The notes under the pieces were generated by a model. The model ran no database searches and was not told where the DNA came from. It worked only from the letters and a program-made list of their open reading frames with translations. DNA of 63,255 nt, the filler included. It is 5 parts of 5 records of this genome, joined end to end, with 100 filler letters (N's around TTAATTAATTAA, not from the genome) between each part and the next. Parts side by side here need not be neighbours in the genome. Positions count along the whole stretch, not along the records: positions 1 to 13,581 come from SRR20825019_2484; 4 more parts are not named here. One strand, written 5' to 3'. How positions within the stretch are numbered: position 1 is the stretch's first letter; every line of letters begins with the position of its first letter. The translations under genes and the position numbers were made by a program. This document shows, piece after piece, positions 1 through 63,255 of the stretch.

Positions 1-231
1 CGCCCCGACCGCGCCATACATGCTGACCAGCGCACATGTTGCCCAGATCAGACCGGCTTCGGGCGGCAACCCGATCAGGCTCATGATGGGGGACAGCAGG
101 TCGGATGCAAAGGCAACCGCGCCGAATTCATCGGCAATCCGCACAATGATCATGACGGGTAACATGACCTTGATCAGTGTGATGAACAAACGCTGGCTGC
201 GGTTTAGCAAATTCAGGAAATAGCGATGCAT
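1..231 (-). CDS. Nucleoside-recognition (Gate) domain membrane protein, 3' end truncated at window edge
   Basis: Manual translation from ATG 231: MHRYFLNLLNRSQRLFITLIKVMLPVMIIVRIADEFG...LSPIMSLIGLPPEAGLIWAT; hydrophobic, with the L.P.M...GLP motif; higher GC than the island that follows. Confidence 0.7.
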   Translation of the reverse strand, partial: MHRYFLNLLNRSQRLFITLIKVMLPVMIIVRIADEFGAVAFASDLLSPIMSLIGLPPEAGLIWATCALVSMYGAVGA

Positions 232-613
232 GGGGCGCGAGGTTCCGGGCTTCTTGGGTGGTACGAAGGGCATATGTGGGGCAGTCATTTAACGATGCGC
301 ATCCTCGCACAGTCGATATATTATTGTGCGGCGAAATCACGTGTTTCCGTGCAATAATAAAGCGTACTTTTATCATACCGCGCTTCGGAGTTGCAGATAT
401 TGGCCGATCTTGACCGTATCGATACCAAAATACTTGGGATATTGCAGATGTCCTTTTCCAAAGATCGTCGAAAAACTAGTAATTTACTCACCGATTTCGA
501 CGGACTCTGAACATTTTTTCGGTGATCTTTGATCATTTCTAACTGGGGCACCTCATTCCATTGTTTCTTATTTGGAACAAGTGGAAATGGTGTCTGTTCG
601 TATTCGGGCATTT

Positions 614-684
614 GATTATTCTATGATACCATAGGTAATCGGTCATTTAACTAAGGCTTGTTTTTTTATAACCATTTGGTTGTC
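614..684. promoter_or_regulatory. Inverted repeats upstream of the recombinase, candidate res subsites
   Basis: GATTATTCTATG-ATAC-CATAGGTAATC (614-640) and AACCA-TT-TGGTT (671-682) directly upstream of the serine recombinase ATG. Confidence 0.35.
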
Positions 685-692
685 GTAATAAA

Positions 693-1601
693 ATGGCGAA
701 AATTGGGTATGCAAGGGTTTCTACTCAGGAACAGTCAATAGAAGGTCAGATTGATATGTTGGTTGAAGCCGGTTGCACTAAAATTTTTCAAGAGAAGGTT
801 TCAGGTATCCGGTGGGATCGCCCAGAGCTGGACAAAGCACTTGCGGCTCTTAAGTCAGGTGATGAATTTGTCGTGTACAAGTTAGATCGGCTAGGTCGTT
901 CGGTCCTGGATTTGCTTAATTTAATTTTCAAGTTGACGGATGAGGGGAAGCACTTCGTGAGTCTCTCAGATGCAATTGATACCTCAAGCCCGCAGGGAAA
1001 GTTTACACTTCATATGCTTGGAGCTGTGGCAGAGTTCGAGAGATCGCTTATTGTACAGAGGACTCGGGTTGGTCTGGCTAAGGCTAGAAAAGCCGGTCGG
1101 ATAGGTGGAAACCCCAAACTAAAGGCTCGAGATCCGGAATCGTTGAGGTTGCTGAGTGAAAGACTAAAGATCAATTATTTTGAGAAGATCAATAAGTCGG
1201 CTCGTATTTGGCTCCCTATTGTTAGAAAGCATAGGCCATCTAAAAAATGGTCTATCGTGACCAAGATGGTCAATGTTGAACAAAAAAAACAAAATGAAGA
1301 ACTTTGGACAGAGAAACGGCTGAAGCGGGCAGTTAAGCATTTCATTAAAGAGGGAATGCTGGATGCGGCAGTTCTTGAAAGAGCCCCGAGAGAGGAGGGC
1401 GAAGGTCCGTCAGGCGCTACACTGCTTGTTGCTGGCTTGGTATCTGCAAAGCCTAATATAACGCTGTTGGAGCTAAAGAAGCATCTCGATGCGTCGTCGA
1501 TGTCACCCAAGAGAAGTCGGGACGGGTGGGCTCTCTCATCGGTCCGTCAAGAGGTGATGAAGGCACTTGATGCGGGGCTTCTCGTGAGGTGGAAAGCTTA
1601 A
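693..1601 (+). CDS. Serine recombinase (resolvase/invertase family) with long C-terminal extension
   Basis: GYARVST (catalytic Ser), VYKLDRLGRS, AEFERSLIVQRTRVGL; the C-terminal extension resembles alphaproteobacterial plasmid recombinases. Confidence 0.93.
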   Translation: MAKIGYARVSTQEQSIEGQIDMLVEAGCTKIFQEKVSGIRWDRPELDKALAALKSGDEFVVYKLDRLGRSVLDLLNLIFKLTDEGKHFVSLSDAIDTSSPQGKFTLHMLGAVAEFERSLIVQRTRVGLAKARKAGRIGGNPKLKARDPESLRLLSERLKINYFEKINKSARIWLPIVRKHRPSKKWSIVTKMVNVEQKKQNEELWTEKRLKRAVKHFIKEGMLDAAVLERAPREEGEGPSGATLLVAGLVSAKPNITLLELKKHLDASSMSPKRSRDGWALSSVRQEVMKALDAGLLVRWKA

Positions 1602-1886
1602 GGCTTTCGCCGCGTGGGGTATCAGAAGATGCGAACTTGTTAGTTAAATCAGTTAGTTAGGCTTTGTTGTGGTCGTGCAATATGACAATGCTCTGCTCCA
1701 GTGCTCAAAATGAGGGCAATTCTCTCGGAGAGGAAAATGCCAAACGTTTACAACCGATCAACTAAGCCTGCTTTTCCAGCATCGGCACACACCTCAGTTC
1801 AGGTAAGACTGAATTTGTGATTAATTAAATTAATAAAAAATACGCATTTTTTTGTTGATCCGGATTCCGGAACTTTAGTACAAGCT

Positions 1887-1947
1887 TTCTTGTGAGCTGC
1901 GGGAGCGTTTCCCTCACTTCGGTGAGAAAACCCTGCGGTCAAAGGAA
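1887..1947 (+). ncRNA. Putative structured RNA upstream of the Abi-like gene (candidate antitoxin or leader)
   Basis: Long hairpin capped by CTCAC-TTCG-GTGAG (cUUCGg tetraloop, 1913-1926); lower stem GCTGCGGG(1896-1903)/CCTGCGGT(1932-1939) needs G-U pairs, which favours the + strand; AT-rich promoter-like region with TTGATC at 1855. Confidence 0.55.
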
Positions 1948-1948
1948 T

Positions 1949-1988
1949 AGGAGCGGGTGGCCCTTGTGGTTGCGCCGCTCTTCTTTTT
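1949..1988 (+). terminator. Intrinsic terminator/attenuator between the structured RNA and the Abi gene
   Basis: GAGCGG(1951-1956)/CCGCTC(1975-1980) stem with an upper GTGGCC/GGTTGC stem, followed by TTCTTTTT. Confidence 0.75.
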
Positions 1989-2068
1989 GGGTATCCTTTA
2001 CTACATTAGCTTGCATTAAAGTTGAACTTCTGCTGACTTGTTATCGGAATTGCAACAAGGTCAGCCCC

Positions 2069-2815
2069 GTGAATTTCGAACGCCGCAGCTCAAGATACGA
2101 CATCGACAGAACCGGACAGCCTTTTCAGATTTCGGACAAACCCGACATGGTCGCATTTCTGTCCGAACCGAGATTCCGTGTATATTGTGTCGAAGCGAAG
2201 GGTGATCCCGACCTTGCATTTCGCCTGTATAGATGGAATATCGTGCTGAGCGAGAGTCTGCTAATGCCGTTTCATTTTGTTGAAGTTGGGGTCAGAAATG
2301 CCATGTCCCAACTGCTTTATGATCGCACTGGCGCCAACTGGCCAATGCTGGCACAAGACAAAAAACACTGGCCAAAAGGCCTCAATGGTAATCCGGTTCC
2401 AGCGCTGCATCACAAAGTTCAAGCTGAAATTGAGAAAACGCGCGAAAAACTCGCCAAGCGTAAACGCAGTCTGGAACGTGTCACGCCTGACTGTGTCATT
2501 TCGCAGCTGACATTCGGCTTTTGGGTCAAACTGCTCTCGAGTGATTTTAAGAAATCACTTTGGACCGGGGGAGTGCGAAAACCCGTCTTTCGTCACGCTC
2601 CAGATCATGTGGATCGTGAAGAAGCCTATGCTGCACTTGATGAGCTACGCATCATGCGCAACCGCTTGGCACACCATGAGATCATCTTTACCAAAGGACC
2701 AACCAAAGTATATGAGCGGATCGAAGAGGTTTGCGGTTGGCTTAATCCTGACATCGCACATTTAATCCGGACAACATCTGATTTCCGGAAAGTCCATGGC
2801 GGGCGCCCCACTTAA
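2069..2815 (+). CDS. Abi-like (AbiD/AbiF, Abi_2-type) HEPN RNase
   Basis: LSEPRF..Y....LY.WN..LS....EVGVRNA N-terminal motif, QLTFGFW, and HEPN RxxxxH motif RNRLAHHE. Start moved to GTG 2069 (AAGG at 2057-2060) because the ORF-track start at 1892 runs through the RNA and terminator. Confidence 0.85.
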   Translation: MNFERRSSRYDIDRTGQPFQISDKPDMVAFLSEPRFRVYCVEAKGDPDLAFRLYRWNIVLSESLLMPFHFVEVGVRNAMSQLLYDRTGANWPMLAQDKKHWPKGLNGNPVPALHHKVQAEIEKTREKLAKRKRSLERVTPDCVISQLTFGFWVKLLSSDFKKSLWTGGVRKPVFRHAPDHVDREEAYAALDELRIMRNRLAHHEIIFTKGPTKVYERIEEVCGWLNPDIAHLIRTTSDFRKVHGGRPT

Positions 2816-4014
2816 CACGCCAATTCGTCCTTCGCGAGCAGGTGAGGCAAATGCTCTTTGACCAACCTATGCGTCAACTGTTCCCCGCGCTTTGATAGCT
2901 TTTCAATCCAGACATCCGGCATGGCCGAAAAGTCTGTTGGATATCCGAACACATCTTCACGCGAGACAAAACCCTCCTCATCACATAACCCAGCTTGGTC
3001 CTTCATCCCAAGGTAAGGCATCGCGAACGCCTTAAGCTGACCTGCGGCACGTAGATCAAACAGACGCTTGGTTGCAAAATTCTGGGCTCGGTCGTGGATG
3101 GTTGTGAACGCACTGGCCATTCTTGCCAACATGAACTGGTTTGGAGAATCAAACCTAAGCCCGTAACCCGCGCGACAGCAAATAATGGTATCAATTTTCT
3201 GAGCATTGAGGCTGACACTTGGGTCTCGATCTGGCCACAGAGGCGCCAAGCCCAAGTTATCGTAGACACCACCATCCGTTAGCGTGACACGTTCTTCGCG
3301 ACGCGTACCGTCCCGTTTCTCAAATGCCAATGTTTCATCGAGCGCAGGCAACAAAAGTGGATAGGCAGCTGACGCAGCCACACCGTGCGACACTTTGAGA
3401 TTGTCATCACAAACGCGCCCCAAACGCCAAGAACCACTGTCTCTGTTTGAAAAGTAGAACGCCGAACCCGTCCTCAAGTCTGCAGCATTGGCGATAAAAA
3501 GCGGTCCATCTTTCGGCAAGTCACGAAATTTCCTGCCGCCAAAAACGTCATCGTCAAGTACGCGTCGAAGGATCGTGGTACGACTTGCATAACGTCTCAG
3601 AGGTGCGCGAACAGCGCCAAGCGCCTGAAGCCTAAGTCCGGGCAAAACCCAGGAAATCCCTCGCACGACCACGGCAAACATCATTAGAAAGATATTCACG
3701 CCCAGCAAAAGGAGCGAGCAGATGAATGCGTTTAATCCCTCTAGGCTTGTGAAGGCCTTCTTCACACTTGGCCCCACCAGACCGGCTCTCAGAAAGTCAC
3801 GCGTCTTCTTTTCAAATTGCTCGAATGACCCTTGATGAGTCGCATACAGAGCGCCGACGACACTGCCACCAGAAACTGTCGATATGACACCTACCTTCTC
3901 AAGCACACCAAGATCATGCAATGCACGTAGACATCCGAGGTGAAAAGCAATCGCGCGAGATCCTCCTCCAGACAATGCCAATCCGATCGTCTCGGGCGCT
4001 TCCTTTCTCGACAT
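2812..4014 (-). CDS. Patatin-like phospholipase with an internal transmembrane segment
   Basis: ALSGGGSRA oxyanion loop, STVSGGS nucleophile Ser, DGGVYDNLG catalytic Asp; hydrophobic insert LNAFICSLLLLGVNIFLMMFAVVV; AGGAG RBS. Confidence 0.92.
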   Translation of the reverse strand: MSRKEAPETIGLALSGGGSRAIAFHLGCLRALHDLGVLEKVGVISTVSGGSVVGALYATHQGSFEQFEKKTRDFLRAGLVGPSVKKAFTSLEGLNAFICSLLLLGVNIFLMMFAVVVRGISWVLPGLRLQALGAVRAPLRRYASRTTILRRVLDDDVFGGRKFRDLPKDGPLFIANAADLRTGSAFYFSNRDSGSWRLGRVCDDNLKVSHGVAASAAYPLLLPALDETLAFEKRDGTRREERVTLTDGGVYDNLGLAPLWPDRDPSVSLNAQKIDTIICCRAGYGLRFDSPNQFMLARMASAFTTIHDRAQNFATKRLFDLRAAGQLKAFAMPYLGMKDQAGLCDEEGFVSREDVFGYPTDFSAMPDVWIEKLSKRGEQLTHRLVKEHLPHLLAKDELAC

Positions 4015-4031
4015 AATGGTCTACAGCTCCT

Positions 4032-6302
4032 TCAGCAGGAAAATTGCTCAAGTCTGGAGGCTTCTTCTCCGACGAAGATAACGCGAATATTCTCTTCACC
4101 GACGATCAGCATCAAACAAGGAAGTCGGTCCATATCAAACAAACTGGCCAACCAATCCAGTTGCTCCATATCAAGTGCGCTGGGCGCAGTTCCCACCCCG
4201 TCAGGATGTGAGTGCCACTCGCCGACATATCTGATCTGCTTGCCTGACCGTTCGCGAACAGCATTTAGTTCAGCCTCGACACCATGCCGCCCCCGGGTGA
4301 ATCGACTTGGAGAACTCTGGCTATCCGAGGGTGCTGCAGAGGCGCCGACAATATGAATTGACTGGTGCAAGATATCGACGAGACCGGTCATATAGCCGCC
4401 AGTTTCGTTTGGCAGGTGCGCGGCACGTTGCTTCAACAAGTGGCTCTTCAGACCTTCGTCAACAGAAATGGTCCAACCGGATTGCGTCCGGAACTGCTCA
4501 ATTGGTGTAACATCAGGGATATCCACGCGCACACCACCACCTTCAGACATCGACCAAATCTTGATCACCGATACAGACTCATCAAGAGCGTGGTCCAGGC
4601 CATGCGAAATCAGGCCACTCAATGCCATAACGTTGCTTTCGGGAATCCTGCTGGTGATCGCCCGACACGCGCCAGTATATGTGTATTTTCCTGTCGGCGG
4701 CGCCATGTGATTTTTCAGTGCCCCGTCGCTTGCTACGATAGCGAGATATCTTGCTTCCAGATCACGCAAACGGATCGACCGATCACTTGGCTCAATCAGC
4801 AAGACGCCAGCAGTTCCGGCTGGGTTGAAAAACACACTGGCTCTTCTGGCTTTGCTTCGGTGATCAGATAAAAATCTGGCCGCACTCACAGACGCCGTTG
4901 CATCAATAACGATGTCTGCGAAATCCAAACACTCATCAATTTGCGTCCTCAGAGCAGGATCTTTGGTTTCGATATCCGCAACAATCGCCTTTGAGGTACA
5001 GCCTTGCAAAACACCAAACACTCTTTGCGCCGCAATATTGGCTTTGTGTTTACCAACATCGTCCCTGAGAGCGGTATGGCGCGCAAGGTTATGTGGCAAC
5101 AGAAGATCGTCATCTATAATCGAGAATTCGTATCCGCCTTGACGTGCGAGAACGTCAAGCACATGAGATCCGATGGCACCCGCGCCGACCACAACCACTT
5201 TGCGCAGTTCGCGCTCAGCTTTTCCTGACATTGTTGTCGCCAGTTCATGATCAAGCTCGAACTGTAACTCGCATGGTGCAAGGTCGACTGTTTCAAGAGC
5301 AGCTCTATTGCTTTCCTGCCGCCCAACGTTTTTCGTATAACCTACTTTGCTTCCATGCGCCTTATCTGCTGCGTAGGCTAAACCGAGATAAACAGCGATA
5401 TCCCCCGCTCGATGAGAGCCAATAAATGCCCGACGGTCGACGATCACCTCGTTCGTCGGTGATTGGATCGGAGTTTCTAATATAACAACAAATCGGCTAT
5501 TCAGTCTTTTAGCTGCTTCAGCACCACTAGCGAGCCAACTTGAGAGTTTGGCCGCAAGCGCTGTGCCCAAATCTCCGCCGGCCCGCGAAACCGTCTCAAT
5601 CAATTGGGTCAGGTTTCGTGGTGCATGGGTCATCCGCCGCATCGGCTGTTCAGGTAATCGATAGCTTACGATGCTCAATGAATTGCCATGAGAGGGCTCT
5701 GACGGAATTTCGCGCTCTTGGATCAGCCGAAAAACCGGCAAATCTGCATTGAGCGAAATTCCTACCAATTCTGTCTCTGAAACAGTCTCAAGCAACTTCC
5801 GATCAGTTATTAACGTTGCGACATTGCCGAACATGTTTGGATCAATCGGCTGCATGATGTCATGCAGCTCATTGTGCGCAGCACGCTTAAACCAGCTTAG
5901 AATCCGGCTCAGAAGTTCCGCCGGCGTCCAGGTTAGACGCGCGTCGGCCCAATGCCGATCATCAACACAAATCGCCCGAGGCAAACCTTCCGGTGTCACC
6001 AAGAGATGAGGCGTTTCAGGAAAATCGTCGCGCAGGACCCAAACAATCGGATGAGCATCTTCTTGACGAAATAAGATGGCCAATCGTTCAACGAGCCTGA
6101 ATGGGTAATGGCTTTTTTGTGGGCGGCCGGTTTCAAGGTCTATAACCACATATGTGCCATCATCATTCTGCCGCAGTTCAATCACTTGCGCAGCCTGCTC
6201 GGCATGCTTTGTGACATAGCGGATGAAAGCGCGTGCTGGATGGTTTTGAACGTCAGCTTCAGAAATCTTGGCGGCTTGGTCGAGCCAAGCGTCGAACTCC
6301 AT
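4032..6302 (-). CDS. Fused prokaryotic E2 - E1 (ThiF) - JAB protein (Cap2-Cap3-like)
   Basis: E2: FPETPHL...RAICV; E1: VVVGAGAIGS, DDDLLLPHNLARH, candidate catalytic Cys in YTGACRAIT; JAB: NETGG...YVGEWHSHP...PSALD. ATG 6302 overlaps the upstream TGA (TGATG). Confidence 0.92.
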   Translation of the reverse strand: MEFDAWLDQAAKISEADVQNHPARAFIRYVTKHAEQAAQVIELRQNDDGTYVVIDLETGRPQKSHYPFRLVERLAILFRQEDAHPIVWVLRDDFPETPHLLVTPEGLPRAICVDDRHWADARLTWTPAELLSRILSWFKRAAHNELHDIMQPIDPNMFGNVATLITDRKLLETVSETELVGISLNADLPVFRLIQEREIPSEPSHGNSLSIVSYRLPEQPMRRMTHAPRNLTQLIETVSRAGGDLGTALAAKLSSWLASGAEAAKRLNSRFVVILETPIQSPTNEVIVDRRAFIGSHRAGDIAVYLGLAYAADKAHGSKVGYTKNVGRQESNRAALETVDLAPCELQFELDHELATTMSGKAERELRKVVVVGAGAIGSHVLDVLARQGGYEFSIIDDDLLLPHNLARHTALRDDVGKHKANIAAQRVFGVLQGCTSKAIVADIETKDPALRTQIDECLDFADIVIDATASVSAARFLSDHRSKARRASVFFNPAGTAGVLLIEPSDRSIRLRDLEARYLAIVASDGALKNHMAPPTGKYTYTGACRAITSRIPESNVMALSGLISHGLDHALDESVSVIKIWSMSEGGGVRVDIPDVTPIEQFRTQSGWTISVDEGLKSHLLKQRAAHLPNETGGYMTGLVDILHQSIHIVGASAAPSDSQSSPSRFTRGRHGVEAELNAVRERSGKQIRYVGEWHSHPDGVGTAPSALDMEQLDWLASLFDMDRLPCLMLIVGEENIRVIFVGEEASRLEQFSC

Positions 6303-7432
6303 CAACCTGCCCTCGGTGTTGAGCCCCCAGCGCCAGACGAAAGCAATGACGCTGCGACGGTCATAGAAAGCCCGCGTTCTGAAATCGTCAGACTGAAAGG
6401 TTTGGGATTTGCCGATGATGGTTGCTCCATCGTGACAATAAATCTGCCATCCTTTTCGGCGCTCACAGCTCTGTGGTAGTTCGCGGCTTGCCGGTGCGGC
6501 GGCTGCACATCCGCATCTTCTTTACTACCACTCAGCGGAATCGGCTTTGAGGGCGAAACAATAAAGCTACCGTCTTCACGCTGCGTTTCATACAGCCACT
6601 TAGTCTCGTGAACCGGTTCAGTCTTGTCTTTCCCGATATCAGGACCGATCGACAGATAGGAGCAGTGATGCGGCAGCTTCAGCAGGTCCCAACGCAAGCG
6701 ATCATCATTCTTACGAGCACGTGTGATGTTGACGATATCTGACAAAGTGTTGTGCTTAACATCAGAGGCAATCAGGAACCGGCTTTCCTGACCATCAATT
6801 TTGAAAGTGGCATGCAGAACAACGGAGTCTTCGTTGCGTTCGATGACAGTGTTCTCGTCTTGACGCCACCCGAATGGGCTATGAACAAAAAATTCCACAC
6901 CTTCTGGGCCGTCACTGCTAAAGTCCGGCACCAACTTGCCGGCATCAACAATCAGGTGTTTTCGCTCTTCATAGTTGATGCCTTCGCGCTTCATCCAAGA
7001 CTTAAGGCGTTCGGGCAGAGAGAAAACGCGAACACCTGAGCCCTGACGCAATCGGTGTCGCGCTTCTTGCCGCACCAGCCGCGAGTCATCAGAAACACCT
7101 TCTTCAAGAATGGCTGCCGCGGGTACCCAGAGCTCGTCAATCTTAACCCGATCGCCGCCCTGATATTTCGCAGCTTGCTCGAGCCAGAAGAAATCCCCGA
7201 ACCCTTTGCAATGGTCCGAATCAATATGCGTGATGCACACCACGTCAAAAAAATTGCGCTTGGCGTCTTCGAGGTCTTTGCGCAACAGGGTGGGCAGATC
7301 GCAGCGTTTGTCGCCCGCTTCACCCGTTCGCATATTGGCAAAATCGATCAAAACTTTACGATCATCCGAGAGATCTATGCGGAGGGTGTCGGCGTTGCCG
7401 AGTGGGAAAAAAGTAACTTTCGCGTTTTTCAT
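6302..7432 (-). CDS. Metallo-beta-lactamase-fold hydrolase (ComEC/Rec2-like) ending in a flexible tail with terminal Gly
   Basis: FFPLGNADT, ITHIDSDH (HxDxDH), LKLPHHCS; C-terminus SSGAGGSTPRAG*. Confidence 0.88.
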   Translation of the reverse strand: MKNAKVTFFPLGNADTLRIDLSDDRKVLIDFANMRTGEAGDKRCDLPTLLRKDLEDAKRNFFDVVCITHIDSDHCKGFGDFFWLEQAAKYQGGDRVKIDELWVPAAAILEEGVSDDSRLVRQEARHRLRQGSGVRVFSLPERLKSWMKREGINYEERKHLIVDAGKLVPDFSSDGPEGVEFFVHSPFGWRQDENTVIERNEDSVVLHATFKIDGQESRFLIASDVKHNTLSDIVNITRARKNDDRLRWDLLKLPHHCSYLSIGPDIGKDKTEPVHETKWLYETQREDGSFIVSPSKPIPLSGSKEDADVQPPHRQAANYHRAVSAEKDGRFIVTMEQPSSANPKPFSLTISERGLSMTVAASLLSSGAGGSTPRAG

Positions 7433-7433
7433 G

Positions 7434-7541
7434 GTTCCTCGCTTCAGCGGCTTATCCGCTGGACAGTGTGTTGTCCGTATGTGCGAAGCAGGAACGATCC
7501 ACCTGAAGACATATCCCGGTTATCCGGTAGAGAAATTCAGG
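7434..7541 (-). promoter_or_regulatory. Structured 5' leader of the MBL operon: three-way junction covering the RBS plus an upstream hairpin
   Basis: Minus strand GTTCCT-GCTTC...GAAGC-G-AGGAAC closes hairpins GGACA/TGTCC and AGCGG/CCGCT; second domain CCTGAA...CCGG-ATAA-CCGG...TTCAGG. Confidence 0.55.
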
Positions 7542-7615
7542 AAAAGGCTACATTAAGCTATCCAATTCGCAGGTCACGGCACGGGTCATTCGATCGCGAG
7601 CCTGGGAGTTTTTGA

Positions 7616-7686
7616 TTGACCCTGACTCATTAATCAGTAAAGTAAGTATATGGATAAATAAACTTTGTCAATAAATAAACTATACT
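7616..7686. promoter_or_regulatory. Overlapping promoters for the divergent genes, with candidate WYL-regulator operator
   Basis: Perfect TTGACA on minus (7666-7671) flanked by direct repeats ATAAATAAACT (7654-7664, 7671-7681); inverted AGTATA(7645)/TATACT(7681); plus-strand TTGACC(7616)-16nt-TAAAGT. Confidence 0.55.
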
Positions 7687-7701
7687 CATATGGAGAATCT
7701 C

Positions 7702-8577
7702 ATGTCTGACATATCGAGCCGCCGCCCATGGGGCGTACAGCGTCGCCTGGAATTCATTGAGTTTCGACTATATTGGGAAGGACAAATTAACCGCGGCGAC
7801 ATCTCCGACACCTTTGGTGTATCAACACCACAGGCATCAACAGATCTGAGTGCTTATAGAGAGGTCGCACCAGAAAACTTGGTTTATGACTCTAGCCTCA
7901 AGGTTTACCGAGCGAGTGACCAGTTTGAACCGCAGTTAATAAAACCGGATGCCAATCAATACTTGTCTCAGTTGCGAACATTCAGTCGGGACAAAACATC
8001 CGATACTTGGCTAGGTGATATTCCAGACTTGGATGCGATGCCGATTCCGTTCCGCAAAGTTGAACCATCGATCCTGCGCACGGCCCTCACAGCAATTAAA
8101 GCCAAAAGATCATTAGAGATTTTTTATCATTCCATGAATGATGAATATCCGGAGCCGATGTGGCGCGCAATCAGCCCCCACGCTCTGGCATCAGATGGTC
8201 TTCGTTGGCACATCCGCGCACTTTGTCACCGTTCCCGCACATTCAAAGACTTCATTCTCTCGCGATGTAGAGATTGCAAACTGGCCGATGATGCGCTTGC
8301 TAAAGCCGACGACGATTGGCAATGGCGAGAGTTTTTGGAAGTCAAACTCATCCCCAATCCGAAGCTGTCAGCAGAGCAACAGAAAACCATCGCTATGGAT
8401 TATGAAATGCATGATGGCAAACGGGTAATGAGCATCCGAAAGGCACTATTCTACTACTTCAAAAAGCGGTTGCGCCTGGACATTGCAGAACAGGTTGATC
8501 ACCCCAAAGAAACACCAGTGATCGTCGAGAATTACGAGACATTGTTAAAAGAAGCGAAGTACCGTCAGGACGGTTAA
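7702..8577 (+). CDS. WYL-domain transcriptional regulator, CapW-like (wHTH-WYL-WCX)
   Basis: RRLEFIEFRLYWEGQINRGDISDTFGVSTPQASTDLSAY wHTH; RAISPHALASDGLRWHIRALC...FKDFILSR WYL; IAMDYEM WCX. GGAG precedes ATG 7702 (ORF track starts at 7690). Confidence 0.92.
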   Translation: MSDISSRRPWGVQRRLEFIEFRLYWEGQINRGDISDTFGVSTPQASTDLSAYREVAPENLVYDSSLKVYRASDQFEPQLIKPDANQYLSQLRTFSRDKTSDTWLGDIPDLDAMPIPFRKVEPSILRTALTAIKAKRSLEIFYHSMNDEYPEPMWRAISPHALASDGLRWHIRALCHRSRTFKDFILSRCRDCKLADDALAKADDDWQWREFLEVKLIPNPKLSAEQQKTIAMDYEMHDGKRVMSIRKALFYYFKKRLRLDIAEQVDHPKETPVIVENYETLLKEAKYRQDG

Positions 8578-8592
8578 CTTCGATACAGGACG

Positions 8593-9519
8593 TTGAACAC
8601 CATGAAGTCTGAAAAACGCCCAAGCTGGCAGCAGATCCGACAAAAATTTCCCAACAAGCTTTATCAACGCGTCTTTCCTATTTCCCCGATACTGGTAGCT
8701 CTGGAATGGTTTGCCGGACAGTATTTTTTTGTGACTGCACGGTGTTATTCATGCCGACTGTCATTTCAGGTTACTGCCGCAACACTTGCCTTGCTCGGTG
8801 CGTGGGGCATCTATCAAGAATATCAGTCTTCGCAAGAGGAACGCATTGGTCGCATGTGGCAGATTGCGACAAGCCCTGTGCCTGGAAACAGCGGCAAGAT
8901 TCCCGCGCTCGAATTTCTTCACCAACGCGGAGAACCCTTGGCTGGAATCGGTATCCCCAGATCTTGGTTAAAGGGCGTCAAGCTGGAAGGGGCGAATCTT
9001 GTGAACTCTAATTTGGCAGGTGCGAATCTTACCGAAGCCATTCTGCCCAAATCCAACTTCTACTATAGTAATCTCGAAGGAACAGATTTTCATTACGCCG
9101 TGCTGACAGATGCTGACTTTTCGAAAACGACTCTCAGGAGCACGGCTTTTGTTGGCGCTTCTTTAGGCAGAGCCGACTTTGCCGATATTTGGATCGATGG
9201 GATGTTCAATGAGGCCAATCTTACCGATGCTAATTTTAAAGACGCAAAATTTGATCGTGCGTTCTTTGATCTGTCATGTGCGAAGTCGGCAAACTTTACA
9301 AATGCCAACTTTGCGGGCTCTCAATGGATCACATTCAACGGCACGGACCTGTCCGGAGCAAATCTGACAAACAGCAAAGGCCTGTCTCAGCTTCAACTTG
9401 ATCAAGCGGGATGTGCGCACACGCCACCCAATCTGACGGGTACCGGCCTGACATGGTCCAAAGAGAAGATCTGTGATGCTGGAGAGCTGTCGGCATGTGA
9501 CAAGCTGGCCGACAATTAG
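8593..9519 (+). CDS. Pentapeptide-repeat protein with N-terminal hydrophobic segments
   Basis: Repeated A(N/D)(L/F)xx units (GANLVNSNLAGANLTEAIL..., ANLTDANFKDAKF); hydrophobic stretch LSFQVTAATLALLGAWGIY. Confidence 0.85.
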   Translation: MNTMKSEKRPSWQQIRQKFPNKLYQRVFPISPILVALEWFAGQYFFVTARCYSCRLSFQVTAATLALLGAWGIYQEYQSSQEERIGRMWQIATSPVPGNSGKIPALEFLHQRGEPLAGIGIPRSWLKGVKLEGANLVNSNLAGANLTEAILPKSNFYYSNLEGTDFHYAVLTDADFSKTTLRSTAFVGASLGRADFADIWIDGMFNEANLTDANFKDAKFDRAFFDLSCAKSANFTNANFAGSQWITFNGTDLSGANLTNSKGLSQLQLDQAGCAHTPPNLTGTGLTWSKEKICDAGELSACDKLADN

Positions 9520-9565
9520 TCATCTGCATTAGCCAATATGCAAGATTTATCCATAGGACGGCAGC

Positions 9566-10132
9566 ATGTCCCATTTTCTTGATCAACTATGTAAGTTTCT
9601 CATGCCGTTGCAATTTGCTTTCCTCAGAATTTTCACCTTCCTCATCATTGTCTCGACATCCATGCCATTGGCAGCGAAGGCTCAGGAACAAAAATGGGTC
9701 GCAGAAACATTTTCTCTCCTGAGCAACTTGATCGATGAGCAACGCATGATTCCGGTGAGCAATGAAAACGCACTCGACACTGAAATCCCGGGTGGCTTTG
9801 TGAAGCTGATTGTATCCCTTCCAGTGACTGTCCAGAACGTTGAAATTATCCCCCGACACACAAGTGTTATGTGTAGCTATCAGGCTGTTCGGGAGGGAAA
9901 TCGAATTCCCGTCACCTGTTACCGTATGCTTACACATGAGAAGTATGACTTTCGAATTTCTGCTAGGGTCTACGACCGACAGGGCGGCCTTGGCATTCCG
10001 GCCGATCGTCAGAAAAGCAACGGCGCACTTCAAGCCGATCACGCCAAAGAACTGCAGCTGGTGATTGAAAACGTCGAAGCCGTCGGAACAGTCGGCCGCC
10101 TCTGGTCGCGCACGCCGAACCACGAGAATTGA
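9566..10132 (+). CDS. Hypothetical exported protein
   Basis: Hydrophobic N-terminus ending in AKA-QEQ (signal-peptide-like); co-oriented with the previous two genes. Confidence 0.5.
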   Translation: MSHFLDQLCKFLMPLQFAFLRIFTFLIIVSTSMPLAAKAQEQKWVAETFSLLSNLIDEQRMIPVSNENALDTEIPGGFVKLIVSLPVTVQNVEIIPRHTSVMCSYQAVREGNRIPVTCYRMLTHEKYDFRISARVYDRQGGLGIPADRQKSNGALQADHAKELQLVIENVEAVGTVGRLWSRTPNHEN

Positions 10133-10252
10133 GTTACCGTCAGCTCACAATAAAACAAACTCAAGGTTAGTTGTTTTTGGGATGGGAAGAATAGTCCAGC
10201 TCATGTTCTAGTCGTGACAAACTCGTAGGCAGCACGTGCGCTTTTCTATTTC

Positions 10253-11632
10253 TTACTTTGTTTGAACTTGAGTGAGCTTAGATGCTCTACTCTCCAACGC
10301 ATCAAGATCATCTATGATCAACTGAATTTCGGCAATTTCTGCTTCTGAAACAGAATCCCATAGCTTCTGGGGCCGATCAATGAGTGACCATTTCAACGCA
10401 TGAAATCCGTTCCAAGCCAAACCCATCCAGCTCGCATAATTAGCGTTGAGCAGGTTCTGGGTCACATAAACCTTACCCGCATTCACTGCACTTGAAGTGC
10501 CATACCCGAGAGCGAGCATCGTGCGAAAGCGTGGTGACATCTTGCCAGGCATCGTATCCAGCAGCGTTTGCCCGAACATAGCATCATTTTTGGCAACCTG
10601 TTTGCCAACGTAAAGCGCACGCATAAGCGCTTCCATAATTGCCATTGGAACACTGGTGACAACGAACTGGCGAAAATCATAGCCTTTGACATACATCCAT
10701 TCTATCTGTCGGCCAAAATTTGAATCGCCCACCTGAATGCCTTCAAGCATTCGCAACAATCCCATGAAAGGTGCAGGCAGCCCCATTCCGCGGTTGCCAT
10801 TTGCCGACGGAGCATTAACATCCGAAAGCAAATGCCCAAGCATTCGACCGACCATCTGGAAGATATTTCCCTCCATTGGGCCACTTTTTCCGGGGATTGA
10901 TTTGATTTCACCATCCACAACGACCGTACAGGTCCCGCGGATCATATCGAGAACCCCGAAAATAATCCCCAATACAGGATCATGCGCCAGAGATCTCAGT
11001 CGATGATTAGTCGGATTAATAGTCTTGGGTGCGGCCCCGACCAATTGCGAAATTACAGACGCATCTGCTGAACCAATTTTGTAGATTTTGGCTAGTTCTG
11101 CACTCAGTTCTGGAGAAATCGCAGCATTGAAAGCGTTTTGAACCCACCGATTGAATATTCCGTCCACAGGGGTCTCAAAGGCAGTTGTCGGCTTTAATGG
11201 TGCTTTAACACAAAGCAGATCAAGCATCGCCGCGAACAGTCCGCATGAACATGCTATGGCATAGTCCAAAGCATCCAGATCATATTGACGGTTGAATGCC
11301 TCTATCTGACGACTAATCCGCTCTCCAACGGCACAAAGTTGTTCATCTGTCAGCAAGTCGGTGAGTTCAACGGGGCCTGCATATACTGTTTCAGCCTCGG
11401 CAAATATCTCGGAAATACTGGTTTGAATCCGAATATTTGGCTGAACCACAGTTTCGGACATCTCAATTGCCGAGATCTTCTCCCTATGTGCCGCCGTAAA
11501 ATCCGCCCCAAACCCCTCTAGAGCAAGCCGTGCGCTCTCAAGTTTGGCACCTATGGTCTGATGCCTATTTTCCAAGTTCAGCGATCTGTCTTGAAGCAGC
11601 TTTACGGCTTTGGCTTCCTTGTCACTGGCCAT
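10253..11632 (-). CDS. Hypothetical 459-aa membrane-associated protein with coiled-coil termini
   Basis: Long ORF; motifs HRLRSLAHDPVLGIIFG, GHLLSD..., GLPAPF, MYVKGYDFRQF; overlaps the upstream gene by 11 nt. Confidence 0.8.
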   Translation of the reverse strand: MASDKEAKAVKLLQDRSLNLENRHQTIGAKLESARLALEGFGADFTAAHREKISAIEMSETVVQPNIRIQTSISEIFAEAETVYAGPVELTDLLTDEQLCAVGERISRQIEAFNRQYDLDALDYAIACSCGLFAAMLDLLCVKAPLKPTTAFETPVDGIFNRWVQNAFNAAISPELSAELAKIYKIGSADASVISQLVGAAPKTINPTNHRLRSLAHDPVLGIIFGVLDMIRGTCTVVVDGEIKSIPGKSGPMEGNIFQMVGRMLGHLLSDVNAPSANGNRGMGLPAPFMGLLRMLEGIQVGDSNFGRQIEWMYVKGYDFRQFVVTSVPMAIMEALMRALYVGKQVAKNDAMFGQTLLDTMPGKMSPRFRTMLALGYGTSSAVNAGKVYVTQNLLNANYASWMGLAWNGFHALKWSLIDRPQKLWDSVSEAEIAEIQLIIDDLDALESRASKLTQVQTK

Positions 11633-12167
11633 TTGTAACGGCTTTCTCGGGGGTTGCTCCCTTGTCCGCCTTCTGCGTCAAAAGCTCAATAGCCATAGAA
11701 ATTTCTGCAATCTGCTTTTCAAAATACTCTGCATTTCCTAGCAAGGTCTTTTGAATGTCGTACAAACGCGCAATTGCTTCACGCAGGATGGCCAATCGCT
11801 TGGCTGTTCGCCTCTTCTTGGCAATTGCATAACCACCGATGCCAAGCAAGGCGATCGGTGCTGCAAGAACACCGATACCTGCGACCATTCCACCACCAAC
11901 CAAGCCACCGGCTGCGGCAAGACCCGATGTAATGCCTGAAGCCGATAGACCTGCGGTACCTAAAGCTGACAAGGCGAAGAAAGAGCCGGTTCCACCAACG
12001 CTGGCGCCAACAGCTGTTGCGACACCTTCTGTAATACCTGGATAATCTTTCTCCAAAGAGCCGAATATTTCCTTGATCTGTTGACTGGCGTCATCGCCAA
12101 GTGCTGCAACATCAATCTCAACCACTTCAGCAGGGGTTTCAGGAGAAGTATTAACAATTTCATTCAT
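11622..12167 (-). CDS. Glycine-zipper membrane protein with C-terminal coiled coil
   Basis: About 65-aa Gly/Ala-rich hydrophobic core (ALSALGTAGLSASGITSGLAAAGGLVGGGMVAGIGVLAAP) followed by KKRR and heptad helices; ATG 12167 preferred over TTG 12194. Confidence 0.8.
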   Translation of the reverse strand: MNEIVNTSPETPAEVVEIDVAALGDDASQQIKEIFGSLEKDYPGITEGVATAVGASVGGTGSFFALSALGTAGLSASGITSGLAAAGGLVGGGMVAGIGVLAAPIALLGIGGYAIAKKRRTAKRLAILREAIARLYDIQKTLLGNAEYFEKQIAEISMAIELLTQKADKGATPEKAVTNGQ

Positions 12168-12292
12168 GCTCTTTGTCTCGTCTGAGTGATGCAAAAATCT
12201 AATATGCTTGAACGCTCAACGAAAATAAAATGAAAATTGAATTTGTTTCTATACACTCAATTCTTGAGAGAGTTCACGTTGGGGGCCGACTG

Positions 12293-13294
12293 ATGAGAAA
12301 ACTTGACGAAACCGTACTAGAACTATGCGACATAGTCCTCACTTCGGACTCCGGAATAACGAGTAGGGTGGTTAGAAAACACACGGACAGCGATATTTCA
12401 CATGCAATGTTATACGTGCAGAATCACTCGCTGATTGACTCCACCGGCGACGGCGTTCACGCAAGCAACACGCAAAGAAACCTGTTCGCCGATGATTCAA
12501 GTGTATATGTCCTGCGCACACGTGCTCCACTAACCGACCTTCAAAAGCAATCTATCGTGACTTACGCGCGTACGCAGATTGGTACCAGCTACGCGAAGCT
12601 TCAGGCTGCCGCGGTTGCTCGTTTGAACCCTCTCAAACCAAGTACAACAAATTCGAGAAAACAATTCTGCTCGAGACTTGTGGCTCAAGCGTACGCTTAC
12701 GCAGGCATTGATTTGGTTGAAACCCCAGATTACTGCAGCCCTAACGACCTGAAATCCTCCCAATTATTAGAACCCGTTCCGACGGCCATTCGGACTGCAA
12801 CAGAAGCAGAAATAGCGTTTGCGAACACCTTTGACTCAACAAAACTGATGCAGGATACCTCCAATGCTTTGTTGACCAAAGCAAGGGAGAAAAGCGGCCA
12901 TATAGAAGCCATAAGTGACATTGACACACACCTCTTTCAACATCCAGCAGACGACCAGTTTATGACTGATGCCTTGAAAATCTCGGGATATTTGGGTGTC
13001 TGGCGTCATGACTATAAGGAAAACCCATGGCACTATGATCTCGATCTAATGTCAGAGATTGAGCACACTTCCGCGGTCGAGGAGTACTGCAAGAGCACAG
13101 TGAGCCAGCGTGATACAACTGATCGACTCCAGAAGAATAGAATTGGATACGTTCAATACTTCAGATCATCGAATCTTCAGTACTTCAAAGAATTAGCCGA
13201 ACTATACAAGTTACTTTCTGATCTTGACCGCAAACGCTTAACTGTAGCGCAAGCTTGGTTGTCACAGCTCCAAAATGACAAAAAAGAATCTTAA
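12293..13294 (+). CDS. Permuted papain-like NlpC/P60 amidase (YiiX/YaeF, C92) with helical C-terminal domain
   Basis: DIVLT...SDISHAMLYV (His) precedes KQFCSRLVAQAYAYAG (Cys); G-rich RBS before ATG 12293. Confidence 0.85.
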   Translation: MRKLDETVLELCDIVLTSDSGITSRVVRKHTDSDISHAMLYVQNHSLIDSTGDGVHASNTQRNLFADDSSVYVLRTRAPLTDLQKQSIVTYARTQIGTSYAKLQAAAVARLNPLKPSTTNSRKQFCSRLVAQAYAYAGIDLVETPDYCSPNDLKSSQLLEPVPTAIRTATEAEIAFANTFDSTKLMQDTSNALLTKAREKSGHIEAISDIDTHLFQHPADDQFMTDALKISGYLGVWRHDYKENPWHYDLDLMSEIEHTSAVEEYCKSTVSQRDTTDRLQKNRIGYVQYFRSSNLQYFKELAELYKLLSDLDRKRLTVAQAWLSQLQNDKKES

Positions 13295-13581
13295 ACCACA
13301 TATTTTTCAATGATTTGTACTGCTGGAATACTTGGACCCCTGCGACTGCAGTCGTAATTCGCTATGCGATTAAGTTTTCAACCTCTACGGAGGCTTCAGA
13401 GCATGTGGCGACAACCCATCACCGCACCCGCGCAAAGGCCGAAAAGATGGGAAAGGATGATACCTACCGGTAGTGACGAGAGATTCGTATTTAAGGCTGC
13501 TCGAAGTTTTAAGTTAACAGCGTTGCGTGTTCATTTTGTCCGGAAACAGTCATTAACGGACAAATTCACCCCCGAAACGAT

Positions 13582-13681
13582 NNNNNNNNNNNNNNNNNNN
13601 NNNNNNNNNNNNNNNNNNNNNNNNNTTAATTAATTAANNNNNNNNNNNNNNNNNNNNNNNNNNNNNNNNNNNNNNNNNNNN
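13582..13681. other. Artificial contig spacer
   Basis: N-run with TTAATTAATTAA (stops in all six frames). Confidence 0.99.
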
Positions 13682-14068
13682 GGTGAAAAGAACGCAGCGG
13701 AAAAGGCGCTCGACCTTATGGAGGAGCACAATCGCAACGCCCTCTACGTCGTCGAGGACGACCGGATCGCCGGTCTTGTCACCTATCAGGAACTGGCGGT
13801 CGCTGCCCGGGAAGAAGGCCGCACGGACCTTTCGGAAGTGCTCGTGACGGAAGTCCCCACGGTTTCGCGCGATACGCCGCTCAACGAGCTTTATGGTGCT
13901 GCAAGCGCCGGTTATCCCATAGCCGTTGCCGACAAGCGTGGCCGTCTTGCCGGGGTCATCGAACCGCAGGCGGTGTTTTCTCAGCTTTCAGGCGAGGAAA
14001 GCGAGGAGGTGGTCTCCACCACGGATGAAGCCGACGCCGGCGCCGCACAGAAAGGAGAACGCCAATGA
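13682..14068 (+). CDS. proV: Glycine betaine/proline ABC ATPase, C-terminal CBS part (5' truncated)
   Basis: CBS-like sequence directly upstream of, and overlapping, the proW start. Confidence 0.7.
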   Translation, partial: GEKNAAEKALDLMEEHNRNALYVVEDDRIAGLVTYQELAVAAREEGRTDLSEVLVTEVPTVSRDTPLNELYGAASAGYPIAVADKRGRLAGVIEPQAVFSQLSGEESEEVVSTTDEADAGAAQKGERQ

Positions 14069-14997
14069 TCAGCCCTGCCGATCTCGTTCAGATACCGCTC
14101 GACGACTGGGTCAACAGTTTCGTTCGTGACTTTCTGGTACCGAATTTCCGCCCCTTCTTCCGCGCTATGCAGACACCGATCACGGCTGTTCTCGGCTGGC
14201 TTGATGCATTCTTTCACTGGCTGCCCATGCTGGTGTTCACAGCAGGCCTCACGCTGATAGCCTGGCGTACGGCGGGCCGCGGGGTTGCCATTTTCACGCT
14301 TGTTGCCCTCGCCTTCATAGACATGATCGGCCTCTGGTCGGAGACCATGACCACCCTGTCCATGATCATCACCTCGGTGCTGTTCTGCGCCATGATCGGC
14401 ATCCCACTCGGCATCTGGAGTGCCCGCAGCGACCGTGTGCTCTTCGTTGTACGGCCGATTCTGGACATCATGCAGACGATCCCGTCCTTCGTTTATCTGG
14501 TGCCTATCGTGATGCTGTTCGGTGTAGGCATGGTGCCGGGCATCATCGCCACGATCATCTTTGCTCTTCCGCCGATCATTCGCCTCACCAATCTGGGAAT
14601 CCGCAATGTGCGCGGCGATCTGATCGAAGCGGCGGAGGCCTTCGGCTCCACGCGCTGGCAGATGTTGTGGGAGGTGCAGTTTCCACTGGCACTACGCACC
14701 ATCATGGCGGGTCTCAACCAGACCCTGATGCTGGCTCTGTCGATGGTGGTCATTGCAGCACTGATCGGCGCTGGCGGGCTCGGCCTTACAGTCTATACCG
14801 GCCTCGGTCGCCTCAATGTGGGGGCAGCGACCGCAGGCGGCATCGGCATCGTGCTTCTGGCGATTATCCTTGATCGCATCACCCAATCGCTCGGCGAAAA
14901 GAAAGCCGTGCACACGCCTTCGCTCTGGCAGACCCTGCGCTCAATGTTTGCGCTCGGTAAGCCGGGTGACGAAGAAAAAGCGGGCAAGGCCGCATAG
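14065..14997 (+). CDS. proW: Glycine betaine/proline ABC permease
   Basis: RPILDIMQTIPSFVYLVP, IRLTNLGIR, EAA motif, IMAGLNQTLMLALSMVVIAALIGAGGLG. Confidence 0.95.
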   Translation: MISPADLVQIPLDDWVNSFVRDFLVPNFRPFFRAMQTPITAVLGWLDAFFHWLPMLVFTAGLTLIAWRTAGRGVAIFTLVALAFIDMIGLWSETMTTLSMIITSVLFCAMIGIPLGIWSARSDRVLFVVRPILDIMQTIPSFVYLVPIVMLFGVGMVPGIIATIIFALPPIIRLTNLGIRNVRGDLIEAAEAFGSTRWQMLWEVQFPLALRTIMAGLNQTLMLALSMVVIAALIGAGGLGLTVYTGLGRLNVGAATAGGIGIVLLAIILDRITQSLGEKKAVHTPSLWQTLRSMFALGKPGDEEKAGKAA

Positions 14998-15099
14998 GGC
15001 ACCGCCCGTCTCGCGGAGCGCGATCTGGCGTTCCGCATTCACGGCAGCGGCTCTGCCCTGCCACAATTGTCGAACACGAATTTATGGAGACTGCTTGTT

Positions 15100-16110
15100 A
15101 TGACTGGTCTTAAGAGAAGCATTCCCGCAATCGCAGCCCTGGCGCTGCTTGGCTCCATCGCCATGCCGGCGATGGCGCAGGACGGCCCCGGTGCCGGTAA
15201 AACGATCAAGATGGCGCAGGCCACCTGGGACACAGGCTGGTTCCACGCTGAAATCTACAAGCAGATGTTTGAAGAGCTCGGCTACACGGTCGAAGGTCCG
15301 ACCACGCTCGATAATCCGCCTTTCTATCAGGCGGTCGGGTATGGCGATGTCGACCTTTGGGTGAACGGCTGGTTCCCGATTCACGACACCTATCGTCCGG
15401 CTTTCGAGGCCACGGCGGAGATCGTCGGCGCGGTTGCGACCGGCGGCGCGCTTCAGGGCTACCTCATCGACAAGGCGTCGGCTGAGAAGTTCGAGATCAA
15501 GTCGCTTGACGACTTCAAGCGGGACGAGGTGAAGGAAGCCTTTGACCGTGATGGAGATGGCAAGGCGGATCTCGTGGCTTGCCCGCCCGGCTGGGGCTGT
15601 GAGGTGGCGATCGAGGATCACCTGACAAAATACGAGCTCAAGGATCACATCAACGAGATCAAGGCGAGTTACTCTGCCTCCATGGCGGATGCCGTCGCGG
15701 CCTATGAGAGCGGCGAACCCATCCTCTTCTACACCTGGACCCCCAACTGGACGGTCAACGAGCTGAAGATCGGCGAGGATGTTGTCTGGATTCAGGTTCC
15801 GGAAGAGGCCACGGAGGAGAATGCCGCAGCCGGGATCGATGGCTGTGTTGCCGATCCTTGCGTCATGGGCTTTGAGGCCAATGACATCGTGCCGGTTGCC
15901 AATTCCGGGTTCCTCGAGGAAAACCCGGCTGTTGCAACGCTGCTCAAGTCGGCTTCGATCCCGCTCGAGGACATTTTTGCCCAGAACGCGGCGATGAACG
16001 ATGGCGCTGACAAGCCGGAAGACATCAAGAAGCAGGCTTCTGACTGGATTTCCGATAACCGCGATACCGTTGACGGTTGGCTCGATGCGGCCCGCAAGGC
16101 AGACGAATAA
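15100..16110 (+). CDS. proX: Glycine betaine/proline ABC substrate-binding protein
   Basis: Signal peptide; QGYLIDK, DGDGKADLVACPPGWGCE, FYTWTPNW. Confidence 0.93.
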   Translation: MTGLKRSIPAIAALALLGSIAMPAMAQDGPGAGKTIKMAQATWDTGWFHAEIYKQMFEELGYTVEGPTTLDNPPFYQAVGYGDVDLWVNGWFPIHDTYRPAFEATAEIVGAVATGGALQGYLIDKASAEKFEIKSLDDFKRDEVKEAFDRDGDGKADLVACPPGWGCEVAIEDHLTKYELKDHINEIKASYSASMADAVAAYESGEPILFYTWTPNWTVNELKIGEDVVWIQVPEEATEENAAAGIDGCVADPCVMGFEANDIVPVANSGFLEENPAVATLLKSASIPLEDIFAQNAAMNDGADKPEDIKKQASDWISDNRDTVDGWLDAARKADE

Positions 16111-16159
16111 ATCCGATTGCCTTCAGGGCCTCATTGCTTGAGGTTTTCCAGCACATTTG

Positions 16160-16194
16160 GACCGCGTGCCTCGTCTGGCGCGCGGTCATTTTTT
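16160..16194 (+). terminator. Intrinsic terminator after proX
   Basis: GACCGCGTGCC-loop-GGCGCGCGGTC followed by a T-run. Confidence 0.75.
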
Positions 16195-16239
16195 GTTGTG
16201 ATGTTTTGTTGTGATGACGAGCGGTGCCGCCATGGGCGT

Positions 16240-16518
16240 TTACTGAAGCCGGGCTGGCGATGTGTAGATCGGCACATTGAGATCAAGCGGGCCGGGCGTC
16301 GTCAGACGCGGGATGTCCCGCTGACTGCGCATCCATTCCTGGTGCTGGTCTTCCAGCATATCGCGGCTGCGTTCCAGTTCACGCTGGATCCGAACCTGCC
16401 GCGCCTGTGCCGCTTCACTCTCGGGCCCGTCGTCCGCGCGCGCCAGAGTGCTCGTCAGCATTGCCGCTGCGAAGGCTGCCAGGGCCATGCGATTGAAATG
16501 GACTTTCATGGTGCTCAT
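16240..16518 (-). CDS. Small exported hypothetical protein
   Basis: Signal-peptide-like N-terminus (ALAAFAAAMLTSTLARA). Confidence 0.55.
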   Translation of the reverse strand: MSTMKVHFNRMALAAFAAAMLTSTLARADDGPESEAAQARQVRIQRELERSRDMLEDQHQEWMRSQRDIPRLTTPGPLDLNVPIYTSPARLQ

Positions 16519-16559
16519 TCAGGTCACTCTGGAGCGCCCGGACAGGGGCGCATCCCTTC

Positions 16560-17015
16560 CTAGTTCAGGGTGAGAATTGCCCCGTTCAGCAAACCGGCGA
16601 ACAAGACCCACGCCGCATAGGGCAGGAACATAAGGGCCGAAGGCCGGTCGACGCGCCAGCTCGCGATGATAAAGCCGATAACCGTGGCCGCAAGAAGCAG
16701 GATGATCACGAGCGCGGGGCCGATCATGTGGAGCGAAAAGAAGGTGGGTGACCAGGCGAAGTTGAGAACAAGCTGCATCCACCACAGGTGCATTGCATTG
16801 CTCCGGCGTTCGCGCAGCCATATGCGTGCCCCGGCCACGGCAATCAGCACATAAAGCACAGCCCATACTGGGCCGAATATCCAGTTTGGCGGATTGAACG
16901 CCGGTTTTTCAAGCCCCTCATACCAGGTTCCGGGTGCAGTCAGATATCCGACGGCGAGGCCGCCACCGACCACGAGAATAAGGAAAAAGGGGAGGGTGCG
17001 AAGAAGCGGCATCAT
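16560..17015 (-). CDS. tspO: TspO/MBR tryptophan-rich sensory protein
   Basis: WYEGLEKPAFNPPNWIFGPVW, QLVLNFAWSPTFF, LPYAAWVLFA. Confidence 0.95.
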   Translation of the reverse strand: MMPLLRTLPFFLILVVGGGLAVGYLTAPGTWYEGLEKPAFNPPNWIFGPVWAVLYVLIAVAGARIWLRERRSNAMHLWWMQLVLNFAWSPTFFSLHMIGPALVIILLLAATVIGFIIASWRVDRPSALMFLPYAAWVLFAGLLNGAILTLN

Positions 17016-17252
17016 TTTGTTCCATTTGGTGGCTCGGATCGGCAAAACCTGCTCGGGCTGGAACCAGCTTATGCCGCAACGCATTAACGTTCGAGGGGGA
17101 GATGTGTTCCTGCCGCGCGGGAAGGCCCGGCCACAGCCAAAAATCTACGGCGGAAAGCATGGTGCCCCGGTTGCCGTGTGGCACACGCATCTGTATTGCC
17201 GAAAGAAGACTGCGCCCATTCGCAGAGCCCACATCCCACCAGGGAGGTCCAT

Positions 17253-18668
17253 TTGAGCGAACCCGAAGGACTGAACGAAGACGCCGGCGCCGAAGGCGCG
17301 GAGGCAATGGGCATCTATGATGCGGATGGTGTGGTGGCAGCACCCTTTCTGGCCCATATCGGTGCAGCGATTGCCGACCGGGACACCATTACCCTCCGTC
17401 AGGAGATCGGTGCGCTTCATCAGTCCGAAGTCGGCGATCTTCTCGAAGCTCTTCTTCCCGACCAGCGCCTCGCGCTTGTCGTGCTTATGGGAGATGATTT
17501 CGATTACACCGCGCTGACCGAGGTGGACGAGGCAATCCGTCTCGAAATTCTGGAAAACCTGCCCAATCAACAAGTGGCGCGCGCCGTTGAGCAGCTGGAT
17601 TCGGACGACGCCGTTTATATTCTGGAGGACCTCGACCAGCAGGACCAGGATGAGATTCTGGCCGAGCTTCCCTTCACGGAGCGCGTGCGCCTGCGCCGTT
17701 CCCTGGGCTACCCGGAGGAGACCGCCGGCCGGCGCATGCAGACGGAGTTTGTCGCTGTGCCGCCGTTCTGGACCGTTGGCCAGACCATCGATTATATGCG
17801 GGAGGAGCAGAACCTCCCGGAAAGCTTCGCGCAGATTTTTGTCATCGATCCCACATTCCGGCTCGTGGGCGCGGTCGACCTCGATCGCATCCTGCGCACG
17901 AAACGTGGCGTGAAAATCGAGGATATAATGCGCGAGACGCGCCACGCCATCCCGGCCACGATGGACCAGGAAGAAGCGGCGCAGATCTTTGAGAAATACG
18001 ATCTCCTGTCGGCTGCGGTTGTTGACGAGAACGAACGCCTGGTCGGTGTGCTCACTATTGACGACGTGGTCGACGTTATCCAGCAGGAAGCGGAGGAAGA
18101 CCTTTTGCGCCTCGGCGGCGTCGGCGACGAAGAGCTTTCCGACCGTGTCTGGACCGCTGCGCGCTCACGCGTACCCTGGCTTATGGTCAATCTGATCACC
18201 GCATTCCTGGCAGCTTCCGTAATCGGCCTCTTCGATGACACGATCGAGAAAGTCGTCGCGCTCGCGATCCTGATGCCGATCGTCGCTGGCATGGGTGGGA
18301 ATGCCGGGTCACAAACCATGACCGTCACGGTGCGCGCGCTCGCCACCCGCGACATCGACATTTACAATGCCGGCCGCATCATCCGTCGTGAAATGGGGGT
18401 CGGCCTCCTGAACGGTGTCGTTTTCGCAACGCTGATCGGCGTGGTCGCGGCCGCTTGGTTCCAGGACTACAATCTGGGCGGCATCATTGCTGCGGCGATG
18501 ATAATCAACATGTTCGTCGCTGCCCTTGGCGGCATCCTCATTCCGCTCCTGCTTGATCGCGTTGGCGCTGACCCGGCGGTGGCATCGGCGGTTTTCGTCA
18601 CCGCAGTCACTGATGTGGTCGGCTTCCTCGCTTTCCTCGGCCTCGCCACCTGGTGGTTTGGGATATAG
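17253..18668 (+). CDS. mgtE: Magnesium transporter MgtE
   Basis: Acidic N domain, CBS pair (YPEETAGRRM), GMGGNAGSQ, DPAVASAVFVTAVTDVVG; TTG 17253 after GGGAGG. Confidence 0.96.
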   Translation: MSEPEGLNEDAGAEGAEAMGIYDADGVVAAPFLAHIGAAIADRDTITLRQEIGALHQSEVGDLLEALLPDQRLALVVLMGDDFDYTALTEVDEAIRLEILENLPNQQVARAVEQLDSDDAVYILEDLDQQDQDEILAELPFTERVRLRRSLGYPEETAGRRMQTEFVAVPPFWTVGQTIDYMREEQNLPESFAQIFVIDPTFRLVGAVDLDRILRTKRGVKIEDIMRETRHAIPATMDQEEAAQIFEKYDLLSAAVVDENERLVGVLTIDDVVDVIQQEAEEDLLRLGGVGDEELSDRVWTAARSRVPWLMVNLITAFLAASVIGLFDDTIEKVVALAILMPIVAGMGGNAGSQTMTVTVRALATRDIDIYNAGRIIRREMGVGLLNGVVFATLIGVVAAAWFQDYNLGGIIAAAMIINMFVAALGGILIPLLLDRVGADPAVASAVFVTAVTDVVGFLAFLGLATWWFGI

Positions 18669-18677
18669 TTCATTAGT

Positions 18678-19970
18678 TCAGGCGGGCAGGGGCGTTGCCG
18701 AGCGGCGCGCGCGGTAGAGAATGAAAAAGGCGATGGCCATATTGCCGAGGTTCCAGGCGATCCCGTTAAGGAAAGCGGCCTGATAAGAGCCTGTCAGGTC
18801 ATAAATCCAGCCCGACATCCATCCCCCAAGTGCCATGCCTATAATGGTTGCCATGATCACGACGCCCATGCGCTGACCCGCTTCACGCGCCGGCAGATAC
18901 TCACGCACGATGATCGCGTAGCTGGGCACGATGCCACCTTGCGACAGACCGAAGATGAACGAAACCATGTAAAGCGAGGCGAGCCCGTTGAAGGGAATGT
19001 AGAGGAACAGCGAGAGGCATTGCAGAACCGACCCGATCAACAGTGTCGGCACACCGCCGATACGGTCGGCGAGCAGACCTGAGACCAGTCTGCTGGCGAT
19101 GCCCGCGCCCAGCATGAGAGACAGCATCTCCGCGCCGCGCGCGATATCGAAGCCCAGGTCGATGCAATAGGCGACGATGTGAACCTGCGGCATCGACATG
19201 GCGACGCAACAGCCCAGCCCGGCAAGCACCAGAAGCGTTTGCAGCATTCGGGGTGACAGGTCGATCGGTTTTCGTCCACCGGGACGCCGTAAATGGGCGG
19301 CTGCGATGTCGTCAGCCTGATTCACATCGGGTCTGGCCCGCATGAGCATGGCCAGCGGCACGATACTGGCGATGCAAAAAATGCCGATGCCAAGAAAGGT
19401 CACCCGCCAGCTTGTGTGTTCCAGCGCAAATTTGATGACGGTCGGCCAAAGCACGCCCGAAAGATAATTGCCGCAGGCCACTGCCGCCACGGCGATTCCT
19501 CGCCGCTTTTCGAACCAGTGGGAGATGTCGGCCAGAAGCGGGCCAAAACAGGCCGATCCACCAAGCCCGATCAGCCCCTGCAGAATGACGAACTGCCAGA
19601 GTGCGGTTGTGAAGCTGGAGGCGACAAAGCCTGCGCCAAGCACGGCCCCCGCGATGGCCACGGGCAGCGCCACACCAATTCGATCTGCAAACCGCCCGAT
19701 GAGCACGTTGCCGAGTGCAAAGCCGATCATCGAGCTCGTATAGGGCAGGGAGGCGGCCGCCCGATCGACACCAAACTCTGCCTGGATGGGTGGCAGAACG
19801 ACCACGAACGCCCACAGCCCCACCGTGCCGAATGTGCCCAGAAGCAATGCAATCGTCATACGGAACCAGGCATAGGAACCGTCGATCATCGCATCGCTGG
19901 CGCTATGGGCGTGGCGCTGTTGCAAGCTGGTTGATCCTTGTCCGAGAGCATTCTGCCCGCGCCTGCTCAA
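18678..19970 (-). CDS. MFS transporter
   Basis: About 12 hydrophobic helices, GRFADRIG and GLLADRIGG motif A; start uncertain. Confidence 0.92.
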   Translation of the reverse strand: MSRRGQNALGQGSTSLQQRHAHSASDAMIDGSYAWFRMTIALLLGTFGTVGLWAFVVVLPPIQAEFGVDRAAASLPYTSSMIGFALGNVLIGRFADRIGVALPVAIAGAVLGAGFVASSFTTALWQFVILQGLIGLGGSACFGPLLADISHWFEKRRGIAVAAVACGNYLSGVLWPTVIKFALEHTSWRVTFLGIGIFCIASIVPLAMLMRARPDVNQADDIAAAHLRRPGGRKPIDLSPRMLQTLLVLAGLGCCVAMSMPQVHIVAYCIDLGFDIARGAEMLSLMLGAGIASRLVSGLLADRIGGVPTLLIGSVLQCLSLFLYIPFNGLASLYMVSFIFGLSQGGIVPSYAIIVREYLPAREAGQRMGVVIMATIIGMALGGWMSGWIYDLTGSYQAAFLNGIAWNLGNMAIAFFILYRARRSATPLPA

Positions 19971-20264
19971 TCTGCGCGAACTGGCCTGCTTTCATAGCTC
20001 AGCGATAAAATGTGCCGTAGGGCCACGCCCGCTTCGGCGCCTGTCCATGCGACCGATGGGGCGGCTCACTGTCTGGTTTCCCACACTATATGCGCAAGCC
20101 GGCTGTCCCATCCGCTCCCGAAATTGTATTCATCGGTTCCGCCAACGGACTCGTCCGCCGCGTTATCCGGCCTCAATTGTCCGCCTTGGCGAACCGGCAG
20201 CCGGTGCGCGTCCATGTATCGAGCGCGCTCTTTCCCGGAGTTCCCACACATAAGGTTCAGGAAA

Positions 20265-20279
20265 TTGACTTTTACGTAA
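20265..20279 (+). promoter_or_regulatory. Possible LiuR-type operator half-site overlapping a -35 box
   Basis: TTGACTTTTACGTAA upstream of a LiuR-like MerR gene; the right arm of the usual palindrome is degenerate. Confidence 0.4.
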
Positions 20280-20458
20280 GAACCGTGCGACTTTGTTTTT
20301 CCTCGCTAAACAAATGCTCCAGTTTGGAGATAAAGCGGGGCGGGCATCGGCAGGTTGCAGCCTGCCGCATCATCCGGAAAAAGAATAATGCGGCACTCAC
20401 CATTGGGGCAACGTCCGGCATGGGCGTCAGGGGAGCCGTCATAAAAGGGCAGGGCGCA

Positions 20459-20845
20459 ATGCGCGATTACTACTCCATCACCGAGCTGACGCGTGAGTTC
20501 GGGATTTCCACACGGACGCTGCGCTTTTACGAGGATGAAGGGTTGATCAAGCCCGTTCGCCGCGGTCGCACGCGGCTTTACCGGCCGTCCGACCGGCACC
20601 TCGTGCGGCAGATTTTGCGAGGACGCAGTATTGGTTTTTCGATTGCCGAGATTCGCGAGATCATAGAGGTTTACAAGGCGCCACCTGGAGAGATCGGGCA
20701 ACTCAAGCTCATGCTCGCCCGGATTTCTGAAAAGCAGCAGGATTTGCGCCAGAAGCGCCGGGATCTCGAAGACACACTTGAAGAATTGGCGCGCGCGGAA
20801 GAAGCCTGCGTGGAGCGCCTGGCGGAACTTGGTGTGACAACCTGA
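20459..20845 (+). CDS. MerR-family regulator (LiuR-like)
   Basis: YSITELTREFGISTRTLRFYEDEGLI...RGRSIGFSIAEIRE; start reassigned to ATG 20459. Confidence 0.92.
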   Translation: MRDYYSITELTREFGISTRTLRFYEDEGLIKPVRRGRTRLYRPSDRHLVRQILRGRSIGFSIAEIREIIEVYKAPPGEIGQLKLMLARISEKQQDLRQKRRDLEDTLEELARAEEACVERLAELGVTT

Positions 20846-20860
20846 TTGTGATGCGACCGC

Positions 20861-21337
20861 TTAGAACCAGCGGCGTACACGTTTCTGATAATCCCGATAT
20901 TTTTTGCCAAATCGCACTGCGAGATGGCGCTCTTCAGGCTCGATCGCGAGCTTTTGCGTTAGGAAGCAGGCGATGGCGAGAAGCACGAGAAACCATGGAT
21001 TGCCCGATACCAGGGCGATCCCTGCAAGAAGCATTGAATTGCCGAGATAGATAGGATTTCGGCTGATCGCGAATGGCCCGCTCGTGACCAGTGCATCTGC
21101 GCCGCGCGTGGGCAGGATGGCCGTTCCCGCCCTGTGGAGCGTCCGCATGGCCTGCACGTCGAGTATCACGAATCCGACGATGAGCAGGCAGCCTATGGCA
21201 AAAAGTATGTCTGCAAGCGGCGGGCCGAACCATCCCAGCGGATAGAACACGCCCAGCGTTGCGGCGATGGCAATTGCCGCCAGATAGATGACAGGTGGCC
21301 ATGGAAATCGAGCCGGTTGCCGTTCAGGGTCGTTCAT
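20861..21337 (-). CDS. Isoprenylcysteine carboxylmethyltransferase-family membrane protein
   Basis: LVTSGPFAISRNPIYLG, EERHLAVRFGKKYRDYQKRVRRW. Confidence 0.9.
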   Translation of the reverse strand: MNDPERQPARFPWPPVIYLAAIAIAATLGVFYPLGWFGPPLADILFAIGCLLIVGFVILDVQAMRTLHRAGTAILPTRGADALVTSGPFAISRNPIYLGNSMLLAGIALVSGNPWFLVLLAIACFLTQKLAIEPEERHLAVRFGKKYRDYQKRVRRWF

Positions 21338-22322
21338 TCGTAAGGTCCCGCTGCGTGAAATCGCTCCCCGCTTCTGCACGCATAGTGCATTCGGTTGCGA
21401 TTTGGCTCAAGCGGCTTTGCATCTCTTTTCCCGGCTTGCCCGACATGACCAGGTCAAGACGATTCTCGGTTTCCAGTGTGTTGGTGAAGCACGCGCAATA
21501 GGTTGCACAAAAGCCTGCATCGCGCGCTTCCCCGCATTGGCGCGTACATTCTTGTGTAAAGCGGATATCGGCAGGCGCGACTGCCGGCGGCCAGACCTGG
21601 GCCAACATCCAGACGCATGCAATGAGAACTGGCTGGTGGAGAAGATAGAAGGCGAGGCTATGGCGACCCGCAAAGGCGACGGGGGCCAGCCAGTTCCCCG
21701 GCTTCAGAAGGGCAATCGCGTGAAGAAAACCTGTCTCTTTTGCAATGCGGGCGGCGGCGATGCCGGCAATGACGGCTCCGAACCAGGGAACCAGCGGGAC
21801 ATAGTCATTTGACGGGGGACGAAACGTGGAAAGTCCGACCCACCAAAGAGCCGGTGTATCGAACAATGGCGCGCTAAACACATGAGGTGCAGCAAAAAAC
21901 CCGGTGGCGAGCCCCAAAAGAAGCCAGGCCGGAAAGCTCAGAAAGGCGAGACCGAGCAGGCTTGCCACCGCAATGTGATGCAGGATCCCGAAAAAGATAA
22001 AGCCCTGCGGCAGAGCGAACCAGGTCGCGACCGAGATTGCGGCCGCAGCCACGGTGATCATGGCCAGGCGTTTCAGGAAGCCCGCCCAGCGGATACGTTT
22101 CTGATGAGCTAAAAACAGGCTGGCGCCAACCAGAAACAGGAAGGAGGATGCGATGGCACGTGCAAAAAGACGCCATCCACCGGAGACCGTGGTGCCAGCG
22201 TCCATATAGCCGAAGAACTCAAGGTCCCAGCTGAAATGATAGACTGCCATGGCGATGAGTGCGCCGCCGCGCGCGATATCAATGGCTTCGATGCGTGATT
22301 TGCCGGCCGCTTGGTGCCGCAT
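21324..22322 (-). CDS. DUF1624 / heparan-alpha-glucosaminide N-acetyltransferase-like membrane protein
   Basis: RIEAIDIARGGALIAMAVYHFSWDL, FFGILHHIA, DYVPLVPWFG, GRHSLAFYLLHQP. Confidence 0.88.
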   Translation of the reverse strand: MRHQAAGKSRIEAIDIARGGALIAMAVYHFSWDLEFFGYMDAGTTVSGGWRLFARAIASSFLFLVGASLFLAHQKRIRWAGFLKRLAMITVAAAAISVATWFALPQGFIFFGILHHIAVASLLGLAFLSFPAWLLLGLATGFFAAPHVFSAPLFDTPALWWVGLSTFRPPSNDYVPLVPWFGAVIAGIAAARIAKETGFLHAIALLKPGNWLAPVAFAGRHSLAFYLLHQPVLIACVWMLAQVWPPAVAPADIRFTQECTRQCGEARDAGFCATYCACFTNTLETENRLDLVMSGKPGKEMQSRLSQIATECTMRAEAGSDFTQRDLTNERP

Positions 22323-22409
22323 CGTGTAATCGCCCCGGTATAATCATTGTTTTATGTTGTGATTATATTAGTCGGCGCTAAAAGTGGCCGAAAGACGGAG
22401 AGGTTTTCA

Positions 22410-23240
22410 ATGCAGACAGTTGAGACGAACGGTGCATCCATCCCGGTCCTGGGAATGGGAACCTGGACTTTGAAGGGGCAGGCCTGCACGGAGCTCGTTT
22501 CGCATGCGTTGAAGGTTGGATACCGCCATATCGATACCGCTGCCGCCTATGACAACGAGGAAGCCGTTGGCCAGGGCATTCGTGCCTCGGGAGTGAAGCG
22601 GGACGATGTTTTCCTGACCACCAAGGTCTGGTGGACCGACATCGCGGCTGGTGACCTTGAGCGTTCCGCAGAGGCGAGCTTGTCGCGGCTGGGCTTTGAC
22701 CATGTCGACCTTCTGTTGATCCACTGGCCGAACCCGGATGTAGACCTCACTGAAAGCATGAAGGCCCTGAACCGCGTGAGGGCGAGCGGAGCCGCGCGCC
22801 ATATTGGCGTGTCCAACTTTCCGACAGATCTTCTGGCCGAGGCGGTTCGCCTTTCCGAAGCCCCCCTCGTTGCAAATCAGGTTGAGTATCATCCTTTTTT
22901 GAAGCAGGACCGGGTATATGCCGCGTGCCGCGACGCAGGTATGGCAATGGTCTCCTATTGCCCACTGGCGCGGGGAGGTGATCTGTTCTCGCAACCGGAG
23001 GTGGCAGGTCCGGCTGAACGCTATGGCAAGACACCGGCGCAGATCGTGTTGCGCTGGCATGTGCAGCAGGAAGGCGTGATCGCTATTCCACGGACCAGCA
23101 ATCCAGCGCGTTTGGCCGAGAACGCAGACATATTCGATTTTTCGCTAGGTGCTGAGGAAATGCGCTCTATCTCCGCCTTGCAGCACCGAGGGGTTCGCAT
23201 CTGCGACTATGACTTCTCGCCCGTGTGGGACCCGGTTTGA
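22410..23240 (+). CDS. Aldo/keto reductase
   Basis: GYRHIDTAAAYDNE, LLLIHWP, IGVSNF, NQVEYHP. Confidence 0.95.
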   Translation: MQTVETNGASIPVLGMGTWTLKGQACTELVSHALKVGYRHIDTAAAYDNEEAVGQGIRASGVKRDDVFLTTKVWWTDIAAGDLERSAEASLSRLGFDHVDLLLIHWPNPDVDLTESMKALNRVRASGAARHIGVSNFPTDLLAEAVRLSEAPLVANQVEYHPFLKQDRVYAACRDAGMAMVSYCPLARGGDLFSQPEVAGPAERYGKTPAQIVLRWHVQQEGVIAIPRTSNPARLAENADIFDFSLGAEEMRSISALQHRGVRICDYDFSPVWDPV

Positions 23241-23338
23241 ACCTCTCGGGACACAGCAGGTTAACCCTGCGTTAGCTGATGTAAAATAGGGTACTCACGG
23301 TTGTCATCGGCTCCACTCTTGCGTGGTGTCTGACGGTC

Positions 23339-24442
23339 ATGCCTTTGGGGGAAGGTGGACGGCGCATGTTGCAGACTTCAGGCGCCCCGGAGAAGGGGCC
23401 CACCGACATTGCCGGCATGATTGCAGGCTCCATGCGCCGCATGGGGGTGACCGGTCTGCCGCGCAATTACGAGATTTTTTACGAGGTCTTTACCGGTTCG
23501 AACCGCGATCTTGTGCGCGATTTCGAAGCGTTGAACGGCCGCCCGACCCAGGAAGCCCTGGACAAGCTGGCTCTCAAATACTTCACGCAGAACAACCGGC
23601 AAGCCATCGTCGAGGATGCGCAGGAGCAGATCGCCACGCGAGCGCAGGAAATTCTGTCGCTGCTTGGCCGCGAGCGCAGTTCGCTGGAAAAGTTCGGTGT
23701 GATCCTTGATCAGACCTCCAACGGGCTCAACGGCCGCAGCGCCATTACCCACGATCTCATGCGCAAGATCGTGGGCATCATGGCTGCTGCCACGGAGACG
23801 ACGATCGCCCAGGGGCGTCAGATCACGCAGGCCATGGAAGAAAAATCCAGCGAGCTTGAAGAAATGCGCACGCAGCTCCAGAGGTACAAACGCCTTGCCG
23901 ATACCGATCCCTTGACGAGGATCTGGAACCGCCGGGCCTTTGACAAGCGCATGGCCGGCATCTTCGACGAACAGCGCTCTGTCATGTTCAACGCGCTGAT
24001 CCTTGCAGATATCGACGGTTTCAAGGCGATCAACGATCAATACGGTCATCCCGTTGGCGACAAGATCCTGCAGGGCGTCGCCCAGATTCTCAAGACCCAG
24101 TGCGTAGACGACTGTTTTGTCGCGAGAACGGGTGGAGAGGAGTTCGCCATCATCGTGGAAGGTCTCACTGAGGAGGCGACCGTGAAACTTGCGGAAACGA
24201 TGCGCCTCGCCGTCGAAAAGGCCGAATTCGTTGTAGGATCCGGCGCTCGCAAGTGCGGGCCCATTCGTATATCGCTTGGCGTATGCATGGCAACCGATGC
24301 TGCCAATGCCGATGAACTCTACGCCAAGACGGACCAGGCGCTTTATGCGTCCAAGGTGGACGGGCGCAACCGCGTTACCCTGTTCTCCAGCATTCCCAGG
24401 GGCAAGTTCATGAAGAACTGGCTGCTCTACAGAAACGATTGA
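23339..24442 (+). CDS. Diguanylate cyclase (GGDEF)
   Basis: TDPLTRIWNRR, DIDGFKAINDQYGHPVGD, ARTGGEEF; no canonical RxxD inhibitory site. Confidence 0.93.
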   Translation: MPLGEGGRRMLQTSGAPEKGPTDIAGMIAGSMRRMGVTGLPRNYEIFYEVFTGSNRDLVRDFEALNGRPTQEALDKLALKYFTQNNRQAIVEDAQEQIATRAQEILSLLGRERSSLEKFGVILDQTSNGLNGRSAITHDLMRKIVGIMAAATETTIAQGRQITQAMEEKSSELEEMRTQLQRYKRLADTDPLTRIWNRRAFDKRMAGIFDEQRSVMFNALILADIDGFKAINDQYGHPVGDKILQGVAQILKTQCVDDCFVARTGGEEFAIIVEGLTEEATVKLAETMRLAVEKAEFVVGSGARKCGPIRISLGVCMATDAANADELYAKTDQALYASKVDGRNRVTLFSSIPRGKFMKNWLLYRND

Positions 24443-24596
24443 TGCACACGTCCGCGACGGGATGCATTTTTCTAAACTTCGCATATAGTTTGACGAAAAC
24501 CGCGCCGAATTTCGCCCGATTTGTGATACACGGGGGCTTAAGGGGCGATTTGCGCGCGATTCCAGTCGCAGATATTGAAAAGTGAGGATACGGACT

Positions 24597-25256
24597 ATGT
24601 TGAAGAAATCCATCGCGGTTGCGCTCGTGGCAGGCTTTTCTGCCGGCTGCGTGACCAGCACGGATCCCTACACCGGTCAGCAGAAGATCTCCAACACGGC
24701 CGGCGGGGCTGCGCTTGGTGCGCTGGCGGGTGCAGGCGTTGGACTTCTGGCCGGTGGCGATGATCGTCGCAACGCGCTGATCGGCGCAGGCATCGGCGCA
24801 CTGGCCGGTGGCGCGGTCGGCTCCTACATGGACCAGCAGGAAGCGCAGTTGCGTGGCCAGTTGCAGGGTACCGGCGTGAGTGTCACCCGCCAGGGCGACT
24901 ACATCATCCTCAACATGCCTTCCAACATCACCTTCGCAACCGACTCAGCCAACATTCAGCCGGCCTTCTATTCCACGCTGAATTCCGTCGCTCTGGTTCT
25001 TCAGAAATACAATCGCACGCTGGTGGACGTCTTTGGTCATACCGACTCCACGGGCGATGCAAATTACAATCTGGAGCTCTCACAGCGCCGCGCCGGGGCC
25101 GTTGCCAATTACCTTATTGGTCAGGGCGCGAGCAGCCAGCGTTTTGCGATTATCGGCCAGGGCGAGGCTCAGCCGATCGCCTCCAACGCGACGCCGGAAG
25201 GCCGCGCACAGAACCGCCGCGTGGAGATTCGCCTGTCGCCGCTCACCGGCGCCTGA
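24597..25256 (+). CDS. OmpA-family lipoprotein (YiaD-like)
   Basis: Lipobox FSAGC, glycine zipper, GHTDSTG, GRAQNRRVEI. Confidence 0.93.
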   Translation: MLKKSIAVALVAGFSAGCVTSTDPYTGQQKISNTAGGAALGALAGAGVGLLAGGDDRRNALIGAGIGALAGGAVGSYMDQQEAQLRGQLQGTGVSVTRQGDYIILNMPSNITFATDSANIQPAFYSTLNSVALVLQKYNRTLVDVFGHTDSTGDANYNLELSQRRAGAVANYLIGQGASSQRFAIIGQGEAQPIASNATPEGRAQNRRVEIRLSPLTGA

Positions 25257-25279
25257 TCCCTCACGCTATATGCAAGACA

Positions 25280-25311
25280 GAAAAGCCGCCGGCACCAGCT
25301 GGCGGCTTTTC
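25280..25311. terminator. Bidirectional terminator
   Basis: GAAAAGCCGCC-loop-GGCGGCTTTTC between convergent genes. Confidence 0.85.
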
Positions 25312-25325
25312 CGTTTTGGGAAATG

Positions 25326-26243
25326 CTATCCGGCGGCCATCGCCGTGGCGATGCGCGCCGCGAGCCGCGCATTGTTTTTTACCAACGCAATATTGGTAAC
25401 GAGGCTCGCGCCGCCCGTCAGTTCCAGAATCCGGGCCAGAAGGAATGGCGTCACATCCTTGCCCGATATACCTTTTTCGTTCGCTTCGCGCTGTGCCGTC
25501 AGAATATGTCCGGACATCACATCGGCAGCGATCTCGTCTTCCGCGGCAACCGGATTGGCGATCAGCATGCCGCCGTCGATCCCGAGCGCCGCGCGGGTCG
25601 CCTGAAAACGCGCGATGGCTTCGGCCGTGTCGAGGCGTAGCGGTGCGGGATAGGGGGATTGGCGCGACCAGAAGGCTGGCATTGTGTCGGTACCAAAGGC
25701 GATTACGGGAACGCCCCGGGTTTCCAGCACTTCCAGCGTCTTCTCGGTATCCAGTATCGCCTTCGGCCCTGCAGAGACGACGATAACGGGTGTCCGAGAC
25801 AATTCGTCGAGATCGGCCGAAATGTCGAAGCTCGTCTCAGCTCCCTTGTGAACACCGCCGATGCCGCCCGTGGCGAAAACATGTATGCCAGCCATGTGCG
25901 CGGCGATCATTGTCGCGGCCACGGTCGTGCCGCCGCTTTTCCCCTCGGCAATGGCAAAGGCCAGATCTGCGCGCGACAGCTTCATCGGATCCGTCGCCTG
26001 CGCCAGGGCTTCGCGTTCCTGATCCGACAGACCAATCTTCAGCCGTCCGTCGACCACTGCAATGGTGGCGGGGACGGCGCCTTCCTCGCGGATCAGTGCC
26101 TCCACGTCTCCGGCCATCTCGTTGTTGCGCGGCCAGGGCATGCCATGGGTGATGATGGTGCTCTCCAGTGCCACCACCGGCTTGCCTTCGGCAAGGGCTT
26201 CGGCGACCGGCGCATGGACATCGATAATGTTGTTGGAACGCAC
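25326..26243 (-). CDS. psuG: Pseudouridine-5'-phosphate glycosidase
   Basis: PVVALESTIITHGMP, GGTTVAATM, FATGGIGGVH, GKDVTPFLL. Confidence 0.96.
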   Translation of the reverse strand: MRSNNIIDVHAPVAEALAEGKPVVALESTIITHGMPWPRNNEMAGDVEALIREEGAVPATIAVVDGRLKIGLSDQEREALAQATDPMKLSRADLAFAIAEGKSGGTTVAATMIAAHMAGIHVFATGGIGGVHKGAETSFDISADLDELSRTPVIVVSAGPKAILDTEKTLEVLETRGVPVIAFGTDTMPAFWSRQSPYPAPLRLDTAEAIARFQATRAALGIDGGMLIANPVAAEDEIAADVMSGHILTAQREANEKGISGKDVTPFLLARILELTGGASLVTNIALVKNNARLAARIATAMAAG

Positions 26244-26258
26244 GGGAAAACTCCTTTA

Positions 26259-27206
26259 TCAGACAGGTCGCGGGGCGGGCACCCGCGCGAGCGCCGCATC
26301 GAAGGCGCTATTATCGAATTCGGGCGCTGCCGAGGCGGAGCCAACAGCAAGTCCAGAGGCGGCCACGCCTTCGCGTGCGGCCTCCTGAATGGACAGGCCA
26401 CGGATCAGGGCTGCAACGGTTGCACCAGCCAGCGCGTCGCCGGCGCCGGTCACATCTACGAGGGCATCCAGCTGTGGCGGTTCGATCTGCCACTGGTTTT
26501 CGGGCGTGAATACCGTCACGGCGGCGCTGCCCTCGGTGATGACGGCGGCGCGCAGGCCGAGATCACGCAGCGCTTGCACCGCCAGCGGGATCGAAGCTGC
26601 GGACTGAAGCCCGGCAAGACTGCGCGCCTCACGCGCATTCATGAAAAGCACGGAGAGTCCGGAAAAAACGGGTATCAGCCGCCTGGCCTTTGCTGGTGAG
26701 ACGGCGATCGCGTAAAGAGGCGCGGCTCCGCGGATAGATGCGAGCTGCGCCAGTGCCTCCGGGGGCAGGTTGGCATCGCAGAGTATGGCATCGGACCCAG
26801 CCGCAGCGTCCCGCGTTTTCGAGCGGCTCATCTGCTTGGCGAACGCAACATCATAAAGTGCCATATCCGCAAGACCGGTGATAAGCTCGCCGTCATGATC
26901 AAGAATAGCAGTGTAGCTTGGTGTCACCCGGTCGAGAAAGGTCGCCGAGAGATCTTCGATACCGGCTTCCTCCACCGCGCGCGCCACGGCTTCGCCCGCT
27001 GCATCCCCGCCTCGCAGTGAAAGGAGCGATACGGACACACCGCGCCGGGTAGCCATGCACGCAGCATTGAAAATTCCTCCGCCGACCTCTTCGCGCATGC
27101 GTCCGGGGTTGGAAGTGGCGGGAATGTGTGCCGCATCGAGACGTCCGCGACGGTCCATATGGGCGCCGCCGACAGCAAAGAGTCGAGGTGGGCTGGTCAC
27201 GTTCAT
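26259..27206 (-). CDS. PfkB-family kinase, probable pseudouridine kinase
   Basis: SNPG...GGG..N, DVTGAGDA; directly upstream of psuG. Confidence 0.85.
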   Translation of the reverse strand: MNVTSPPRLFAVGGAHMDRRGRLDAAHIPATSNPGRMREEVGGGIFNAACMATRRGVSVSLLSLRGGDAAGEAVARAVEEAGIEDLSATFLDRVTPSYTAILDHDGELITGLADMALYDVAFAKQMSRSKTRDAAAGSDAILCDANLPPEALAQLASIRGAAPLYAIAVSPAKARRLIPVFSGLSVLFMNAREARSLAGLQSAASIPLAVQALRDLGLRAAVITEGSAAVTVFTPENQWQIEPPQLDALVDVTGAGDALAGATVAALIRGLSIQEAAREGVAASGLAVGSASAAPEFDNSAFDAALARVPAPRPV

Positions 27207-27302
27207 CGGGCCGCTTCCCGAATCGCCTGGCGCGGTGATATCCCCCCGCTCTCTGCCCGGGCATCTGAGCCCCGAGAGCGGGCGCAGATTGTGAATTCAG
27301 GC

Positions 27303-27383
27303 GTACAAAAATAGAACAAAATGCATTTATGCTGTTTTTTCAATGCTCTACTGCCTATTGCAAAAATAGAACAAAAAGGGTAC
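27303..27383 (+). promoter_or_regulatory. Two alphaproteobacterial LexA (SOS) boxes
   Basis: GTAC-N7-GAAC (27303-27317) and GAAC-N7-GTAC (27369-27383) upstream of recA; TTGCAA -35 at 27358. Confidence 0.85.
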
Positions 27384-27442
27384 AGATGGCTATCGCGGAT
27401 TTGGCGGAACCGCCTCCATTGACCTCGAAGGGGTGTTGTATC

Positions 27443-28070
<628 letters not shown>

Positions 28071-28170
28071 NNNNNNNNNNNNNNNNNNNNNNNNNNNNNN
28101 NNNNNNNNNNNNNNTTAATTAATTAANNNNNNNNNNNNNNNNNNNNNNNNNNNNNNNNNNNNNNNNNNNN
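28071..28170. other. Artificial contig spacer
   Basis: N-run with TTAATTAATTAA. Confidence 0.99.
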
Positions 28171-28479
28171 GGTCAGCGTCGGGCGCACCTCGGTTTCCAG
28201 ACGGTGGGCAGACAGCGCCGCCTTGACCACATCCGCCTTGAAATCCGCCACCAGCGCATCGCTGGCGTGCTGCAACTGGCAGCCGCCGCAGCTTTTGTAA
28301 TGGCGACAGGGGGCCGCGACGCGGTCGTCCGACGGCACTTCGATGCGCACGTCGGTCAGTTGCGAGTCATTCAGCGTCCCGCTGACCACTTCGCCGGGCA
28401 ACGTGCGGGGGGCAAAAATCGGGCCTTCGGCAATGCCGTCGCCCTGATGTCCAAGGCGGATGATTGTGTGTTGTGTCAT
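28171..28479 (-). CDS. RlmD/RumA-like RNA m5U methyltransferase, N-terminal part (truncated)
   Basis: IRLGHQGDGIA...LPGE, Fe-S motif CRHYKSCGGCQLQH. Confidence 0.88.
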
Positions 28480-28585
28480 AGCGCGTTCCTTAGCGCGAAG
28501 CGTCGCCACACAGAAGCCCCATCGAACAGTTGCACCCGTCGCGAATTTGGCAGACCAATACGCGACACACCCAAAGGACATCAAA

Positions 28586-29839
28586 ATGCCGTCACCGCTT
28601 GCCCCCCTGCTGGAAGACATCCGCGCCCGCTTTGCCCATGTCGATGAATGCCCCTTTGCCGGGCCGCGCATCTTTTTCGAAAACGCGGGCGGCGCGCTGA
28701 CACTTAAGTCGGCCGTCGAAACTTCGGCAAAGTTCGCAGCCATCCCCGACAACCAGGGGCGCGACAACCCGGCGGCCAAGGCGCTGATGGGCATCATCCA
28801 GACGGCCAAGGCGGATATGGCCACATTCTTTAACGCCCCCTCGGGCCAGTTCTTTGTCGGGGAAAGCGGGACCGAGCTGTTGTTCCGCCTGATCCGCACG
28901 GCGGTGATGGGGGCAAAGGGCACGGTGATCGGGTCCACCATTGAACACCCCGCCTCGCGCAGTGCCGCGCAGATCTGGGCGAAAAACGCCGGTGTAGACT
29001 ATATCAGCGTGCCCCATGACGCCGCGCGCGGGCTGGTCACCGCACAGGACTACGCCGCCGCGATGACGCCGGATGTGCGCGTCGCCACGATCCTGCACAC
29101 CTCGCCCGTGACCGGCATGGGTATGGACATTGCCGCCATTTCGCAGGCGATCCGCGCCGTGTCGCCCGATTGCCTGATCATCGTGGACGGCATCCAGCAC
29201 GCCAGCCATGGTGGCATCGACATCGCAGCCGCCGGCATCGACGGCTATGTGGTCAGCCCCTACAAGGTGTTCTCGCGTCACGGTTACGGCGTGGCCTGGG
29301 CCTCCGACCGGCTGAGCCAGCAACCGCTTGAGGCGTTGATGGGCGGGCCATTGGAAAACTGGGAAATGGGCACCCGCGACACAGGTGCCTATGCGACGTT
29401 TTCGGACGTGGTGGCCTATTTCGACTGGCTGGGCGGACAGGTGTCCGACGCCACCGACCGCCGCGCGCGGATCGAGGCGGCGGGCCATGCCATCCACGCC
29501 CACGAAAAACACCTGACCGACACCATGCTGAACGGCACCGGCAATCTGCCCGGCCTGACCGATCTGCCCGGCGTGCAGATCATCGGCGGCGAGGACAATC
29601 CGGCGCGCGAGGGTCTGGTTTGCTTTGCCATGGACGGAATGCCCGCTGCGGATATCGTCGCCCGCCTGAACGCCCAAGGCATCCGCACACATGTGCGCAA
29701 GGCTGACCACTATTCCGGCAACGTGCTGGACCCGCTGGACCTGCCCGCTGCGGTGCGCGTGTCGCTGTGCCACTATAATTCCGAGGCCGAAGTGACCGCA
29801 TTCCTGTCCGCCATGAAGAAAATGTCTGACGATGCTTGA
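28586..29839 (+). CDS. Class V PLP aminotransferase / cysteine desulfurase-like protein
   Basis: FFENAGG, IEHPA, VDGIQH, SPYK (PLP Lys), VRVSLCHYN; the SufS/IscS persulfide Cys motif is absent. Confidence 0.88.
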   Translation: MPSPLAPLLEDIRARFAHVDECPFAGPRIFFENAGGALTLKSAVETSAKFAAIPDNQGRDNPAAKALMGIIQTAKADMATFFNAPSGQFFVGESGTELLFRLIRTAVMGAKGTVIGSTIEHPASRSAAQIWAKNAGVDYISVPHDAARGLVTAQDYAAAMTPDVRVATILHTSPVTGMGMDIAAISQAIRAVSPDCLIIVDGIQHASHGGIDIAAAGIDGYVVSPYKVFSRHGYGVAWASDRLSQQPLEALMGGPLENWEMGTRDTGAYATFSDVVAYFDWLGGQVSDATDRRARIEAAGHAIHAHEKHLTDTMLNGTGNLPGLTDLPGVQIIGGEDNPAREGLVCFAMDGMPAADIVARLNAQGIRTHVRKADHYSGNVLDPLDLPAAVRVSLCHYNSEAEVTAFLSAMKKMSDDA

Positions 29840-30935
29840 TCGCAACGGCCCCCTGCGTGGACTGCGTGTTGTTGAAATGGCGGGGCTGGGACCTGCGCCC
29901 TTTGCCTGCATGATGCTGGCCGACATGGGGGCCAAGGTGATCCGCATCGCCCGTCCCGGACAGAAACCGATGTTCGGGATCGACCAAAAGCACAACCTGT
30001 ACGACCGCTCGCGCCAAAGCGTCACGCTGGACCTGCGCAATCCCGACGATCTGGCGCAGGCACAGGCGTTGATCGCCAAAGCCGAAGTGGTGATCGAAGG
30101 GTTCCGCCCCGGCGTGATGGAGCGGCTGGGCCTTGGTCCCGAACCGATGATGGCCGCGAACCCTGCGCTGGTCTACGGGCGCATGACCGGCTGGGGACAG
30201 GACGGACCGCTGCGCGACCGCGCGGGGCACGACCTGAACTATATGGCAATCTCCGGCGCGCTGTGGTCCATCGGTCCCGCCGACGCGCCCCCGCCCCCGC
30301 CGCAGAACATCATCGCCGATCTGGCGGGCGGCGGCATGATGCTGTTGGCCGGCGTTCTGGCCGCCGTGTTGCACGCGCGCGGAACTGGGCAGGGGCAGGT
30401 TGTCGATGCCTGCATGTCTGACGGCGCGGCGCTGATGATGGTGATGCAATATGGCCTGATGGCCGCAGGGGTGCACAACGATCAGAAACGCGGTGGCAAC
30501 ACGCTGAACGGTGGCATCGCCAGCTATCGTTGCTATGAAACCGCCTGTGGCGGCTATGTCGCCCTTGGTCCGCTGGAACCGCAGTTCTATGCCGAAATGC
30601 TGGCGCAACTGGGCCTGTCGGACGATCCGCGTTTTGCCGATCAATACGGGGCACAAGACGCCAAACATGCTGCGTTAGAGACGCTTTTCAGATCAAAACC
30701 CCGTAGCCACTGGCAAGACGTTCTGGAACGTGTAGATGCCTGTTTCGCCCCCGTCCTGTCCATGTCCGAGGCACCGGACTACCCCCATAACGTCGCGCGC
30801 GGCACCTTTGTGACGACCGACGGCATCATCCAGCCCGGCCCCGCCCCCCGTTTTTCCGCCACCCCATCCGACCCGCCGACCCACGGCGATGCGGGCATGA
30901 CGACCGTGGCGGATGTTCTGAAATCCTGGGCCTGA
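29832..30935 (+). CDS. CaiB/BaiF family III CoA-transferase (alpha-methylacyl-CoA racemase-like)
   Basis: GLGPAPFACMMLADMGA, EGFRPGVMERLGLGP, AGHDLNY, DLAGGG. Confidence 0.93.
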   Translation: MLDRNGPLRGLRVVEMAGLGPAPFACMMLADMGAKVIRIARPGQKPMFGIDQKHNLYDRSRQSVTLDLRNPDDLAQAQALIAKAEVVIEGFRPGVMERLGLGPEPMMAANPALVYGRMTGWGQDGPLRDRAGHDLNYMAISGALWSIGPADAPPPPPQNIIADLAGGGMMLLAGVLAAVLHARGTGQGQVVDACMSDGAALMMVMQYGLMAAGVHNDQKRGGNTLNGGIASYRCYETACGGYVALGPLEPQFYAEMLAQLGLSDDPRFADQYGAQDAKHAALETLFRSKPRSHWQDVLERVDACFAPVLSMSEAPDYPHNVARGTFVTTDGIIQPGPAPRFSATPSDPPTHGDAGMTTVADVLKSWA

Positions 30936-30974
30936 CAACTTGCCATTCGCTCGCCAAACTTCAAAGGTATCGCC

Positions 30975-32249
30975 ATGACACTTTCCCAACGTATCACCGA
31001 CAAACGCGATGACCTGATCCGGCTGACCCAGGACCTGATCCGCATCCCCACGCTGAACCCGCCGGGCGAGAACTATCGCGAGATCTGTGATTTTCTGGAC
31101 AAACGCCTGACAAAGCACGGCTTTCAGACCCAGTTGATCCGCGCCCACGGCACCCCCGGCGACAGCGAGACATATCCCCGTTGGAACATCGTCGCACGGC
31201 GCGACGGCGCGCAAACGGGCGAATGCGTGCATTTCAACAGCCACACCGATGTGGTCGAGGTCGGTCAGGGCTGGACCTTTGACCCCTTTGGCGGCGCGGT
31301 CGCTGACGGCAAGATTTACGGGCGCGGGGCCTGCGACATGAAGGGCGGGCTGGCCGCGTCGATCATCGCCGCCGAGGCGTTCATCGAAGAGCATCCGAAT
31401 TTTCAGGGCGCCATCGAAATCTCGGGCACCGCGGACGAGGAATCGGGCGGCTATGGCGGTGTTGCCTATCTGGCCGAACAGGGATTTTTCGACCCTAACA
31501 AGGTGCAACACGTCATTATCCCGGAACCTTTGCAAAAGGATCGCATCTGTCTGGGCCACCGCGGTGGCTGGTGGGCCGAGATCGAAACCAAAGGCGAGAT
31601 TGCCCACGGTTCGATGCCGTTCCTAGGGGATTGCGCCGTGCGCCACATGGGCGCCGTCCTGGCCGAATTTGAAACCAAACTGTATCCCGCGATGGCTGCG
31701 CGGTTCACCGAAATGCCTGTGGTGCCCGAAGGCGCACGGCAGTCGACGATGAACATCAACTCGATCCACGGCGGACAAAAGGAACAGACCGACGATTTCA
31801 CCGGCCTGCCCGCTCATTGCGTCCCCGACAGTTGCCGCATCGTGATCGACCGGCGCTATCTGGTCGAGGAAACGCTGGATCAGGTCCGTGACGAGGTCAA
31901 GGCGCTGCTGGAAGGGCTGCGCGAAACCCGGCCCGATTTCGAATACGAACTGACCGAGCTGAACAGCGTGATCCCGTCGATGACGGACAAGAGTGCCCCC
32001 GTTGTAGAGACTGTTGCGAAGGCAATCGAGGATGTGATGGGCAAACCGCCGACCTATGTGGCGTCGCCCGGGTCCTACGACCAGAAACACATCGACCGCA
32101 TTGGCAAGCTGAAGAATTGTATCGCCTATGGTCCCGGCCTGCTGGAACTGGCGCACAAGCCCGACGAATACATCGGGATCGACGATATGGTGGACAGCGC
32201 CAAGGTCATGGGCGCCGCGTTAGAGACGCTTTTGCTGCCCAAAGGCTAG
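30975..32249 (+). CDS. ArgE/DapE-family M20 deacylase
   Basis: HFNSHTDVV, GRGACDMKGG, ADEESGG, AHKPDE. Confidence 0.93.
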   Translation: MTLSQRITDKRDDLIRLTQDLIRIPTLNPPGENYREICDFLDKRLTKHGFQTQLIRAHGTPGDSETYPRWNIVARRDGAQTGECVHFNSHTDVVEVGQGWTFDPFGGAVADGKIYGRGACDMKGGLAASIIAAEAFIEEHPNFQGAIEISGTADEESGGYGGVAYLAEQGFFDPNKVQHVIIPEPLQKDRICLGHRGGWWAEIETKGEIAHGSMPFLGDCAVRHMGAVLAEFETKLYPAMAARFTEMPVVPEGARQSTMNINSIHGGQKEQTDDFTGLPAHCVPDSCRIVIDRRYLVEETLDQVRDEVKALLEGLRETRPDFEYELTELNSVIPSMTDKSAPVVETVAKAIEDVMGKPPTYVASPGSYDQKHIDRIGKLKNCIAYGPGLLELAHKPDEYIGIDDMVDSAKVMGAALETLLLPKG

Positions 32250-33445
32250 CCTTCGGCCGATACCCCGAAGATCGCGATGGCGATGCCCAGCACGGCAAGG
32301 GCGGCAAAGCCCACGGCCTTGGGCCGTCCGCCAGAGTTCTGCCATGCGCCAATCGCCGCAATCGCGGACTGTATCGCGTAGTACAGCGCAAAGGCGCGCG
32401 AGGCGTAGCTGATGATTTCGAACACGCTGGCGGCCCATGTCAGCGCCAGACCGATGGCAACCAGAACGGCATAGCCCTTACGCGTCGAGACACGCCCGCC
32501 GGTCAACTCGGCAATCAGCCCCCCGGACCCGCCGGTGTCCGCCACCGCGGCGCTGAACTGTGCGCTGATCGCCGCGGCAATCAGCAACAGCGGCAGAATG
32601 GGGGCGACAACCGCCATCAGGTCAATGATCGCCGTTTCGCTTAGGTGGCGTTCATCAGGCGGGATCGCATAGGTCAGCAATATGATGTACAGCAGGTAGA
32701 TCGCGGTCGACAGCCATTGTGCCAGCTTCATCGACCGTATCCGTTCGCTGGCACTGTAGTCCGCCCCCAGATAGCGCGAAGTTTCAAAGCCTTGGACGGT
32801 GACCAGAAGACCGGCGAAAATCATCAGCGCATGTATCCCGCCCACCTGTGCAGGCATTACCACCAGATCGCCGGCGACAGCGGTTTCGACAAAATACCAG
32901 GCCAGGCCGAACAGCAGCCCTGCGATAATGGCCAGTTTGACCCCGACCGACACCTGTTCGACACGCTCAAGCGCATGGAACCCTTTGGTCCAGCCGATGA
33001 TCAGGATCAGCACGAAAACCGCACTGGTCACCAGCTTGGCGTCGATGGCCGAATCGAACGGTGTCATGCTGACGGCAAACGCGCCCAGCAGGTTCAAATA
33101 GTAGGCGACGGAAATCACATAGGCAAAGGCCAGCGCCCAGGATGCAACCGTCTCAAGGCTGTTTTCCGTGCCGTTGCGCGTGGTTGTGTCATCGGACCGG
33201 CGCGCGATGTTGAACCGGATCGCTGCCCCAAAGCAGTAGGCCATCAGGCACAAAGCCAGCATGACCAACGGTGCGTATTTGCCATAGGACGTATCAAGGA
33301 TCGGACCCAGCACCAGAAAGCCGCTGCCGATGATCGACGCCAGCGGCGTAATCGCGGCGCGCCACAGTCGGGCCTGTGCCAGTTTCGGATACAGCAGCAA
33401 TGCCGCCGCCCCGACGGTCACCAGAACAATAAACGCATTCAACAT
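32246..33445 (-). CDS. APC-superfamily-like permease
   Basis: TPLASIIGSGFL, TVQGFETSRY; about 11 TM segments. Confidence 0.8.
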   Translation of the reverse strand: MLNAFIVLVTVGAAALLLYPKLAQARLWRAAITPLASIIGSGFLVLGPILDTSYGKYAPLVMLALCLMAYCFGAAIRFNIARRSDDTTTRNGTENSLETVASWALAFAYVISVAYYLNLLGAFAVSMTPFDSAIDAKLVTSAVFVLILIIGWTKGFHALERVEQVSVGVKLAIIAGLLFGLAWYFVETAVAGDLVVMPAQVGGIHALMIFAGLLVTVQGFETSRYLGADYSASERIRSMKLAQWLSTAIYLLYIILLTYAIPPDERHLSETAIIDLMAVVAPILPLLLIAAAISAQFSAAVADTGGSGGLIAELTGGRVSTRKGYAVLVAIGLALTWAASVFEIISYASRAFALYYAIQSAIAAIGAWQNSGGRPKAVGFAALAVLGIAIAIFGVSAEG

Positions 33446-33535
33446 GAGAGATACCTTTTTGATGAACTCATCGCACGACTGTCTTCATGCGAATGCGCCA
33501 GCCCTTGGTCTACATAACGCGTTTACGGCGCACGG

Positions 33536-34786
33536 CTAGAACGCAGTTTCCGAAGCCAGCGCCAAACCTTCGACAATGCCGGTCAATGCAGCACCACGAT
33601 GCACATCTGCCTGCGGAAACCGCTGCGTCAACGCGCCTTGGATCACCGCCATCAGGCTGGAACCCCCAACAAAGATAAGACGGTCGATGTTTTCCGGCAC
33701 CACCCCGGCCTGCTGCACCGCCTGCAACGCAGCCTCGCCCACCTGATCGGCCATATCGGCCAGCCCCGCCCACATCATCGCGGCGGGCAACGGGACGGAC
33801 AAACCCGGCTCTAACAAGCTCAGCTTGATCTCGGGCAAGGCGATGCCGCCGGGATCGTTCGCCGCGATCTTGCCCGCCTCGACCGCAAAGGCCAGATCGT
33901 GGCCCAATTCGTCCTCAAGCACGCGCACCAAACGGTCCAGCAATTCGGGCTGCACCGCGTGCTTCGCCAGATCCTGCGCGGCTCGGCGGCTGTCGGGGGC
34001 ATAGAGAAACGGGATTTTCTGCCAGGTCGCCAGATCGGTGAACAGCGCGCGCGGGGCGGCGTGGACCTGATCGCCAAAGGCGTGGCGAATGTCGCTGCCC
34101 AGCCCCAGATGCGGCATCACGTGATCCAGCGAAAGCCGCCGGTCGAAATCGGTGCCCCCCAAGCGCACGCCGTGGCTGGCCAGAATATCAATACCCGCAT
34201 CGTCCCCGTGCCGGAACACGGTAAAATCCGACGTACCCCCGCCAATGTCGACCACCAGCCCCAGATCGCCGTCCTGCAAGGCCGCACGACTGGCCAGCGC
34301 CGCAGCCTCGGGTTCCGGCATGAATTTGACCGCGTCAAACCCGGCCACCTGGTAACATTCCGTCAAATCCACCAATGCCTGTGCATTGCGTTCGGCATTG
34401 GCGCTGTGAAACAACACCGGACGCCCCGACAGCGCGGTGTTGAATGTCAGCCCGCTTTCCGCTTCGGCCCGCGCCTTGAGCGTGGCCAGAAACCGCGCCA
34501 CGATGGTGATGAAATCCTGCCGTTCGTTCAGCAACATCCGGCTTTCACGCATCAGCGACGTGCCCAGCAGGCTTTTGAGCGCACGCATATAACGCCCCTC
34601 GTCCCCCGCGATCAGTGCATCGTTGGCGGGGCGACCGTAAACCACCCTGCGTGCGTCGAAATCGAAAAACACCGCCGTGGGCAGCGTCTGTTCGCCCGGC
34701 TCCAGCGCGACCAGATGCGTCTGACCATCCACCGCATAGCCTGCTGCGGAGTTGGAAGTGCCAAAGTCGATGCCAAGGGTCGCCAT
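33536..34786 (-). CDS. Hsp70-family protein (YegD-like)
   Basis: LGIDFGTSNS, EPEAAA, VVDIGGGTSDF, GGTDFD, VGGSS; true start ATG 34786 (the 954-aa ORF is extended by shadow sequence). Confidence 0.92.
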   Translation of the reverse strand: MATLGIDFGTSNSAAGYAVDGQTHLVALEPGEQTLPTAVFFDFDARRVVYGRPANDALIAGDEGRYMRALKSLLGTSLMRESRMLLNERQDFITIVARFLATLKARAEAESGLTFNTALSGRPVLFHSANAERNAQALVDLTECYQVAGFDAVKFMPEPEAAALASRAALQDGDLGLVVDIGGGTSDFTVFRHGDDAGIDILASHGVRLGGTDFDRRLSLDHVMPHLGLGSDIRHAFGDQVHAAPRALFTDLATWQKIPFLYAPDSRRAAQDLAKHAVQPELLDRLVRVLEDELGHDLAFAVEAGKIAANDPGGIALPEIKLSLLEPGLSVPLPAAMMWAGLADMADQVGEAALQAVQQAGVVPENIDRLIFVGGSSLMAVIQGALTQRFPQADVHRGAALTGIVEGLALASETAF

Positions 34787-34915
34787 ATCGTCACCGCCTG
34801 AAAACAGAAGAAAGGCGCCGCCATAGCGCCTTGGCCTTGCGGGCGCAACACGGCGGTGCTGGTCAAAGCTCAAGGAACTGGCTAGCCTTTCAAAAAACCA
34901 ACCGGGAGTCTGAAA

Positions 34916-36394
34916 ATGTTTCACATCCGCTCGCTTTTGCTGGGGGTCGCATCCGCTGCGCTGATCGCAGGATCGGCCTTGGCCAAGGACGACATCGTTG
35001 TCGCGCTGCAGCTTGAGCCGCCGCACCTTGATCCCACCAGCGCAGCCGCCGGTGCCATCGATTCGGTGCTGTACTCGAACGTGTTCGAGGGTCTGACACG
35101 CTTTATGGGTGACGGGTCGATCGTGCCCGGTCTGGCCGAAAGCTGGGAGATTTCCGATGACGGCCTGACCTATACGTTCAAGCTGCACGACGGCGTGACG
35201 TTCCACGACGGCACCACGATGGACGCCGAAGATGTCAAATTCAGCCTGGACCGTGCCCGCGCCGAAGACAGTGTGAACGCACAAAAGGCGCTGTACACCG
35301 GCATCGCGAGTGTCGAGGTGATCGACCCGCTGACGGTCAAGCTGACCCTGTCCGAACCGAACGGCAGCCTGCTGTTCAACCTGGCATGGGGCGACGCGGT
35401 GATCGTGGCCCCCGAAAGCATCGAGAACATCAAACAGACGCCCATCGGCACCGGCGCGTTCAAATTCGTGAACTGGGTGCAGGGCGACAAGATCGAACTG
35501 GAACGCAACGACACCTATTGGGGTGACGCGCCCGCGCTGGCAAAGGCGACGTTCAAGTTCATCTCGGACCCGACCGCCGCCTTTGCTGCTGTGATGGCCG
35601 AGGACGTGGACGTCTTTGCGGGCTTCCCCGCCCCCGAAAACCTGCCGCAATTCGAGGCAGACCCGCGGTTTCAGGTGCTGATCGGCAGCACCGAGGGTGA
35701 AACGATCCTGTCCACCAACAACGCGCTGCCGCCCTTTGACAACGTCAAGGTCCGCGAGGCGATTGCCCATGCCATCGACCGGCAGGCGATCATCGACGGG
35801 GCCATGTTCGGCTATGGCACCCCCATCGGCACATTCTTCGCGCCGCACAATCCCGCCTATGTCGATCTGACCGGCCTGAGCGAATATGACCCCGAGAAAT
35901 CCAAGGCGCTGCTGGCCGAGGCAGGTTTTCCCGACGGGTTCGAAACCACACTGCACCTGCCGCCCCCGTCCTACGCCCGTCGCGGCGGCGAGATTGTCGC
36001 GGCACAGCTGGCCGAGGTCGGCATCAAGGCCGAGATCATCAACGTCGAATGGGCGCAGTGGCTGGAAACCGTGTTCAAGGGCAAGAACTTTGGCCTGACC
36101 ATCATTTCGCACACCGAACCGATGGACATCGGCATTTACGCCAACCCGGATTACTATTTCCAATACAACAACCCGGATTTCCAGGCGCTGATGACCAAGC
36201 TGAACGGCACCACCGATCCCGACATGCGCACGCAATTGCTGGGCGACGCCCAACGCATGATTTCCGAGGATTACGTGAACGGCTATCTGTTCCAGCTGGC
36301 CATGCTGTCGGTCGCCAAGGCCGACCTGCAAGGTCTGTGGACCAATGCACCGACCCAGGCCACCGATCTGACCGGCGTCAGCTGGGCGGACTGA
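34916..36394 (+). CDS. Peptide/nickel-type ABC substrate-binding protein (family 5)
   Basis: Signal peptide; PGLAESWEISDDGLTYTFKL..GVTFHDG, PIGTGAFKF, VREAIAHAIDR. Confidence 0.95.
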   Translation: MFHIRSLLLGVASAALIAGSALAKDDIVVALQLEPPHLDPTSAAAGAIDSVLYSNVFEGLTRFMGDGSIVPGLAESWEISDDGLTYTFKLHDGVTFHDGTTMDAEDVKFSLDRARAEDSVNAQKALYTGIASVEVIDPLTVKLTLSEPNGSLLFNLAWGDAVIVAPESIENIKQTPIGTGAFKFVNWVQGDKIELERNDTYWGDAPALAKATFKFISDPTAAFAAVMAEDVDVFAGFPAPENLPQFEADPRFQVLIGSTEGETILSTNNALPPFDNVKVREAIAHAIDRQAIIDGAMFGYGTPIGTFFAPHNPAYVDLTGLSEYDPEKSKALLAEAGFPDGFETTLHLPPPSYARRGGEIVAAQLAEVGIKAEIINVEWAQWLETVFKGKNFGLTIISHTEPMDIGIYANPDYYFQYNNPDFQALMTKLNGTTDPDMRTQLLGDAQRMISEDYVNGYLFQLAMLSVAKADLQGLWTNAPTQATDLTGVSWAD

Positions 36395-36412
36395 AAACAC
36401 TGACAGTGCGAC

Positions 36413-36439
36413 AAAGGGCGGCGATCACGTCGCCCTTTT
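36413..36439 (+). terminator. Terminator-like hairpin
   Basis: AAAGGGCGGCG-ATCA-CGTCGCCCTTTT. Confidence 0.7.
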
Positions 36440-36465
36440 CCTTTTCATCTCAAAGGAGATCGTCA

Positions 36466-36873
36466 ATGGACATCCACAAATTCGGCGCACGACCCCGCAC
36501 GCAAGCTCCGGCAGAGTATTTTACCGGCGATGTCTGGCAAGATCCGGTTGTCACCGCGCCCGAGCCTGCACGTCTGCGCGCGCTGATCGTGACCTTTTCC
36601 GCCGGTGCGCGCACGGCCTGGCATACGCATCCGTTGGGTCAGACCTTGCACGTGATGTCAGGCGAAGGGCGCATTGCCCTGCGCGGGCAACCGCCGCGCG
36701 TCATTTCGGCGGGCGATACCGTCTGGATCCCCCCGCACGAGGAGCATTGGCACGGCGCAGCACCTGACAGCGAGATGGTGCATATGGCGATGCAAGAGGC
36801 GCTGGATGGCACCGCCGCCGACTGGCTGGAACGTGTCAGTGACGCCGACTATGCCATTGCGCCCGCGGGCTAG
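36466..36873 (+). CDS. Cupin domain protein
   Basis: GARTAWHTHPLGQTL, EEHWHGA; AAGGAG RBS. Confidence 0.92.
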   Translation: MDIHKFGARPRTQAPAEYFTGDVWQDPVVTAPEPARLRALIVTFSAGARTAWHTHPLGQTLHVMSGEGRIALRGQPPRVISAGDTVWIPPHEEHWHGAAPDSEMVHMAMQEALDGTAADWLERVSDADYAIAPAG

Positions 36874-38048
36874 AGCCGCGCTGCCAGCCGTGCCACATCG
36901 GCCCGCACGCTGTCGCGCACCGGCCCGCCGCGCGGCACATCGCGCAGGGTGGTGAACCACGCCGGATCGGGATTGCGCCCCCGCGCATTGCCCTGAAACA
37001 CCAGCCCGCGCAGCACCTGTTGCGCGGCTTCGGGCAACACCGGCGGGATCGCGTGGCCGTTCAGCGTGGCCCAGACGCCTGTCCACAGCCGCCCCGCCGA
37101 CCACGGGTTATAGCCACCGCCGCCCAGCACCAGCAGGCGCGGCGCCATACCCATCAGCCCCGCCACGATCTGCCAATGGGCGTTGTTCGACAGGGACAGA
37201 TGCGACTGCGGATCATCGGCCACCGCATCGGCCCCGCATTGCAGCACAATCGCATCGGGACGAAACGCGGCGACCGCAGGCAGGATCAGCCCGTCACGGA
37301 TCAGCCCCATTTCGTCGTCGTTCAACAGCCGTGGCACCGGCAGGTTGAACACGTTGCCCGCCCCCTCATCCTCAAGCGCGCCAGTGCGTGGCCACAGACC
37401 GGCCTCGTGCACCGACAGCACCAGCGTATCGGGATCATCTGCAAACCCGTGCTGCACCCCGTCGCCATGATGTGCATCAATGTCGATATAGGCGATGCGC
37501 GCCGCCCCGTTGGCCCGCAGCGACCGGATTGCCAACACCGGATCGTTGAGAAAGCAAAACCCGCTGGCGCGGTCGGGCATTCCGTGATGGGTGCCGCCTG
37601 CGGGGTGAAACACCACGCCGCCCCCTGCCAGCAGCTCACCCGCCAGCAACGCCCCCCCCGCTGCGGTGGCGGGACGGCGGTACATCTCGGGGAACACGGG
37701 GTTGGACGGGGTGCCCAGATGGTGCCGCGCGCGCACGGCGTCGCTGACCGCCTGTTCGGCTTCGGCCCGCAGCAGGGCCGCGACATAGTCCGGCGTGTGC
37801 CAACCGGTCAGCGCGGCGGGCTTGGCACGCGGGCTGGTGACATAAACAGACCGTGGCAACCAGCCCAGCGCCCGCGACAAGTCCATCACCGTCGACACGC
37901 GTGGCACCCGCAACGGGTGCCAGCGCCCATAGGTCGAGGCACGGTAAATCTCGTGGCCGATGAACAGCGGGTGCGGCAACGGGGCGGTGGGCCGTAGGCG
38001 GGCGTTCAAAATGTCATCTCGGCATCCTTTGCGATGCCAAAGGTGCAA
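36870..38048 (-). CDS. acuC: Histone deacetylase family, AcuC-like
   Basis: GGTHHG...ASGFC, YIDIDAHHGDG, QCGADA..DDP, GGGGY; start uncertain. Confidence 0.85.
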   Translation of the reverse strand: MHLWHRKGCRDDILNARLRPTAPLPHPLFIGHEIYRASTYGRWHPLRVPRVSTVMDLSRALGWLPRSVYVTSPRAKPAALTGWHTPDYVAALLRAEAEQAVSDAVRARHHLGTPSNPVFPEMYRRPATAAGGALLAGELLAGGGVVFHPAGGTHHGMPDRASGFCFLNDPVLAIRSLRANGAARIAYIDIDAHHGDGVQHGFADDPDTLVLSVHEAGLWPRTGALEDEGAGNVFNLPVPRLLNDDEMGLIRDGLILPAVAAFRPDAIVLQCGADAVADDPQSHLSLSNNAHWQIVAGLMGMAPRLLVLGGGGYNPWSAGRLWTGVWATLNGHAIPPVLPEAAQQVLRGLVFQGNARGRNPDPAWFTTLRDVPRGGPVRDSVRADVARLAARL

Positions 38049-38082
38049 GGATCAGCCCGCAAAGGCAACCATACGCGCCGCA

Positions 38083-40461
38083 CTACATCCGAAGCGGTGC
38101 GGTCACCGGACGTCCCAGCGTCAGGCCGTTCACCTTTTCCACGATCCCTTCGGCGTCGATGCCGAAATGCCGGTACAGATCGGCGATGGTGCCCGTCTGG
38201 CCAAAGTGTTCAACGCCCAGCGAAACGGTCTGATGCCCGATCACCGATCCCAGCCACGCCAGCGTGGCGGGATGGCCGTCGATCACCGTGACGATCTTGC
38301 AATCGCGCGACAGCCCGCCCAGCAGGGTTTCGATATGCGACCGTGCCGCCCCATTGCCCCGCGCCCGCGCCCGCTGCGCCGCTGTCCAGCCCGCGTTCAG
38401 CCGGTCGGCCGAAGTGACAGCCAGCACAGCAACATCGCGGCGGCCTTCGGCAATGATACCCGCAGCACGGATCGCTTCGGGCGCGACAACCCCCTGATAG
38501 GCGATCACCACCTCGCAATTCGGGCCGGGTTTGCGCAGCCAGTACGCCCCGTCAATCGCGCCCTGACGGAAATCATCATCGACCCGCTTGCCGGGCTGTT
38601 CGATCGGGTTGGTGGACAGCCGCAGATAAACCGACCCGCCGGTTTCGTCGCGCAGCCATGTGCGTTCGTCCGGATCACCGTCGCCGCTGCGTTGCAGGTA
38701 TTCAAACGCCCACTGCATGATCACCGACAGCTCGTCGACAAAGGCAGGTTCGAACGCGGCCAGACCGTCCTGACTCATCCCGATCAGCGGGGTGCCGATG
38801 GACTGGTGCGCGCCGCCTTCAGGGGCCAGCGTGATGCCGGACGGGGTGCCGACGATCATGAAACGCGCGTCCTGATAACAGGCGTAATTCAACGCATCCA
38901 AACCACGCGCGACAAAGGGATCATAGACCGTACCGATGGGGATCAACCGTTTGCCGAACAGCGAATGCGACAGGCCCGCCGCCGCCAGCAGCAGGAACAG
39001 GTTCATCTCGGCGATGCCCAGTTCGATGTGCTGCCCTTCGGGCGTGAATTCCCATTTCGCGGTCGAGGGGATTTTTTCGTTGATGAACGTGTCTTGCTGT
39101 TCGGTGCGCGCGAACAGCTTGCGGCGGTTCACCCACGGGCCAAGGTTGGTGGTGCCCGTCACATCGGGCGAGGTGGTGACAATGCGCGACGCCAGATCGC
39201 TGTCGCCCTTGGACAGATCGTCCAGGATCTTGCCAAAGCCCATCTGCGTGGACAGCTCGCGGTCGGTCGCAATCTCGACCTTTGGCACGTCCAGAACATC
39301 ATCGGTATAGCGGCGCGGCCCCTTGGCAAAGAACGGCACCTGCCCCAGGAAATCGCGCAAGCCATCGGGGACCTCGACCGTGGCGAAGGGCTCCCATTCC
39401 TGCCCTTGCGGCACGCCCATCACCTTTTGCCATTCGGCCATCTGGGTCTTGTTCATCAAGCCGCCGTGGTTGTCCTTGTGGCCCGCAATCGGCGTGCCCC
39501 AACCCTTGATCGTATAGGCCAGGAAACAGACCGGGCGGTCGTGGTCGATGGCGGCAAAGGTGTCGGCCATGGTCTGCACGCAGTTGCCGCCCAGATTTTC
39601 CATCAGTTCGGCCAGCTCGTCATCGCTGCGACTGTCGATCAGTTGGGTCACGTCACCCTGATCGCCCAGACTGTCCATCAGCCGTTCACGCCACGCAGCC
39701 CCGCCCATGAAGGTCAGCGCCGAATAAAGCTGGTTGGGGCAGTTGTCGATCCAGTCACGCAGCGTGTCGCCGCCCGGTTCCTTGAACGCGGCACGTTGCA
39801 AATGGCCGTATTTGACCCGCACCACGTCCCAGCCAAAGGCCTCGAATATCTTCTCGACCCGCTGGAACAGCCCCTCGCGGACCACGCCGTCCAGCGACTG
39901 GCGGTTATAGTCGATGATCCACCACGCATTGCGCAGATCGTTTTTCCAGCCCTCTTGCAGGCATTCGTAAATGTTGCCTTCGTCCAGCTCGGCATCGCCC
40001 ACCAGCGCCACCATCCGGCCCAGCGGTATGTCATTGCCCCAGCGTTTTGCGTGAATGTAATCCTGCACCAACGACGCGAATGACGTGATCGCCACACCCA
40101 GACCCACCGATCCGGTCGAGAAATCCACATCGTCGATGTCCTTGGTCCGCGACGGATAGGATTGCACGCCATGCAGCCCGCGAAAGTTCTGCATCTTTTC
40201 CAGCGTCTGTTCGCCCATCATATATTGCATCGCGTGAAACACCGGCGAGGCGTGAGGTTTGACGGCAACCCGATCCTCGGGGCGCAGGGCGCTGAAATAC
40301 AGGGCCGACATGATCGAAACCATCGACGCCGACGACGCCTGATGCCCGCCCACCTTGATCCCTTCGGTCTTGGGACGGATGTGGTTGGCGTTGTGGATCA
40401 TCCAGTGCGACAGCCACAGCAACCGTTGCTCAATCGTTTTCAGGTGGGAGGCGTGCGACAT
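38083..40461 (-). CDS. Homodimeric AceE/transketolase-like ThDP 2-oxoacid dehydrogenase E1
   Basis: KVGGHQASSAS, QSYP, FSTGSVGLG, GDAELDEG...N ThDP motif, ELGIAEMN, EGGAHQS. Confidence 0.9.
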   Translation of the reverse strand: MSHASHLKTIEQRLLWLSHWMIHNANHIRPKTEGIKVGGHQASSASMVSIMSALYFSALRPEDRVAVKPHASPVFHAMQYMMGEQTLEKMQNFRGLHGVQSYPSRTKDIDDVDFSTGSVGLGVAITSFASLVQDYIHAKRWGNDIPLGRMVALVGDAELDEGNIYECLQEGWKNDLRNAWWIIDYNRQSLDGVVREGLFQRVEKIFEAFGWDVVRVKYGHLQRAAFKEPGGDTLRDWIDNCPNQLYSALTFMGGAAWRERLMDSLGDQGDVTQLIDSRSDDELAELMENLGGNCVQTMADTFAAIDHDRPVCFLAYTIKGWGTPIAGHKDNHGGLMNKTQMAEWQKVMGVPQGQEWEPFATVEVPDGLRDFLGQVPFFAKGPRRYTDDVLDVPKVEIATDRELSTQMGFGKILDDLSKGDSDLASRIVTTSPDVTGTTNLGPWVNRRKLFARTEQQDTFINEKIPSTAKWEFTPEGQHIELGIAEMNLFLLLAAAGLSHSLFGKRLIPIGTVYDPFVARGLDALNYACYQDARFMIVGTPSGITLAPEGGAHQSIGTPLIGMSQDGLAAFEPAFVDELSVIMQWAFEYLQRSGDGDPDERTWLRDETGGSVYLRLSTNPIEQPGKRVDDDFRQGAIDGAYWLRKPGPNCEVVIAYQGVVAPEAIRAAGIIAEGRRDVAVLAVTSADRLNAGWTAAQRARARGNGAARSHIETLLGGLSRDCKIVTVIDGHPATLAWLGSVIGHQTVSLGVEHFGQTGTIADLYRHFGIDAEGIVEKVNGLTLGRPVTAPLRM

Positions 40462-40569
40462 TGGATTTCCTGTATAAATAGATTTTACGCAGTATATCGC
40501 GGCACCCTGCGTGAATTTCGTCTTTCTTCGCCTTCTTTCCTGAATTATTGGCTATAACAACCAACAAAG

Positions 40570-41049
40570 GTGAAATTCGTGATGGTTTCAACCAATCTGG
40601 ATTCTTTCGATCTGGCCATTCTGCGCGCCCTGCAAAGCAACGGAAGGGCGTCGATTCAAGAGATCGCCACCGCAGTCGGGCTAAGCCCCTCACCCGTGGC
40701 GCGCCGCCTGCGCCTGCTGGAAGAAGCGGGCGTTGTCACCGGCTATTCGGCGCTGATCGACGAGGCATCGCTTGGCTTCGGCTTTTCGGTGTTCCTGTCG
40801 GTCAAACTGGAAAAGCAGGTGGACGATGCGCTGGCCCGGTTCGAGCGGGCGATTGCCGGTCACCCCGAGATTGTCGATTGCTGGCTGATGACGGGAAACC
40901 GCGACTACATGCTGCGCATCGCAACCAGCGGGTTGGAGGAATTCGAACGGTTTCTTGTCGGCACCTTCACCAAGATACCCGGCGTCGCGTCCATCGAAAG
41001 CTCGATCCCGTTGCGGCGGGTGAAATCGGGACAGGCGCGGCTGGGCTAG
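40570..41049 (+). CDS. Lrp/AsnC regulator
   Basis: LDSFDLAILRALQSNGRAS..EIA..VGLSPSPVARRLRLLE. Confidence 0.94.
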   Translation: MKFVMVSTNLDSFDLAILRALQSNGRASIQEIATAVGLSPSPVARRLRLLEEAGVVTGYSALIDEASLGFGFSVFLSVKLEKQVDDALARFERAIAGHPEIVDCWLMTGNRDYMLRIATSGLEEFERFLVGTFTKIPGVASIESSIPLRRVKSGQARLG

Positions 41050-41426
41050 GGGGTCACTGCCAGGGCTTCGACCTCGACCAGAAACTCGGGGCGGGTAAAG
41101 CCCGTGACGATCAGCAGGGTCGAGGCAGGCTTTACCGCGAAATCACGCACCAAGGCATCGCGCACCGCCATATAGGGGGCAAAATCCTCGCGGCGGGTGA
41201 CGTAGCCGGTAAAGCGGATCACATGCGAAAAATCCGCCCCCGCTTCCGCCAGAATGGCGCGGATGTTTTGGAAACACAGCTCGGCCTGCGCGGTCACGCC
41301 GGCGGGGATGCGGCCATCGGTCGCCAGACCCAACTGCCCCGACGTGGCAATCAGCCGCCCGGCCTGAACGCCATGCGCGTAGGCGCCAAAGGGGGCGGGC
41401 AAGGTATCGGGTGTCAGCGCCTTCAT
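41046..41426 (-). CDS. RidA/YjgF family protein
   Basis: PFGAYAHG, SGQLG, PASTLLIV, LVEVEA. Confidence 0.92.
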   Translation of the reverse strand: MKALTPDTLPAPFGAYAHGVQAGRLIATSGQLGLATDGRIPAGVTAQAELCFQNIRAILAEAGADFSHVIRFTGYVTRREDFAPYMAVRDALVRDFAVKPASTLLIVTGFTRPEFLVEVEALAVTP

Positions 41427-42052
41427 ATGCGGTGTCCCTTTTCGTCCAGACCGCAGCGGCGCAGGAACAGCGCGCTAGCCTCTGTGATGATGCGTTCGGC
41501 GTCCATCGGCTGCCCTTCGGGGGTCCCCATCAGCTTGCGCGCCTGTGCCTCATATTCGGCATAGTGTTGGGTGACCGCCCAGATGTTGATCTGGAACAGC
41601 AGCGGATCGACGGGCGCGATTTTGCCCGCGTCGATCCACGCGCGGATGGTGTCGTTTGCCTCTTCCACAGAGGCACGCAGCGGTTCCCAGTAATCCCCCA
41701 TTTCGGGCGCGCCGCGGGCCATTTCATTGGCGAAAAAGCGTGACACGTCGGGATGCTCAAGCGCATGTTCGACCTTGTTCCTGACGTAATTGCGGATCGC
41801 CTCGGCGGGATCTTCCAGCGAGGACGACAGCGAAAACAGCTCGCGCCAATGCGAGACGATATAGCCCAGAACGTCTTGATACAGGTCTTCCTTGGACGTG
41901 ATGTAATAATGCAGCTGCGCCTTGGAGATGCCCGCCGACTTTGCAATCGCCTGCGTCGAGGTGCCCGCCAGCCCGTTGCGCGCAAATTCGCGGATGGCCG
42001 CGTCGCGGATCGCTTCGTTTATGGCGCTGCGCCGGATTTTTGCAGTGGTCAT
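41423..42052 (-). CDS. TetR-family regulator (RutR-like)
   Basis: AAIREFARNGLAGTSTQAIA..AGISKAQLHYY; IWAVTQHYA C-terminal motif. Confidence 0.9.
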   Translation of the reverse strand: MTTAKIRRSAINEAIRDAAIREFARNGLAGTSTQAIAKSAGISKAQLHYYITSKEDLYQDVLGYIVSHWRELFSLSSSLEDPAEAIRNYVRNKVEHALEHPDVSRFFANEMARGAPEMGDYWEPLRASVEEANDTIRAWIDAGKIAPVDPLLFQINIWAVTQHYAEYEAQARKLMGTPEGQPMDAERIITEASALFLRRCGLDEKGHRI

Positions 42053-42152
42053 GGGCGGTCCTTGATGGGTCACGGTAGGGGGCGGCGCTGCAAGGTTATC
42101 ACAAGCGTCGCCCCGCGCCAGAACGGAACGGGGCGACGCCGCCCTCACCGGT

Positions 42153-43163
42153 TTACTGGCCAGTCAGCTTGGCCTTCAGGTCCAGACCGTGGCCCTGGTT
42201 GACGAACTGGCTGGTCGCGACCTTGCTCAGATCAACCGATCCTGCTTCGACGATGCCGCTGGACACGGCCAGATCATAGAACGCTTCGATCCGCTCCTGG
42301 GACATGGCCCCGATCCCCTGTTCCAGCGCGTCGCCGCTGTCGATGATCTCAAGCGCCTTGAGCTGGGCCACTTCCTTGTCCAGCTTTTCCACGGTCATTT
42401 CGGGGTTGGCCGCCATGATCGCGTCGTAGGCGGGCGTATGGTCGCCATACAGGAAATTCACCCAGCCTTCGATCGTTGCATCAACGAACCGCTGCACCAG
42501 TTCGGGGTTTTCGTCGATCAACTCTTGGCGGGTTTCCAGCGTGGCGGCATAGGTGTTCCAGCCGTTGTCGGCCAACAGGAACACGTCCACCTCTGCCCCT
42601 TGCTCGCGGGCATAGATCGGCTCGGCGGTGCCATAGGCCTGCTGAACCATTTTGTCGTCGGCCAGAAACTGGGCCAGGTTATAGCCATAGGGGCGCAGTT
42701 GTTCATTCTTGAACCCTTGCGCCTGCACCATCCATTCCCAAAAGCTGAATTGCCCATCCTTGGACACCAGCACCGTGGGCGCGTCGGACAGCGCGGCAAA
42801 GTCGGCGTATTGTCCCTTGTGGGTCATCAAGGCCTGCGGGTCTTTTTGGTAAAAGGCGGCGACGACGGTGGTGGGGATGCCGTTGCGCACGTTGTCAAAG
42901 GACAGCAACAGGTTGCCCGCCATCAAAAAGTCCAGCCGCCCCGCCGACAGCATCGGACGGTTGTTGACCTGCGGGCCGCCGGGGCTGATTTCAACGTCCA
43001 GCCCGTATGCTTCATAGGTGCCATCGGCCAGCGCCTGATAGAACCCGCCGTGCCCGCCCTGGGCCAGCCAGTTGGTGCCCATCACGACCTTGTCGTTGGC
43101 CCATGCGGTCGTCGCAGAAAGCAGGGCGCAAACCGCGCCGATTGCCGTAAGTGTCTTCTTCAT
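42153..43163 (-). CDS. NMT1/THI5-like ABC substrate-binding protein
   Basis: Signal peptide; TNWLAQGGHGGFYQA, PGGPQVN, QKDPQ. Confidence 0.9.
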   Translation of the reverse strand: MKKTLTAIGAVCALLSATTAWANDKVVMGTNWLAQGGHGGFYQALADGTYEAYGLDVEISPGGPQVNNRPMLSAGRLDFLMAGNLLLSFDNVRNGIPTTVVAAFYQKDPQALMTHKGQYADFAALSDAPTVLVSKDGQFSFWEWMVQAQGFKNEQLRPYGYNLAQFLADDKMVQQAYGTAEPIYAREQGAEVDVFLLADNGWNTYAATLETRQELIDENPELVQRFVDATIEGWVNFLYGDHTPAYDAIMAANPEMTVEKLDKEVAQLKALEIIDSGDALEQGIGAMSQERIEAFYDLAVSSGIVEAGSVDLSKVATSQFVNQGHGLDLKAKLTGQ

Positions 43164-44554
43164 GCTGTTTCTCCGTGTTGGTGTTGGTCGTCACGGCGGA
43201 CCATATCCTTGGTCCATCCGCGTGTTTTTCCGGGGTTCATCAGGCCGTAGGGGTCAGCCCGTTTCTTGAAATCAATCTGCGTGGTGTCGATTTCCTTCAT
43301 GCCGCCGTCCTCGATGGTGATGACATGGGGGTCGAAAATCGTGCAGCCGTCGGTCTGTTCCAGTTCGGCAATCAGGCGGTACATTTCGTCCTTGCCGCGA
43401 TAGCGCACCAGCGGCAGTGCAAAGATCTGGATGTCGCCGTCCTGACGCGCCATTTCGTGGTGCCAGAACATATCGTCGCCGTGGCGCGCCATCTGGCGCA
43501 TCACCAGATTCACGTCGAACGGGCGCGGATAGGCGACTTGCAGGTACGTCCAGCCCGGATCGACCTTGAGCGCCTGCAAGGTGGTGTGGTTCCAGCCGCA
43601 TTCATAAGCCGGTTGCAGACCTTCCGCGCGGATCTGGTCCTTGGTCATGGCAAAGGACACGCGCCCGCCCTGCGCTTCGGCCTGCGCCGTGAAACGGTCC
43701 ATTTCGTCGGGTGCCACCATCGCAAAGATAGCATCCCGGTCGGCGGGGAACAGATCGCCGAACTTGGTGTAATAGGGCGCAAAGCGCCGCTCGACCGCGG
43801 TCAGCAGGTAACAGTCCATCCCGTCCTTTTGCGCCTGAGTGGCAAAGTTCAGGGCGTGGTCATAGCCGTCGAACAATGCGGCGGTGTGAATCCAGTCGGT
43901 CTTGGGCGTCAGGGCCAGACCCAGTTCCACCATGATCCCGTTGGTGCCAAAGGCGTGCTGCACCTTCTGGATCTCGTCGCCGTGCAGTTCGATCACCTGC
44001 GGCTCTTCCTCGACTGTGATCACCTTGACGTAGCTGACGTTGCCGGGATCGCGCAGCATCCCGTGGCGCAGCGACCCGATGCCGCCCGAGCCACCGGCCA
44101 AAAACCCGCCAATCGTCGCCATCTGGCGCGTCGACGGGTACATCAACAGCTCTTGCCCCGTTTCATGCGCCGCATCGTCCAGCCGCGAAATCCGCGCGCC
44201 GGCCTGCACGCGCACGTGGCCCGGCGTGATCTCCAGAACCTCGTCCAGACGGGTCAGGTCCATGATCACCCCGCCTTCCATCGGCACGCACTGACCATAG
44301 TTGCCCGTGCCACCGCCGCGCAGGGTCAGCGGCAGTTTGTGCTTTGCAATCAGCGATGCCACCTGCATCACCTCGTCGACCGATTGCGGGATCACCAGCA
44401 CATCGCCGATCTTGTCCTTCAACTGGTCATTCAGGATCGGGCTGTACCAGAAATAGTCGCGCGACCGCGCTTCCAGTTGCTTTTGGCCATCATGAAAGCG
44501 GATGTCGCCCAGTGCGGCCTTGAATGCGGTCAGATCGGAAGTCTGGGACATCAT
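43160..44554 (-). CDS. FAD-binding oxidoreductase (FAD_binding_4)
   Basis: SRDYFWYSP, RGGGTGNYGQ, ATIGGFLAGGSGG, DPYGLMNPGK. Confidence 0.92.
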   Translation of the reverse strand: MMSQTSDLTAFKAALGDIRFHDGQKQLEARSRDYFWYSPILNDQLKDKIGDVLVIPQSVDEVMQVASLIAKHKLPLTLRGGGTGNYGQCVPMEGGVIMDLTRLDEVLEITPGHVRVQAGARISRLDDAAHETGQELLMYPSTRQMATIGGFLAGGSGGIGSLRHGMLRDPGNVSYVKVITVEEEPQVIELHGDEIQKVQHAFGTNGIMVELGLALTPKTDWIHTAALFDGYDHALNFATQAQKDGMDCYLLTAVERRFAPYYTKFGDLFPADRDAIFAMVAPDEMDRFTAQAEAQGGRVSFAMTKDQIRAEGLQPAYECGWNHTTLQALKVDPGWTYLQVAYPRPFDVNLVMRQMARHGDDMFWHHEMARQDGDIQIFALPLVRYRGKDEMYRLIAELEQTDGCTIFDPHVITIEDGGMKEIDTTQIDFKKRADPYGLMNPGKTRGWTKDMVRRDDQHQHGETA

Positions 44555-44557
44555 TTG

Positions 44558-44657
44558 NNNNNNNNNNNNNNNNNNNNNNNNNNNNNNNNNNNNNNNNNNN
44601 NTTAATTAATTAANNNNNNNNNNNNNNNNNNNNNNNNNNNNNNNNNNNNNNNNNNNN
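44558..44657. other. Artificial contig spacer
   Basis: N-run with TTAATTAATTAA. Confidence 0.99.
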
Positions 44658-44658
44658 G

Positions 44659-44838
44659 TTTATGCATCTGGGCTTTCATATCTACGACCTCGGATTTCAG
44701 TCCCCGGATTCCGAAGCCGCGAAACCCATGGTGTTTGCCACCACCTTTCTCCTGATTGTCCTGGTGATCTGTCTCAATCTGGGGGCCATCCTGATCCGCA
44801 ATCACCTGCGCAAGAAATACAAAGTTTCCACGTTCTAA
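44659..44838 (+). CDS. pstA: Phosphate ABC permease PstA, C-terminal fragment
   Basis: Manual translation FMHLGFHIYDLGFQSP...LNLGAILIRNHLRKKY, directly before pstB. Confidence 0.85.
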   Translation, partial: FMHLGFHIYDLGFQSPDSEAAKPMVFATTFLLIVLVICLNLGAILIRNHLRKKYKVSTF

Positions 44839-44841
44839 GCC

Positions 44842-45687
44842 ATGACGACCACTTTAACAGAGATTCCCGAGACCACATCAATTCCCACTGCCATGAATGA
44901 CACCGCTGCAGCCAACTCACCTGAATTGGACCCCGCATATATCCAGGTCAAAGACTTTAGCTTCTATTACAATGCCAACGCCAAGGTGCTGCATGATCTG
45001 AATCTGGATATCCCGGAACGCCAGGTCACCGCCTTTATCGGACCTTCGGGTTGTGGCAAATCCACGCTGTTGCGGAATATGAACCGGATGAATGATCTGA
45101 TCGACGGGGTGCGCCATGAGGGCGATATCACCGTCGCCGGTCACAGCATCTACGATCCGCTGCTGGAGGTCATTGCCCTGCGTAAGCGGATCGGGATGGT
45201 CTTTCAAAAGTCGAATCCGTTTCCGAAGTCGATTTACGAAAACGTCATTTATTCCCTGCGCGTCGCCGGTCGGAATAACAAGGCGGAGTTGGATGAAGTG
45301 GTGGAGCAATCCCTGAAAGGCGCGGCCCTTTGGGATGAAGTTAAGGACCGTCTGCATGAGAGTGCCTTCGGCCTTTCCGGCGGTCAGCAACAACGTCTGT
45401 GTATTGCACGTGCCATCGCCAATCGTCCGGAGATTCTGCTGATGGATGAACCCTGTTCGGCGTTGGACCCGATTGCCACGGCCAAGGTCGAGGAGTTGAT
45501 TCACGGATTGAAGAAAGAGTTCACCATCGTGATTGTGACGCATAACATGCAGCAGGCGGCCCGGGTGTCCGACCGCACGGCCTTCTTTTACCTCGGCAAG
45601 CTCATCGAGTATGATGTCACGGATCGCATCTTCCAAAACCCGGCCAATCAGCAGACGGAAGCCTACGTCGCCGGACGATTCGGCTAA
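44842..45687 (+). CDS. pstB: Phosphate ABC ATPase
   Basis: [52 protein letters not shown]. Confidence 0.97.
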
Positions 45688-45721
45688 GCGAGCGTGTGAG
45701 TAACCTTTAACTTCTATAACT

Positions 45722-46402
45722 ATGAAACGTTTTTTTGATTCCGAATTGGAGAGTTTTCGCAACCACCTGATTAAGATGGGAGAGATCTCCATCGCCCAGG
45801 TGCAAGGGGCCATCAAGTCGCTCGTTGAAAGTGACACGGACTTGGCGAAAAATGTCATTGCCGCAGATGACGAACTCGACGATCTCGAGGTCCGCATTGA
45901 TGAAGAGGCCATGCGCTACATGAGTCTGCGCGCACCGGTCGCGTCGGAATTGCGATTGGTCATCGTGGGGATGAAAGCCTCGCATGATCTCGAACGGGTG
46001 GGCGATGAAGCGGTGGGGATTGCCAAACGGGCGAAGCGCTTGTCTAAGGAGGTGCCTTTTAAACCTTACATTGATGTCCCCCGGATGGCGGAGATGGCTC
46101 TCGATATGCTGCGTGATTCCCTCGATTGCTTTCTCAACAGCGATACGGAAAAAGCGGCCGCCATCATTCAACGCGACGAGGAAGTGGATGCGTTGAACAA
46201 GCAAATCTACCGGGAACTCACGAGTTTCATGATCGAGGAACCTGCCACGATCGGTCGGGCGATTGAGATCATGTTCATCGCCAAATCTCTGGAACGGATT
46301 GCCGATCACGCGACGAATATCGCGGAAGAGATGATCTACCTCGCGAAGGGCAAGGATGTCCGTCACGACGATAATTTGAAAAAGGGCGAAACCACCGTCT
46401 GA
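45722..46402 (+). CDS. phoU: Phosphate signalling protein PhoU
   Basis: PVASELR...DLERVGD, LERIADHATNIAE. Confidence 0.96.
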   Translation: MKRFFDSELESFRNHLIKMGEISIAQVQGAIKSLVESDTDLAKNVIAADDELDDLEVRIDEEAMRYMSLRAPVASELRLVIVGMKASHDLERVGDEAVGIAKRAKRLSKEVPFKPYIDVPRMAEMALDMLRDSLDCFLNSDTEKAAAIIQRDEEVDALNKQIYRELTSFMIEEPATIGRAIEIMFIAKSLERIADHATNIAEEMIYLAKGKDVRHDDNLKKGETTV

Positions 46403-46459
46403 TGCTTGCTGCCATCCGCCGCGCAGTTTGACCCGCGCGGCGGAAAGTCTGCCTGGGGA

Positions 46460-47680
46460 TCAAAACGCGCCGCCGATCCACGCCCCGATGACGATGGCGT
46501 CATCGATCGCTCCCGCGGCACCCGGATTCCGGATGTATTGCACGGAAGGCTGGATGTAGAACGCGGGCGTCAATTGGAACCGGTGCCCGATCTCGAAGAC
46601 CATTTCATTGTCGAGATCCTTGCCGATGGAGTCGCCGTATTTTTCGCTGAGTTTACCGTAGGTCATGAAAGCCACGGTGCGATCATTCTCCCGTCCCGGA
46701 ATCATGCCCCGGTAGTTGGCTCCGGCGCTGATCTGAAAGGGCATCATGGCGGCCTCGTCCTGACTGGTAAACGCGCCGAAGGTGAAGAGCGTTAACCCAT
46801 CGGAGACTTCGACGTCGAAATGACCGTAGAGTCGGAACATACTGTCAGTGGTGCCACCGTCAAAGGTGGTGTAATCAAGAAACGAACTGGCGACACCCAC
46901 ATAGAGTTGAGCGGGGCGCCCATCGATCGTCGGGGTCCAATCATACTGGGCCATAAAGGTCACACCGTCTTCATCGCTGAAACCGAAATCGGTCCCCGGA
47001 ATATTGTCCCAGATGTTCTGGTTATTCTGGTAGGCCCCGAATTTGAAGGTGTGCTCGTCGTCATGCTGATACTTGAGCCGGGCGTGCCAGACTCCCAGAG
47101 GGAAGGATACGATTTGGATCTGGTTGAGCATCATCGCCCGGATGGGACCGTTGATCGAAGTGCTCAGGGAATACCGATAGAGGTCATCATTGGCGAAGTC
47201 CGAGTCCTGACTGTCCCGGCCGAATTTCAATGAGACGTTCTCATTTAATTGGGTATCCACCGCGATTTGATACAGGATGGTCTCCTGGCCATTGGGACCA
47301 CCGTAGATGGTCATGGGATCGTAGATCCCGCCAACATTGGAGGAGACGCTGTCACCATGACGTTCGACCATCGAGAGCTTCATCGTGGTGTTTTTCCAGC
47401 CGATGAGCTTTTCGAGGTTGAGGTCGAGTCCGGCATAAACTTGCCCGGTGAATTCCTGATCAGTTTGTATGCCGCCGGAGACATTGGCGCCGACGATGGC
47501 ATCGTAGTAGAGGAAGGGCGTGACGCCGGATGCTTCCATGTCAGAGCGGGAACCACCCCAATCACCGGTCAGACGACTACGTTCGGAGAGAGAGGTTGCT
47601 TCCGCGGTGTCGGCCAGCGAGAGGTGGGAGGAGCTGACGGCCAACAAGGCCATCAACAATGATGCAGTTTGTTTTTTCAT
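46460..47680 (-). CDS. OprB-family carbohydrate porin
   Basis: Signal peptide, LTGDWGGSRS, IQPSVQYIRNPG, terminal Phe. Confidence 0.9.
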   Translation of the reverse strand: MKKQTASLLMALLAVSSSHLSLADTAEATSLSERSRLTGDWGGSRSDMEASGVTPFLYYDAIVGANVSGGIQTDQEFTGQVYAGLDLNLEKLIGWKNTTMKLSMVERHGDSVSSNVGGIYDPMTIYGGPNGQETILYQIAVDTQLNENVSLKFGRDSQDSDFANDDLYRYSLSTSINGPIRAMMLNQIQIVSFPLGVWHARLKYQHDDEHTFKFGAYQNNQNIWDNIPGTDFGFSDEDGVTFMAQYDWTPTIDGRPAQLYVGVASSFLDYTTFDGGTTDSMFRLYGHFDVEVSDGLTLFTFGAFTSQDEAAMMPFQISAGANYRGMIPGRENDRTVAFMTYGKLSEKYGDSIGKDLDNEMVFEIGHRFQLTPAFYIQPSVQYIRNPGAAGAIDDAIVIGAWIGGAF

Positions 47681-47813
47681 TTTATTTTCTGGGTTGAGGT
47701 TTTTCGTTAATTGGGCCGGAGAATTTTCGGGGACGTGCCTGTTTTTGGATAAAGCAGTAGCTGGCACCCTTGGATTCAGGCGTTGGAATTAAGGTTGGGC
47801 GTTGAGGACGGGA

Positions 47814-49310
47814 CTAGCCTCCGCGGGGGAGGAGTGAGGGCACCTTTTGTGCGATGTCTGGGTTGAGGTAGAGCTCGCGGACCATCTTCTGATAAGTGTC
47901 GGTGAACTCTTTTTGGTGAACGAGGTCACCAAAGACGGACGATAATTTTAGAAATGACAGCGGATCGGTTGTCGTGCCGACCGCAGCTTCATGCAGGGAT
48001 GTTTTCAGCTCATCGATGATTTCGAGTTTGGAGCCATGTCGGTCAGAACCCTGATCGGAGTAGTAGCACCAGGCGGCGATGACCAGGGTCGCGAATTTGA
48101 TCGAACCACCCTGTGCTAGATTTTCCCGGATTGTGGGTATGAGAAATTTCGGCAACTTGGCAGAGCTCTCCGAACAGATCCTCGTCAGGGTGTCTTTGAT
48201 GTTCGAGTTACCAAATCGCTCGATTAAATTGTCTTTGTAGTCTTCGAGATCGATGCCCTCCACCGGATCAAGCACCGGGGTGGCCTCGATATCCATAAAG
48301 GCCCGGAGATAGTCTGCGAAGCGACGGTCCGCCATGGTGTCATCGATGGTGCGGTGCCCGTGAATCGAACCGAGTAAGCCGAGGACAGAATGTCCGGCAT
48401 TCAAGAGTCGGATCTTCATCTTTTCGTAGGGAGTGACATCGGTGACAAATTGAGCGCCAACTTTTTCCCACTCGGGACGGCCATCCGAAAAGTTATCTTC
48501 AATCACCCATTGGCAGAAGGGCTCGCAGGTCACGGGCCAATGATCTTCCAGCCCTATTTCGCTGTTCAAATAGTCGCAATCGGCGGGTGTCGTTGCCGGG
48601 GTAATACGGTCGACCATGGCATTGGGGAAAGTGACCTGGGCTTCGATCCACGAACTCAATTCGGGATCCTGTTTTGCGGTGTAGGCCAGAAGCATCCGGC
48701 GAGTCATCTCTCCATTGTGCTGAATATTGTCACAGGACTGGACGGTGAAAGGAGGGAGACCGGCCGCGCGGCGCTTTTGAAGCGCAGCGCTCAGGTAACC
48801 GAAGACCAGACGCGGCCGATCGGGATTCGCGAGATCGTGTTGCACATCGGGGTTCTCGAAATCGAATGCCCCGGTGGCCGCGTTGAAATTGTAACCTCCT
48901 TCGGTGATGGTGAGGGAGACGATTTTGGTGCCGGCATCAGCCAGTTTTTCGATCACAGCCTGCGGGTCGTCCACGCTCAGCATGTAATCGACGATCGAAC
49001 CGATCACCCGGTTTTCGATCCGCCCGTCCGGGTGACGGACAATCAACGTGTAGAGGAAATCCTGCGCCTTGAGGATATCACGCATCCGGCGGTCCGCCTC
49101 ACGTAAACCGATGCCGCAGATTCCCCATTGGTTCGCACTGTCCTGATTCATCAACGCATCTGTGTAGAAGGCTTCATGCGAGCGATGAAATCCGCCTACG
49201 CCGATGTGCACAATCGGGCTGGCCAGTTGGCCACGGTCGTAGGAGGGCACCGCCACGGAGGCCGGCAGATGCTTCAGGTTGTTTTGGTTTAGGGGCAGGG
49301 AATGGTTCAT
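47814..49310 (-). CDS. Mannitol dehydrogenase family (long-chain polyol dehydrogenase)
   Basis: IVHIGVGGFHRSHEA, SLTITEGGY, SCDN, FPNAMVDRITP, KIRLLNAGHS. Confidence 0.94.
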   Translation of the reverse strand: MNHSLPLNQNNLKHLPASVAVPSYDRGQLASPIVHIGVGGFHRSHEAFYTDALMNQDSANQWGICGIGLREADRRMRDILKAQDFLYTLIVRHPDGRIENRVIGSIVDYMLSVDDPQAVIEKLADAGTKIVSLTITEGGYNFNAATGAFDFENPDVQHDLANPDRPRLVFGYLSAALQKRRAAGLPPFTVQSCDNIQHNGEMTRRMLLAYTAKQDPELSSWIEAQVTFPNAMVDRITPATTPADCDYLNSEIGLEDHWPVTCEPFCQWVIEDNFSDGRPEWEKVGAQFVTDVTPYEKMKIRLLNAGHSVLGLLGSIHGHRTIDDTMADRRFADYLRAFMDIEATPVLDPVEGIDLEDYKDNLIERFGNSNIKDTLTRICSESSAKLPKFLIPTIRENLAQGGSIKFATLVIAAWCYYSDQGSDRHGSKLEIIDELKTSLHEAAVGTTTDPLSFLKLSSVFGDLVHQKEFTDTYQKMVRELYLNPDIAQKVPSLLPRGG

Positions 49311-49344
49311 GATAACGATTGAATGAGGTGGGGTCTACCTGTGG

Positions 49345-49998
49345 CTACGCGCGCTGTTCCAGCGCTTCCTCAATCGCACTGAGGAGCAGGGGATCCACCT
49401 TGGCTTTACGCGCGAGGTGTGCCTCGGAGTTCGCTTGCTTGGACTCAAGCAGCCGAAGGGCCTCCAGGATCCAGCTTTCGCAGGTTTGCTTCGGAATGAC
49501 ATCGGTATTCAAGACCAAATCGAAATCGCTCTCGTCATGCCATTTGCGGCCGTAAAAGCGTTCGACGAACTTGATGCGGGCTTTGTCGTCGGCCGCGACC
49601 TGCTGCTCCGCGCTGGAGCGGTCCACGATGTTTTCGCGGGCCATGACCCGATTGACCCGGACATCAAACGGAGCGTGCAGACGCACATGCAGCACGTCGG
49701 CATACTCGTTCAAAGCCACATAGCCACCCCGGGCGAGGATGACGTTGCGTCCCCGATAGGCCAAAGCCTTCATCGTGTCGTTCAACATGGAAACCATTTC
49801 GAGGTTCTTCGAATTGGCCAGATCCCAGAGATTGGGCGGCGAGGTGTAGAGTTCGCCAAACCGGGTCATTCCGTATTGCTTCAGGGTTCCTTGGAGGACG
49901 GCTTTGTCCACCAGGTCGTAACCGAGGGACGAGGCGATCTGAGTGGCGATTTCGCCGGCCTCGCTGCCCACCAGTCTGGATATTGAGATCGTATTCAT
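49345..49998 (-). CDS. Cytidylate kinase-like family protein
   Basis: ISISRLVGSEAGEIA, VILARGG, LHVRLHAP...R, FDLVLNT. Confidence 0.85.
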   Translation of the reverse strand: MNTISISRLVGSEAGEIATQIASSLGYDLVDKAVLQGTLKQYGMTRFGELYTSPPNLWDLANSKNLEMVSMLNDTMKALAYRGRNVILARGGYVALNEYADVLHVRLHAPFDVRVNRVMARENIVDRSSAEQQVAADDKARIKFVERFYGRKWHDESDFDLVLNTDVIPKQTCESWILEALRLLESKQANSEAHLARKAKVDPLLLSAIEEALEQRA

Positions 49999-50037
49999 AA
50001 TGTCTGCCTTGGGTTAACGGAGTGACGTGAGGGTGGG

Positions 50038-51006
50038 TTAGCTGGTCTTGCGGTGCTGCAGGCAATCGAAGGCCACCGCGATCAGGAGGACGGAGCCCTT
50101 GATAACCATTTGGGTGAATTCCGTGACATTCATCAGCACCATGCCGTTGCTGAGCACCCCGAGAATCAGGACACCCGCGACCACATTGGAAATGCGGCCG
50201 ACCCCGCCGGTGACGCTGACCCCGCCCAGCACACAGGCGGTCAGGATTTCAAGTTCCAGCATCTTGCCGGCTGTCACCGTGGCGGAGTTGGTTCGGGAAA
50301 GAATCACGATACCGGCCACTCCGGCGAAGAAGCCCGACAGCGAATACACGAGGTATTTGACATTCTTGACCTTGATGCCGGAGAGCTTGGCCGCTTCCTC
50401 ATTGCCGCCGACCGCGTAGAAATAGCGTCCGAAGTAAGTCTTGTTGAGGATGAACGCACCGAGTGCGAGGACGACGATCATGATGACCACGGGGATCGGG
50501 ATCGGACCAAGATAGCCCTGACCGATTACCGCGAAGGATTCTTTGAAACCGTAGATCGGCAGACCCTTGCTGATAAGAAACGCGACACCTTCGATGATGA
50601 TCATCATGGCCAGCGTGACGATGAGCGGAGGCATCTGGATATTGGCGATGATCCACCCGTTAGTGAAACCGATCAATGTGGCCATCGTGAGGGTGATGCC
50701 AATGGCCAGAACGGGGTTGAGTCCCGCATTCACCATGAACCACCCACAGACGACATTGACGAGGGTGATGACCGAACCCACGGAGAGGTCGATGCCGCCG
50801 AGGAGCAGAACGAAGGCGAAACCCACCGCGGCGATTCCCAGCATGGATACCTGCCGGGCGACATTCATCAGGTTGTGACTGACGAGGAAATTCTCCGTGG
50901 CGAATGAGAAGAATCCGATGAGGGCGAACAGCACGATGTAGATGCCGTTTTGTTTCGCGAAGTCGACGGCTTTGGAGGCCGTTTTTAAATTTTCTAAATG
51001 TCCCAT
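50038..51006 (-). CDS. Sugar ABC permease (RbsC-like)
   Basis: GGIDLSVGS, FGRYFYAVGGNEEAAKLSGI, ELEILTACVLGGVS. Confidence 0.95.
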   Translation of the reverse strand: MGHLENLKTASKAVDFAKQNGIYIVLFALIGFFSFATENFLVSHNLMNVARQVSMLGIAAVGFAFVLLLGGIDLSVGSVITLVNVVCGWFMVNAGLNPVLAIGITLTMATLIGFTNGWIIANIQMPPLIVTLAMMIIIEGVAFLISKGLPIYGFKESFAVIGQGYLGPIPIPVVIMIVVLALGAFILNKTYFGRYFYAVGGNEEAAKLSGIKVKNVKYLVYSLSGFFAGVAGIVILSRTNSATVTAGKMLELEILTACVLGGVSVTGGVGRISNVVAGVLILGVLSNGMVLMNVTEFTQMVIKGSVLLIAVAFDCLQHRKTS

Positions 51007-51018
51007 GGTAGTGTGTTC

Positions 51019-52497
51019 CTATTTTTGTGATGCGAAATTCATGATAGTTTCCTGCTTGAAATCCTTGCGGTCCAAGCTGCCTGAAATCTTGCCGTCGCAG
51101 AGGACGATGATGCGGTCGGACATGCCCATGACTTCCTCCATTTCGGATGAGATCATCAGCACGGATTTGCCGGCCTCGACGAGTGAGTTGACCAGCGTGT
51201 AGATTTCCGATTTGGCCCCGACGTCGATCCCGCGGGTGGGTTCGTCGAAGATGACCAGGTCGGGATTCGAGGCGAGCCAGCGTGCGATGATCACCTTTTG
51301 TTGATTACCTCCGCTGAGGTTTTTGATCTTCTGTTCAATCGAGGGTGTTTTGATCCGAATCGATTGCTGGTATTCGTTGGCGAGCCGTTTTTCCTCCTTG
51401 AGATCAACGGTGAAGAATTTGGAAATCCGCTCCAGAACCGCGATGCTGGTATTGCTCCGGATCGTCATATCCAACAACGCTCCTTTACCCTTGCGGTCCT
51501 CGGGGACGAGGGCGATGCCGCTGTCGATGGCATCGCGAGGGGTTTTGGGATTTACGTTCTGCCCCTTGAGACGAACGGTGCCCCCGGTCCGGGTGGCCGC
51601 ACCGAAGAGGAGTTCGGCGGTTTCCGTGCGACCGGCACCGATCAGACCGGCGAATCCCAGCACTTCACCTCTCTTGATTTGAAAGCTGAGGTCGCTCACT
51701 CCGTTCCCGGAGAGATTCTGAACATCGAGTAATACTTCGTCGGAGATACAGGGTTTGCGCTTGGGATAGGTTTCGGTGAGTTCCCGACCGACCATCAGCT
51801 TGACGAGATCGTCCAGATTGGTCTCGGCGGTTTTCACCGTGTTGATTTTCTGGCCGTCTCTGAGCACGGTAATGCGATCCGTGAGACGGAAGATTTCTTC
51901 CATCCGGTGGGAGATATAGATAATCGTCACCCCGTTGGCCTTGAGCTTTTCCACAACCTGGTAGAGGCGTTCCGCTTCCGCCGAGGTGAGGGGAGCGGAG
52001 GGCTCGTCCATGATGAGGATCCGGGCGTTCTGGGAGAGGGCCTTGGCGATCTCCACGAGTTGCTGGTATCCGACGGTCAGGTTGCTGACCAACTCGTTGG
52101 GATCGATGTCGATGTTGAATTGTGCGAAGATCGCGTTGGCCTTGTCGGCCATCGCTTTCCGATTAATGACCATCCCTTTCCGGATGGCGCGGCCGAGGAA
52201 AATGTTCTCGGCGACGGAGAGTTCGCCCACGAGGTTGAACTCCTGGTAGATGACGCCGATTCCATGGGCTTCGGAAAGCTGTGGGGTGAGCGAGGCAAAT
52301 TCTTCACCTTCAATCACAATGCGGCCGGAGTTTGGTTTGACCGCACCGGTGCAGCTCTTGATCAGAGTTGATTTACCGGCGCCGTTTTCACCGACGAGGG
52401 CATGGGCTTCGCCCTGAACGAAATCAATACTCACGTCATTGAGGGCAATGACACCGGGGTATTTTTTCGTGATATTCCTTAATTCGAGAATAGTCAT
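51019..52497 (-). CDS. Sugar ABC ATPase (RbsA-like, double NBD)
   Basis: GENGAGKSTL, VPEDRK, LSGGNQQK, DEPTRGIDVGAK. Confidence 0.96.
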   Translation of the reverse strand: MTILELRNITKKYPGVIALNDVSIDFVQGEAHALVGENGAGKSTLIKSCTGAVKPNSGRIVIEGEEFASLTPQLSEAHGIGVIYQEFNLVGELSVAENIFLGRAIRKGMVINRKAMADKANAIFAQFNIDIDPNELVSNLTVGYQQLVEIAKALSQNARILIMDEPSAPLTSAEAERLYQVVEKLKANGVTIIYISHRMEEIFRLTDRITVLRDGQKINTVKTAETNLDDLVKLMVGRELTETYPKRKPCISDEVLLDVQNLSGNGVSDLSFQIKRGEVLGFAGLIGAGRTETAELLFGAATRTGGTVRLKGQNVNPKTPRDAIDSGIALVPEDRKGKGALLDMTIRSNTSIAVLERISKFFTVDLKEEKRLANEYQQSIRIKTPSIEQKIKNLSGGNQQKVIIARWLASNPDLVIFDEPTRGIDVGAKSEIYTLVNSLVEAGKSVLMISSEMEEVMGMSDRIIVLCDGKISGSLDRKDFKQETIMNFASQK

Positions 52498-52565
52498 AAC
52501 TGCTGAGGGTTTGGTTGGGGGAGGCAGTGCGGGGTTGGGGGCGGGGTAAGAAGATCGGGGTAGGG

Positions 52566-52595
52566 GATCGGGGAAGGAGTGTCCTTGCCCCGATC
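52566..52595. repeat. Intergenic hairpin downstream of the binding-protein gene
   Basis: GATCGGGGAAGGA-GTG-TCCTT-G-CCCCGATC. Confidence 0.6.
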
Positions 52596-52617
52596 GGAGG
52601 GGGATACGGGGAGGGCC

Positions 52618-53577
52618 TTACATGCCCAGGTAGTCATCCACGTTGTCGCGGGTGACGGGGATGAACTTACGATAGATTTCCTTCGTTGGAATCGGTTCAC
52701 CGGATTGGAGGAGGGTGACCATATTCCAGATCTCGTCGGCGATATCCTGATTGGTTCCGGTTACCGTTACGGTCATGCGCACGCCTTCATTGTTTTTCAG
52801 GGCGGACAGCTCGGGTTGGGTGGCATCCGCGGCGAAGATTCCGAAGTCATCGGTGATTTTATTGGCGGCTTTGGCGGCTTCATTTGCGCCGACGGAACCG
52901 CCACCACCAATGGAGCAAACCACTTTTACCTTGGGGTTGGATTGAAAGATTGTCTCCATCTTTTCGATACCTTCCTTGGTATCAATCGCGCTGCTCTCCG
53001 CCACGATCTTGGCGCGGGGAGCGAGTGCGACGATGGCATCACGAATGCCGTTGCCACGCTCAAGCAGGATTGGCAGCTGGGGATAGTTCAGGATGGCGAC
53101 TTCGGCGACACCTTCGAGGTTTTCGTTGATCCATTTGGCGGCATGCGAACCGATGGTGTAACCGAGTTCGTGATTATCGATCAGCCAGGCAAGGTCGGCG
53201 TTCTTGAGATTGTCATCCCACGCGAGGACCTTGATGCCGATTTCCCGGGCCTGCTTTAAGGCAAACTCGACGCCCTTGGGGTCGGCCGGATGGATGATGA
53301 TGATGTCCACTCCGCTGGAAATGAAGTTTTCGATCTGGGTGATCTGCTTGCCGACATTGCTGTCGCAGGCGACATAGTTGATGCTGCCGCCCTGGGCTTT
53401 GACTTCCTTCTCGATCGCCTGACAGTAACCGGCCCATGTCGGATTACTGAGGGATTGCACTGTCATGCCGATTTTGACCTTGGATTCCTGATGGGATGTG
53501 GAGTCTTGGTTTGCGCCGCAGCCTGCGAGGAGGAGTGAGGTGCAGCAGATGATGAGTCCGGTGAGTATTTTTTTCAT
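52618..53577 (-). CDS. Sugar ABC substrate-binding lipoprotein (RbsB-like)
   Basis: Lipobox LLAGC; SLSNP, KQITQIENFISSGVDIIII. Confidence 0.93.
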   Translation of the reverse strand: MKKILTGLIICCTSLLLAGCGANQDSTSHQESKVKIGMTVQSLSNPTWAGYCQAIEKEVKAQGGSINYVACDSNVGKQITQIENFISSGVDIIIIHPADPKGVEFALKQAREIGIKVLAWDDNLKNADLAWLIDNHELGYTIGSHAAKWINENLEGVAEVAILNYPQLPILLERGNGIRDAIVALAPRAKIVAESSAIDTKEGIEKMETIFQSNPKVKVVCSIGGGGSVGANEAAKAANKITDDFGIFAADATQPELSALKNNEGVRMTVTVTGTNQDIADEIWNMVTLLQSGEPIPTKEIYRKFIPVTRDNVDDYLGM

Positions 53578-53637
53578 TTTATTCGGGGGTTCGTAGGGTT
53601 GATTCTGTGGGTTAATTATCGATTCCTTCCATGGAGC

Positions 53638-54573
53638 CTAGCGGACGGAAGGGAAGGGGAGAGGGGAGCGGGACTTACTTTGAATGATGTCCGCGGGGAT
53701 AACCGGAGTCGCTCCTTCCTGGGAGCAAACGTAAGCTGCGATGCGATTGGCATAATAGTTCACTTCGTTCAGAGGTAAACCCCGCAATAAGCCCATGCAG
53801 AGGGCTGCGGTAAACGAGTCGCCGGCACCCACGGTATCCACGACAGTCGCTTCGAGACTGGGGATGTCGTGCATGCGATCGGGACCCACGAGCAGACTGC
53901 CACGGGGCCCCCGGGTGTAAGCGACCAGTCGCAGATCGAAGAGTTCAAGTAATTGGCGGAGCTGCTCGCCCGTGTCTCCTTCCAGCTTAAACATTTGATT
54001 TAAGATCGGGAGCTCCTCATCGCTCAGCTTGAGCACATTGGCCTGCTCCAACGATTTCCGGATTACCGCGTTGGAATAGAACTCATGACGCAGGTTGATG
54101 TCGAAAATCTTCAAAGCCCGGTCCGGAGTGGCGGCGAGAAAGGCTTGTATGCTGTTTCTCGATTCAGGTGAACGCTGAGCCAGCGTCCCAAAACAAACCG
54201 CATCCAGCCGATTAGCTATCCATTGGAGGTCGGGAGTATAGGGAAGATAATCCCAGGCGACATTTTCCTTAATCGCGTAGGTCGGCTTGCCGCCCTCTAA
54301 CGTGACATCGACGGTGCCGGTCGGATGGCGCTTGTCTTCCTTAACATAACGAAGATCCACTCCCATGGCTGACAGTTCTTTGCGGAGGTCGGCGCCCAAA
54401 GCGTCTGCGCCGAGGCAGCTGACGAGCCAGCTTTCCGCACCGAGCTGACGCGTATGGAATGAGAAATTTGCGGGCGCACCTCCGATGTGCTGATGGCGGG
54501 GGAAAATATCCCAGAGAAGCTCTCCCAGGCCAGCTACGGCATACTTCTTTTCGCTGCAAGAATCGGTATTCAT
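53638..54573 (-). CDS. PfkB carbohydrate kinase (fructokinase-like)
   Basis: GLGELLWD, GGAPANF, FDINLR, VDTVGAGDSF. Confidence 0.93.
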   Translation of the reverse strand: MNTDSCSEKKYAVAGLGELLWDIFPRHQHIGGAPANFSFHTRQLGAESWLVSCLGADALGADLRKELSAMGVDLRYVKEDKRHPTGTVDVTLEGGKPTYAIKENVAWDYLPYTPDLQWIANRLDAVCFGTLAQRSPESRNSIQAFLAATPDRALKIFDINLRHEFYSNAVIRKSLEQANVLKLSDEELPILNQMFKLEGDTGEQLRQLLELFDLRLVAYTRGPRGSLLVGPDRMHDIPSLEATVVDTVGAGDSFTAALCMGLLRGLPLNEVNYYANRIAAYVCSQEGATPVIPADIIQSKSRSPLPFPSVR

Positions 54574-54600
54574 TTTCGGGGTAAACGGGGTGAATCGGAC

Positions 54601-54683
54601 TAAATGTAAAACTTAACTTTGCATTAACCTGATAAATAAAATTCAAATGTAAACATATACTGCTTTACAAAGATTTACATTTA
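54601..54683. promoter_or_regulatory. Candidate operator array for the divergent regulator
   Basis: AAATGTAAA at 54602 and 54645; TTTACA at 54664 and 54674; TGTAAA-N10-TTTACA palindrome. Confidence 0.6.
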
Positions 54684-54698
54684 TATCTCATTTAATTC

Positions 54699-55790
54699 GT
54701 GAGTCATTCAAAACCAATCTACTTACAGATTTACTCAGAAATCGCATCAGCGATCAGAAATCAGGACTATGTGCCTGGTGATTTGCTACCGACCGAGGCG
54801 GAATTTTGCGCAAAGTATGCCACTTCCCGGCCGACGGTGGCCAAAGCGCTCCAACTACTGGCCAAGGAAAAGATGGTCAAAAGGCGGGCGGGGTTTGGCA
54901 CTCAGGTTCTGCCCCGAGGGAAATCGGCCTTAACGGCCGGTTTGCTCATTCCCAATATCCACAACACCGAGATCTTTTCTCCGATTTGTGCCAGCCTCAC
55001 CCGAGCTGCCGGTCTTGAGGCCATGCGGATTATTCGTCCGCCCGAGCTCGATCTTCCGGCCGAGCCCCGTGAGTTGGCGGAACAACTGATACAGCGTTTC
55101 ATCGACGAGAAGGTTCACGGCGTCTTCTTCTCGCCGATCGAGCACATCCCGGATCAGGAAAAATTTAATCGTGGCATCCTGCGTCGATTGGAAGAGGCGG
55201 GGATTCAGGTCGTCCTGTTGGATCGTGATATTTACGCATGGCCGCAACAGACGCCCTATGATCTGGTGGGGATTGATAACATCGAAGCCGGTTATACGGT
55301 GGGCAGGCATTTGGTTGGTGACGGTTGTAAACGGCCGGCCTTTGTTTCCGCTCCCTCCCCAGCCATGACGGTTCGATTACGCCGGATCGGGGCCCGGGAA
55401 TCACTGGTGCACTTTGGGCGCGATGCGCGAGAACTTATGGATGTCGTCTTTCAACCGGAAGCGCCCGATGAGACCGCGAAAGAGCTGTTGAAAAATAAGG
55501 TTGATGGGGTGGTCTGCGCGAATGACGTCACCGCGGCACACTTGCTCCGAAGTCTGCTCAACTGCGGGGCGCGGATTCCCGGGGATATCCGGGTCTGCGG
55601 CTTTGATGATGTTAAATATGCCTCGCTCCTCAGCGTGCCGCTGACGACCTACCATCAGCCCTGTCACCAGATTGGTCAGGTGGCGGCGCGGGTCATGATT
55701 AATCGGATTAAGAATCCCGATGTCCCGGCCTATCGTATTTCGCTCGCGGGAAAGCTGATCGTTCGGGAATCGTCAGCCGCCCGTTCCTAG
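54699..55790 (+). CDS. AraR-type regulator (GntR HTH + LacI-like sugar-binding domain)
   Basis: LLPTEAEFCAKYATSRPTVAKAL..GFGT; VVCAND, IPGDIRVCGFDD, PLTT. Confidence 0.92.
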   Translation: MSHSKPIYLQIYSEIASAIRNQDYVPGDLLPTEAEFCAKYATSRPTVAKALQLLAKEKMVKRRAGFGTQVLPRGKSALTAGLLIPNIHNTEIFSPICASLTRAAGLEAMRIIRPPELDLPAEPRELAEQLIQRFIDEKVHGVFFSPIEHIPDQEKFNRGILRRLEEAGIQVVLLDRDIYAWPQQTPYDLVGIDNIEAGYTVGRHLVGDGCKRPAFVSAPSPAMTVRLRRIGARESLVHFGRDARELMDVVFQPEAPDETAKELLKNKVDGVVCANDVTAAHLLRSLLNCGARIPGDIRVCGFDDVKYASLLSVPLTTYHQPCHQIGQVAARVMINRIKNPDVPAYRISLAGKLIVRESSAARS

Positions 55791-56083
55791 TGGCACGGTC
55801 AGGTGGGCTGTTCGGTCCACGATTTTATGCATCTGTTCATTGCGGCCATGGCGAGACCGTGCTTCGGGAAAGAGGGAATGCTCCTCGAGATTGTCGTGGT
55901 CTTGCGACACCTGCGACGAATCGTGGCGCTGTGCTTGGCTAGTTTCGTATCGACTTCTCTGGAGGGTTGGCGGTCCGCTGACGGTGCGCAGGAAGGGGAA
56001 GGCCACAGGGATCTGTGCGCTCTTTTACGTAGTTGCGGAAAAACAGGGTGCGCAGCCCGTCGGGAGACGGGCCCTCCATTATG

Positions 56084-56875
56084 CTACTCGGCGATCCGAC
56101 CGCGGAGTTTGGCCCAAAACGTGCCCAATCGTTCGTAGATCGCCCATGTGGTGTTTTCCAATCCATCGATTCCCCAGAGCCAATTGCTCCAGCGGAATTG
56201 GTCGTCGCCTTTGGCGTGGAAATCGGCGGGGCAGGCCACCGGATTGAGTCCGGCCGTGCGCATCAGGGCCATGGCGCGGGGCATGTGCCAAGCGGAAGTC
56301 ACCAGCGCAAAAGGCGCATCGCCAATCGTATCGCGCAGGGCGCGGGCTTCGTTCTCGGTATCGCGACCCTGAGTGTTTTGAAATACGCGGGATGGCTCCG
56401 CTCCCAAGGCAATGGCCGCTCGACTCAGCACCTCCGCATGGCTGATTTCTCCGTCCTTTCCCGGTCCGGTGGTAATGATTTTTGCCTCGGGGAGCATGCG
56501 AGCGATTCGCACCGCTTCGGTCAACCGTCCGAGAGCATAAACGCTGAGTTTGCTTGTTGCGGGAAGTAGCGAGACGTTCGAGTGGCCACCGCCCAACACC
56601 ACGATGTATTGGCAGGCAGCGAGATTGTCAGGGACTGGCACACCTGCCGTGAATTCCGGCATTACAGGGTATTGGTCTTCGAGCGGAGCCAGTAAGCGCA
56701 GGCCGACTTGTCGGTGACTGGCCACGAGGAGGATGAAAATGCCCAACCAAGCGAGACAGCGGCCGAGTCGGCGGGAAGTCTCTCGCCGGCTGATCCAGAG
56801 CCCAACCAGAATCAATGCCATGCTCGCGGTCAGAGGCATGATGCAGTAGGTGAGGGCTTTTTTGAGCCAGAACAT
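56084..56875 (-). CDS. ElyC/YdcF (DUF218) envelope protein
   Basis: IVVLGGG, RDTENEA, LVTSAWHMPRA, YERLG; two N-terminal TM helices. Confidence 0.92.
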   Translation of the reverse strand: MFWLKKALTYCIMPLTASMALILVGLWISRRETSRRLGRCLAWLGIFILLVASHRQVGLRLLAPLEDQYPVMPEFTAGVPVPDNLAACQYIVVLGGGHSNVSLLPATSKLSVYALGRLTEAVRIARMLPEAKIITTGPGKDGEISHAEVLSRAAIALGAEPSRVFQNTQGRDTENEARALRDTIGDAPFALVTSAWHMPRAMALMRTAGLNPVACPADFHAKGDDQFRWSNWLWGIDGLENTTWAIYERLGTFWAKLRGRIAE

Positions 56876-56887
56876 CGTTTTTAACTA

Positions 56888-56904
56888 TGGGGCGACCAAC
56901 GGGA
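56888..56904 (-). repeat. Duplicated 3' end of tRNA-His
   Basis: TGGGGCGACCAACGGGA identical to 57050-57066. Confidence 0.9.
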
Positions 56905-57049
56905 TTGACTCACTGCGTTCGGGGCGGTGCCCCCAACCCCCTTGGGTTTTGCCGTTCCGCCAGGCTCCCCAAACCCGCTTCGCGGATTCGCGCGTCGCGT
57001 CTCAGTGATGGCGATGCTTTGGTTTGCAGCCGGGACATGCGTTAAAAAA

Positions 57050-57127
57050 TGGGGCGACCAACGGGACTCGAACCCGCGACCCCCTGAATCACAATCAGGT
57101 GCTCTAACCAACTGAGCTATGGCCGCC
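57050..57127 (-). tRNA. tRNA-His(GTG) with encoded G-1 and CCA
   Basis: (G)GCGGCCA-TAGCTCAGTTGGTTAGAGC-A-CCTGATT-GTG-ATTCAGG-GGGTC-GCGGGTTCGAGTCCCGT-TGGTCGC-C-CCA. Confidence 0.97.
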
Positions 57128-57234
57128 GTAAAGGGAGGCGGAGAAAATCACGTTGGGGATCGTCCCTGTCAATCCCTTCTTCCACGTGTTTTCCATTGAT
57201 GCGACGGCGGGTGGTTTGCAGCGTGAGGGAGCAC

Positions 57235-57895
57235 ATGCCGCGCTTGCGTATTCTTACTTTTAACATCGCCCATGGTCGGGGATTGACCCCGATTCAGGGG
57301 CTGACGCTGGGGCGGAAGCTGCGCATCAATTTACGCAAGATCGCCCGACTGATCGATGAACTGAATCCGGATGTCGTCGCCCTGCAGGAGATTGATCAAA
57401 ACTCCCGATGGGCCGGAAATTTCGACCACTTGGAATATCTGAAAGCTCATACCGGTTTTGAGCATTCGGTTTTCGGGATCAATAATCGCCGGGGTGGCCT
57501 GTTGAATCTGAACTACGGTAATGCGATTCTCTCGCGTCACCGCATCACGGATTGGGAGAATATTGTGTTTGGGGCGAAGACCCTGGGAGAAAAGGGCTTT
57601 TTGTTTGCGGAGTTGGATGTGGAGGGGCGCTGTGTGCCGATTTTGAATCTGCATCTGAATTTTCGATCTCGGATCCACCGGTTTCACCAAGTGGAGCGGG
57701 TCATGCATTATGTATCGGAGAAGCACAATTATCGTCAGATGGAATGGCACATGCCGCCGATTGTTTGCGGTGATATGAACAACCCGTCACATCGGCCCGA
57801 TGCGACGGCGGAGTTGATGCGGTATTTTTCCCTGCACGGAGATTACTCATTGCAACCGAAGGATGGACGGACCTTTCCGGCGCACATGCCGAGCC
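57235..57895 (+). CDS. Endonuclease/exonuclease/phosphatase-family protein, 3' truncated
   Basis: RILTFNIAHG, DVVALQEID, YGNAILSR, IVCGDMN. Confidence 0.92.
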
Positions 57896-57995
57896 NNNNN
57901 NNNNNNNNNNNNNNNNNNNNNNNNNNNNNNNNNNNNNNNTTAATTAATTAANNNNNNNNNNNNNNNNNNNNNNNNNNNNNNNNNNNNNNNNNNNN
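57896..57995. other. Artificial contig spacer
   Basis: N-run with TTAATTAATTAA. Confidence 0.99.
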
Positions 57996-58118
57996 CTCGT
58001 CTTCCATGGTTTGGATTCTTGAAAAGGGAAGGGGTGATGTGCACAAAGGGGCTGTAAAAAACAGTAAGAAATGTGGTGATTAAAAGATAACATGGTTTGT
58101 ACAGGTACATTGACATAT

Positions 58119-60167
58119 CTACGAGGTAGTTTCGAGTAGGTTGGCGATATCGCTAGCTGCCTTCTTAGCCTTAGCGCCCGCCTTCTTACCCTTGGGCTTC
58201 TTGGGCACCTTGGGGGACTTGGTACCGGCTGCAGCTGGGGCTGTGGCCTCGAGCTCCTTAAGGCGAGCGGTAGCCTCCTCGGCTTGGGATCGGTAGTCCT
58301 TAGTCTGATTCGCCCACCTCTCTCTGTCCTCCTTTGCGGCGGTGATCCTGGCCCTCATATCCTCTAGCCGTTGGTGGCGCTGTCTGTCCTGCTCTTCCAC
58401 CTCTTGCTGATGAGCACGGTACTCAGTCTCGGCCTTTTCGCGCTCCTTGACTTCCGCCTCGTACCGCTCCTTCAGCTGGATCATCTCACCCTCGTGGGAT
58501 GTCTCATACTTCTTGTGGTTCTCTACACTTTGCTTCAGTTCCTTCTCAGAGGCAGCACGTGCGTTGTCGGCGGTGATTATGGAGTCGAGAATGTCCTTCT
58601 TCTTCTTCTGGTAGTCAGCTACATCGGCAGCAAACTTACTTTCAAACTCCTCTTGGGCCTTGTCAATCTTCATCTTCTCGGCCTTTTGGTTCTGCAGCTC
58701 CGACTTGGCCTCTTCCAGCTTGTAGCGTTGGTAGTGAAGCTTGATGACCTCCTTCCGAAGACGGTTGGGTACCTCCTCGGCCTTGATATGGCGGTTGCGG
58801 GCGGCTAGTTTGGAAGCTTGCATAACGGTACAATGGAACATACTATTACCCTTGAGGCAACACTGCTGGAGGGACTTATTCTTCTCCAGGAGGGCCACAA
58901 AGGCAGTTCCGCCATCATCCGATATGTGGTTGTTGGTCATGGATAAGGACGACAAGACGGTGTTACTTGATAGGGCAACCCCCAGGGCAATTAGACCCCT
59001 GTCGGCTGTCCAAGTCTCGGAGAGATCCAGTGACTTAAGGTGGAAGTTGGCCTCGAGCATGGAGGCAAGTGCGCACACACCCTCATCCCGAATTCGGTTG
59101 TATGCCAGATTGAGGGATGTAAGGGCGGGATGCTCGAGGAGGGCCCTTGCCAATCCCACAGCACCCCCCTCGGTGATGAAGTTCCGTTGTAAATCCAGTC
59201 TGTCCAGTACCTTATTGGTGTGGAGCGATTCGCAAAGCACATCCATGGAGACGTCGTCGATACCACAGTTCTCCAAGGAGAGCAGCAGTAGCCCCTTGTC
59301 CTTGGATAGCGCCCTGAACAGTGCCGCCACCCCCTTACCCAGGGCAGCCGTACCTTCACCGAAGGAGGGGTTGTTGCTGAGCACTAGGGACTTGAGACAG
59401 CTGGCCATACTCCTAGCAGACCGGTCTTGGATTAGGGTACCTAGGGCAGTGATCACTGAGACCCCTAAATTATTGGAGGAGAGGTCTAAGAAATTGACGG
59501 TGGAGCTCTTCCCGACGGCCTCGACGATACCGAGGGCACTCTCGGTGGACATGCAAGTATCGGCCAGCTTTAGTACCTGGAGGGTATTGGAGCTGAGCAC
59601 CAGCTGCTGCAAGGCTGGGAACACCTCCTGTGATCCGTGGCCAATGGGGTTGCGGCTAAGATCGAGTACCTTGAGGGTCTTACTCGATCGGCACTTTTCG
59701 ACCAGGAGGCGGGCAGCAATGGGATCGATGCGGTTGAGGTTGGCATCCTTAGGACCACTACCGAGGATAAGAGTATGTAGCTTTGGGTGGGTGGCTATGG
59801 AGCTAACCAACGCGTGGATGCCGACCGACCCAATATCGTTGCCACCCAGATCGAGGTAGGTAAGGGACCGGTCCTCCCTCAAGTAGTGGGAGAGCGACTC
59901 ACAGCCAGCATCCCTGATTACGTTCTTAGAGAGGTCCAAATGGGTGATGCTAGCCTTGTGTAGTAGGGAGCTGAGAGCAACGCACACATTCACCCCAATC
60001 CGCTCTCCTTTAAGTCGAATCTCGCGGTCCTTAATACACCGCTCGGCGATGTCTCGGAAGGCCTTTTGCATATCAGCCGAGGAGGGTTCGCGGATGTCCT
60101 TCAACCAGGCATTGTACAGCTCACCGTGGATTTGCTCCTCGGAGAGACCCTGTTGCAAACGTCGCAT
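58119..60167 (-). CDS. Eukaryotic RI-like leucine-rich-repeat protein with C-terminal coiled coil
   Basis: Many LxxLxLxxNxIxxxG repeats of about 28 aa, then an E/K/R-rich coiled coil and Lys-rich tail. Confidence 0.9.
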   Translation of the reverse strand: MRRLQQGLSEEQIHGELYNAWLKDIREPSSADMQKAFRDIAERCIKDREIRLKGERIGVNVCVALSSLLHKASITHLDLSKNVIRDAGCESLSHYLREDRSLTYLDLGGNDIGSVGIHALVSSIATHPKLHTLILGSGPKDANLNRIDPIAARLLVEKCRSSKTLKVLDLSRNPIGHGSQEVFPALQQLVLSSNTLQVLKLADTCMSTESALGIVEAVGKSSTVNFLDLSSNNLGVSVITALGTLIQDRSARSMASCLKSLVLSNNPSFGEGTAALGKGVAALFRALSKDKGLLLLSLENCGIDDVSMDVLCESLHTNKVLDRLDLQRNFITEGGAVGLARALLEHPALTSLNLAYNRIRDEGVCALASMLEANFHLKSLDLSETWTADRGLIALGVALSSNTVLSSLSMTNNHISDDGGTAFVALLEKNKSLQQCCLKGNSMFHCTVMQASKLAARNRHIKAEEVPNRLRKEVIKLHYQRYKLEEAKSELQNQKAEKMKIDKAQEEFESKFAADVADYQKKKKDILDSIITADNARAASEKELKQSVENHKKYETSHEGEMIQLKERYEAEVKEREKAETEYRAHQQEVEEQDRQRHQRLEDMRARITAAKEDRERWANQTKDYRSQAEEATARLKELEATAPAAAGTKSPKVPKKPKGKKAGAKAKKAASDIANLLETTS

Positions 60168-60282
60168 TGAATAGCGGTCCTAAAAACAAAAGGGAGGAAG
60201 GGAATTTAATGTAGAGTAGCACATATTGATTTCAATAGTAAAGAAGGAATTGCATTGCAAGTTCGCACACGCACAGAATAAT

Positions 60283-61539
60283 TTATAGGCCGGCATCGCG
60301 CTGCTCGGTGAGCTCGTCGAGCTGCTCCTGCTGCTCAAGTACATCGACCATCTTCATAGTCTGGCTAACAATTGAGGGCACCCTAGCTAGTAGGAGCCCC
60401 ACGACGATAGAGAGGATGATAGTCTCCGGCCATCCACTGTTGGTGGAGAAGTACTCCACCATAGCCATGATCATACGCACCTTGTAGGTACCTAGGAGGA
60501 ACTCCTGTCCCCAACCACCATGGCGAGCGCTGGTACGCTTCTGGGACTCGTGGGGCTTGGTGCCGTAGAGCATGTAGTGAGTACGGGCCTCGGGGGACAC
60601 AAGGATGTCGTAGGCGGTCTTGGCCTCGGCTAGCATCAAGGTCCTCACCTCCTCATCCTGGACATTGGCGGCCTCGGCCTGCTTCTTCTCCAAAGCGGCG
60701 CGTAGATCCTCGGAAGACGCCTTCCGTGCCTTACGGGTGTCCTTCTCGTCGAGGAGAGTCTTGAACAGCTCGCGGGGGATGACACTATCGATGGCCTCGA
60801 AGGCAGCGGTAACCTGCTGGTGCTTGGCCTCGCATGACTTGCCGCACGTAACCAGCTGGCCAAACTCCTGGTTGTGCTCCTCCATACGCTTCTTGACCTC
60901 ACGCTTGACACGCTGCATCTCAAGACGGCGGGCCAGATCGGGGTCCTGCTTGATAAGGCGGGCACGCTCGGAGGTGTCCTCGTCGCTGTCCTCATCATCA
61001 TCGGCCTTGGGTTCGGAGCTAGCAATACGCTCGTGCTCGGTGGGGATAAAGTTTCCAGTCACACCCAACGTCTTAAGGTGGGCGTCGATTTCCTCCTTGG
61101 AGGCAAGATACCCTGACCCAGTGCGGCGAACTGGGGTGTCGCCCTTGGTCTCGGAGGAGTCTCCGTCGATAGGGTCCACAACCTCGCCAAAGCCCCTTCC
61201 ACTCTCCAACTGGGGAATCTCAAGGTTCATCTCCTCATCATACTTGAAGAATGCCAGAGCAAGCATAATCAGGCCAATTCCGATGAAGAAGAAGTTTCTG
61301 AAGCTCTTACCCGACTTGACATGGGCCTCCATCGCTAGCTCCAGCTCCTGGGAGGTGAGGAAGTCCTCACGCCTATCGCGGAACTGACGGGGAGCAGCTC
61401 GGTTAAGCCCCGCAAACTGCTGCTGGCGCATCATGGCAGCCTGGGCACCCTGGTCCCCCTGCAGAGCTCGCTCATGGAGCTGCTGCTGGCGGCGCACGGC
61501 GGCCTCACGCTTAGCCCGAGCGGCGGCTGGCAGGTTCAT
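60283..61539 (-). CDS. Eukaryotic membrane protein with degenerate J-domain-like segments
   Basis: TM FFFIGIGLIMLALAFF and C-terminal TM; AKTAYDILVSPEARTHYMLYG resembles J-domain helix III-IV, no HPD; start set at the first ATG after the AG acceptor. Confidence 0.7.
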   Translation of the reverse strand: MNLPAAARAKREAAVRRQQQLHERALQGDQGAQAAMMRQQQFAGLNRAAPRQFRDRREDFLTSQELELAMEAHVKSGKSFRNFFFIGIGLIMLALAFFKYDEEMNLEIPQLESGRGFGEVVDPIDGDSSETKGDTPVRRTGSGYLASKEEIDAHLKTLGVTGNFIPTEHERIASSEPKADDDEDSDEDTSERARLIKQDPDLARRLEMQRVKREVKKRMEEHNQEFGQLVTCGKSCEAKHQQVTAAFEAIDSVIPRELFKTLLDEKDTRKARKASSEDLRAALEKKQAEAANVQDEEVRTLMLAEAKTAYDILVSPEARTHYMLYGTKPHESQKRTSARHGGWGQEFLLGTYKVRMIMAMVEYFSTNSGWPETIILSIVVGLLLARVPSIVSQTMKMVDVLEQQEQLDELTEQRDAGL

Positions 61540-61629
61540 CGGTCCTAGAGAGCAGAGGGGAAATAAAATTGTTCTCACGAATGGAAAAGATCAAACAGTA
61601 CAATAAAATAAACAAAATAAATAAAGCTT

Positions 61630-62145
61630 TTAACGCATAGACTTCTGAGCAAACATTTCGGCCGACTCTTTGAGCTCTTGTTGCCGCTGCTTCTCCTTGT
61701 CCTCGTCGCTAACACCCATGCGCCGCCTGATGTATCTCTCATCAGCCGATCTGGACATAATGACGCTCTGCACCTTAACGAATGGCACCTTGATGCTCAC
61801 ATCGGTTCGGTCAGAGACTGGAAGAGCACCCTGTAGGTCCCGTACTCGCTGCTTAGGAGACTGGGATATGTCCACCAAGGGAGGCAAAGCTATACATGTA
61901 TCTGGCCTGTCTAAGTAGGAGGTACGATCGAGTCGTAGGTGGTTAGGGAGGTAGGCGTTGTCGGGGATGGCACCGGCCTCTAGCAGGGTACGGTACTCAC
62001 CAACAGTGTTGAGGAATTGAATCCGTGCCCAGTCGGTCCCAAGGCCGTACCTACGCATCGACATGTACCCAAACACAAACGTCATGGTGCCCGACACCAC
62101 CATGGTCATCACCCACTTATTACGGGACTTGATCACAACCGACAT
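61630..62145 (-). CDS. Eukaryotic hypothetical single-TM protein
   Basis: ORF after a polypyrimidine-AG acceptor; hydrophobic WVMTMVVSGTMTFVFGY. Confidence 0.65.
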   Translation of the reverse strand: MSVVIKSRNKWVMTMVVSGTMTFVFGYMSMRRYGLGTDWARIQFLNTVGEYRTLLEAGAIPDNAYLPNHLRLDRTSYLDRPDTCIALPPLVDISQSPKQRVRDLQGALPVSDRTDVSIKVPFVKVQSVIMSRSADERYIRRRMGVSDEDKEKQRQQELKESAEMFAQKSMR

Positions 62146-62229
62146 CGTACACCTTTGAGGGAATAAATAAAGACAGCACTGAAGCATACAATAATGTAAA
62201 AGGGCATTGGTAGAAGGAGGAATGTACAT

Positions 62230-63246
62230 CTAGATTGACCACAGGGATTCAAGGGTGGTGCCCTCTCTCAACTTCTCCACTGCAAGGCCGATACCCGCAT
62301 CGTAGGTGGGCTTCCTGTCGCTGTTCTTCTGGCCCTCATCAGCATAGTATGCCGCGAAGGCATCGGTGGCAATATTCTCGATCATATCAGCACCGTCTTG
62401 TACACGTTTGACGGTGATGTCCTCGATGTTCTCGGGGACATCCTCTAGCAGGAATTCCACACCCAAGATGGGCTGTTGGGAATACAGGCGCCACAAGGAG
62501 CTCACCTCCTTGAACACGTCCTGAAGCTTCTCAGCGGGATCCACTCGGAACCCAAGGACGTACGGGCCTGCGTGGGCACTTGTCTCAATGACGAACGCTG
62601 CCCCAAACTTGCTCTCCCTCACCTTGACCCCAACGATTTGGATGTAGGGGATGGACACATTAAAGTTCTCTGCCAGGCTAGCATACCACACAACTCGTAC
62701 GTTGGTGATGACTAAGGTTCCCAAATTGCCCTGGTCACTGGAGAGATTCCATACCCCAGTAACCTTAGAGAGCATCTGCTCCCGTGGTACCTGCACCAGC
62801 TCTTGGTCTTGGATAATGGCGCTTCGTAGCTTTAGATCCCTGTACACACGGGTGGTGTCGTATGCCTTCCACACAGCCAAGACGGTCGAGAAGAGACGGG
62901 GGCTCTCGGGGATAAGGTAGGTGAAAACAAACTCGAATCGGTTGTTTCCAAACTTTGTGTTTACATAGAGGGCCTGGGTGGTTCCTCGAAGCCTGGAGGC
63001 GGCACTGTGGATGCTGATGTTGGTTACACAGTTGAGGCCAACACTCAAATTGATGCGGGGGTCTCGGGTGCAGTGCCAAAGTAGTCGTAGGTTGGTGACA
63101 GTTAGTAGCCCTCTCTCCCCATTGTTGCCCTTGGTATCCTCCACCGAATCGAGGGTATCGATAGCCACCTCCCCCTTTCGCAGGGCATACTCCATGCCGG
63201 TCACGTCGAATATAATCTCTCTATCTTGCCAAAACTGATCGTCCAT
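62230..63246 (-). CDS. BBS5: Bardet-Biedl syndrome 5 protein (BBSome subunit)
   Basis: WQDREIIFD, DSVEDTKGNNGERG, TNLRLLW, GVWNLSSDQGNLG, RESKFG, YVLGFRVDP, LGVEF, GLAVEKL..TLESLW. Confidence 0.96.
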   Translation of the reverse strand: MDDQFWQDREIIFDVTGMEYALRKGEVAIDTLDSVEDTKGNNGERGLLTVTNLRLLWHCTRDPRINLSVGLNCVTNISIHSAASRLRGTTQALYVNTKFGNNRFEFVFTYLIPESPRLFSTVLAVWKAYDTTRVYRDLKLRSAIIQDQELVQVPREQMLSKVTGVWNLSSDQGNLGTLVITNVRVVWYASLAENFNVSIPYIQIVGVKVRESKFGAAFVIETSAHAGPYVLGFRVDPAEKLQDVFKEVSSLWRLYSQQPILGVEFLLEDVPENIEDITVKRVQDGADMIENIATDAFAAYYADEGQKNSDRKPTYDAGIGLAVEKLREGTTLESLWSI

Positions 63247-63255
63247 ATAAATACT

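Follow-up and report, generated by a model that had tools for sequence, protein, structure and literature searches.

Does the Abi-type gene at this locus act alone, or is it one half of a pair whose other half is a small RNA encoded beside it? The question arises at positions 1855–2815 of the window, by which we mean the whole stretch of DNA analysed here (63,255 nucleotides, filler included, in five parts joined end to end). A sequence-only reading of this DNA had proposed an RNA-antitoxin module consisting of a promoter, a hairpin, a terminator and an Abi_2-like gene with the motif RNRLAHH, and all of these parts were found at or near the places where it had put them. We propose, with a probability of roughly 60 per cent, that the locus is a two-component RNA–protein module in which a type III-like RNA antitoxin accompanies an AbiF-like RNase. 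The features on which the argument draws are as follows.

1855..1884, plus strand: putative sigma70-type promoter of the small RNA (-35 element TTGATC at 1855–1860, spacer of 18 nt, -10 element TACAAG at 1879–1884)
1887..1947, plus strand: long irregular hairpin (fold z -2.37), with the same architecture in fourteen aligned members
1890..1988, plus strand: predicted small RNA of about 99 nt, its start placed from the -10 element and its end at the U-tract
1913..1926, plus strand: apical stem-loop CUCAC-UUCG-GUGAG (cUUCGg loop), from the window sequence and fold
1949..1988, plus strand: intrinsic terminator, an interrupted 14-bp stem (1949–1982) followed by C-UUUUU (1983–1988)
2003..2036, plus strand: conserved block between terminator and abi (ACATTAGCTTGCA at 2003–2015, TTCTGCTGA at 2028–2036), kept at RNA copy 2 of L001, a locus from a Sneathiella relative
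2032..2065, plus strand: local hairpin in the predicted leader fold, its 3' arm holding the abi Shine-Dalgarno sequence AAGG (2057–2060)
2069..2815, plus strand: abi, encoding a 248-aa Abi_2/AbiD-F-like HEPN protein (GTG start, TAA stop)
2657..2677, plus strand: HEPN catalytic motif R197-N-R-L-A-H202-H203 (R-x4-H), with residues invariant in alignments

The protein has the R-x4-6-H pattern of HEPN nucleases: R197, N198 and H202 are invariant across sixty aligned relatives, and in the nine closest of these R197, N198, R199, A201, H202, H203 and E204 all are. Its match to the Pfam family Abi_2 (PF07751) covers residues 50–207 on profile positions 34–183 of 184 and, at 24.5 bits (E 3.9e-5), falls narrowly below the gathering cut-off of 25.6; fifty-seven of the sixty relatives match the family at E <= 0.01, the best at 4.1e-12. 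In the PADLOC library, which has no curated cut-off, the best model was PD-T4-5 (PDLC04038; E 5.8e-11, 40.2 bits, residues 26–213 on profile positions 9–211 of 309), and AbiD was matched weakly (E 1.7e-4). An AlphaFold2 model of the protein (pLDDT 94.9) ranked 8VZ6_A, the PbAbiF dimer bound to its ncRNA, first in a Foldseek comparison with the PDB (probability 1.00, TM 0.57/0.49 over 272 columns), with an E-value of only 0.13 and 13 per cent identity in the structural alignment. The other matches listed had TM scores of 0.23 or less, which leaves 8VZ6_A as the sole meaningful one among them, and on this model the window protein appears to carry an AbiF-like fold. A profile of the nine closest relatives, searched against all PDB chains at E <= 10, recovered no AbiF chain; its single match, YacP (E 0.42), was taken as noise.

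Where abi begins matters for everything upstream of it. A mechanical open reading frame of 307 aa starts at GTG 1892 and runs through the RNA. We rejected it in favour of GTG 2069, because homologues of 244–248 aa share the N-terminus MNFERR/MNFSRQ and because the frame in L001 opens just 15 nt ahead of its ATG. With this start, 80 nt separate the terminator from abi.

The RNA itself follows an AT-rich stretch (1800–1885). Its putative promoter aligns column by column with TTGACG-17-TACAAC and TTGACG-17-TAAAAC, which lie 5' of the two RNA copies in L001. A generic promoter scan did not flag the window promoter and found one site against 1.1 expected, and the counts of generic promoter and terminator scans were no higher than in shuffled sequence; these scans are uninformative. 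In the minimum-free-energy fold the hairpin has a basal stem, a core stem of 7 bp (1897–1903/1932–1938) and a further stem GUUU/AAAC (1907–1910/1928–1931), with conserved G's immediately 5' of the core stem and a C-run ahead of its 3' strand. The apical loop of L001 copy 2 reads CUCGC-GCAA-GCGAG, a compensatory change from A-U to G-C capped by another stable tetraloop, and a terminator follows the hairpin in all members of the window's RNA class. Within the core stem of the window, G1901 pairs with a U.

The hairpin folds at -23.9 kcal/mol, and 4 of 200 shuffles were equally good; the same number equalled the whole RNA (107 nt, z = -2.52), and for a looser cut (1870–2000) z was only -1.35, with 14 of 200 shuffles equally good. 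Folding energy alone is therefore weak evidence, and the case rests on conservation. No internal direct repeats beyond chance pairs of 8–13 nt were found in 1600–2200. There is one copy of the RNA in the window; the two in L001 are complete tandem promoter–RNA–terminator units and not a repeat array. No part of the RNA is variable or spacer-like, and its sequence is fixed within a clade.

To look for the RNA elsewhere, we searched 656,552 bases (the window and eighty loci) with a covariance model, R1, seeded with the window and both copies in L001 only. The window is matched at 1886–1990 with 113.5 bits by R1 and 103.2 bits by a further model, R2, which holds by construction since the window is a seed of both. 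The next best matches of R1 lie directly upstream of abi homologues, in L013 (E 1.9e-5), L062 (0.0039), L066 (0.18) and L057 (0.26). R2 added L012 (6.2e-6), L040 (2.6e-4), L060 (0.0098) and L016 (0.12), and searches with filters off added L027 and L049 (both about 1e-4) and L046 (0.025–0.057). Matches at this place also came from two plasmids beyond the seed loci: Tistrella pTM3 (E 1e-8) and one from Psychrobacter (1.1e-5). Beyond the window and L001, the RNA was thus found at eleven genome loci and on two plasmids, beside abi homologues that are about 30 per cent identical, and the fourteen other loci with this class of RNA span four phyla. One match, L009 7254–7348 (E 0.007–0.029), was rejected: its core-stem columns are gaps, and it sits at the end of a 589-aa ORF. 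A blastn search of 1600–2900 against plasmids matched nothing.

A hand-written descriptor (core stem, [AU]CA, terminator) gave eleven terminator-bearing matches at nine loci, every one immediately upstream of abi, and no terminator-bearing match anywhere else in the roughly 656 kb on either strand. In a 16-row alignment (A8), which was fitted to the model's structure and in which two rows, L066 3836–3900(+) and L012 3644–3720(+), are terminator-only and probably false, 85.1 per cent of cells are paired, against 41–52 per cent when the partner is slid by one to three columns. Changes occur on both sides in thirty-one of its thirty-seven pairs, including all thirteen terminator pairs, and core-stem pairs take up to five pair types each. 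The covariation score of A8 is 0.610 against 0.176 when shuffled, and none of 500 shuffles scored as high. The covariation across upstream regions of homologues that the sequence-only reading had asked for is thus found, and the non-repetitive structured RNA of about 100 nt that it described is present. The alignments and searches together indicate that this RNA is structured, conserved and covarying, and that it is tightly linked, clade by clade, to the protein family.

Weinberg and colleagues are said to have described in 2017 an abiF RNA motif (RF03085), a conserved small hairpin RNA that precedes genes of the Abi_2 family. The window RNA is likewise a small hairpin upstream of such a gene, but it differs in size and architecture: the abiF motif is one or two hairpins of 33–37 nt, and the window has one long irregular hairpin. 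No Rfam 15 family, RF03085 included, matched at the RNA in window positions 1500–3000 at E <= 10, and over the whole window only a tRNA reached the gathering score. At that score, twenty-six related loci (12 + 14) likewise gave no Rfam 15 family at the RNA and no RF03085, and the upstream regions of L013 and L014 gave no family at E <= 10. Judged by these searches, the window RNA is a new RNA family with respect to Rfam 15, a suggestion of the sequence-only reading that holds with the abiF motif included. A search of the available literature found no prior description.

How the RNA gene lies relative to abi varies. In thirteen of the fourteen other loci of this class (class 1a) it is divergent from abi, with its strand fixed by G-U pairs and U-tracts; the Sneathiella locus L001 is the exception and is co-oriented, as is the window. 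The abi start codon of divergent loci falls inside or beside the RNA promoter (e.g. TTGAAT-t-CAT...TATAAT in L027 and TTGACT-t-CAT...TAAAAT in L016), and the distance from these promoters (TTGAAT-17-TATAAT, TTGACT-17-TAAAAT) to the RNA equals that in the window. At the divergent loci, as in the window and L001, the RNA has a sigma70-like promoter at a fixed distance and a terminator, signals that mark it as a transcription unit of its own. The order RNA, terminator, toxin, real in the window as had been claimed, is therefore not what makes the module. The divergent layout argues for a free-standing RNA and not for a leader alone, and it favours a trans-acting RNA over attenuation. We found no description of such a layout for RNA–protein (type III) toxin–antitoxin systems in the literature searched, part of it available as excerpts.

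Most other homologues have different small hairpin RNAs at the same place, and among the relatives as a whole there are at least two RNA classes. A permissive descriptor with 323 matches was too noisy for use, yet it exposed the second class. RNA class follows the protein tree, with fourteen changes over six labels against 39.5 when shuffled, and none of 200 shuffles as low. In a free quick tree the window and L001 fall in the class-2 half; a tree constrained to hold them in the class-1 half was 14.1 lnL better than that free quick search (p-AU 0.786), and a tree holding together only the rows labelled 1a and 1b, with L055 and L031 shut out, was rejected (p-AU 0.0186). With filters off, R2 matched ten of thirteen class-1b loci at the expected place and strand, at E 0.015–4.6 and amid equally scored noise. 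The case for homology between class 1b and the window's RNA therefore consists of resemblance judged by eye and of a regular expression, which hit the upstream minus strand in eighteen of eighty loci and the plus strand in none, with two hits elsewhere against 0.06 expected. By eye, an E. coli IncC plasmid homologue (L081) also has a unit of promoter, hairpins and terminator divergent from the gene.

The closest characterised systems are those of AbiF. Zilberzwige-Tal and colleagues reportedly described in 2025 the pair PbAbiF–AbiFr, an AbiF with an ncRNA antitoxin (structure 8VZ6). Like the window, the AbiF systems have one HEPN protein, of the Abi_2/AbiD-F lineage and with R-x4-H, and lie in mobile-element and defence contexts; the window protein, at 248 aa, is shorter than the 8VZ6 chain with its 297 residues. 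It was not until 2025 that HEPN RNases of the AbiF type were shown to be toxins neutralised by RNA, and they have been proposed as ancestors of Cas13. The available parts of two reviews (PMC12737573, PMC13064643) describe the HEPN site of PbAbiF as blocked by the ncRNA. In AbiFCd-RCd22 of a C. difficile prophage, as the available excerpt describes it, a promoter, an ncRNA of about 100–130 nt, a terminator and abiF follow one another, and RCd22 neutralises the toxin in cis and in trans through direct binding (PMC12373285). The window has the same sequence of parts, with a structured RNA of about 100 nt and an intrinsic terminator. The link to AbiF made in the sequence-only reading is thereby strengthened, both by the nearest solved structure, an AbiF with its ncRNA, and by this published layout. 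One difference is that the RNA is divergent in most of the window's relatives, an arrangement undescribed for AbiF in the portions of the literature searched. As RF03085 is unmatched, transfer of the AbiF mechanism rests on protein fold and gene layout and not on RNA homology.

PD-T4-5, a gene carried on an E. coli plasmid, is reported in the text available as an abortive-infection defence against T4 and a distant relative of AbiF/D (PMC9519451, Vassallo et al. 2022). The window protein matches its family HMM, through which and not through its own sequence we compared it, and the family is common on plasmids, as are the abi homologues, found on 761 plasmid records. The excerpt of PMC9519451 presents PD-T4-5 as a single gene and mentions no RNA partner.

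In canonical type III systems the RNA is described as neutralising the toxin by direct binding, in the service of abortive infection or plasmid maintenance, in the available parts of PMC13064643 and PMC12373285. Those systems (ToxIN, AbiQ, CptIN, TenpIN) share with the window the order of RNA gene, terminator and endoribonuclease gene, as far as the available excerpts describe them, and at the level of sequence the window has an RNA gene beside the putative toxin gene and a terminator placed to limit its transcription. The canonical antitoxins, in contrast, are tandem repeats (e.g. 36 nt x 5.5) cut by the toxin, whereas the window RNA is single-copy and non-repetitive and, unlike ToxI-type antitoxins, bears no sign of toxin-processed repeats; it is not a tandem-repeat antitoxin. 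The toxins differ too, with a ToxN/AbiQ fold in the canonical systems and a HEPN protein here.

That this RNA recurs beside related genes in many bacteria makes an antidote to a toxic phage-defence enzyme its most likely role. We infer RNA–protein binding, neutralisation, toxicity, RNase activity and phage defence from PbAbiF–AbiFr and AbiFCd-RCd22. In the module as we propose it, a constitutive promoter would yield an RNA of about 99 nt made up of the conserved irregular hairpin and the intrinsic terminator. This RNA would bind the HEPN dimer and block its composite R-x4-H active site, which would be why the cell tolerates the enzyme. The strong terminator would hold the RNA in excess over the protein, since abi would be transcribed solely by read-through or from its own weak promoter, and the hairpin over the abi ribosome-binding site would further damp translation. 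If a phage shut down host transcription, or if the RNA were degraded, its pool would drop and the longer-lived RNase would be freed to cleave RNA and abort the infection. On a mobile element, the freed RNase would kill cells that lose the element.

The co-oriented layout and the Shine-Dalgarno hairpin rest on two loci, as L001 is the only close relative with DNA. A predicted hairpin of different sequence abuts the Shine-Dalgarno sequence at the same place in L001. The conserved block 2003–2036 is possibly a weak promoter of abi itself or part of a leader; TTGCAT-17-TGACTT within it is, by eye, a poor promoter match. An inverted repeat (1871–1886/2008–2023) beside the resolvase gene might suggest an invertible segment. 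This idea is unsupported, as the repeat leaves the -35 element outside, and no equivalent repeat was found flanking the L001 units.

Other accounts of the RNA have to be weighed against the antidote reading. It could set the level of abi mRNA or protein without binding the protein, either itself or through its strong promoter, by promoter occlusion, transcriptional interference or pairing antisense to the abi 5' end in a type I-like manner. The RNA promoter overlaps the abi start codon in most relatives, which fits such regulation equally well, and because the start codon lies inside or beside that promoter, any abi mRNA that has a leader would run antisense to the RNA at the divergent loci. 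Positions 1893–1902 of the window are also perfectly complementary to abi codons 5–8 (2083–2092) and are used in the minimum-free-energy fold of the read-through leader. This 10-nt complementarity is missing in L001, however, where other complementary pairs are found instead, and conservation concerns the shape of the hairpin and a small number of unpaired bases, with no conserved complementarity to abi. RNAduplex predictions against the abi start region were not significant, with z of only -0.8 to -1.1 for the window and both L001 copies, and 73, 104 and 73 of 500 shuffles were equally good. Moreover, the RNA is kept in the window and L001 although it lies there on the strand of abi, so that no cis-antisense overlap exists, and its class tracks the protein clade, as expected of an RNA recognised by protein. 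We regard regulation of this kind as unlikely. A purely cis-acting leader, in which a riboswitch-like hairpin and the terminator decide read-through into abi and the RNA has no role in trans, seems very unlikely to us. The window terminator does lie between the promoter and abi, with no good promoter in the gap, and deletion of RCd22 in C. difficile raised abiF mRNA 17-fold according to the available excerpt (PMC12373285). The window does contain the alternative pairings of the sequence-only reading (GUGAG 1892 with CUCAC 1913, and GGAGCG 1902 with the terminator 3' arm), which would imply a switch. They are not conserved in L001, where copy 2 has GGAUCA for GGAGCG and is unable to pair with its terminator 3' arm, so the proposed antiterminator pairing is not kept. 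Two complete tandem units in L001 also speak against a leader, and where the RNA is divergent, on a strand fixed by its G-U pairs and U-tracts, it cannot be one.

The RNA might instead be a cofactor that enables or directs the RNase by acting as scaffold, activator, guide-like RNA or phage sensor, along the lines of the transition from AbiF to Cas13 that has been proposed. A dedicated, co-evolving RNA partner would be equally expected then; the Cas13e crRNA is described as antitoxin and guide at once, and an upstream sequence is essential to the antiphage effect of AbiF in lactococcal work, both in the available parts of PMC12737573 and PMC13064643. We think this quite unlikely, given an RNA without a variable or spacer-like part and with a sequence fixed within each clade, and given that the RNA neutralises toxicity in both characterised AbiF systems, so far as the available sources describe them. 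That the element is unremarkable, a hairpin arisen by chance next to the terminator of the resolvase gene upstream, or else a gene for a short peptide, is hardly credible. In favour of this, the resolvase gene lies on the strand of the element and ends at 1601, the window's folding z-scores are modest (-1.35 to -2.5) and a frame from GTG 1892 is open. Yet the element accompanies abi, and not a resolvase, in fourteen other loci spanning four phyla, it covaries, and the hairpin part of the alignment argues against an artefact of terminator similarity. A conserved small peptide was rejected, because L001 copy 1 reads GTG AGC TGA and thus stops at its third codon, and copy 2 lacks one nucleotide that is present in the window.

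The antidote reading extends the principle of RNA-neutralised AbiF to a distant and very widespread PD-T4-5-like branch (Proteobacteria, Actinobacteria and others, with many plasmids), and it supplies a specific RNA that can be put to the test for a defence gene whose product annotation at present calls a lone 'Abi family' or hypothetical protein. Tentatively, and at rather less than even odds, the whole PD-T4-5/Abi_2-like HEPN branch, which has thousands of representatives and is frequent on plasmids of Klebsiella, Acinetobacter, Agrobacterium and others, may have dedicated small RNAs. These would belong to two or three structural classes at the least, evolving together with the protein and none of them in Rfam. 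The usual layout would then be back-to-back, with the RNA promoter over the RNase start, and the window would be a rare flipped form that mimics the canonical order. If so, 'single-gene' Abi/PD-T4-5 defences would be two-component RNA–protein systems, and several new RNA families would await description. With the RNA gene turned one way or the other relative to abi, these loci provide a natural experiment on trans action versus leader effects, and annotation or cloning of 'single-gene' systems should take in the adjoining 100 nt or so.

The module lies inside a low-GC island (46–52 per cent against 60 per cent), where its neighbours are the resolvase, a patatin, an E2/E1/JAB fusion, a WYL regulator and BnzAB-like genes.

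Reading of positions 1500-3200 bore out the anatomy proposed by the sequence-only reading: a promoter, a hairpin and a terminator followed by an Abi HEPN gene. The parts of this putative module are as follows.

1855-1860 and 1879-1884, plus strand: candidate promoter, TTGATC and TACAAG with an 18-nt spacer, at the end of an AT-rich stretch
1887-1947, plus strand: irregular hairpin of 61 nt (predicted fold; the sequence folds from about 1890), with a basal stem, a 7-bp core stem (1897-1903/1932-1938) and a short GUUU/AAAC helix
1913-1926, plus strand: apical stem-loop CUCAC-UUCG-GUGAG (predicted fold)
1949-1988, plus strand: terminator, a 14-bp interrupted GC-rich stem followed by C-UUUUU (predicted fold)
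2069-2815, plus strand: abi, encoding an Abi_2/AbiD-F-like HEPN protein, a predicted RNase

The folding energies of the window RNA beat those of shuffled sequences, though not strikingly. For both the hairpin (z = -2.37) and the whole RNA (z = -2.52), 4 of 200 shuffles were as good, and a looser cut of the region gave z = -1.35. A generic promoter/terminator scan added nothing for this RNA.

The single close relative with DNA for comparison is a Sneathiella MAG (locus L001), whose protein is 55% identical. Upstream of its abi gene lie two tandem copies of the window RNA element (3490-3640 and 3790-3925, some 300 nt apart), and both have a terminator and a promoter of their own (TTGACG-17-TACAAC or TAAAAC). 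In copy 2 the fold persists: the apical stem has changed in a compensatory way (CUCGC-GCAA-GCGAG), and one-sided substitutions in the core stem convert G-U to A-U. In copy 1, the apical part is rebuilt and longer. The tandem units are reminiscent of the two abiF motifs of RCd22, an RNA of C. difficile, and of the two RNAs per HEPN dimer.

A covariance model built from the window RNA and both L001 copies (R1) was searched against the window and 80 loci carrying abi homologues (656,552 bases). Its best non-seed matches, at L013 (E = 1.9e-5), L062 (0.0039), L066 (0.18) and L057 (0.26), all lay immediately upstream of the homologue. A second model (R2) lifted these to E values of 1e-8 to 1e-12 and matched L012, L040, L060 and L016, as well as L027, L049 and L046 with filters off. 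Matches in the same place also came from two plasmid loci from which no seed was taken, one on Tistrella mobilis pTM3 (E = 1e-8), the other on a Psychrobacter plasmid of 9 kb (1.1e-5). An independent descriptor (a 7-bp stem ending GGG and starting CC, then A or U followed by CA, then a terminator) gave 11 terminator-bearing matches at nine loci, all 11 just upstream of abi and none elsewhere. No family in Rfam 15, including the abiF motif RF03085, matches these elements, which we call class 1a.

In a 16-row alignment of the RNA (A8), which was fitted to the model's structure and in which two rows are probably terminator-only false matches, pairing holds in 85.1% of cells but drops to 41-52% when the partner is slid, and both sides change in 31 of 37 pairs. 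Its covariation score is 0.610, compared to 0.176 when shuffled (0 of 500 shuffles as high), and core-stem pairs include up to five pair types. At least 12 of the 14 true rows keep the closing pairs GG/CC, a run of four C's, and G's at other sites: two 5' of the stem and one ahead of the apical hairpin.

RNA and abi share a strand in the window and L001. At the 13 other model-supported class 1a loci (L012, L013, L016, L027, L040, L046, L049, L057, L060, L062, L066, L082, L083), RNA and abi lie on opposite strands and the RNA turns its 5' end towards the gene, an assignment fixed by G-U pairs in the core stem and by U-tracts. Good sigma70-type promoters precede these divergent RNAs (e.g. TTGAAT-17-TATAAT in L027 and TTGACT-17-TAAAAT in L016) at the same distance as in the window, and the abi start codon is within or beside the RNA promoter. 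This argues that the RNA is a free-standing gene, whose link to abi is independent of a leader role.

Inspection of the remaining loci found a small RNA-like unit at the same spot for nearly all homologues. Class 1b, a variant of the window RNA class lying upstream of abi on the minus strand, consists of GGC-N-UUGAGA, a GC-rich tetraloop hairpin, CCCCUCAUCG and, further on, a terminator, with strong promoters resembling TTGACA-17-TATAAT. Its regular expression matched upstream on the minus strand in 18 of 80 loci and on the plus strand in none, with two matches elsewhere against 0.06 expected. R2 recognises class 1b only weakly, so it is a putative rather than a statistically established homologue of the window RNA. 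Class 2 is quite different and unrelated-looking. Its one hairpin (CCCGG..CUCUGCC..loop..GCAUGCG..CCGGGG) spans 35-47 nt and carries a U-rich tail; it lies on the minus strand, some 40-130 nt upstream of the abi match, and has a promoter of its own (e.g. TTGACG-17-CATATT in L014). An actinobacterial variant reads CCCGGGAAUCACGGCGUACCGGCUUCGGCCAGGGAAACCCCCCGGGG. The class 2 expression matched 35 of 80 loci (3.05 expected), one of which, L040, is really a class 1a terminator; Rfam has no match for class 2. Counted without regard to class, a terminator-like hairpin lies at most 250 nt upstream on the minus strand in 42 of 78 loci, compared to 5.6% of control windows.

Class 1b, minus strand: L003, L004, L007, L009, L010, L021, L033, L037, L041, L042, L045, L048, L050, L067, L073, L076, L077, L079; also L078
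Further variant: L015/L028
Class 2: L002, L005, L008, L014, L017-L020, L023-L025, L030, L032, L034-L036, L039, L043, L044, L047, L051-L054, L056, L058, L059, L063, L064, L068-L070, L072, L080

At L081, on the E. coli IncC plasmid CP042646.1, the homologue is annotated as a hypothetical protein. R2 has no match there, and by eye a divergent unit is visible on the minus strand at 1300-1470, where a -10-like element, TATACT, stands together with two hairpins (one of them class-2-like) and a strong terminator.

RNA class follows the protein tree: six RNA labels require 14 changes, against 39.5 when shuffled (0 of 200 shuffles as low). A free quick tree placed the long branch of the window and L001 within the class 2 half; holding them with the class 1 half improved the tree by 14.1 lnL units (p-AU 0.786). 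When the constraint was tightened so that two rows with other labels were excluded as well, it was rejected (p-AU 0.0186).

The ORF finder reported a 307-aa frame from GTG 1892, running through the RNA. Sequence comparison puts the true start of abi at GTG 2069, giving 248 aa, because homologues of 244-248 aa have the N-terminus MNFERR/MNFSRQ in common and the Sneathiella frame opens just 15 nt before its ATG. The protein scores 24.5 bits for Abi_2 in Pfam, slightly below the 25.6-bit cut-off, and 57 of 60 aligned relatives match at E <= 0.01. In PADLOC it matches PD-T4-5 (E = 5.8e-11) and AbiD (1.7e-4). R197-NRLA-H202-H203 is an R-x4-H HEPN motif, and R197, N198, H202, E72, R76 and N77 are invariant in the 60-sequence alignment. 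An exhaustive search found 3105 cluster representatives at E <= 1e-3 and just five at E <= 1e-30, making this a divergent twig of a large family; the nearest relative (92%) carries the source name Thalassospira xiamenensis. A confident AlphaFold2 model from 60 sequences (pLDDT 94.9, pTM 0.89) has one meaningful PDB match, 8VZ6_A, 'PbAbiF dimer bound to ncRNA' (probability 1.00, TM 0.57/0.49, E = 0.13, 13% identity), all other matches listed having TM 0.23 or less. A sequence profile of the relatives did not reach AbiF in the PDB. With tblastn, homologues were found on 761 plasmid records, several of these proteins being annotated 'CAAX protease' or 'CAAX amino protease', probably through confusion of the Abi (CPBP) protease family with abortive-infection Abi proteins.

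The C. difficile report (PMC12373285) describes a SigA promoter, RCd22 (an RNA of ~100-130 nt that carries two abiF motifs and ends in a terminator) and then abiF; the short RNA predominates and abiF mRNA arises by read-through. It further describes RCd22 neutralising the toxic AbiF by direct binding, in cis and in trans, and toxicity requiring R202 and H207. PbAbiF is reported to form a HEPN dimer in which each monomer has one ncRNA, whose unpaired bases block the active site (PMC12737573, PMC13064643). PD-T4-5, the PADLOC family closest to the window protein, is described as a plasmid-borne distant AbiF/D relative that defends against T4 by abortive infection (PMC9519451). Since these precedents fit, we read the window module as an RNA antitoxin with a HEPN toxin, with a probability of roughly 0.6. 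RNA-protein binding, neutralisation, RNase activity and defence would then operate here by analogy. The terminator at 1949-1988 would set the ratio of RNA to protein, and the abi Shine-Dalgarno may be covered by a predicted hairpin (2032-2042/2054-2065); L001 has a predicted hairpin of different sequence at the same place.

It is unlikely that the RNA instead regulates abi expression by promoter overlap or antisense, attractive as this is for the divergent loci. Window positions 1893-1902, in the 5' strand of the RNA stem, are perfectly complementary over 10 nt to abi codons 5-8 (2083-2092), and this pairing is part of the minimum-free-energy fold predicted for the read-through leader. However, L001 lacks such complementarity, duplex energies between the RNA and the abi start region are no better than shuffles, and regulation fails to account for the same hairpin in the co-oriented window. 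A cofactor or guide-like partner of the Abi protein seems a rather improbable role. We give still less credence to a purely cis attenuator, which is hard to reconcile with relatives whose RNA is divergent; the antiterminator-like alternative pairing suggested by the sequence-only reading is not conserved in L001. A chance hairpin or peptide gene is scarcely credible: conservation with abi across four phyla excludes chance, and a stop at codon 3 of L001 copy 1 excludes a peptide.

A 16-nt inverted repeat (1871-1886/2008-2023, 88% complementary) brackets the RNA gene from the -10 to just past the terminator and neighbours a serine recombinase (resolvase) gene at 693-1601. Because relatives carry the RNA in the opposite orientation, we considered an inversion history or invertible switch, but the repeat leaves out the -35 element and has no counterpart in L001.

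The antitoxin reading describes a known kind of system, in which an AbiF-type HEPN RNase has an RNA as its partner. The RNA family itself is new, as are the association of this RNA with the PD-T4-5-like branch and a gene order that is mostly divergent. Our literature search, whose scope left the 2025 PbAbiF paper and its supplements outside, found no prior description of this RNA.

GC content is 46-52% over positions 1-14,000, which include the abi module, and 60% from 14,001 on. Given this step at about 14 kb, the stretch to its left was probably acquired horizontally as an island, which extends past the window's left end. Other genes in it are listed below.

693-1601, plus strand: serine recombinase
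2812-4014, minus strand: patatin phospholipase
4032-6305, minus strand: 757-aa fusion of prokaryotic E2, ThiF-type E1 and JAB deubiquitinase domains
6302-7432, minus strand: 376-aa protein with partial LmuA/Avs1a-like N-terminal matches
7690-8577: WYL-domain regulator
8593-9519: pentapeptide-repeat protein
10253-11632, minus strand: BnzB-like gene (E = 7.3e-54)
11622-12194, minus strand: BnzA-like gene
12230-13294: C92/NlpC-P60 amidase

The 376-aa protein, the E2/E1/JAB fusion and the patatin form a three-gene cluster on the minus strand (2812-7432). No CD-NTase was identified for this cluster, which has the look of a defence operon with a lipase effector, either CBASS-like or of another ubiquitin-like-conjugation kind. 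The genes from 7690 to 13294 are further defence-island content.

What the first reader, a model, noticed from the sequence alone, without database searches (positions are those of the whole stretch)
2812..8577. CBASS-like defence operon with a metallo-beta-lactamase in place of the cyclase: WYL <> MBL(-Gly) > E2-E1-JAB > membrane patatin
Seen: three tightly coupled genes (TGATG overlap; 17-nt gap with AGGAG) with intact catalytic motifs, divergent from a CapW-like WYL gene, and no nucleotidyltransferase or ubiquitin-fold gene. Known: in type II CBASS, Cap2 (E1-E2) conjugates the C-terminal Gly/Ala of the CD-NTase, Cap3 (JAB) reverses it, patatin CapV is the killing effector and CapW regulates. 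From memory, MBL plus E2-E1-JAB pairs were noted as the '6A' ubiquitin-like operon class and tested as '6A-MBL', so the core is not new. Inference: this version keeps a phospholipase effector with no cyclase to activate it, so the patatin must be triggered some other way: by an MBL-made nucleotide or lipid product, by MBL conjugation, or by release from it. That would be an undescribed signalling route.
Basis: partly seen in the sequence, partly recalled or inferred. Interest (0 to 1): 0.85.

Follow-up and report, generated by a model that had tools for sequence, protein, structure and literature searches.

The report
6A-MBL phage defence with patatin effector
This is a copy of a known bacterial anti-phage system in which a metal-dependent hydrolase is tagged onto other molecules by a ubiquitin-like enzyme, and it carries a membrane-attacking lipase as a regular but so far uncatalogued third part, which makes the way the hydrolase triggers cell killing open to direct test.

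Summary
All four genes are real and intact. They are patatin 2812-4014(-), an E2-E1-JAB fusion 4032-6302/6305(-), an MBL-fold protein ending in ...PRAG 6302-7432(-), and a divergent CapW/BrxR-type WYL regulator 7690-8577(+). NCBIfam places the MBL and the fusion in the curated two-gene anti-phage system 6A-MBL, so the core is known.

The third gene is the new part. Among the 80 closest loci, 56 have a patatin beside the core and 17 have an unrelated ~250-aa four-helix membrane protein. No locus has both. Three have neither, and four stop at a contig end. Near-identical cores (about 90% DNA identity) carry different third genes, and the homology ends exactly at the core's edge. Full-length relatives of this patatin were found in 3 of 401 sampled genomes, each time beside a 6A-MBL core. 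No curated model covers any third gene.

So 6A-MBL has a swappable membrane-effector slot, like type II CBASS with the MBL in the cyclase's place. How the MBL, a ComEC/Pce-like phosphodiesterase with invariant metal ligands, is coupled to the effector is unresolved.

I could not read the paper that tested 6A-MBL, so novelty is provisional. This is a new variant of a known kind, of moderate to high interest.

The parts
2812..4014 (-). Patatin-like phospholipase, 400 aa; third gene of the operon and putative membrane-degrading effector
   Evidence: Pfam Patatin 72.4 bits, cut-off 27.7. GGGxR, S48GGS51 and D247GG are invariant in 24 of 24. The model has pLDDT 87, with nearest folds PlpD, plant patatin, CapE and CapV. 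It lies 17 nt after the fusion gene, behind AGGAG.
3628..3744 (-). Hydrophobic helix inserted in the patatin fold (residues 91-129); likely membrane anchor
   Evidence: Kyte-Doolittle 19-residue mean up to 2.67 in the L001 orthologue, with similar segments in L010, L021, L036, L078 and L080. The model has a helix 91-123. The position is conserved and the sequence variable in A3. It is absent from the more distant patatin lineages L029, L034, L046 and L070.
4032..6305 (-). Cap2-Cap3 fusion (E2-E1-JAB), 757 aa from TTG 6305 or 756 aa from ATG 6302
   Evidence: NCBIfam NF058523 6A-MBL_cap2_3, 622.6 bits, cut-off 320. PADLOC E1-E2 1e-29 and JAB 1.2e-22. Solved Cap2 7tsq, 3e-8.
5808..6155 (-). E2-like domain (residues 51-166) with invariant Cys113
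   Evidence: Pfam Prok-E2_A 5e-16. C113 is invariant in 19 of 19.
4842..5201 (-). E1 adenylation core (residues 369-488). The invariant crossover-loop Cys547 lies downstream of it.
   Evidence: Pfam ThiF 2.7e-18. G374xG376xxG379, R409, K421, D468 and C547 are invariant.
4095..4451 (-). JAB/JAMM peptidase domain (residues 619-737)
   Evidence: Pfam Prok-JAB 5.1e-10. E634, H698, H700, S709 and D712 are invariant. NCBIfam Cap3 model 7.7e-8, below its cut-off.
6302..7432 (-). MBL-fold metallo-hydrolase, 376 aa; the protein that is conjugated
   Evidence: NCBIfam NF058524 6A-MBL_enzyme, 408.4 bits, cut-off 220. The model has pLDDT 82. Nearest folds are the ComEC MBL domain 9ic4 (Z 22.1) and Pce 1wra (Z 20.1). 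Metal ligands are invariant.
6305..6355 (-). Disordered C-terminal tail of the MBL (residues 360-376) ending ..STPRAG; predicted substrate of E1 adenylation
   Evidence: pLDDT is under 50 for 360-376. A375 and G376 are invariant in 23 of 23. 57 of 90 loci end in AG, and 15 of 90 carry 1-5 further residues after RAG.
7433..7689 (.). Divergent promoter/operator region between the MBL and WYL genes
   Evidence: It is 94% identical to the T. alkalitolerans locus over 257 bp, although the WYL proteins are only 71% identical. It holds a near-palindrome at 7625-7638 and an inverted repeat at 7583-7591/7614-7622. ATAAATAAACT occurs twice just upstream of the WYL start. Contigs from an RNA library reach 7596.
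7690..8577 (+). CapW/BrxR-family WYL transcription regulator, 295 aa
   Evidence: Nearly full-length match to solved CapW (9c5g 1.3e-59; 7tb5, 7tb6) and BrxR (7t8k 6.3e-46). Pfam WYL. It holds the same divergent position in 8 of 80 close loci and 4 of 10 sampled loci.

Best explanation
The locus is a 6A-MBL anti-phage system in a three-gene form plus a regulator. Its logic is that of type II CBASS, with a metallo-hydrolase in the place of the nucleotide cyclase.

Shown by sequence and comparison:
(1) The MBL and the E2-E1-JAB fusion are members of the curated 6A-MBL families.
(2) The MBL is an enzyme with invariant metal ligands and a disordered tail ending in Arg-Ala-Gly. In some relatives the tail carries a short extension after the Gly.
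(3) The fusion keeps every residue needed for adenylation, two thioester steps and JAMM peptidase activity.
(4) The gene next to the core is a swappable slot. It is filled by a patatin, by a four-helix membrane protein or by other small membrane proteins. Some loci also carry a second, tail-less ComEC/LmuA-like MBL.
(5) The WYL gene belongs to the CapW/BrxR family.

Inferred:
- CapW keeps the operon low until infection or DNA damage.
- The JAB domain trims or deconjugates the tail.
- E1 adenylates Gly376 and passes the MBL to Cys547 and then Cys113, which conjugate it to a target.
- As with conjugated CD-NTases, this primes the MBL.
- The MBL's phosphodiesterase activity then switches on the membrane-anchored patatin, most likely through a diffusible cleavage product.
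- The patatin degrades membrane phospholipid and aborts the infection.

My odds: about 0.9 that it is a 6A-MBL member, about 0.85 that the patatin is a true component and effector, and about 0.35 for coupling through an MBL-made small molecule.
For: Family membership: NF058523 at 622.6 bits against a cut-off of 320, and NF058524 at 408.4 against 220.

Conjugation tail: A375 and G376 are invariant in 23 of 23. 57 of 90 loci end in AG and 73 of 90 end in G. 15 of 90 have RAG followed by 1-5 residues, as expected of a pro-form cut by the JAB domain. The tail is disordered in the model. Second MBLs in the same loci do not end in Gly (8 of 8).

Active enzymes.

The patatin belongs to the operon. 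Its start overlaps the fusion's stop or lies within 43 nt of it in 24 of the 27 close loci. The three others are L004 (284-nt gap) and L017 and L025, where the ORF finder called none. In the window the gap is 17 nt behind AGGAG. A patatin is adjacent in 56 of 80 close loci, downstream in most and upstream in others such as L036, L065, L076 and L080, where the fusion is only 27-29% identical. Full-length relatives of this patatin occur in 3 of 401 evenly drawn genomes, and all 3 lie beside a 6A-MBL core.

Effector slot: the 4TM family is adjacent in 17 of 80 loci and never together with a patatin. It occurs in 5 of 401 genomes, 4 of them beside 6A-MBL. L032 (patatin) and L040 (4TM) share 89.8% DNA identity over 4544 bp, and the match ends at the fusion's stop. 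L027 and L028 share 91.5% over the core only. At least 7 patatin/4TM switches are needed on the MBL tree.

The same architecture is seen in other phyla and on plasmids. G. oxydans pGOX1 has an annotated patatin after the core. C. perfringens pCPF5603 has a 4TM gene before it (hhalign 99.3%).

Analogy: in the Cap2/Cap3 systems described in the passages I read, the tailed protein is called the signalling enzyme and the effector is a separate gene. This holds for CBASS, Pycsar and MBL and for Thoeris TIR operons.

Regulator.

Weak hint of expression: contigs of one marine RNA library match parts of the patatin, fusion and MBL genes and 164 nt upstream of the MBL start at 99% or more.
Against: - No result here shows a signal molecule, a conjugate, lipase activity or phage defence.
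- The MBL's nearest folds are a DNA nuclease domain (ComEC), a phosphocholine esterase (Pce) and RNA nucleases. Its sequence neighbours in PADLOC are MBL effectors (LmuA, Avs1a, DRT-associated). It may therefore be a killing nuclease itself rather than a signal maker.
- The patatin and the 4TM protein share no detectable domain (hhalign probability 0.2%), so there is no common sensor module to point to.
- The patatin hits no PADLOC model at all, including the CBASS phospholipase effector models.
- Some loci show no recognised third gene by my profiles: 3 of 76 informative close loci and 3 of 9 informative sampled loci. Most of these do hold other small membrane ORFs.
- The 80 loci are the ones most like the query. 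The patatin, 4TM and second-MBL profiles were built from those same loci, and the unbiased sample is small.
- The RNA-library contigs may be carried-over DNA.
Confidence: 0.6

Rival explanations
1. The MBL is itself the main effector. It would be a conjugation-primed nuclease or phosphodiesterase that destroys phage or host nucleic acid. The patatin or membrane protein would be a second, parallel killing arm, switched on by the same regulator or by damage and not by an MBL product.
For: The nearest folds are the ComEC nuclease domain (Z 22.1) and the RNase Z, RNase J and CPSF73 nucleases. PADLOC neighbours are MBL effectors of Lamassu, AVAST and DRT systems. The curated system has two genes, and Iyer 2006 described it as usually two genes (passage). 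Some loci lack a recognised third gene. Tail-less MBLs pair with the same membrane proteins without any E1/E2, as in the 4TM plus MBL pair in G065.
Against: Nearly every locus still has a membrane-directed gene in the slot. Even the enterobacterial plasmid form carries a 172-aa four-segment membrane ORF behind the WYL gene. In the other Cap2/Cap3 systems the passages I read call the tailed protein a signalling enzyme rather than the killer. A strictly linked, mutually exclusive, cassette-swapped partner is what effectors of signalling systems look like.
Confidence: 0.25
2. Coupling is at protein or lipid level. The fusion would conjugate the MBL's Gly376 onto the effector itself, or onto membrane phosphatidylethanolamine as ATG7/ATG3 do with ATG8. 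That would bring the MBL and the membrane effector together and so activate one of them.
For: Cap2 is described as ATG7/ATG3/ATG10-like (passages of the Ledvina preprint). The proteins that most often fill the slot are membrane proteins or carry a hydrophobic insertion. Conjugation targets of this class are still called unknown (passage).
Against: Cores that are about 90% identical work with unrelated partners, which argues against a tailored protein interface. Several patatin lineages, and the second MBL, have no hydrophobic segment. No complex prediction could be run, so nothing supports binding.
Confidence: 0.1
3. The patatin is an unrelated neighbouring defence or housekeeping gene that merely sits in the same island.
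For: The region is a low-GC island with a resolvase and an Abi_2-like gene. Defence genes cluster in such islands.
Against: The genes are translationally coupled or overlapping across dozens of genera. All 3 full-length patatin relatives among 401 genomes lie beside the core. The patatin is conserved in two gene orders. Replacement occurs exactly at the core boundary. By contrast, the Abi_2-like neighbour is found in only 1 of 90 loci.
Confidence: 0.03

Closest known systems
6A-MBL anti-phage system (operon class '6a' of Iyer, Burroughs and Aravind 2006; tested in Pseudomonas aeruginosa by van den Berg et al. 2024, a paper I could not read)
   Same: An MBL-fold protein and an E2-E1-JAB triple fusion as adjacent genes. 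Both score far above the curated NCBIfam cut-offs.
   Different: The curated family set holds only these two proteins. No NCBIfam model matched this patatin or the four 4TM proteins, five patatins, two small membrane proteins and two second MBLs sampled from other loci. Iyer 2006 writes 'usually with two genes' and does not use the words patatin or phospholipase. Here a patatin is a tightly coupled third gene and a CapW-type regulator a fourth.
Type II CBASS with a CapV/CapE patatin effector
   Same: A Cap2-like E1-E2 and a Cap3-like JAB. The partner protein has a flexible C-terminal tail ending in Gly. There is a separate, swappable killing effector that is often a patatin or a membrane protein, and an optional CapW regulator.
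   Different: No CD-NTase is present. A ComEC/Pce-like metallo-hydrolase takes its place. Cap2 and Cap3 are fused. The patatin has a hydrophobic insertion, hits no PADLOC CBASS phospholipase model, and is no closer in fold to CapE or CapV than to PlpD or plant patatin.
Type II Pycsar and Cap2/Cap3-bearing Thoeris operons
   Same: The Cap2/Cap3 module is attached to a different signal-making enzyme that carries the C-terminal tail (passages).
   Different: Those enzymes are known to synthesise nucleotide-derived signals. An MBL hydrolase has no known signal-making activity.
CapW / BrxR WYL-domain regulators
   Same: Nearly full-length similarity to solved CapW and BrxR. The gene is transcribed divergently from the defence operon.
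   Different: It is attached to a 6A-MBL operon. It is present in only 8 of 80 close loci and 4 of 10 sampled loci. Its operator was not identified.
MBL-fold defence effectors (Lamassu LmuA, AVAST Avs1a, DRT-associated MBL) and the ComEC nuclease domain
   Same: The same branch of the MBL fold. A second MBL of this kind accompanies the core in 11 of 80 loci.
   Different: Those proteins lack the RAG tail and are not paired with an E1/E2.

Membership tests
6A-MBL system | MBL-fold protein of the 6A-MBL_enzyme family | tested here: met
   NF058524 at 408.4 bits, cut-off 220, covering profile positions 1-346 of 346
6A-MBL system | Single protein with E2, E1 and JAB domains in that order (cap2_3) | tested here: met
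   NF058523 at 622.6 bits, cut-off 320. Pfam Prok-E2_A 51-166, ThiF 369-488, Prok-JAB 619-737.
6A-MBL system | The two genes are adjacent and co-oriented | tested here: met
   One-base overlap of stop and start. The same order is seen in every locus of the 80 that holds enough DNA.
6A-MBL system | Protection against phage | not testable with these tools
   Known only from citations of van den Berg 2024. That paper is not held.
Type II CBASS | CD-NTase cyclase | tested here: not met
   No nucleotidyltransferase family was found in the four proteins or in the ten neighbouring ORFs scanned in 1-14 kb
Type II CBASS | Cap2 (E1-E2) and Cap3 (JAB) | tested here: met
   PADLOC E1-E2 1e-29 and JAB 1.2e-22. 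Solved Cap2 at 3e-8. Here they are fused into one protein.
Type II CBASS | Nucleotide-activated effector such as CapV | tested here: inconclusive
   The patatin fold resembles CapE and CapV, but no more than PlpD or plant patatin. There is no PADLOC hit. Ligand binding cannot be tested here.
CapW/BrxR WYL regulators | wHTH-WYL-WCX architecture along the whole length | tested here: met
   Query residues 10-267 align to residues 6-261 of CapW 9c5g, E 1.3e-59. 7tb6 covers residues 7-288.
CapW/BrxR WYL regulators | Binds an operator in the promoter of the defence operon and represses it | not testable with these tools
   The evidence is only a conserved 257-bp divergent intergenic region with short inverted repeats
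Patatin-like phospholipases | Gly-rich oxyanion loop, nucleophile-elbow Ser and Asp-Gly-Gly dyad partner | tested here: met
   G16GGxR20, S48-G-G-S51 and D247GG are invariant in 24 of 24. Pfam scores 72.4 bits against a cut-off of 27.7. Whether Ser48 or Ser51 is the nucleophile was not settled.

The most novel reading that the evidence does not exclude
The 6A-MBL hydrolase is a signal-generating enzyme of a new chemical kind. Once primed by Cap2-like conjugation of its Gly tail, it would cut a cellular or phage phosphodiester substrate, and the cleavage product would be a second messenger. That messenger would activate interchangeable, unrelated membrane effectors: the patatin, the four-helix membrane protein and others. 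This would be a fourth messenger-making enzyme class under Cap2/Cap3 control, after CD-NTases, Pycsar cyclases and TIR domains, and the first that works by hydrolysis rather than synthesis.
Probability: 0.3. Interest if true: 0.85.

Novelty: new variant of a known kind. Interest (0 to 1): 0.6.

Why it matters
6A-MBL is catalogued as a two-gene system of unknown mechanism. If it nearly always travels with a swappable membrane effector, it has the same sensor, conjugation and effector logic as CBASS, Pycsar and Thoeris, but with a hydrolase at the centre. The question then becomes sharp and testable: what does a ComEC/Pce-like phosphodiesterase do that can switch on a lipase in one genome and an unrelated membrane protein in a 90%-identical sister locus? 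The natural cassette swaps (L032/L040, L027/L028) are ready-made experiments. The finding also suggests that annotation tools under-call the system by missing its effector. The family is widespread: 11 of 401 sampled Pseudomonadota genomes, and 265 plasmid records including 121 from Klebsiella.

Tried and rejected
It was never accepted because the queue was full, so there is no result either way.
- The paper that tested 6A-MBL (van den Berg et al. 2024) is not held, by DOI or by PubMed id. Supplements are closed. I could not see which genes the tested construct held.
- Literature searches:
  - '6A-MBL' returned 3 papers, none describing a third gene.
  - MBL + Cap2 + patatin + ubiquitin returned 0 papers.
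  - MBL + Cap2 + Cap3 + phage matched 3 papers, of which 2 were listed, both already seen.
  - lactamase + E1-like + JAB + patatin returned 1 unrelated fungal paper.
  - The 'mbl' matches in the Ledvina and Jenson texts lay inside other words.
- The earlier-findings tool was not open, and no whole genome is held for the window.
- Megablast of the locus against plasmids found nothing.
- A profile of the MBL found no solved structure by sequence.
- The first greedy ORF caller failed on 14 high-GC loci. I replaced it with hit-anchored ORFs and then with six-frame profile searches.
- A shared sensor domain between the patatin and the 4TM protein was not found.
- The 172-aa enterobacterial membrane ORF is not related to the 4TM family (probability 0.4%). 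The third gene of L099 is only doubtfully related (20%).
- The Atlas gave only 'hypothetical protein' clusters for the 4TM protein.
- The promoter and terminator scans were at chance level.
- The RNA-library contigs leave gaps and do not cover the WYL gene. I draw nothing from those gaps.


Full report
WHAT IS THERE

The stretch holds four intact genes. On the minus strand, in order of transcription:
- an MBL-fold protein, 6302-7432, 376 aa;
- an E2-E1-JAB fusion, 4032-6305 from TTG, or from the ATG at 6302;
- a patatin, 2812-4014, 400 aa.

On the plus strand, 257 bp from the MBL start, lies a WYL gene, 7690-8577, 295 aa.

The MBL stop and the fusion's ATG share one base. The fusion's stop is followed at once by AGGAG, and the patatin ATG lies 17 nt after the stop.

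WHAT THE GENES ARE

Pfam finds Patatin, Prok-E2_A + ThiF + Prok-JAB, and WYL.

NCBIfam places the fusion in NF058523, 'anti-phage 6A-MBL system cap2_3 protein' (622.6 bits, cut-off 320). It places the MBL in NF058524, 'anti-phage 6A-MBL system MBL-fold protein' (408.4 bits, cut-off 220).

The WYL protein aligns along almost its whole length to solved CapW (9c5g, E 1.3e-59; 7tb5, 7tb6) and to BrxR (7t8k).

No cyclase or ubiquitin-fold family appears in these proteins or in the ten neighbouring ORFs I scanned. Those neighbours are a resolvase, an Abi_2-like protein, a pentapeptide-repeat protein, a C92 amidase and unknowns.

The locus sits in the first 14 kb of the window, where GC is 0.44-0.53 against 0.60 beyond.

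The closest relative in the genome collection is Thalassospira alkalitolerans JCM 18968. Protein identities are MBL 93%, patatin 90%, fusion 83% and WYL 71%. The two genomes share one 6.7-kb block at 84% DNA identity, from the Abi_2-like gene to the WYL gene.

ARE THE ENZYMES ALIVE?

- MBL, in 94 aligned sequences: H69, D73, D224, H255 and H256 are present in all 94; D71 and H74 in 93; H184 in 87.
- Fusion, in 19 sequences: the E2 Cys113, the E1 Gly-rich loop, R409, K421, D468, the crossover Cys547, and the JAMM residues E634, H698, H700, S709 and D712 are all invariant.
- Patatin, in 24 sequences: GGGxR, S48-G-G-S51 and D247-G-G are invariant.
- The MBL model (pLDDT 82) ends in a disordered tail, residues 360-376.
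- Tails across 90 loci: 57 end in ..AG and 73 end in Gly. Fifteen have RAG followed by 1-5 more residues (for example PRAGC, PRAGRR, TRAGRNG, PRAGATDER), which is the look of a pro-form that a peptidase must trim. Two rows (L033, L067) gave unrelated tails and are probably frame problems.
- Second MBLs found in some loci do not end in Gly (8 of 8).

All this fits Cap2-type conjugation of the MBL through Gly376, with the JAB domain as trimming and deconjugating enzyme. The conjugation itself is inferred by analogy with CD-NTases (abstracts and passages of the Ledvina preprint and of Jenson et al.).

WHAT KIND OF MBL?

No solved structure matches by sequence.

By fold, the best matches are the ComEC beta-lactamase-like domain (9ic4: Foldseek 1.6e-13; VIA Z 22.1, 261 residues, rmsd 3.5) and the pneumococcal phosphorylcholine esterase Pce (1wra, Z 20.1). 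RNase Z, RNase J and CPSF73 follow at about Z 15. PADLOC's nearest models are MBL effectors of DRT, Lamassu (LmuA) and AVAST (Avs1a).

So it is a phosphodiesterase of the nuclease-rich branch. What it cuts is unknown.

IS THE PATATIN PART OF THE SYSTEM?

The MBL family is large: 4532 proteins at E <= 0.001 among 7846 candidates. A scan of one genome per species found 318 relatives, and the 80 most similar loci were kept.

I built profiles for the patatin, for a second recurrent neighbour (the 4TM protein) and for a second MBL from ORFs of these loci. I searched six-frame ORFs with them. A gene counted as adjacent if it was joined to the core by gaps of at most 500 bp. The result for the 80 loci:
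- patatin: 56 (7 of them also with a second MBL);
- 4TM: 17 (4 of them also with a second MBL);
- neither: 3 (L030 and L031 hold other small membrane ORFs; L068 does not);
- contig end: 4;
- patatin and 4TM together: never.

In 24 of the 27 close loci the patatin start overlaps the fusion's stop or lies within 43 nt of it. The exceptions are L004, with a 284-nt gap, and L017 and L025, where the ORF finder called none.

In L036, L065, L076 and L080 a patatin 48-53% identical to this one lies upstream of the MBL instead. There the fusion is only 27-29% identical. The linkage has therefore survived a change of gene order.

To escape the bias towards the query, I searched 401 genomes drawn evenly from the phylum.
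- The MBL family is over its cut-off in 11 of them.
- Of the 10 other than the T. alkalitolerans genome, 4 have the 4TM gene, 2 a patatin, 3 neither by my profiles, and 1 ends too soon.
- Two of the three 'neither' loci carry another small ORF with hydrophobic segments right after the fusion (L099, L096).

The reverse search is the sharper test.
- Full-length relatives of this patatin occur in 3 of the 401 genomes, and all 3 lie beside a 6A-MBL core. The other 5 hits are short motif matches.
- The 4TM family occurs in 5 of 401 genomes. Four lie beside a 6A-MBL core. One lies beside a tail-less MBL in a prophage-like region.

EFFECTOR SWAPPING

- On a FastTree of the 94 MBLs, patatin and 4TM need at least 7 switches. 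That count uses the 82 labelled rows and leaves out 7 'none' rows and 5 unlabelled rows. The tree carries long-branch warnings.
- L032 (patatin plus a second MBL) and L040 (4TM) are 89.8% identical in DNA over 4544 bp, and the match stops at the fusion's stop codon.
- L027 and L028 are 91.5% identical over the MBL and the fusion only, and they differ immediately upstream: a second MBL against a 4TM gene.
- The 4TM protein has two hydrophobic segments at each end, and no Pfam, PADLOC or NCBIfam match at the thresholds used. One relative (L115) gave only a sub-threshold DUF6773 hit, 21 bits against a cut-off of 27.
- The 4TM protein shares no domain with the patatin (hhalign probability 0.2%).

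OTHER PHYLA AND PLASMIDS

265 plasmid records hold an MBL relative: Klebsiella 121, Clostridium 31, Escherichia 25 and others.
- G. oxydans pGOX1, one of the genomes listed under '6a' by Iyer 2006, has MBL, fusion and an annotated patatin in a row, with a second MBL convergent.
- C. perfringens pCPF5603 has a 4TM-family gene just upstream of the MBL (hhalign 99.3%).
- An Acinetobacter plasmid has the 4TM gene behind the WYL gene and a second MBL after the fusion.
- The Klebsiella and E. coli plasmid form looks like two genes plus WYL. Even so, a 172-aa ORF with four hydrophobic segments follows the WYL gene. It is unrelated to the 4TM family.

WHAT IS KNOWN

[quoted passage not shown] The words patatin and phospholipase do not occur in its text.
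- 6A-MBL is cited as a validated defence from P. aeruginosa and is listed among the jumbo-phage defences (passages).
- Ye et al. [quoted passage not shown]
- A 2025 preprint reports Thoeris TIR operons with Cap2/Cap3 and a tailed TIR (passage).
- I could not read van den Berg 2024, and supplements are closed.
- No NCBIfam model matches this patatin or any of the thirteen third-gene and second-MBL proteins sampled from other loci. My four searches for a description of a third gene found none.
- That CapW represses CBASS operons until infection or DNA damage is recalled from memory. It was not read here.

HOW IT MOST LIKELY WORKS

The best-supported reading is a CBASS-like three-part logic: a regulator, a conjugation-primed enzyme and a swappable membrane effector.
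- Shown: the parts, their integrity, the tail, the linkage and the swaps.
- Inferred: that conjugation primes the MBL, and that MBL activity turns on the patatin.

Cores that are 90% identical serve unrelated effectors, so I favour a generic coupling, meaning a diffusible product, over a tailored protein contact. This is an argument from analogy, and I put it at about 0.35.

The main rival, at 0.25, is that the MBL is itself a nuclease effector and the membrane protein a parallel arm. Lipid or effector conjugation gets 0.1. Mere neighbourhood gets about 0.03.

EXPRESSION

Near-identical DNA occurs in runs of 11 studies, mostly marine metagenomes. Contigs of one marine RNA library (two runs of one sample) match parts of the patatin, fusion and MBL genes, and 164 nt upstream of the MBL start, at 99% or more. 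DNA carry-over is not excluded, so this is only a hint.

VERDICT

The core is a known system. The conserved, swappable membrane-effector slot, of which this patatin is the commonest filling, is not in the curated definitions I could test or in the texts I could read. I rate it a new variant of a known kind, interest 0.6, pending the one paper I could not see.

Noticed in passing
window 62230-63246 (-): A 338-aa ORF matches Pfam PF07289 BBL5 (Bardet-Biedl syndrome 5, a eukaryotic BBSome subunit) over the whole profile: 1-334 of 334, E 9.5e-141, 469 bits. That is unexpected in a bacterial window. The protein was not found in 41 relatives of the T. alkalitolerans genome. Same-strand neighbours are a 199-aa and a 431-aa ORF without a Pfam hit at 1e-5, and a 682-aa leucine-rich-repeat protein (58119-60167).
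   Followed up: partly
window 1-14000: This is a low-GC island (0.44-0.53 against 0.60 beyond 14 kb). It holds a serine resolvase (693-1601) and an Abi_2-like ORF (1892-2815) that converges on the patatin and overlaps it by 4 nt. The Abi_2-like gene travels with the system only in T. alkalitolerans, 1 of 90 loci, where it gives two separate HSPs and may be frameshifted.
   Followed up: partly
window 7433-7689 and L001 8744-9000: The divergent intergenic region is 94% identical between the two Thalassospira loci, while the WYL proteins are 71% identical and the block as a whole is 84% identical. This points to strong constraint on the regulatory DNA. ATAAATAAACT occurs twice next to the WYL start.
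   Followed up: partly
L115 8645-10586 (G065): A 4TM-family gene is followed by a tail-less MBL (375 aa), with no E1/E2 gene. Tail-fibre-like, KilA-N and IS1595 genes lie beside it. This may be a free-standing two-gene membrane-protein plus MBL module in a prophage.
   Followed up: partly
L120 (E. coli plasmid pAMSC6) and L118 (K. pneumoniae plasmid): The enterobacterial 6A-MBL element (two tyrosine recombinases, a 172-aa membrane ORF, WYL, MBL, fusion) sits inside a split umuC gene. It therefore looks like an integrative cassette. MBL relatives are listed on 121 Klebsiella plasmid records.
   Followed up: partly
L101 2324-7150: In this genome the fusion gene is in two pieces, with a 526-aa ORF on the other strand between them. 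This is probably an insertion that disrupts the system.
   Followed up: no
L027 15689-18995 and L028 3692-5727: Both Longimicrobiales loci carry an extra pair, a second MBL plus a patatin, a few kb from the core. The pairs are 87.6% identical to each other but sit on opposite sides of the core.
   Followed up: no
window 33536-36400 (-) and 27329-28126 (+): A 954-aa ORF has an Hsp70-like ATPase region only in residues 542-762. A RecA-like ORF covers only positions 1-192 of the 262-position RecA profile.
   Followed up: no

Follow-up and report, generated by a model that had tools for sequence, protein, structure and literature searches.

A Thalassospira-specific leader structure that may occlude the ribosome-binding site of a 6A-MBL defence operon

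Leaders of the ermC and cat type sequester the Shine-Dalgarno sequence and repress or attenuate translation in cis. RNA thermometers, such as ROSE and fourU elements, place a hairpin over the Shine-Dalgarno, and leaders bound by CsrA or RsmA carry several GGA motifs, one of which lies at the Shine-Dalgarno. Some enzymes with the MBL fold act on nucleic acids. Control can also be exerted on DNA: the part of PMC9122588 that deals with CapW proteins describes them as repressors of CBASS operons that bind palindromes of ~20 bp over the -10. The 6A-MBL operon is type 6a of Iyer et al. 2006, as given in the section of PMC1779556 that sets out the types. In the relevant passages, a 2026 review (PMC13276650) names work in Pseudomonas aeruginosa as the source for its anti-phage activity, and a preprint (10.1101/2025.09.30.679545) lists it among jumbo-phage defences; where these two sources name 6A-MBL, those passages make no mention of an RNA element.

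We analyzed a stretch of DNA of 63,255 nucleotides (the window), in which a three-way-junction RNA had been predicted, from the letters alone, directly upstream of a defence operon. The genes of this operon and the divergent gene beside it are as follows.

2812..4014, minus strand: patatin-like phospholipase, 400 aa (Pfam PF01734, 7.4e-20)
4032..6305, minus strand: E2-E1(ThiF)-JAB fusion "cap2_3", 757 aa (NF058523.1; Pfam Prok-E2_A, ThiF, Prok-JAB)
6302..7432, minus strand: MBL-fold protein of 6A-MBL, 376 aa, first gene of the operon (NCBIfam NF058524.1)
7690..8577, plus strand: divergent CapW/BrxR-family wHTH-WYL repressor, 295 aa (PDB matches; Pfam WYL)

The MBL-fold protein scored 408.4 bits against NF058524.1 (cut-off 220) and the cap2_3 protein 622.6 bits against NF058523.1 (cut-off 320), and the two genes are adjacent, with the start of the cap2_3 ORF overlapping the MBL stop by 4 nt. 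As judged by both equivalog models, the operon is an anti-phage 6A-MBL system, in keeping with the original prediction that the element precedes a defence operon. The patatin is likely the effector of the operon. A sequence search of solved structures returned no match to the MBL protein. The divergent WYL regulator matched CapW (9c5g_A, E 1.3e-59; also 7tb6_A) and BrxR (7t8k_A, E 6.3e-46). The locus resembles the CapW/BrxR-controlled promoters in the part of PMC9122588 that describes them, in that a divergent wHTH-WYL gene stands beside an E1-E2/JAB defence operon with a conserved module between the two.

The intergenic region upstream of the MBL gene contains the following features, where L001 denotes the orthologous locus of Thalassospira alkalitolerans.

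7434..7495, minus strand: three-way junction of 62 nt, with an 11-bp closing stem around two 5-bp hairpins (sequence and RNAfold)
7502..7541, minus strand: upstream hairpin of 40 nt (sequence and RNAfold)
7543..7584, minus strand: invariant block of 42 nt, identical in the window and L001 (alignment columns 117-158)
7433..7615, minus strand: lineage-specific extra leader between the common GTCAA and the ATG, which holds both structures and the invariant block

All of the arms that had been listed for the junction and hairpin are present on the minus strand as written. The closing stem pairs 7495..7485 with 7445..7441 and 7439..7434, leaving G7440 as a bulge. The GAGGA Shine-Dalgarno (7440..7436) lies within the 3′ strand of this stem, and only one base separates the end of the stem from the ATG (7432..7430). 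Within the junction, both hairpins have perfect 5-bp stems: one pairs 7476..7472 with 7465..7461 around the loop 7471..7466, and the other pairs 7460..7456 with 7450..7446 around the loop 7455..7451. The upstream hairpin has an outer helix of 6 bp (7541..7536 with 7507..7502), an internal loop of 8+8 nt and an inner part, CCGG-ATAA-CCGG (7527..7516), in which ATAA forms the loop. Most of a 13-codon ORF falls within the invariant block. Neither GGATAA hairpin motif recurs in the 63-kb window, and a search of the window and of the best 80 of 319 related loci found no second copy of the element or extra leader, so that, as far as these sequences go, a repeat or mobile element of the REP or MITE type appears unlikely.

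Folding of 121 nt of the sense strand with RNAfold gave a minimum free energy (MFE) of -41.5 kcal/mol (z -4.27), and the MFE and centroid structures both corresponded to the described junction and upstream hairpin. None of 200 shuffles folded as well. Folded alone, the junction stood out clearly (-26.6 kcal/mol, z -5.71, 0/200 shuffles as good), and the upstream hairpin was borderline (-13.2 kcal/mol, z -2.35, 5/200 shuffles as good). Both modules persisted in the MFE fold of a 290-nt stretch that spans the whole intergenic region; that stretch as a whole was unremarkable (z -1.58, 14/200 shuffles as good).

Comparison with the rest of the window showed that folds of this stability are not unusual there. 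When both strands were scanned in 6-nt steps, 504 of 21,066 windows of 62 nt had an MFE of -26.6 kcal/mol or lower. Re-scoring the 140 windows that a composition regression had placed highest yielded 9 strand-specific clusters with z of -5 or below and 36 with z of -4 or below; the junction, framed exactly, scored -5.36 in this re-scoring. Some of the clusters at z of -5 or below are the two strands of one palindrome. On a 120-nt grid of the minus strand (1053 windows), 34 windows had a noisy z of -3 or below, one window beat the -4.16 of the leader upon re-scoring, and the two windows with leader sequence in them reached only -1.8 and -0.6. Opening the region from -18 to +12 at the MBL start cost 19.1 kcal/mol, which ranked 7 among 51 ORF starts, taken from crude longest-ORF calls (median 10.2). 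Our rough estimate is that, where 63 kb holds ~50 genes and a few dozen folds of this kind, chance would place about one of them on some ribosome-binding site. Since comparable folds are frequent and the opening-cost rank is modest, stability and position are insufficient to establish function, even though the element is beyond chance against shuffles.

The antisense strand of the element folds equally well (-42.6 kcal/mol, z -3.77) because every helix in the window is Watson-Crick, and the window sequence alone cannot tell an RNA element from a DNA element.

The fold was predicted to bury the ribosome-binding site, and the calculations bear this out. The Shine-Dalgarno has a pairing probability of 0.90 for the window sequence and 0.96 for L001, and the best conformer in which the Shine-Dalgarno and AUG are both unpaired lies 6.8 kcal/mol above the MFE. 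The further proposal that the structure is a switch fared less well, since we found no alternative conformer. Forcing the hairpin 3′ arm to pair with the 3′ strand of the closing stem gave a structure 7.8 kcal/mol worse than the MFE, and we rejected this alternative. Masking the upstream hairpin arm, as would a ribosome footprint at the stop of the second of two tiny ORFs in the leader, left the Shine-Dalgarno paired with a probability of 0.74. These ORFs, of 14 codons (7630..7586) and 13 codons (7589..7548), lie on the minus strand with overlapping stop and start, and both remain open in L001. Neither has a Shine-Dalgarno, and comparison of the window with L001 detected no coding-type conservation in either. 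The second lacks any synonymous change, which points to constraint on nucleotides rather than on a peptide. Leader-peptide attenuation was rejected, given that the tiny ORFs have no Shine-Dalgarno and the footprint mask at the second stop leaves the junction closed. An intrinsic terminator or attenuator was rejected as well: a scan of 7380..7760 found no terminator-like site, that is, no GC-rich stem followed by a U run, and within 7433..7615 the scan called neither a promoter-like nor a terminator-like site.

Among described leaders, those of the ermC and cat type are similar in that an upstream anti-Shine-Dalgarno strand pairs with the Shine-Dalgarno directly before the first start codon of the operon, and two tiny ORFs lie upstream of the Thalassospira element. 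They differ in that the Thalassospira leader has no usable alternative pairing, its junction staying intact with the first arm masked, and in that its tiny ORFs have neither a Shine-Dalgarno nor coding-type conservation. The hairpin structure over the Shine-Dalgarno also recalls RNA thermometers; however, a junction of -26.6 kcal/mol with an 11-bp GC-rich stem is probably much too stable for growth temperatures to melt it. As in CsrA/RsmA-bound leaders, GGA motifs are clustered (five GGAU and the GAGGA within ~135 nt, all retained in L001, a likeness noticed post hoc), but here they lie mostly in stems rather than in loops. What is present is a stable helix that includes the Shine-Dalgarno beside the start codon, as expected of a Shine-Dalgarno-sequestering leader. 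On present evidence the element most likely belongs among such leaders and does not open a new RNA class.

To describe the GGAT motif quantitatively, the 208-nt leader contains five copies where 1.2 are expected (P 0.0015), all five of which are retained in L001, and two copies of GGATAA where 0.07 are expected (P 0.0025); both motifs were chosen post hoc. GGAT is not enriched in the leaders of other 6A-MBL operons (mean 0.90 against a background of 0.93 in 79 loci).

We determined how widely the element occurs among relatives of the MBL protein, of which 4532 were found at E of 0.001 or below among 7846 candidates. The best match was 93% identical and belongs to a 90%-identity cluster of 10 protein sequences; all others were at most 68% identical. 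One genome per species was scanned, and from the 319 relatives found in this way we retained the 80 best loci. In 79 of these 80 loci, E2-E1-JAB lies next to the MBL gene, the exception being at a contig end. A divergent CapW-like gene lies directly upstream in 8 of the 80 (L001, L002, L003, L005, L023, L024, L038 and L063). Across the 80 loci, the leader aligned by blastn with L001 only, the two being 89% identical over 301 nt. When 81 sources (1,004,270 bases) were searched with a covariance model built from the 116-nt element, the model likewise matched only the window and L001, the next match being at 11 bits (E 7.7), and the other 79 of the best 80 loci (of 319) contained no match to the element. 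In the 121 nt before the 80 homologous starts, z was -2 or below in only 7, with the bulk and mean near 0, and the Shine-Dalgarno pairing probability was at least 0.85 in 4 of the 80 leaders. The restriction of the covariance-model matches, together with the unstructured homologous leaders, indicates that the fold is not a feature of the 6A-MBL family. A structured leader general to this family was ruled out by the z-scores, opening energies and GGAT counts, and a riboswitch-like conserved aptamer by the lack of recurrence upstream of homologues from diverse lineages in the 81 sources. Conservation of the structure in homologous leaders, on which the original prediction had staked itself, is thus absent from all of these homologues but L001.

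Searches of other sequence collections gave similar negative results. The 6-kb locus had no megablast match in E. coli genomes and plasmids. In distant blastn searches, the leader matched nothing in plasmids and only 24-25-nt stretches in phages, at chance level (E 0.2-0.7). As the best plasmid match to the MBL protein was 64% identical (tblastn), plasmids hold no closer leaders. A search of 7300..7800 against Rfam 15 at E of 10 or below returned only a chance match to CRISPR-DR11 outside the element (14.9 bits against a gathering threshold of 45), and at the gathering threshold the whole window yielded one tRNA only. A known riboswitch or ribozyme class was rejected on these grounds, and the original impression that the element matches no such RNA holds for Rfam.

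Comparison with L001 provides the evidence from evolution. Over 116 aligned columns there are 10 substitutions, 8 at unpaired positions and 2 in stems. Both stem substitutions change a Watson-Crick pair to G-U on the sense strand and so preserve pairing on that strand only; one of them, an A-U to G-U change, is in the upstream hairpin, which is kept in L001. All 31 of 31 pairs are retained, with standard pairing in 62 of 62 pair cells, while none of the 31 pairs has changed on both sides, so that this one alignable orthologue offers no compensatory change. In the CGGAT hairpins the arms of both are invariant and the loop bases of both GGATAA hairpins have changed. The L001 sense strand folds to -48.5 kcal/mol (z -3.97), which is 7.1 kcal/mol better than its antisense strand (-41.4 kcal/mol, z -2.48). 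This asymmetry mildly favours an RNA of mRNA sense. Paired columns changed less often than unpaired columns (2/62 versus 8/54, Fisher P 0.043). In permutations that keep the substitution types, however, P was 0.156 for breaking no pair and 0.093 for two or fewer stem changes. Selection for the fold could have produced this pattern, but the pattern is non-significant and does not demonstrate such selection.

The rate of change is more striking. Four-fold sites, used as the comparator in a 7-kb syntenic stretch that has no long intergenic control region, differ at 55/168 positions in the MBL gene, 99/310 in E2-E1-JAB, 63/188 in the patatin gene and 42/86 in the CapW-like gene. Differences number 30/257 in the intergenic region, 10/113 in the structured part and 4/62 in the junction, where no pair is broken. 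Relative to the operon four-fold rate of 217/666, the binomial P values are 5.8e-15, 2.4e-9 and 8.5e-7, respectively. The leader has diverged ~3-5 times less than four-fold sites in the genes that flank it on either side. In one homologue, then, the structure is kept with all of its pairs, and the leader shows far less divergence than synonymous sites, by a factor of ~3-4. The probability of 42 invariant sites in a row by chance is 0.005 if they change at the rate of the leader itself and 6e-8 if at the four-fold rate. As the constraint spans the whole intergenic region and peaks in this mostly unstructured block, it may serve something besides the fold. Third-position changes return within the first 10 MBL codons.

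Upstream of the extra leader lies the part of the intergenic region that relatives have in common.

7616..7689, between the divergent genes and assigned to neither strand: divergent promoter/operator module common to CapW-linked 6A-MBL loci

The module contains two direct repeats (7681..7671 and 7664..7654), a TTGACA on the minus strand (7671..7666) and its mirror GTCAA (7620..7616), which is TTGAC when read on the plus strand. In 9 of 9 CapW-linked sequences, TTGAC is followed by a spacer of ~15 nt, a TATAGT-like hexamer and then GTCAA, with 43-54 nt from TTGAC to GTCAA. The mirror reads as part of a plus-strand promoter for the CapW-like regulator, judging from a promoter-like TTGACC-16-TAAAGT at 7616..7643 (scan score 9/12). 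The minus-strand TTGACA/TATACT, with its 15-nt spacer, is a reading by eye that falls below the scan's spacer rule and was not called. If transcription starts ~35 nt after TTGAC, the predicted leader is ~205 nt long and includes the whole element.

Beyond the module, the loci diverge in leader length. GTCAA and ATG are 188 nt apart in the window and in L001 and 22 nt apart in L002 and L003; in the five other CapW-linked loci they are separated by 33, 67, 87, 121 and 268 nt. In L002 and L003, whose leaders are ~165 nt shorter than that of the window, a strong AAGGAGG immediately follows GTCAA, and by sequence these operons appear to function with leaders as short as ~40 nt. The closing stem's 3′ strand looks like the native ribosome-binding region of these two loci, which suggests that the extra sequence gave an old Shine-Dalgarno a new anti-Shine-Dalgarno strand. 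The element was originally proposed to gate the defence operon. As far as the comparison of loci goes, the conserved gate is the divergent CapW-family repressor with its promoter module, which is what the relatives have in common. The Thalassospira element also differs from CapW/BrxR-controlled promoters in its placement: control in that part of PMC9122588 operates on DNA at the -10, while the element lies 100-200 nt downstream in what is predicted to be transcribed leader, and none of the other CapW-linked loci has it. Likewise, although the downstream operon is a member of the 6A-MBL system by both equivalog models, the RNA element lies outside the conserved make-up of that system.

In the model we favour, with about even confidence, the element is an insertion particular to Thalassospira that lies in the 5′ UTR of the 6A-MBL operon, covers the ribosome-binding site and lowers the operon's translation. 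The Thalassospira lineage carries ~165-185 nt of extra leader downstream of a CapW-type divergent promoter common to its relatives, and the transcript would start upstream of the element. Once in mRNA, the extra leader would fold into the hairpin and three-way junction, and the closing stem would pair the Shine-Dalgarno up to the base before the ATG, a plain occlusion in cis. We infer that this would keep translation of the first gene (MBL) low, by an estimated factor of roughly ten or more, going by the 6.8 kcal/mol and thermodynamic models of initiation. The E2-E1-JAB protein would probably be held low too, because its ORF overlaps the first gene by 4 nt, which allows translational coupling. 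The outcome would be reduced basal expression of an abortive-infection system that, given its patatin, is probably toxic, with infection-responsive control expected from the CapW repressor at the promoter. Because the fold is limited to two closely related Thalassospira sequences, we read it as a local damper of translation rather than as a new riboswitch or a component at the core of the system.

Several other explanations were weighed against this model. The element could be a neutral by-product, a remnant of insertion or rearrangement whose hairpins have no regulatory role and whose conservation reflects short evolutionary distance or other signals. We consider this unlikely but to be taken seriously, as it would account for the spread of GTCAA-to-ATG lengths in CapW-linked loci (22 to 268 nt), for the lack of covariation and the non-significant substitution pattern, for the many similar z-scores in the window, and for the absence of the element from 79 of the best 80 related loci (of 319). 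It is harder to reconcile with a leader that has diverged 3-5 times less than flanking four-fold sites, with third-position changes that resume within 10 MBL codons, and with stem substitutions that both keep pairing on the sense strand only. Those same substitutions bear on a role in DNA, in which the CGGATAA(G)CCG inverted repeats, perhaps with a third, bind a dimeric protein as a roadblock or second operator: the G-U pairs of L001 fall in two long helices and would be mismatches in DNA or on the antisense strand. Also, the motif is absent from seven other CapW-linked loci, and the palindromes lie ~100-200 nt downstream of the promoter module. At 12-16 bp, they fit in neither size nor position the CapW/BrxR operator, an imperfect palindrome of 19-24 bp over the -10 in the part of PMC9122588 that covers these sites. 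We regard a DNA-level role as improbable even though CapW-family proteins do bind palindromes (same part of PMC9122588), the window helices are perfect Watson-Crick palindromes with both strands folding alike, the CGGAT hairpin arms are invariant in L001 while the loops have changed, and GGATAA is overrepresented (2 versus 0.07 expected, P 0.0025, post hoc).

A conditional gate, slightly less probable again, would have a GGAU-binding protein, a small RNA, a phage product or a ligand open or lock the junction on a signal. In its strongest form, which we hold to be equally doubtful, the leader would be a signal-responsive second checkpoint, acting post-transcriptionally atop CapW, with the GGAU hairpins and the 42-nt block recognized by a protein or RNA; translation of the 6A-MBL operon would then await a specific cue, perhaps from a phage, that opens the junction. 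The excess of GGAT (5 versus 1.2 expected, P 0.0015, post hoc, with all five in L001) is consistent with such recognition, as is the conservation of the loops and 42-nt block beyond the needs of pairing. However, L001 has different loop bases in both GGATAA hairpins, GGAT shows no excess in other 6A-MBL leaders (0.90 versus 0.93, 79 loci), neither an Rfam match nor an alternative structure was found in our searches, and the element is confined to one lineage. Finally, the original prediction had raised the possibility that the MBL-fold protein has this RNA as its partner or substrate, in which case the RNA would be integral to the defence system. Apart from what is generally known of the MBL fold, this is suggested by adjacency only, and we consider it very improbable: the MBL/E2-E1-JAB pair occurs in 79 of the best 80 loci (of 319) and the RNA element in 1, the covariance model matches only the window and L001 among 81 sources with the other 79 loci lacking the element, and leaders of ~40 nt serve L002 and L003.

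If, as in the model we favour, the fold damps translation, it would add a second, lineage-specific layer of control, made of RNA, to the CapW repressor in quieting a probably toxic ubiquitin-like/patatin defence operon. In heterologous expression of the Thalassospira system, the native leader would probably be suppressive. More generally, the stretch of leader that separates the CapW promoter from the first gene would be a site at which such control evolves.

We examined the promoter module between the anti-phage operon and the divergent gene for the CapW-like repressor. Two direct repeats lie on either side of its TTGACA:

7681..7671, minus strand: 11-nt direct repeat, first copy
7664..7654, minus strand: 11-nt direct repeat, second copy

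Alignment of the window with L001, the Thalassospira alkalitolerans locus, revealed an identical A-to-C substitution in each of the two 11-nt repeats of L001 (alignment columns 25 and 42). The CapW-like proteins of the two loci are 71% identical. As judged from sequence, the concerted repeat change would fit an operator that co-evolves with the CapW-like protein. The spacing from TTGAC to the mirror GTCAA is 43-54 nt in all nine CapW-linked sequences (the window, at 7616..7671, and loci L001, L002, L003, L005, L023, L024, L038 and L063), and this arrangement looks like two overlapping divergent promoters with abutting -10 regions.

Downstream, the leader between GTCAA and the MBL start looks, from sequence comparison, like an insertion hot spot. 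We noted the following features in the window's leader:

7543..7584, minus strand: 42-nt block, identical in the window and L001, mostly unpaired
7586..7609, minus strand: diverged patch adjoining the invariant block
7630..7586, minus strand: tiny ORF of 14 codons
7589..7548, minus strand: tiny ORF of 13 codons

The 42-nt block shows the highest conservation in the intergenic region; RNAalifold paired its CGUG with the CAUG of the start codon on the basis of energy alone. Divergence within the leader peaks in the neighboring patch, where 11 of 24 nt differ between the window and L001 without an indel. Both tiny ORFs, which are joined by an ATGA overlap, are also open in L001, and the predicted transcription start would be only a few bases away from the AUG of the first. 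In another CapW-linked locus, L005, the position of the window's structured insert is taken up by approximately 250 extra nt, which follow GTCAA and precede the MBL start; read from the sequence, they seem to contain a small candidate ORF behind a GGAGG.

Elsewhere in the window, we recorded other structured spots and one tRNA:

23726..23805, both strands: very stable hairpin of ~23 bp, inside a long minus-strand ORF (23378..24661)
25238..25346, 16076..16221 and 1219..1292: strongly structured or palindromic spots (62-nt scan, z -5 to -7.7)
57053..57126, minus strand: tRNA (Rfam, 68.8 bits)

Over 151 nt, the hairpin folds at -78.5 kcal/mol (z -6.47), and the tRNA is the sole Rfam match at gathering level in the whole window.

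The surroundings of the operon (693..2815 and 8593..9519) look like a defense island:

693..1601: serine resolvase
1892..2815: Abi_2/PD-T4-5-like gene, in convergent orientation to the patatin gene
8593..9519: pentapeptide-repeat gene, after the CapW-like gene

Lastly, we inspected the C terminus of the MBL protein. In type II CBASS, Cap2-type E1-E2 enzymes conjugate a C-terminal glycine. All 26 MBL proteins in alignment A1 end in an invariant Ala-Gly (6302..6307 of the window, minus strand), which resembles the glycine conjugated by these enzymes. Possibly, the substrate that is conjugated is the MBL protein itself.
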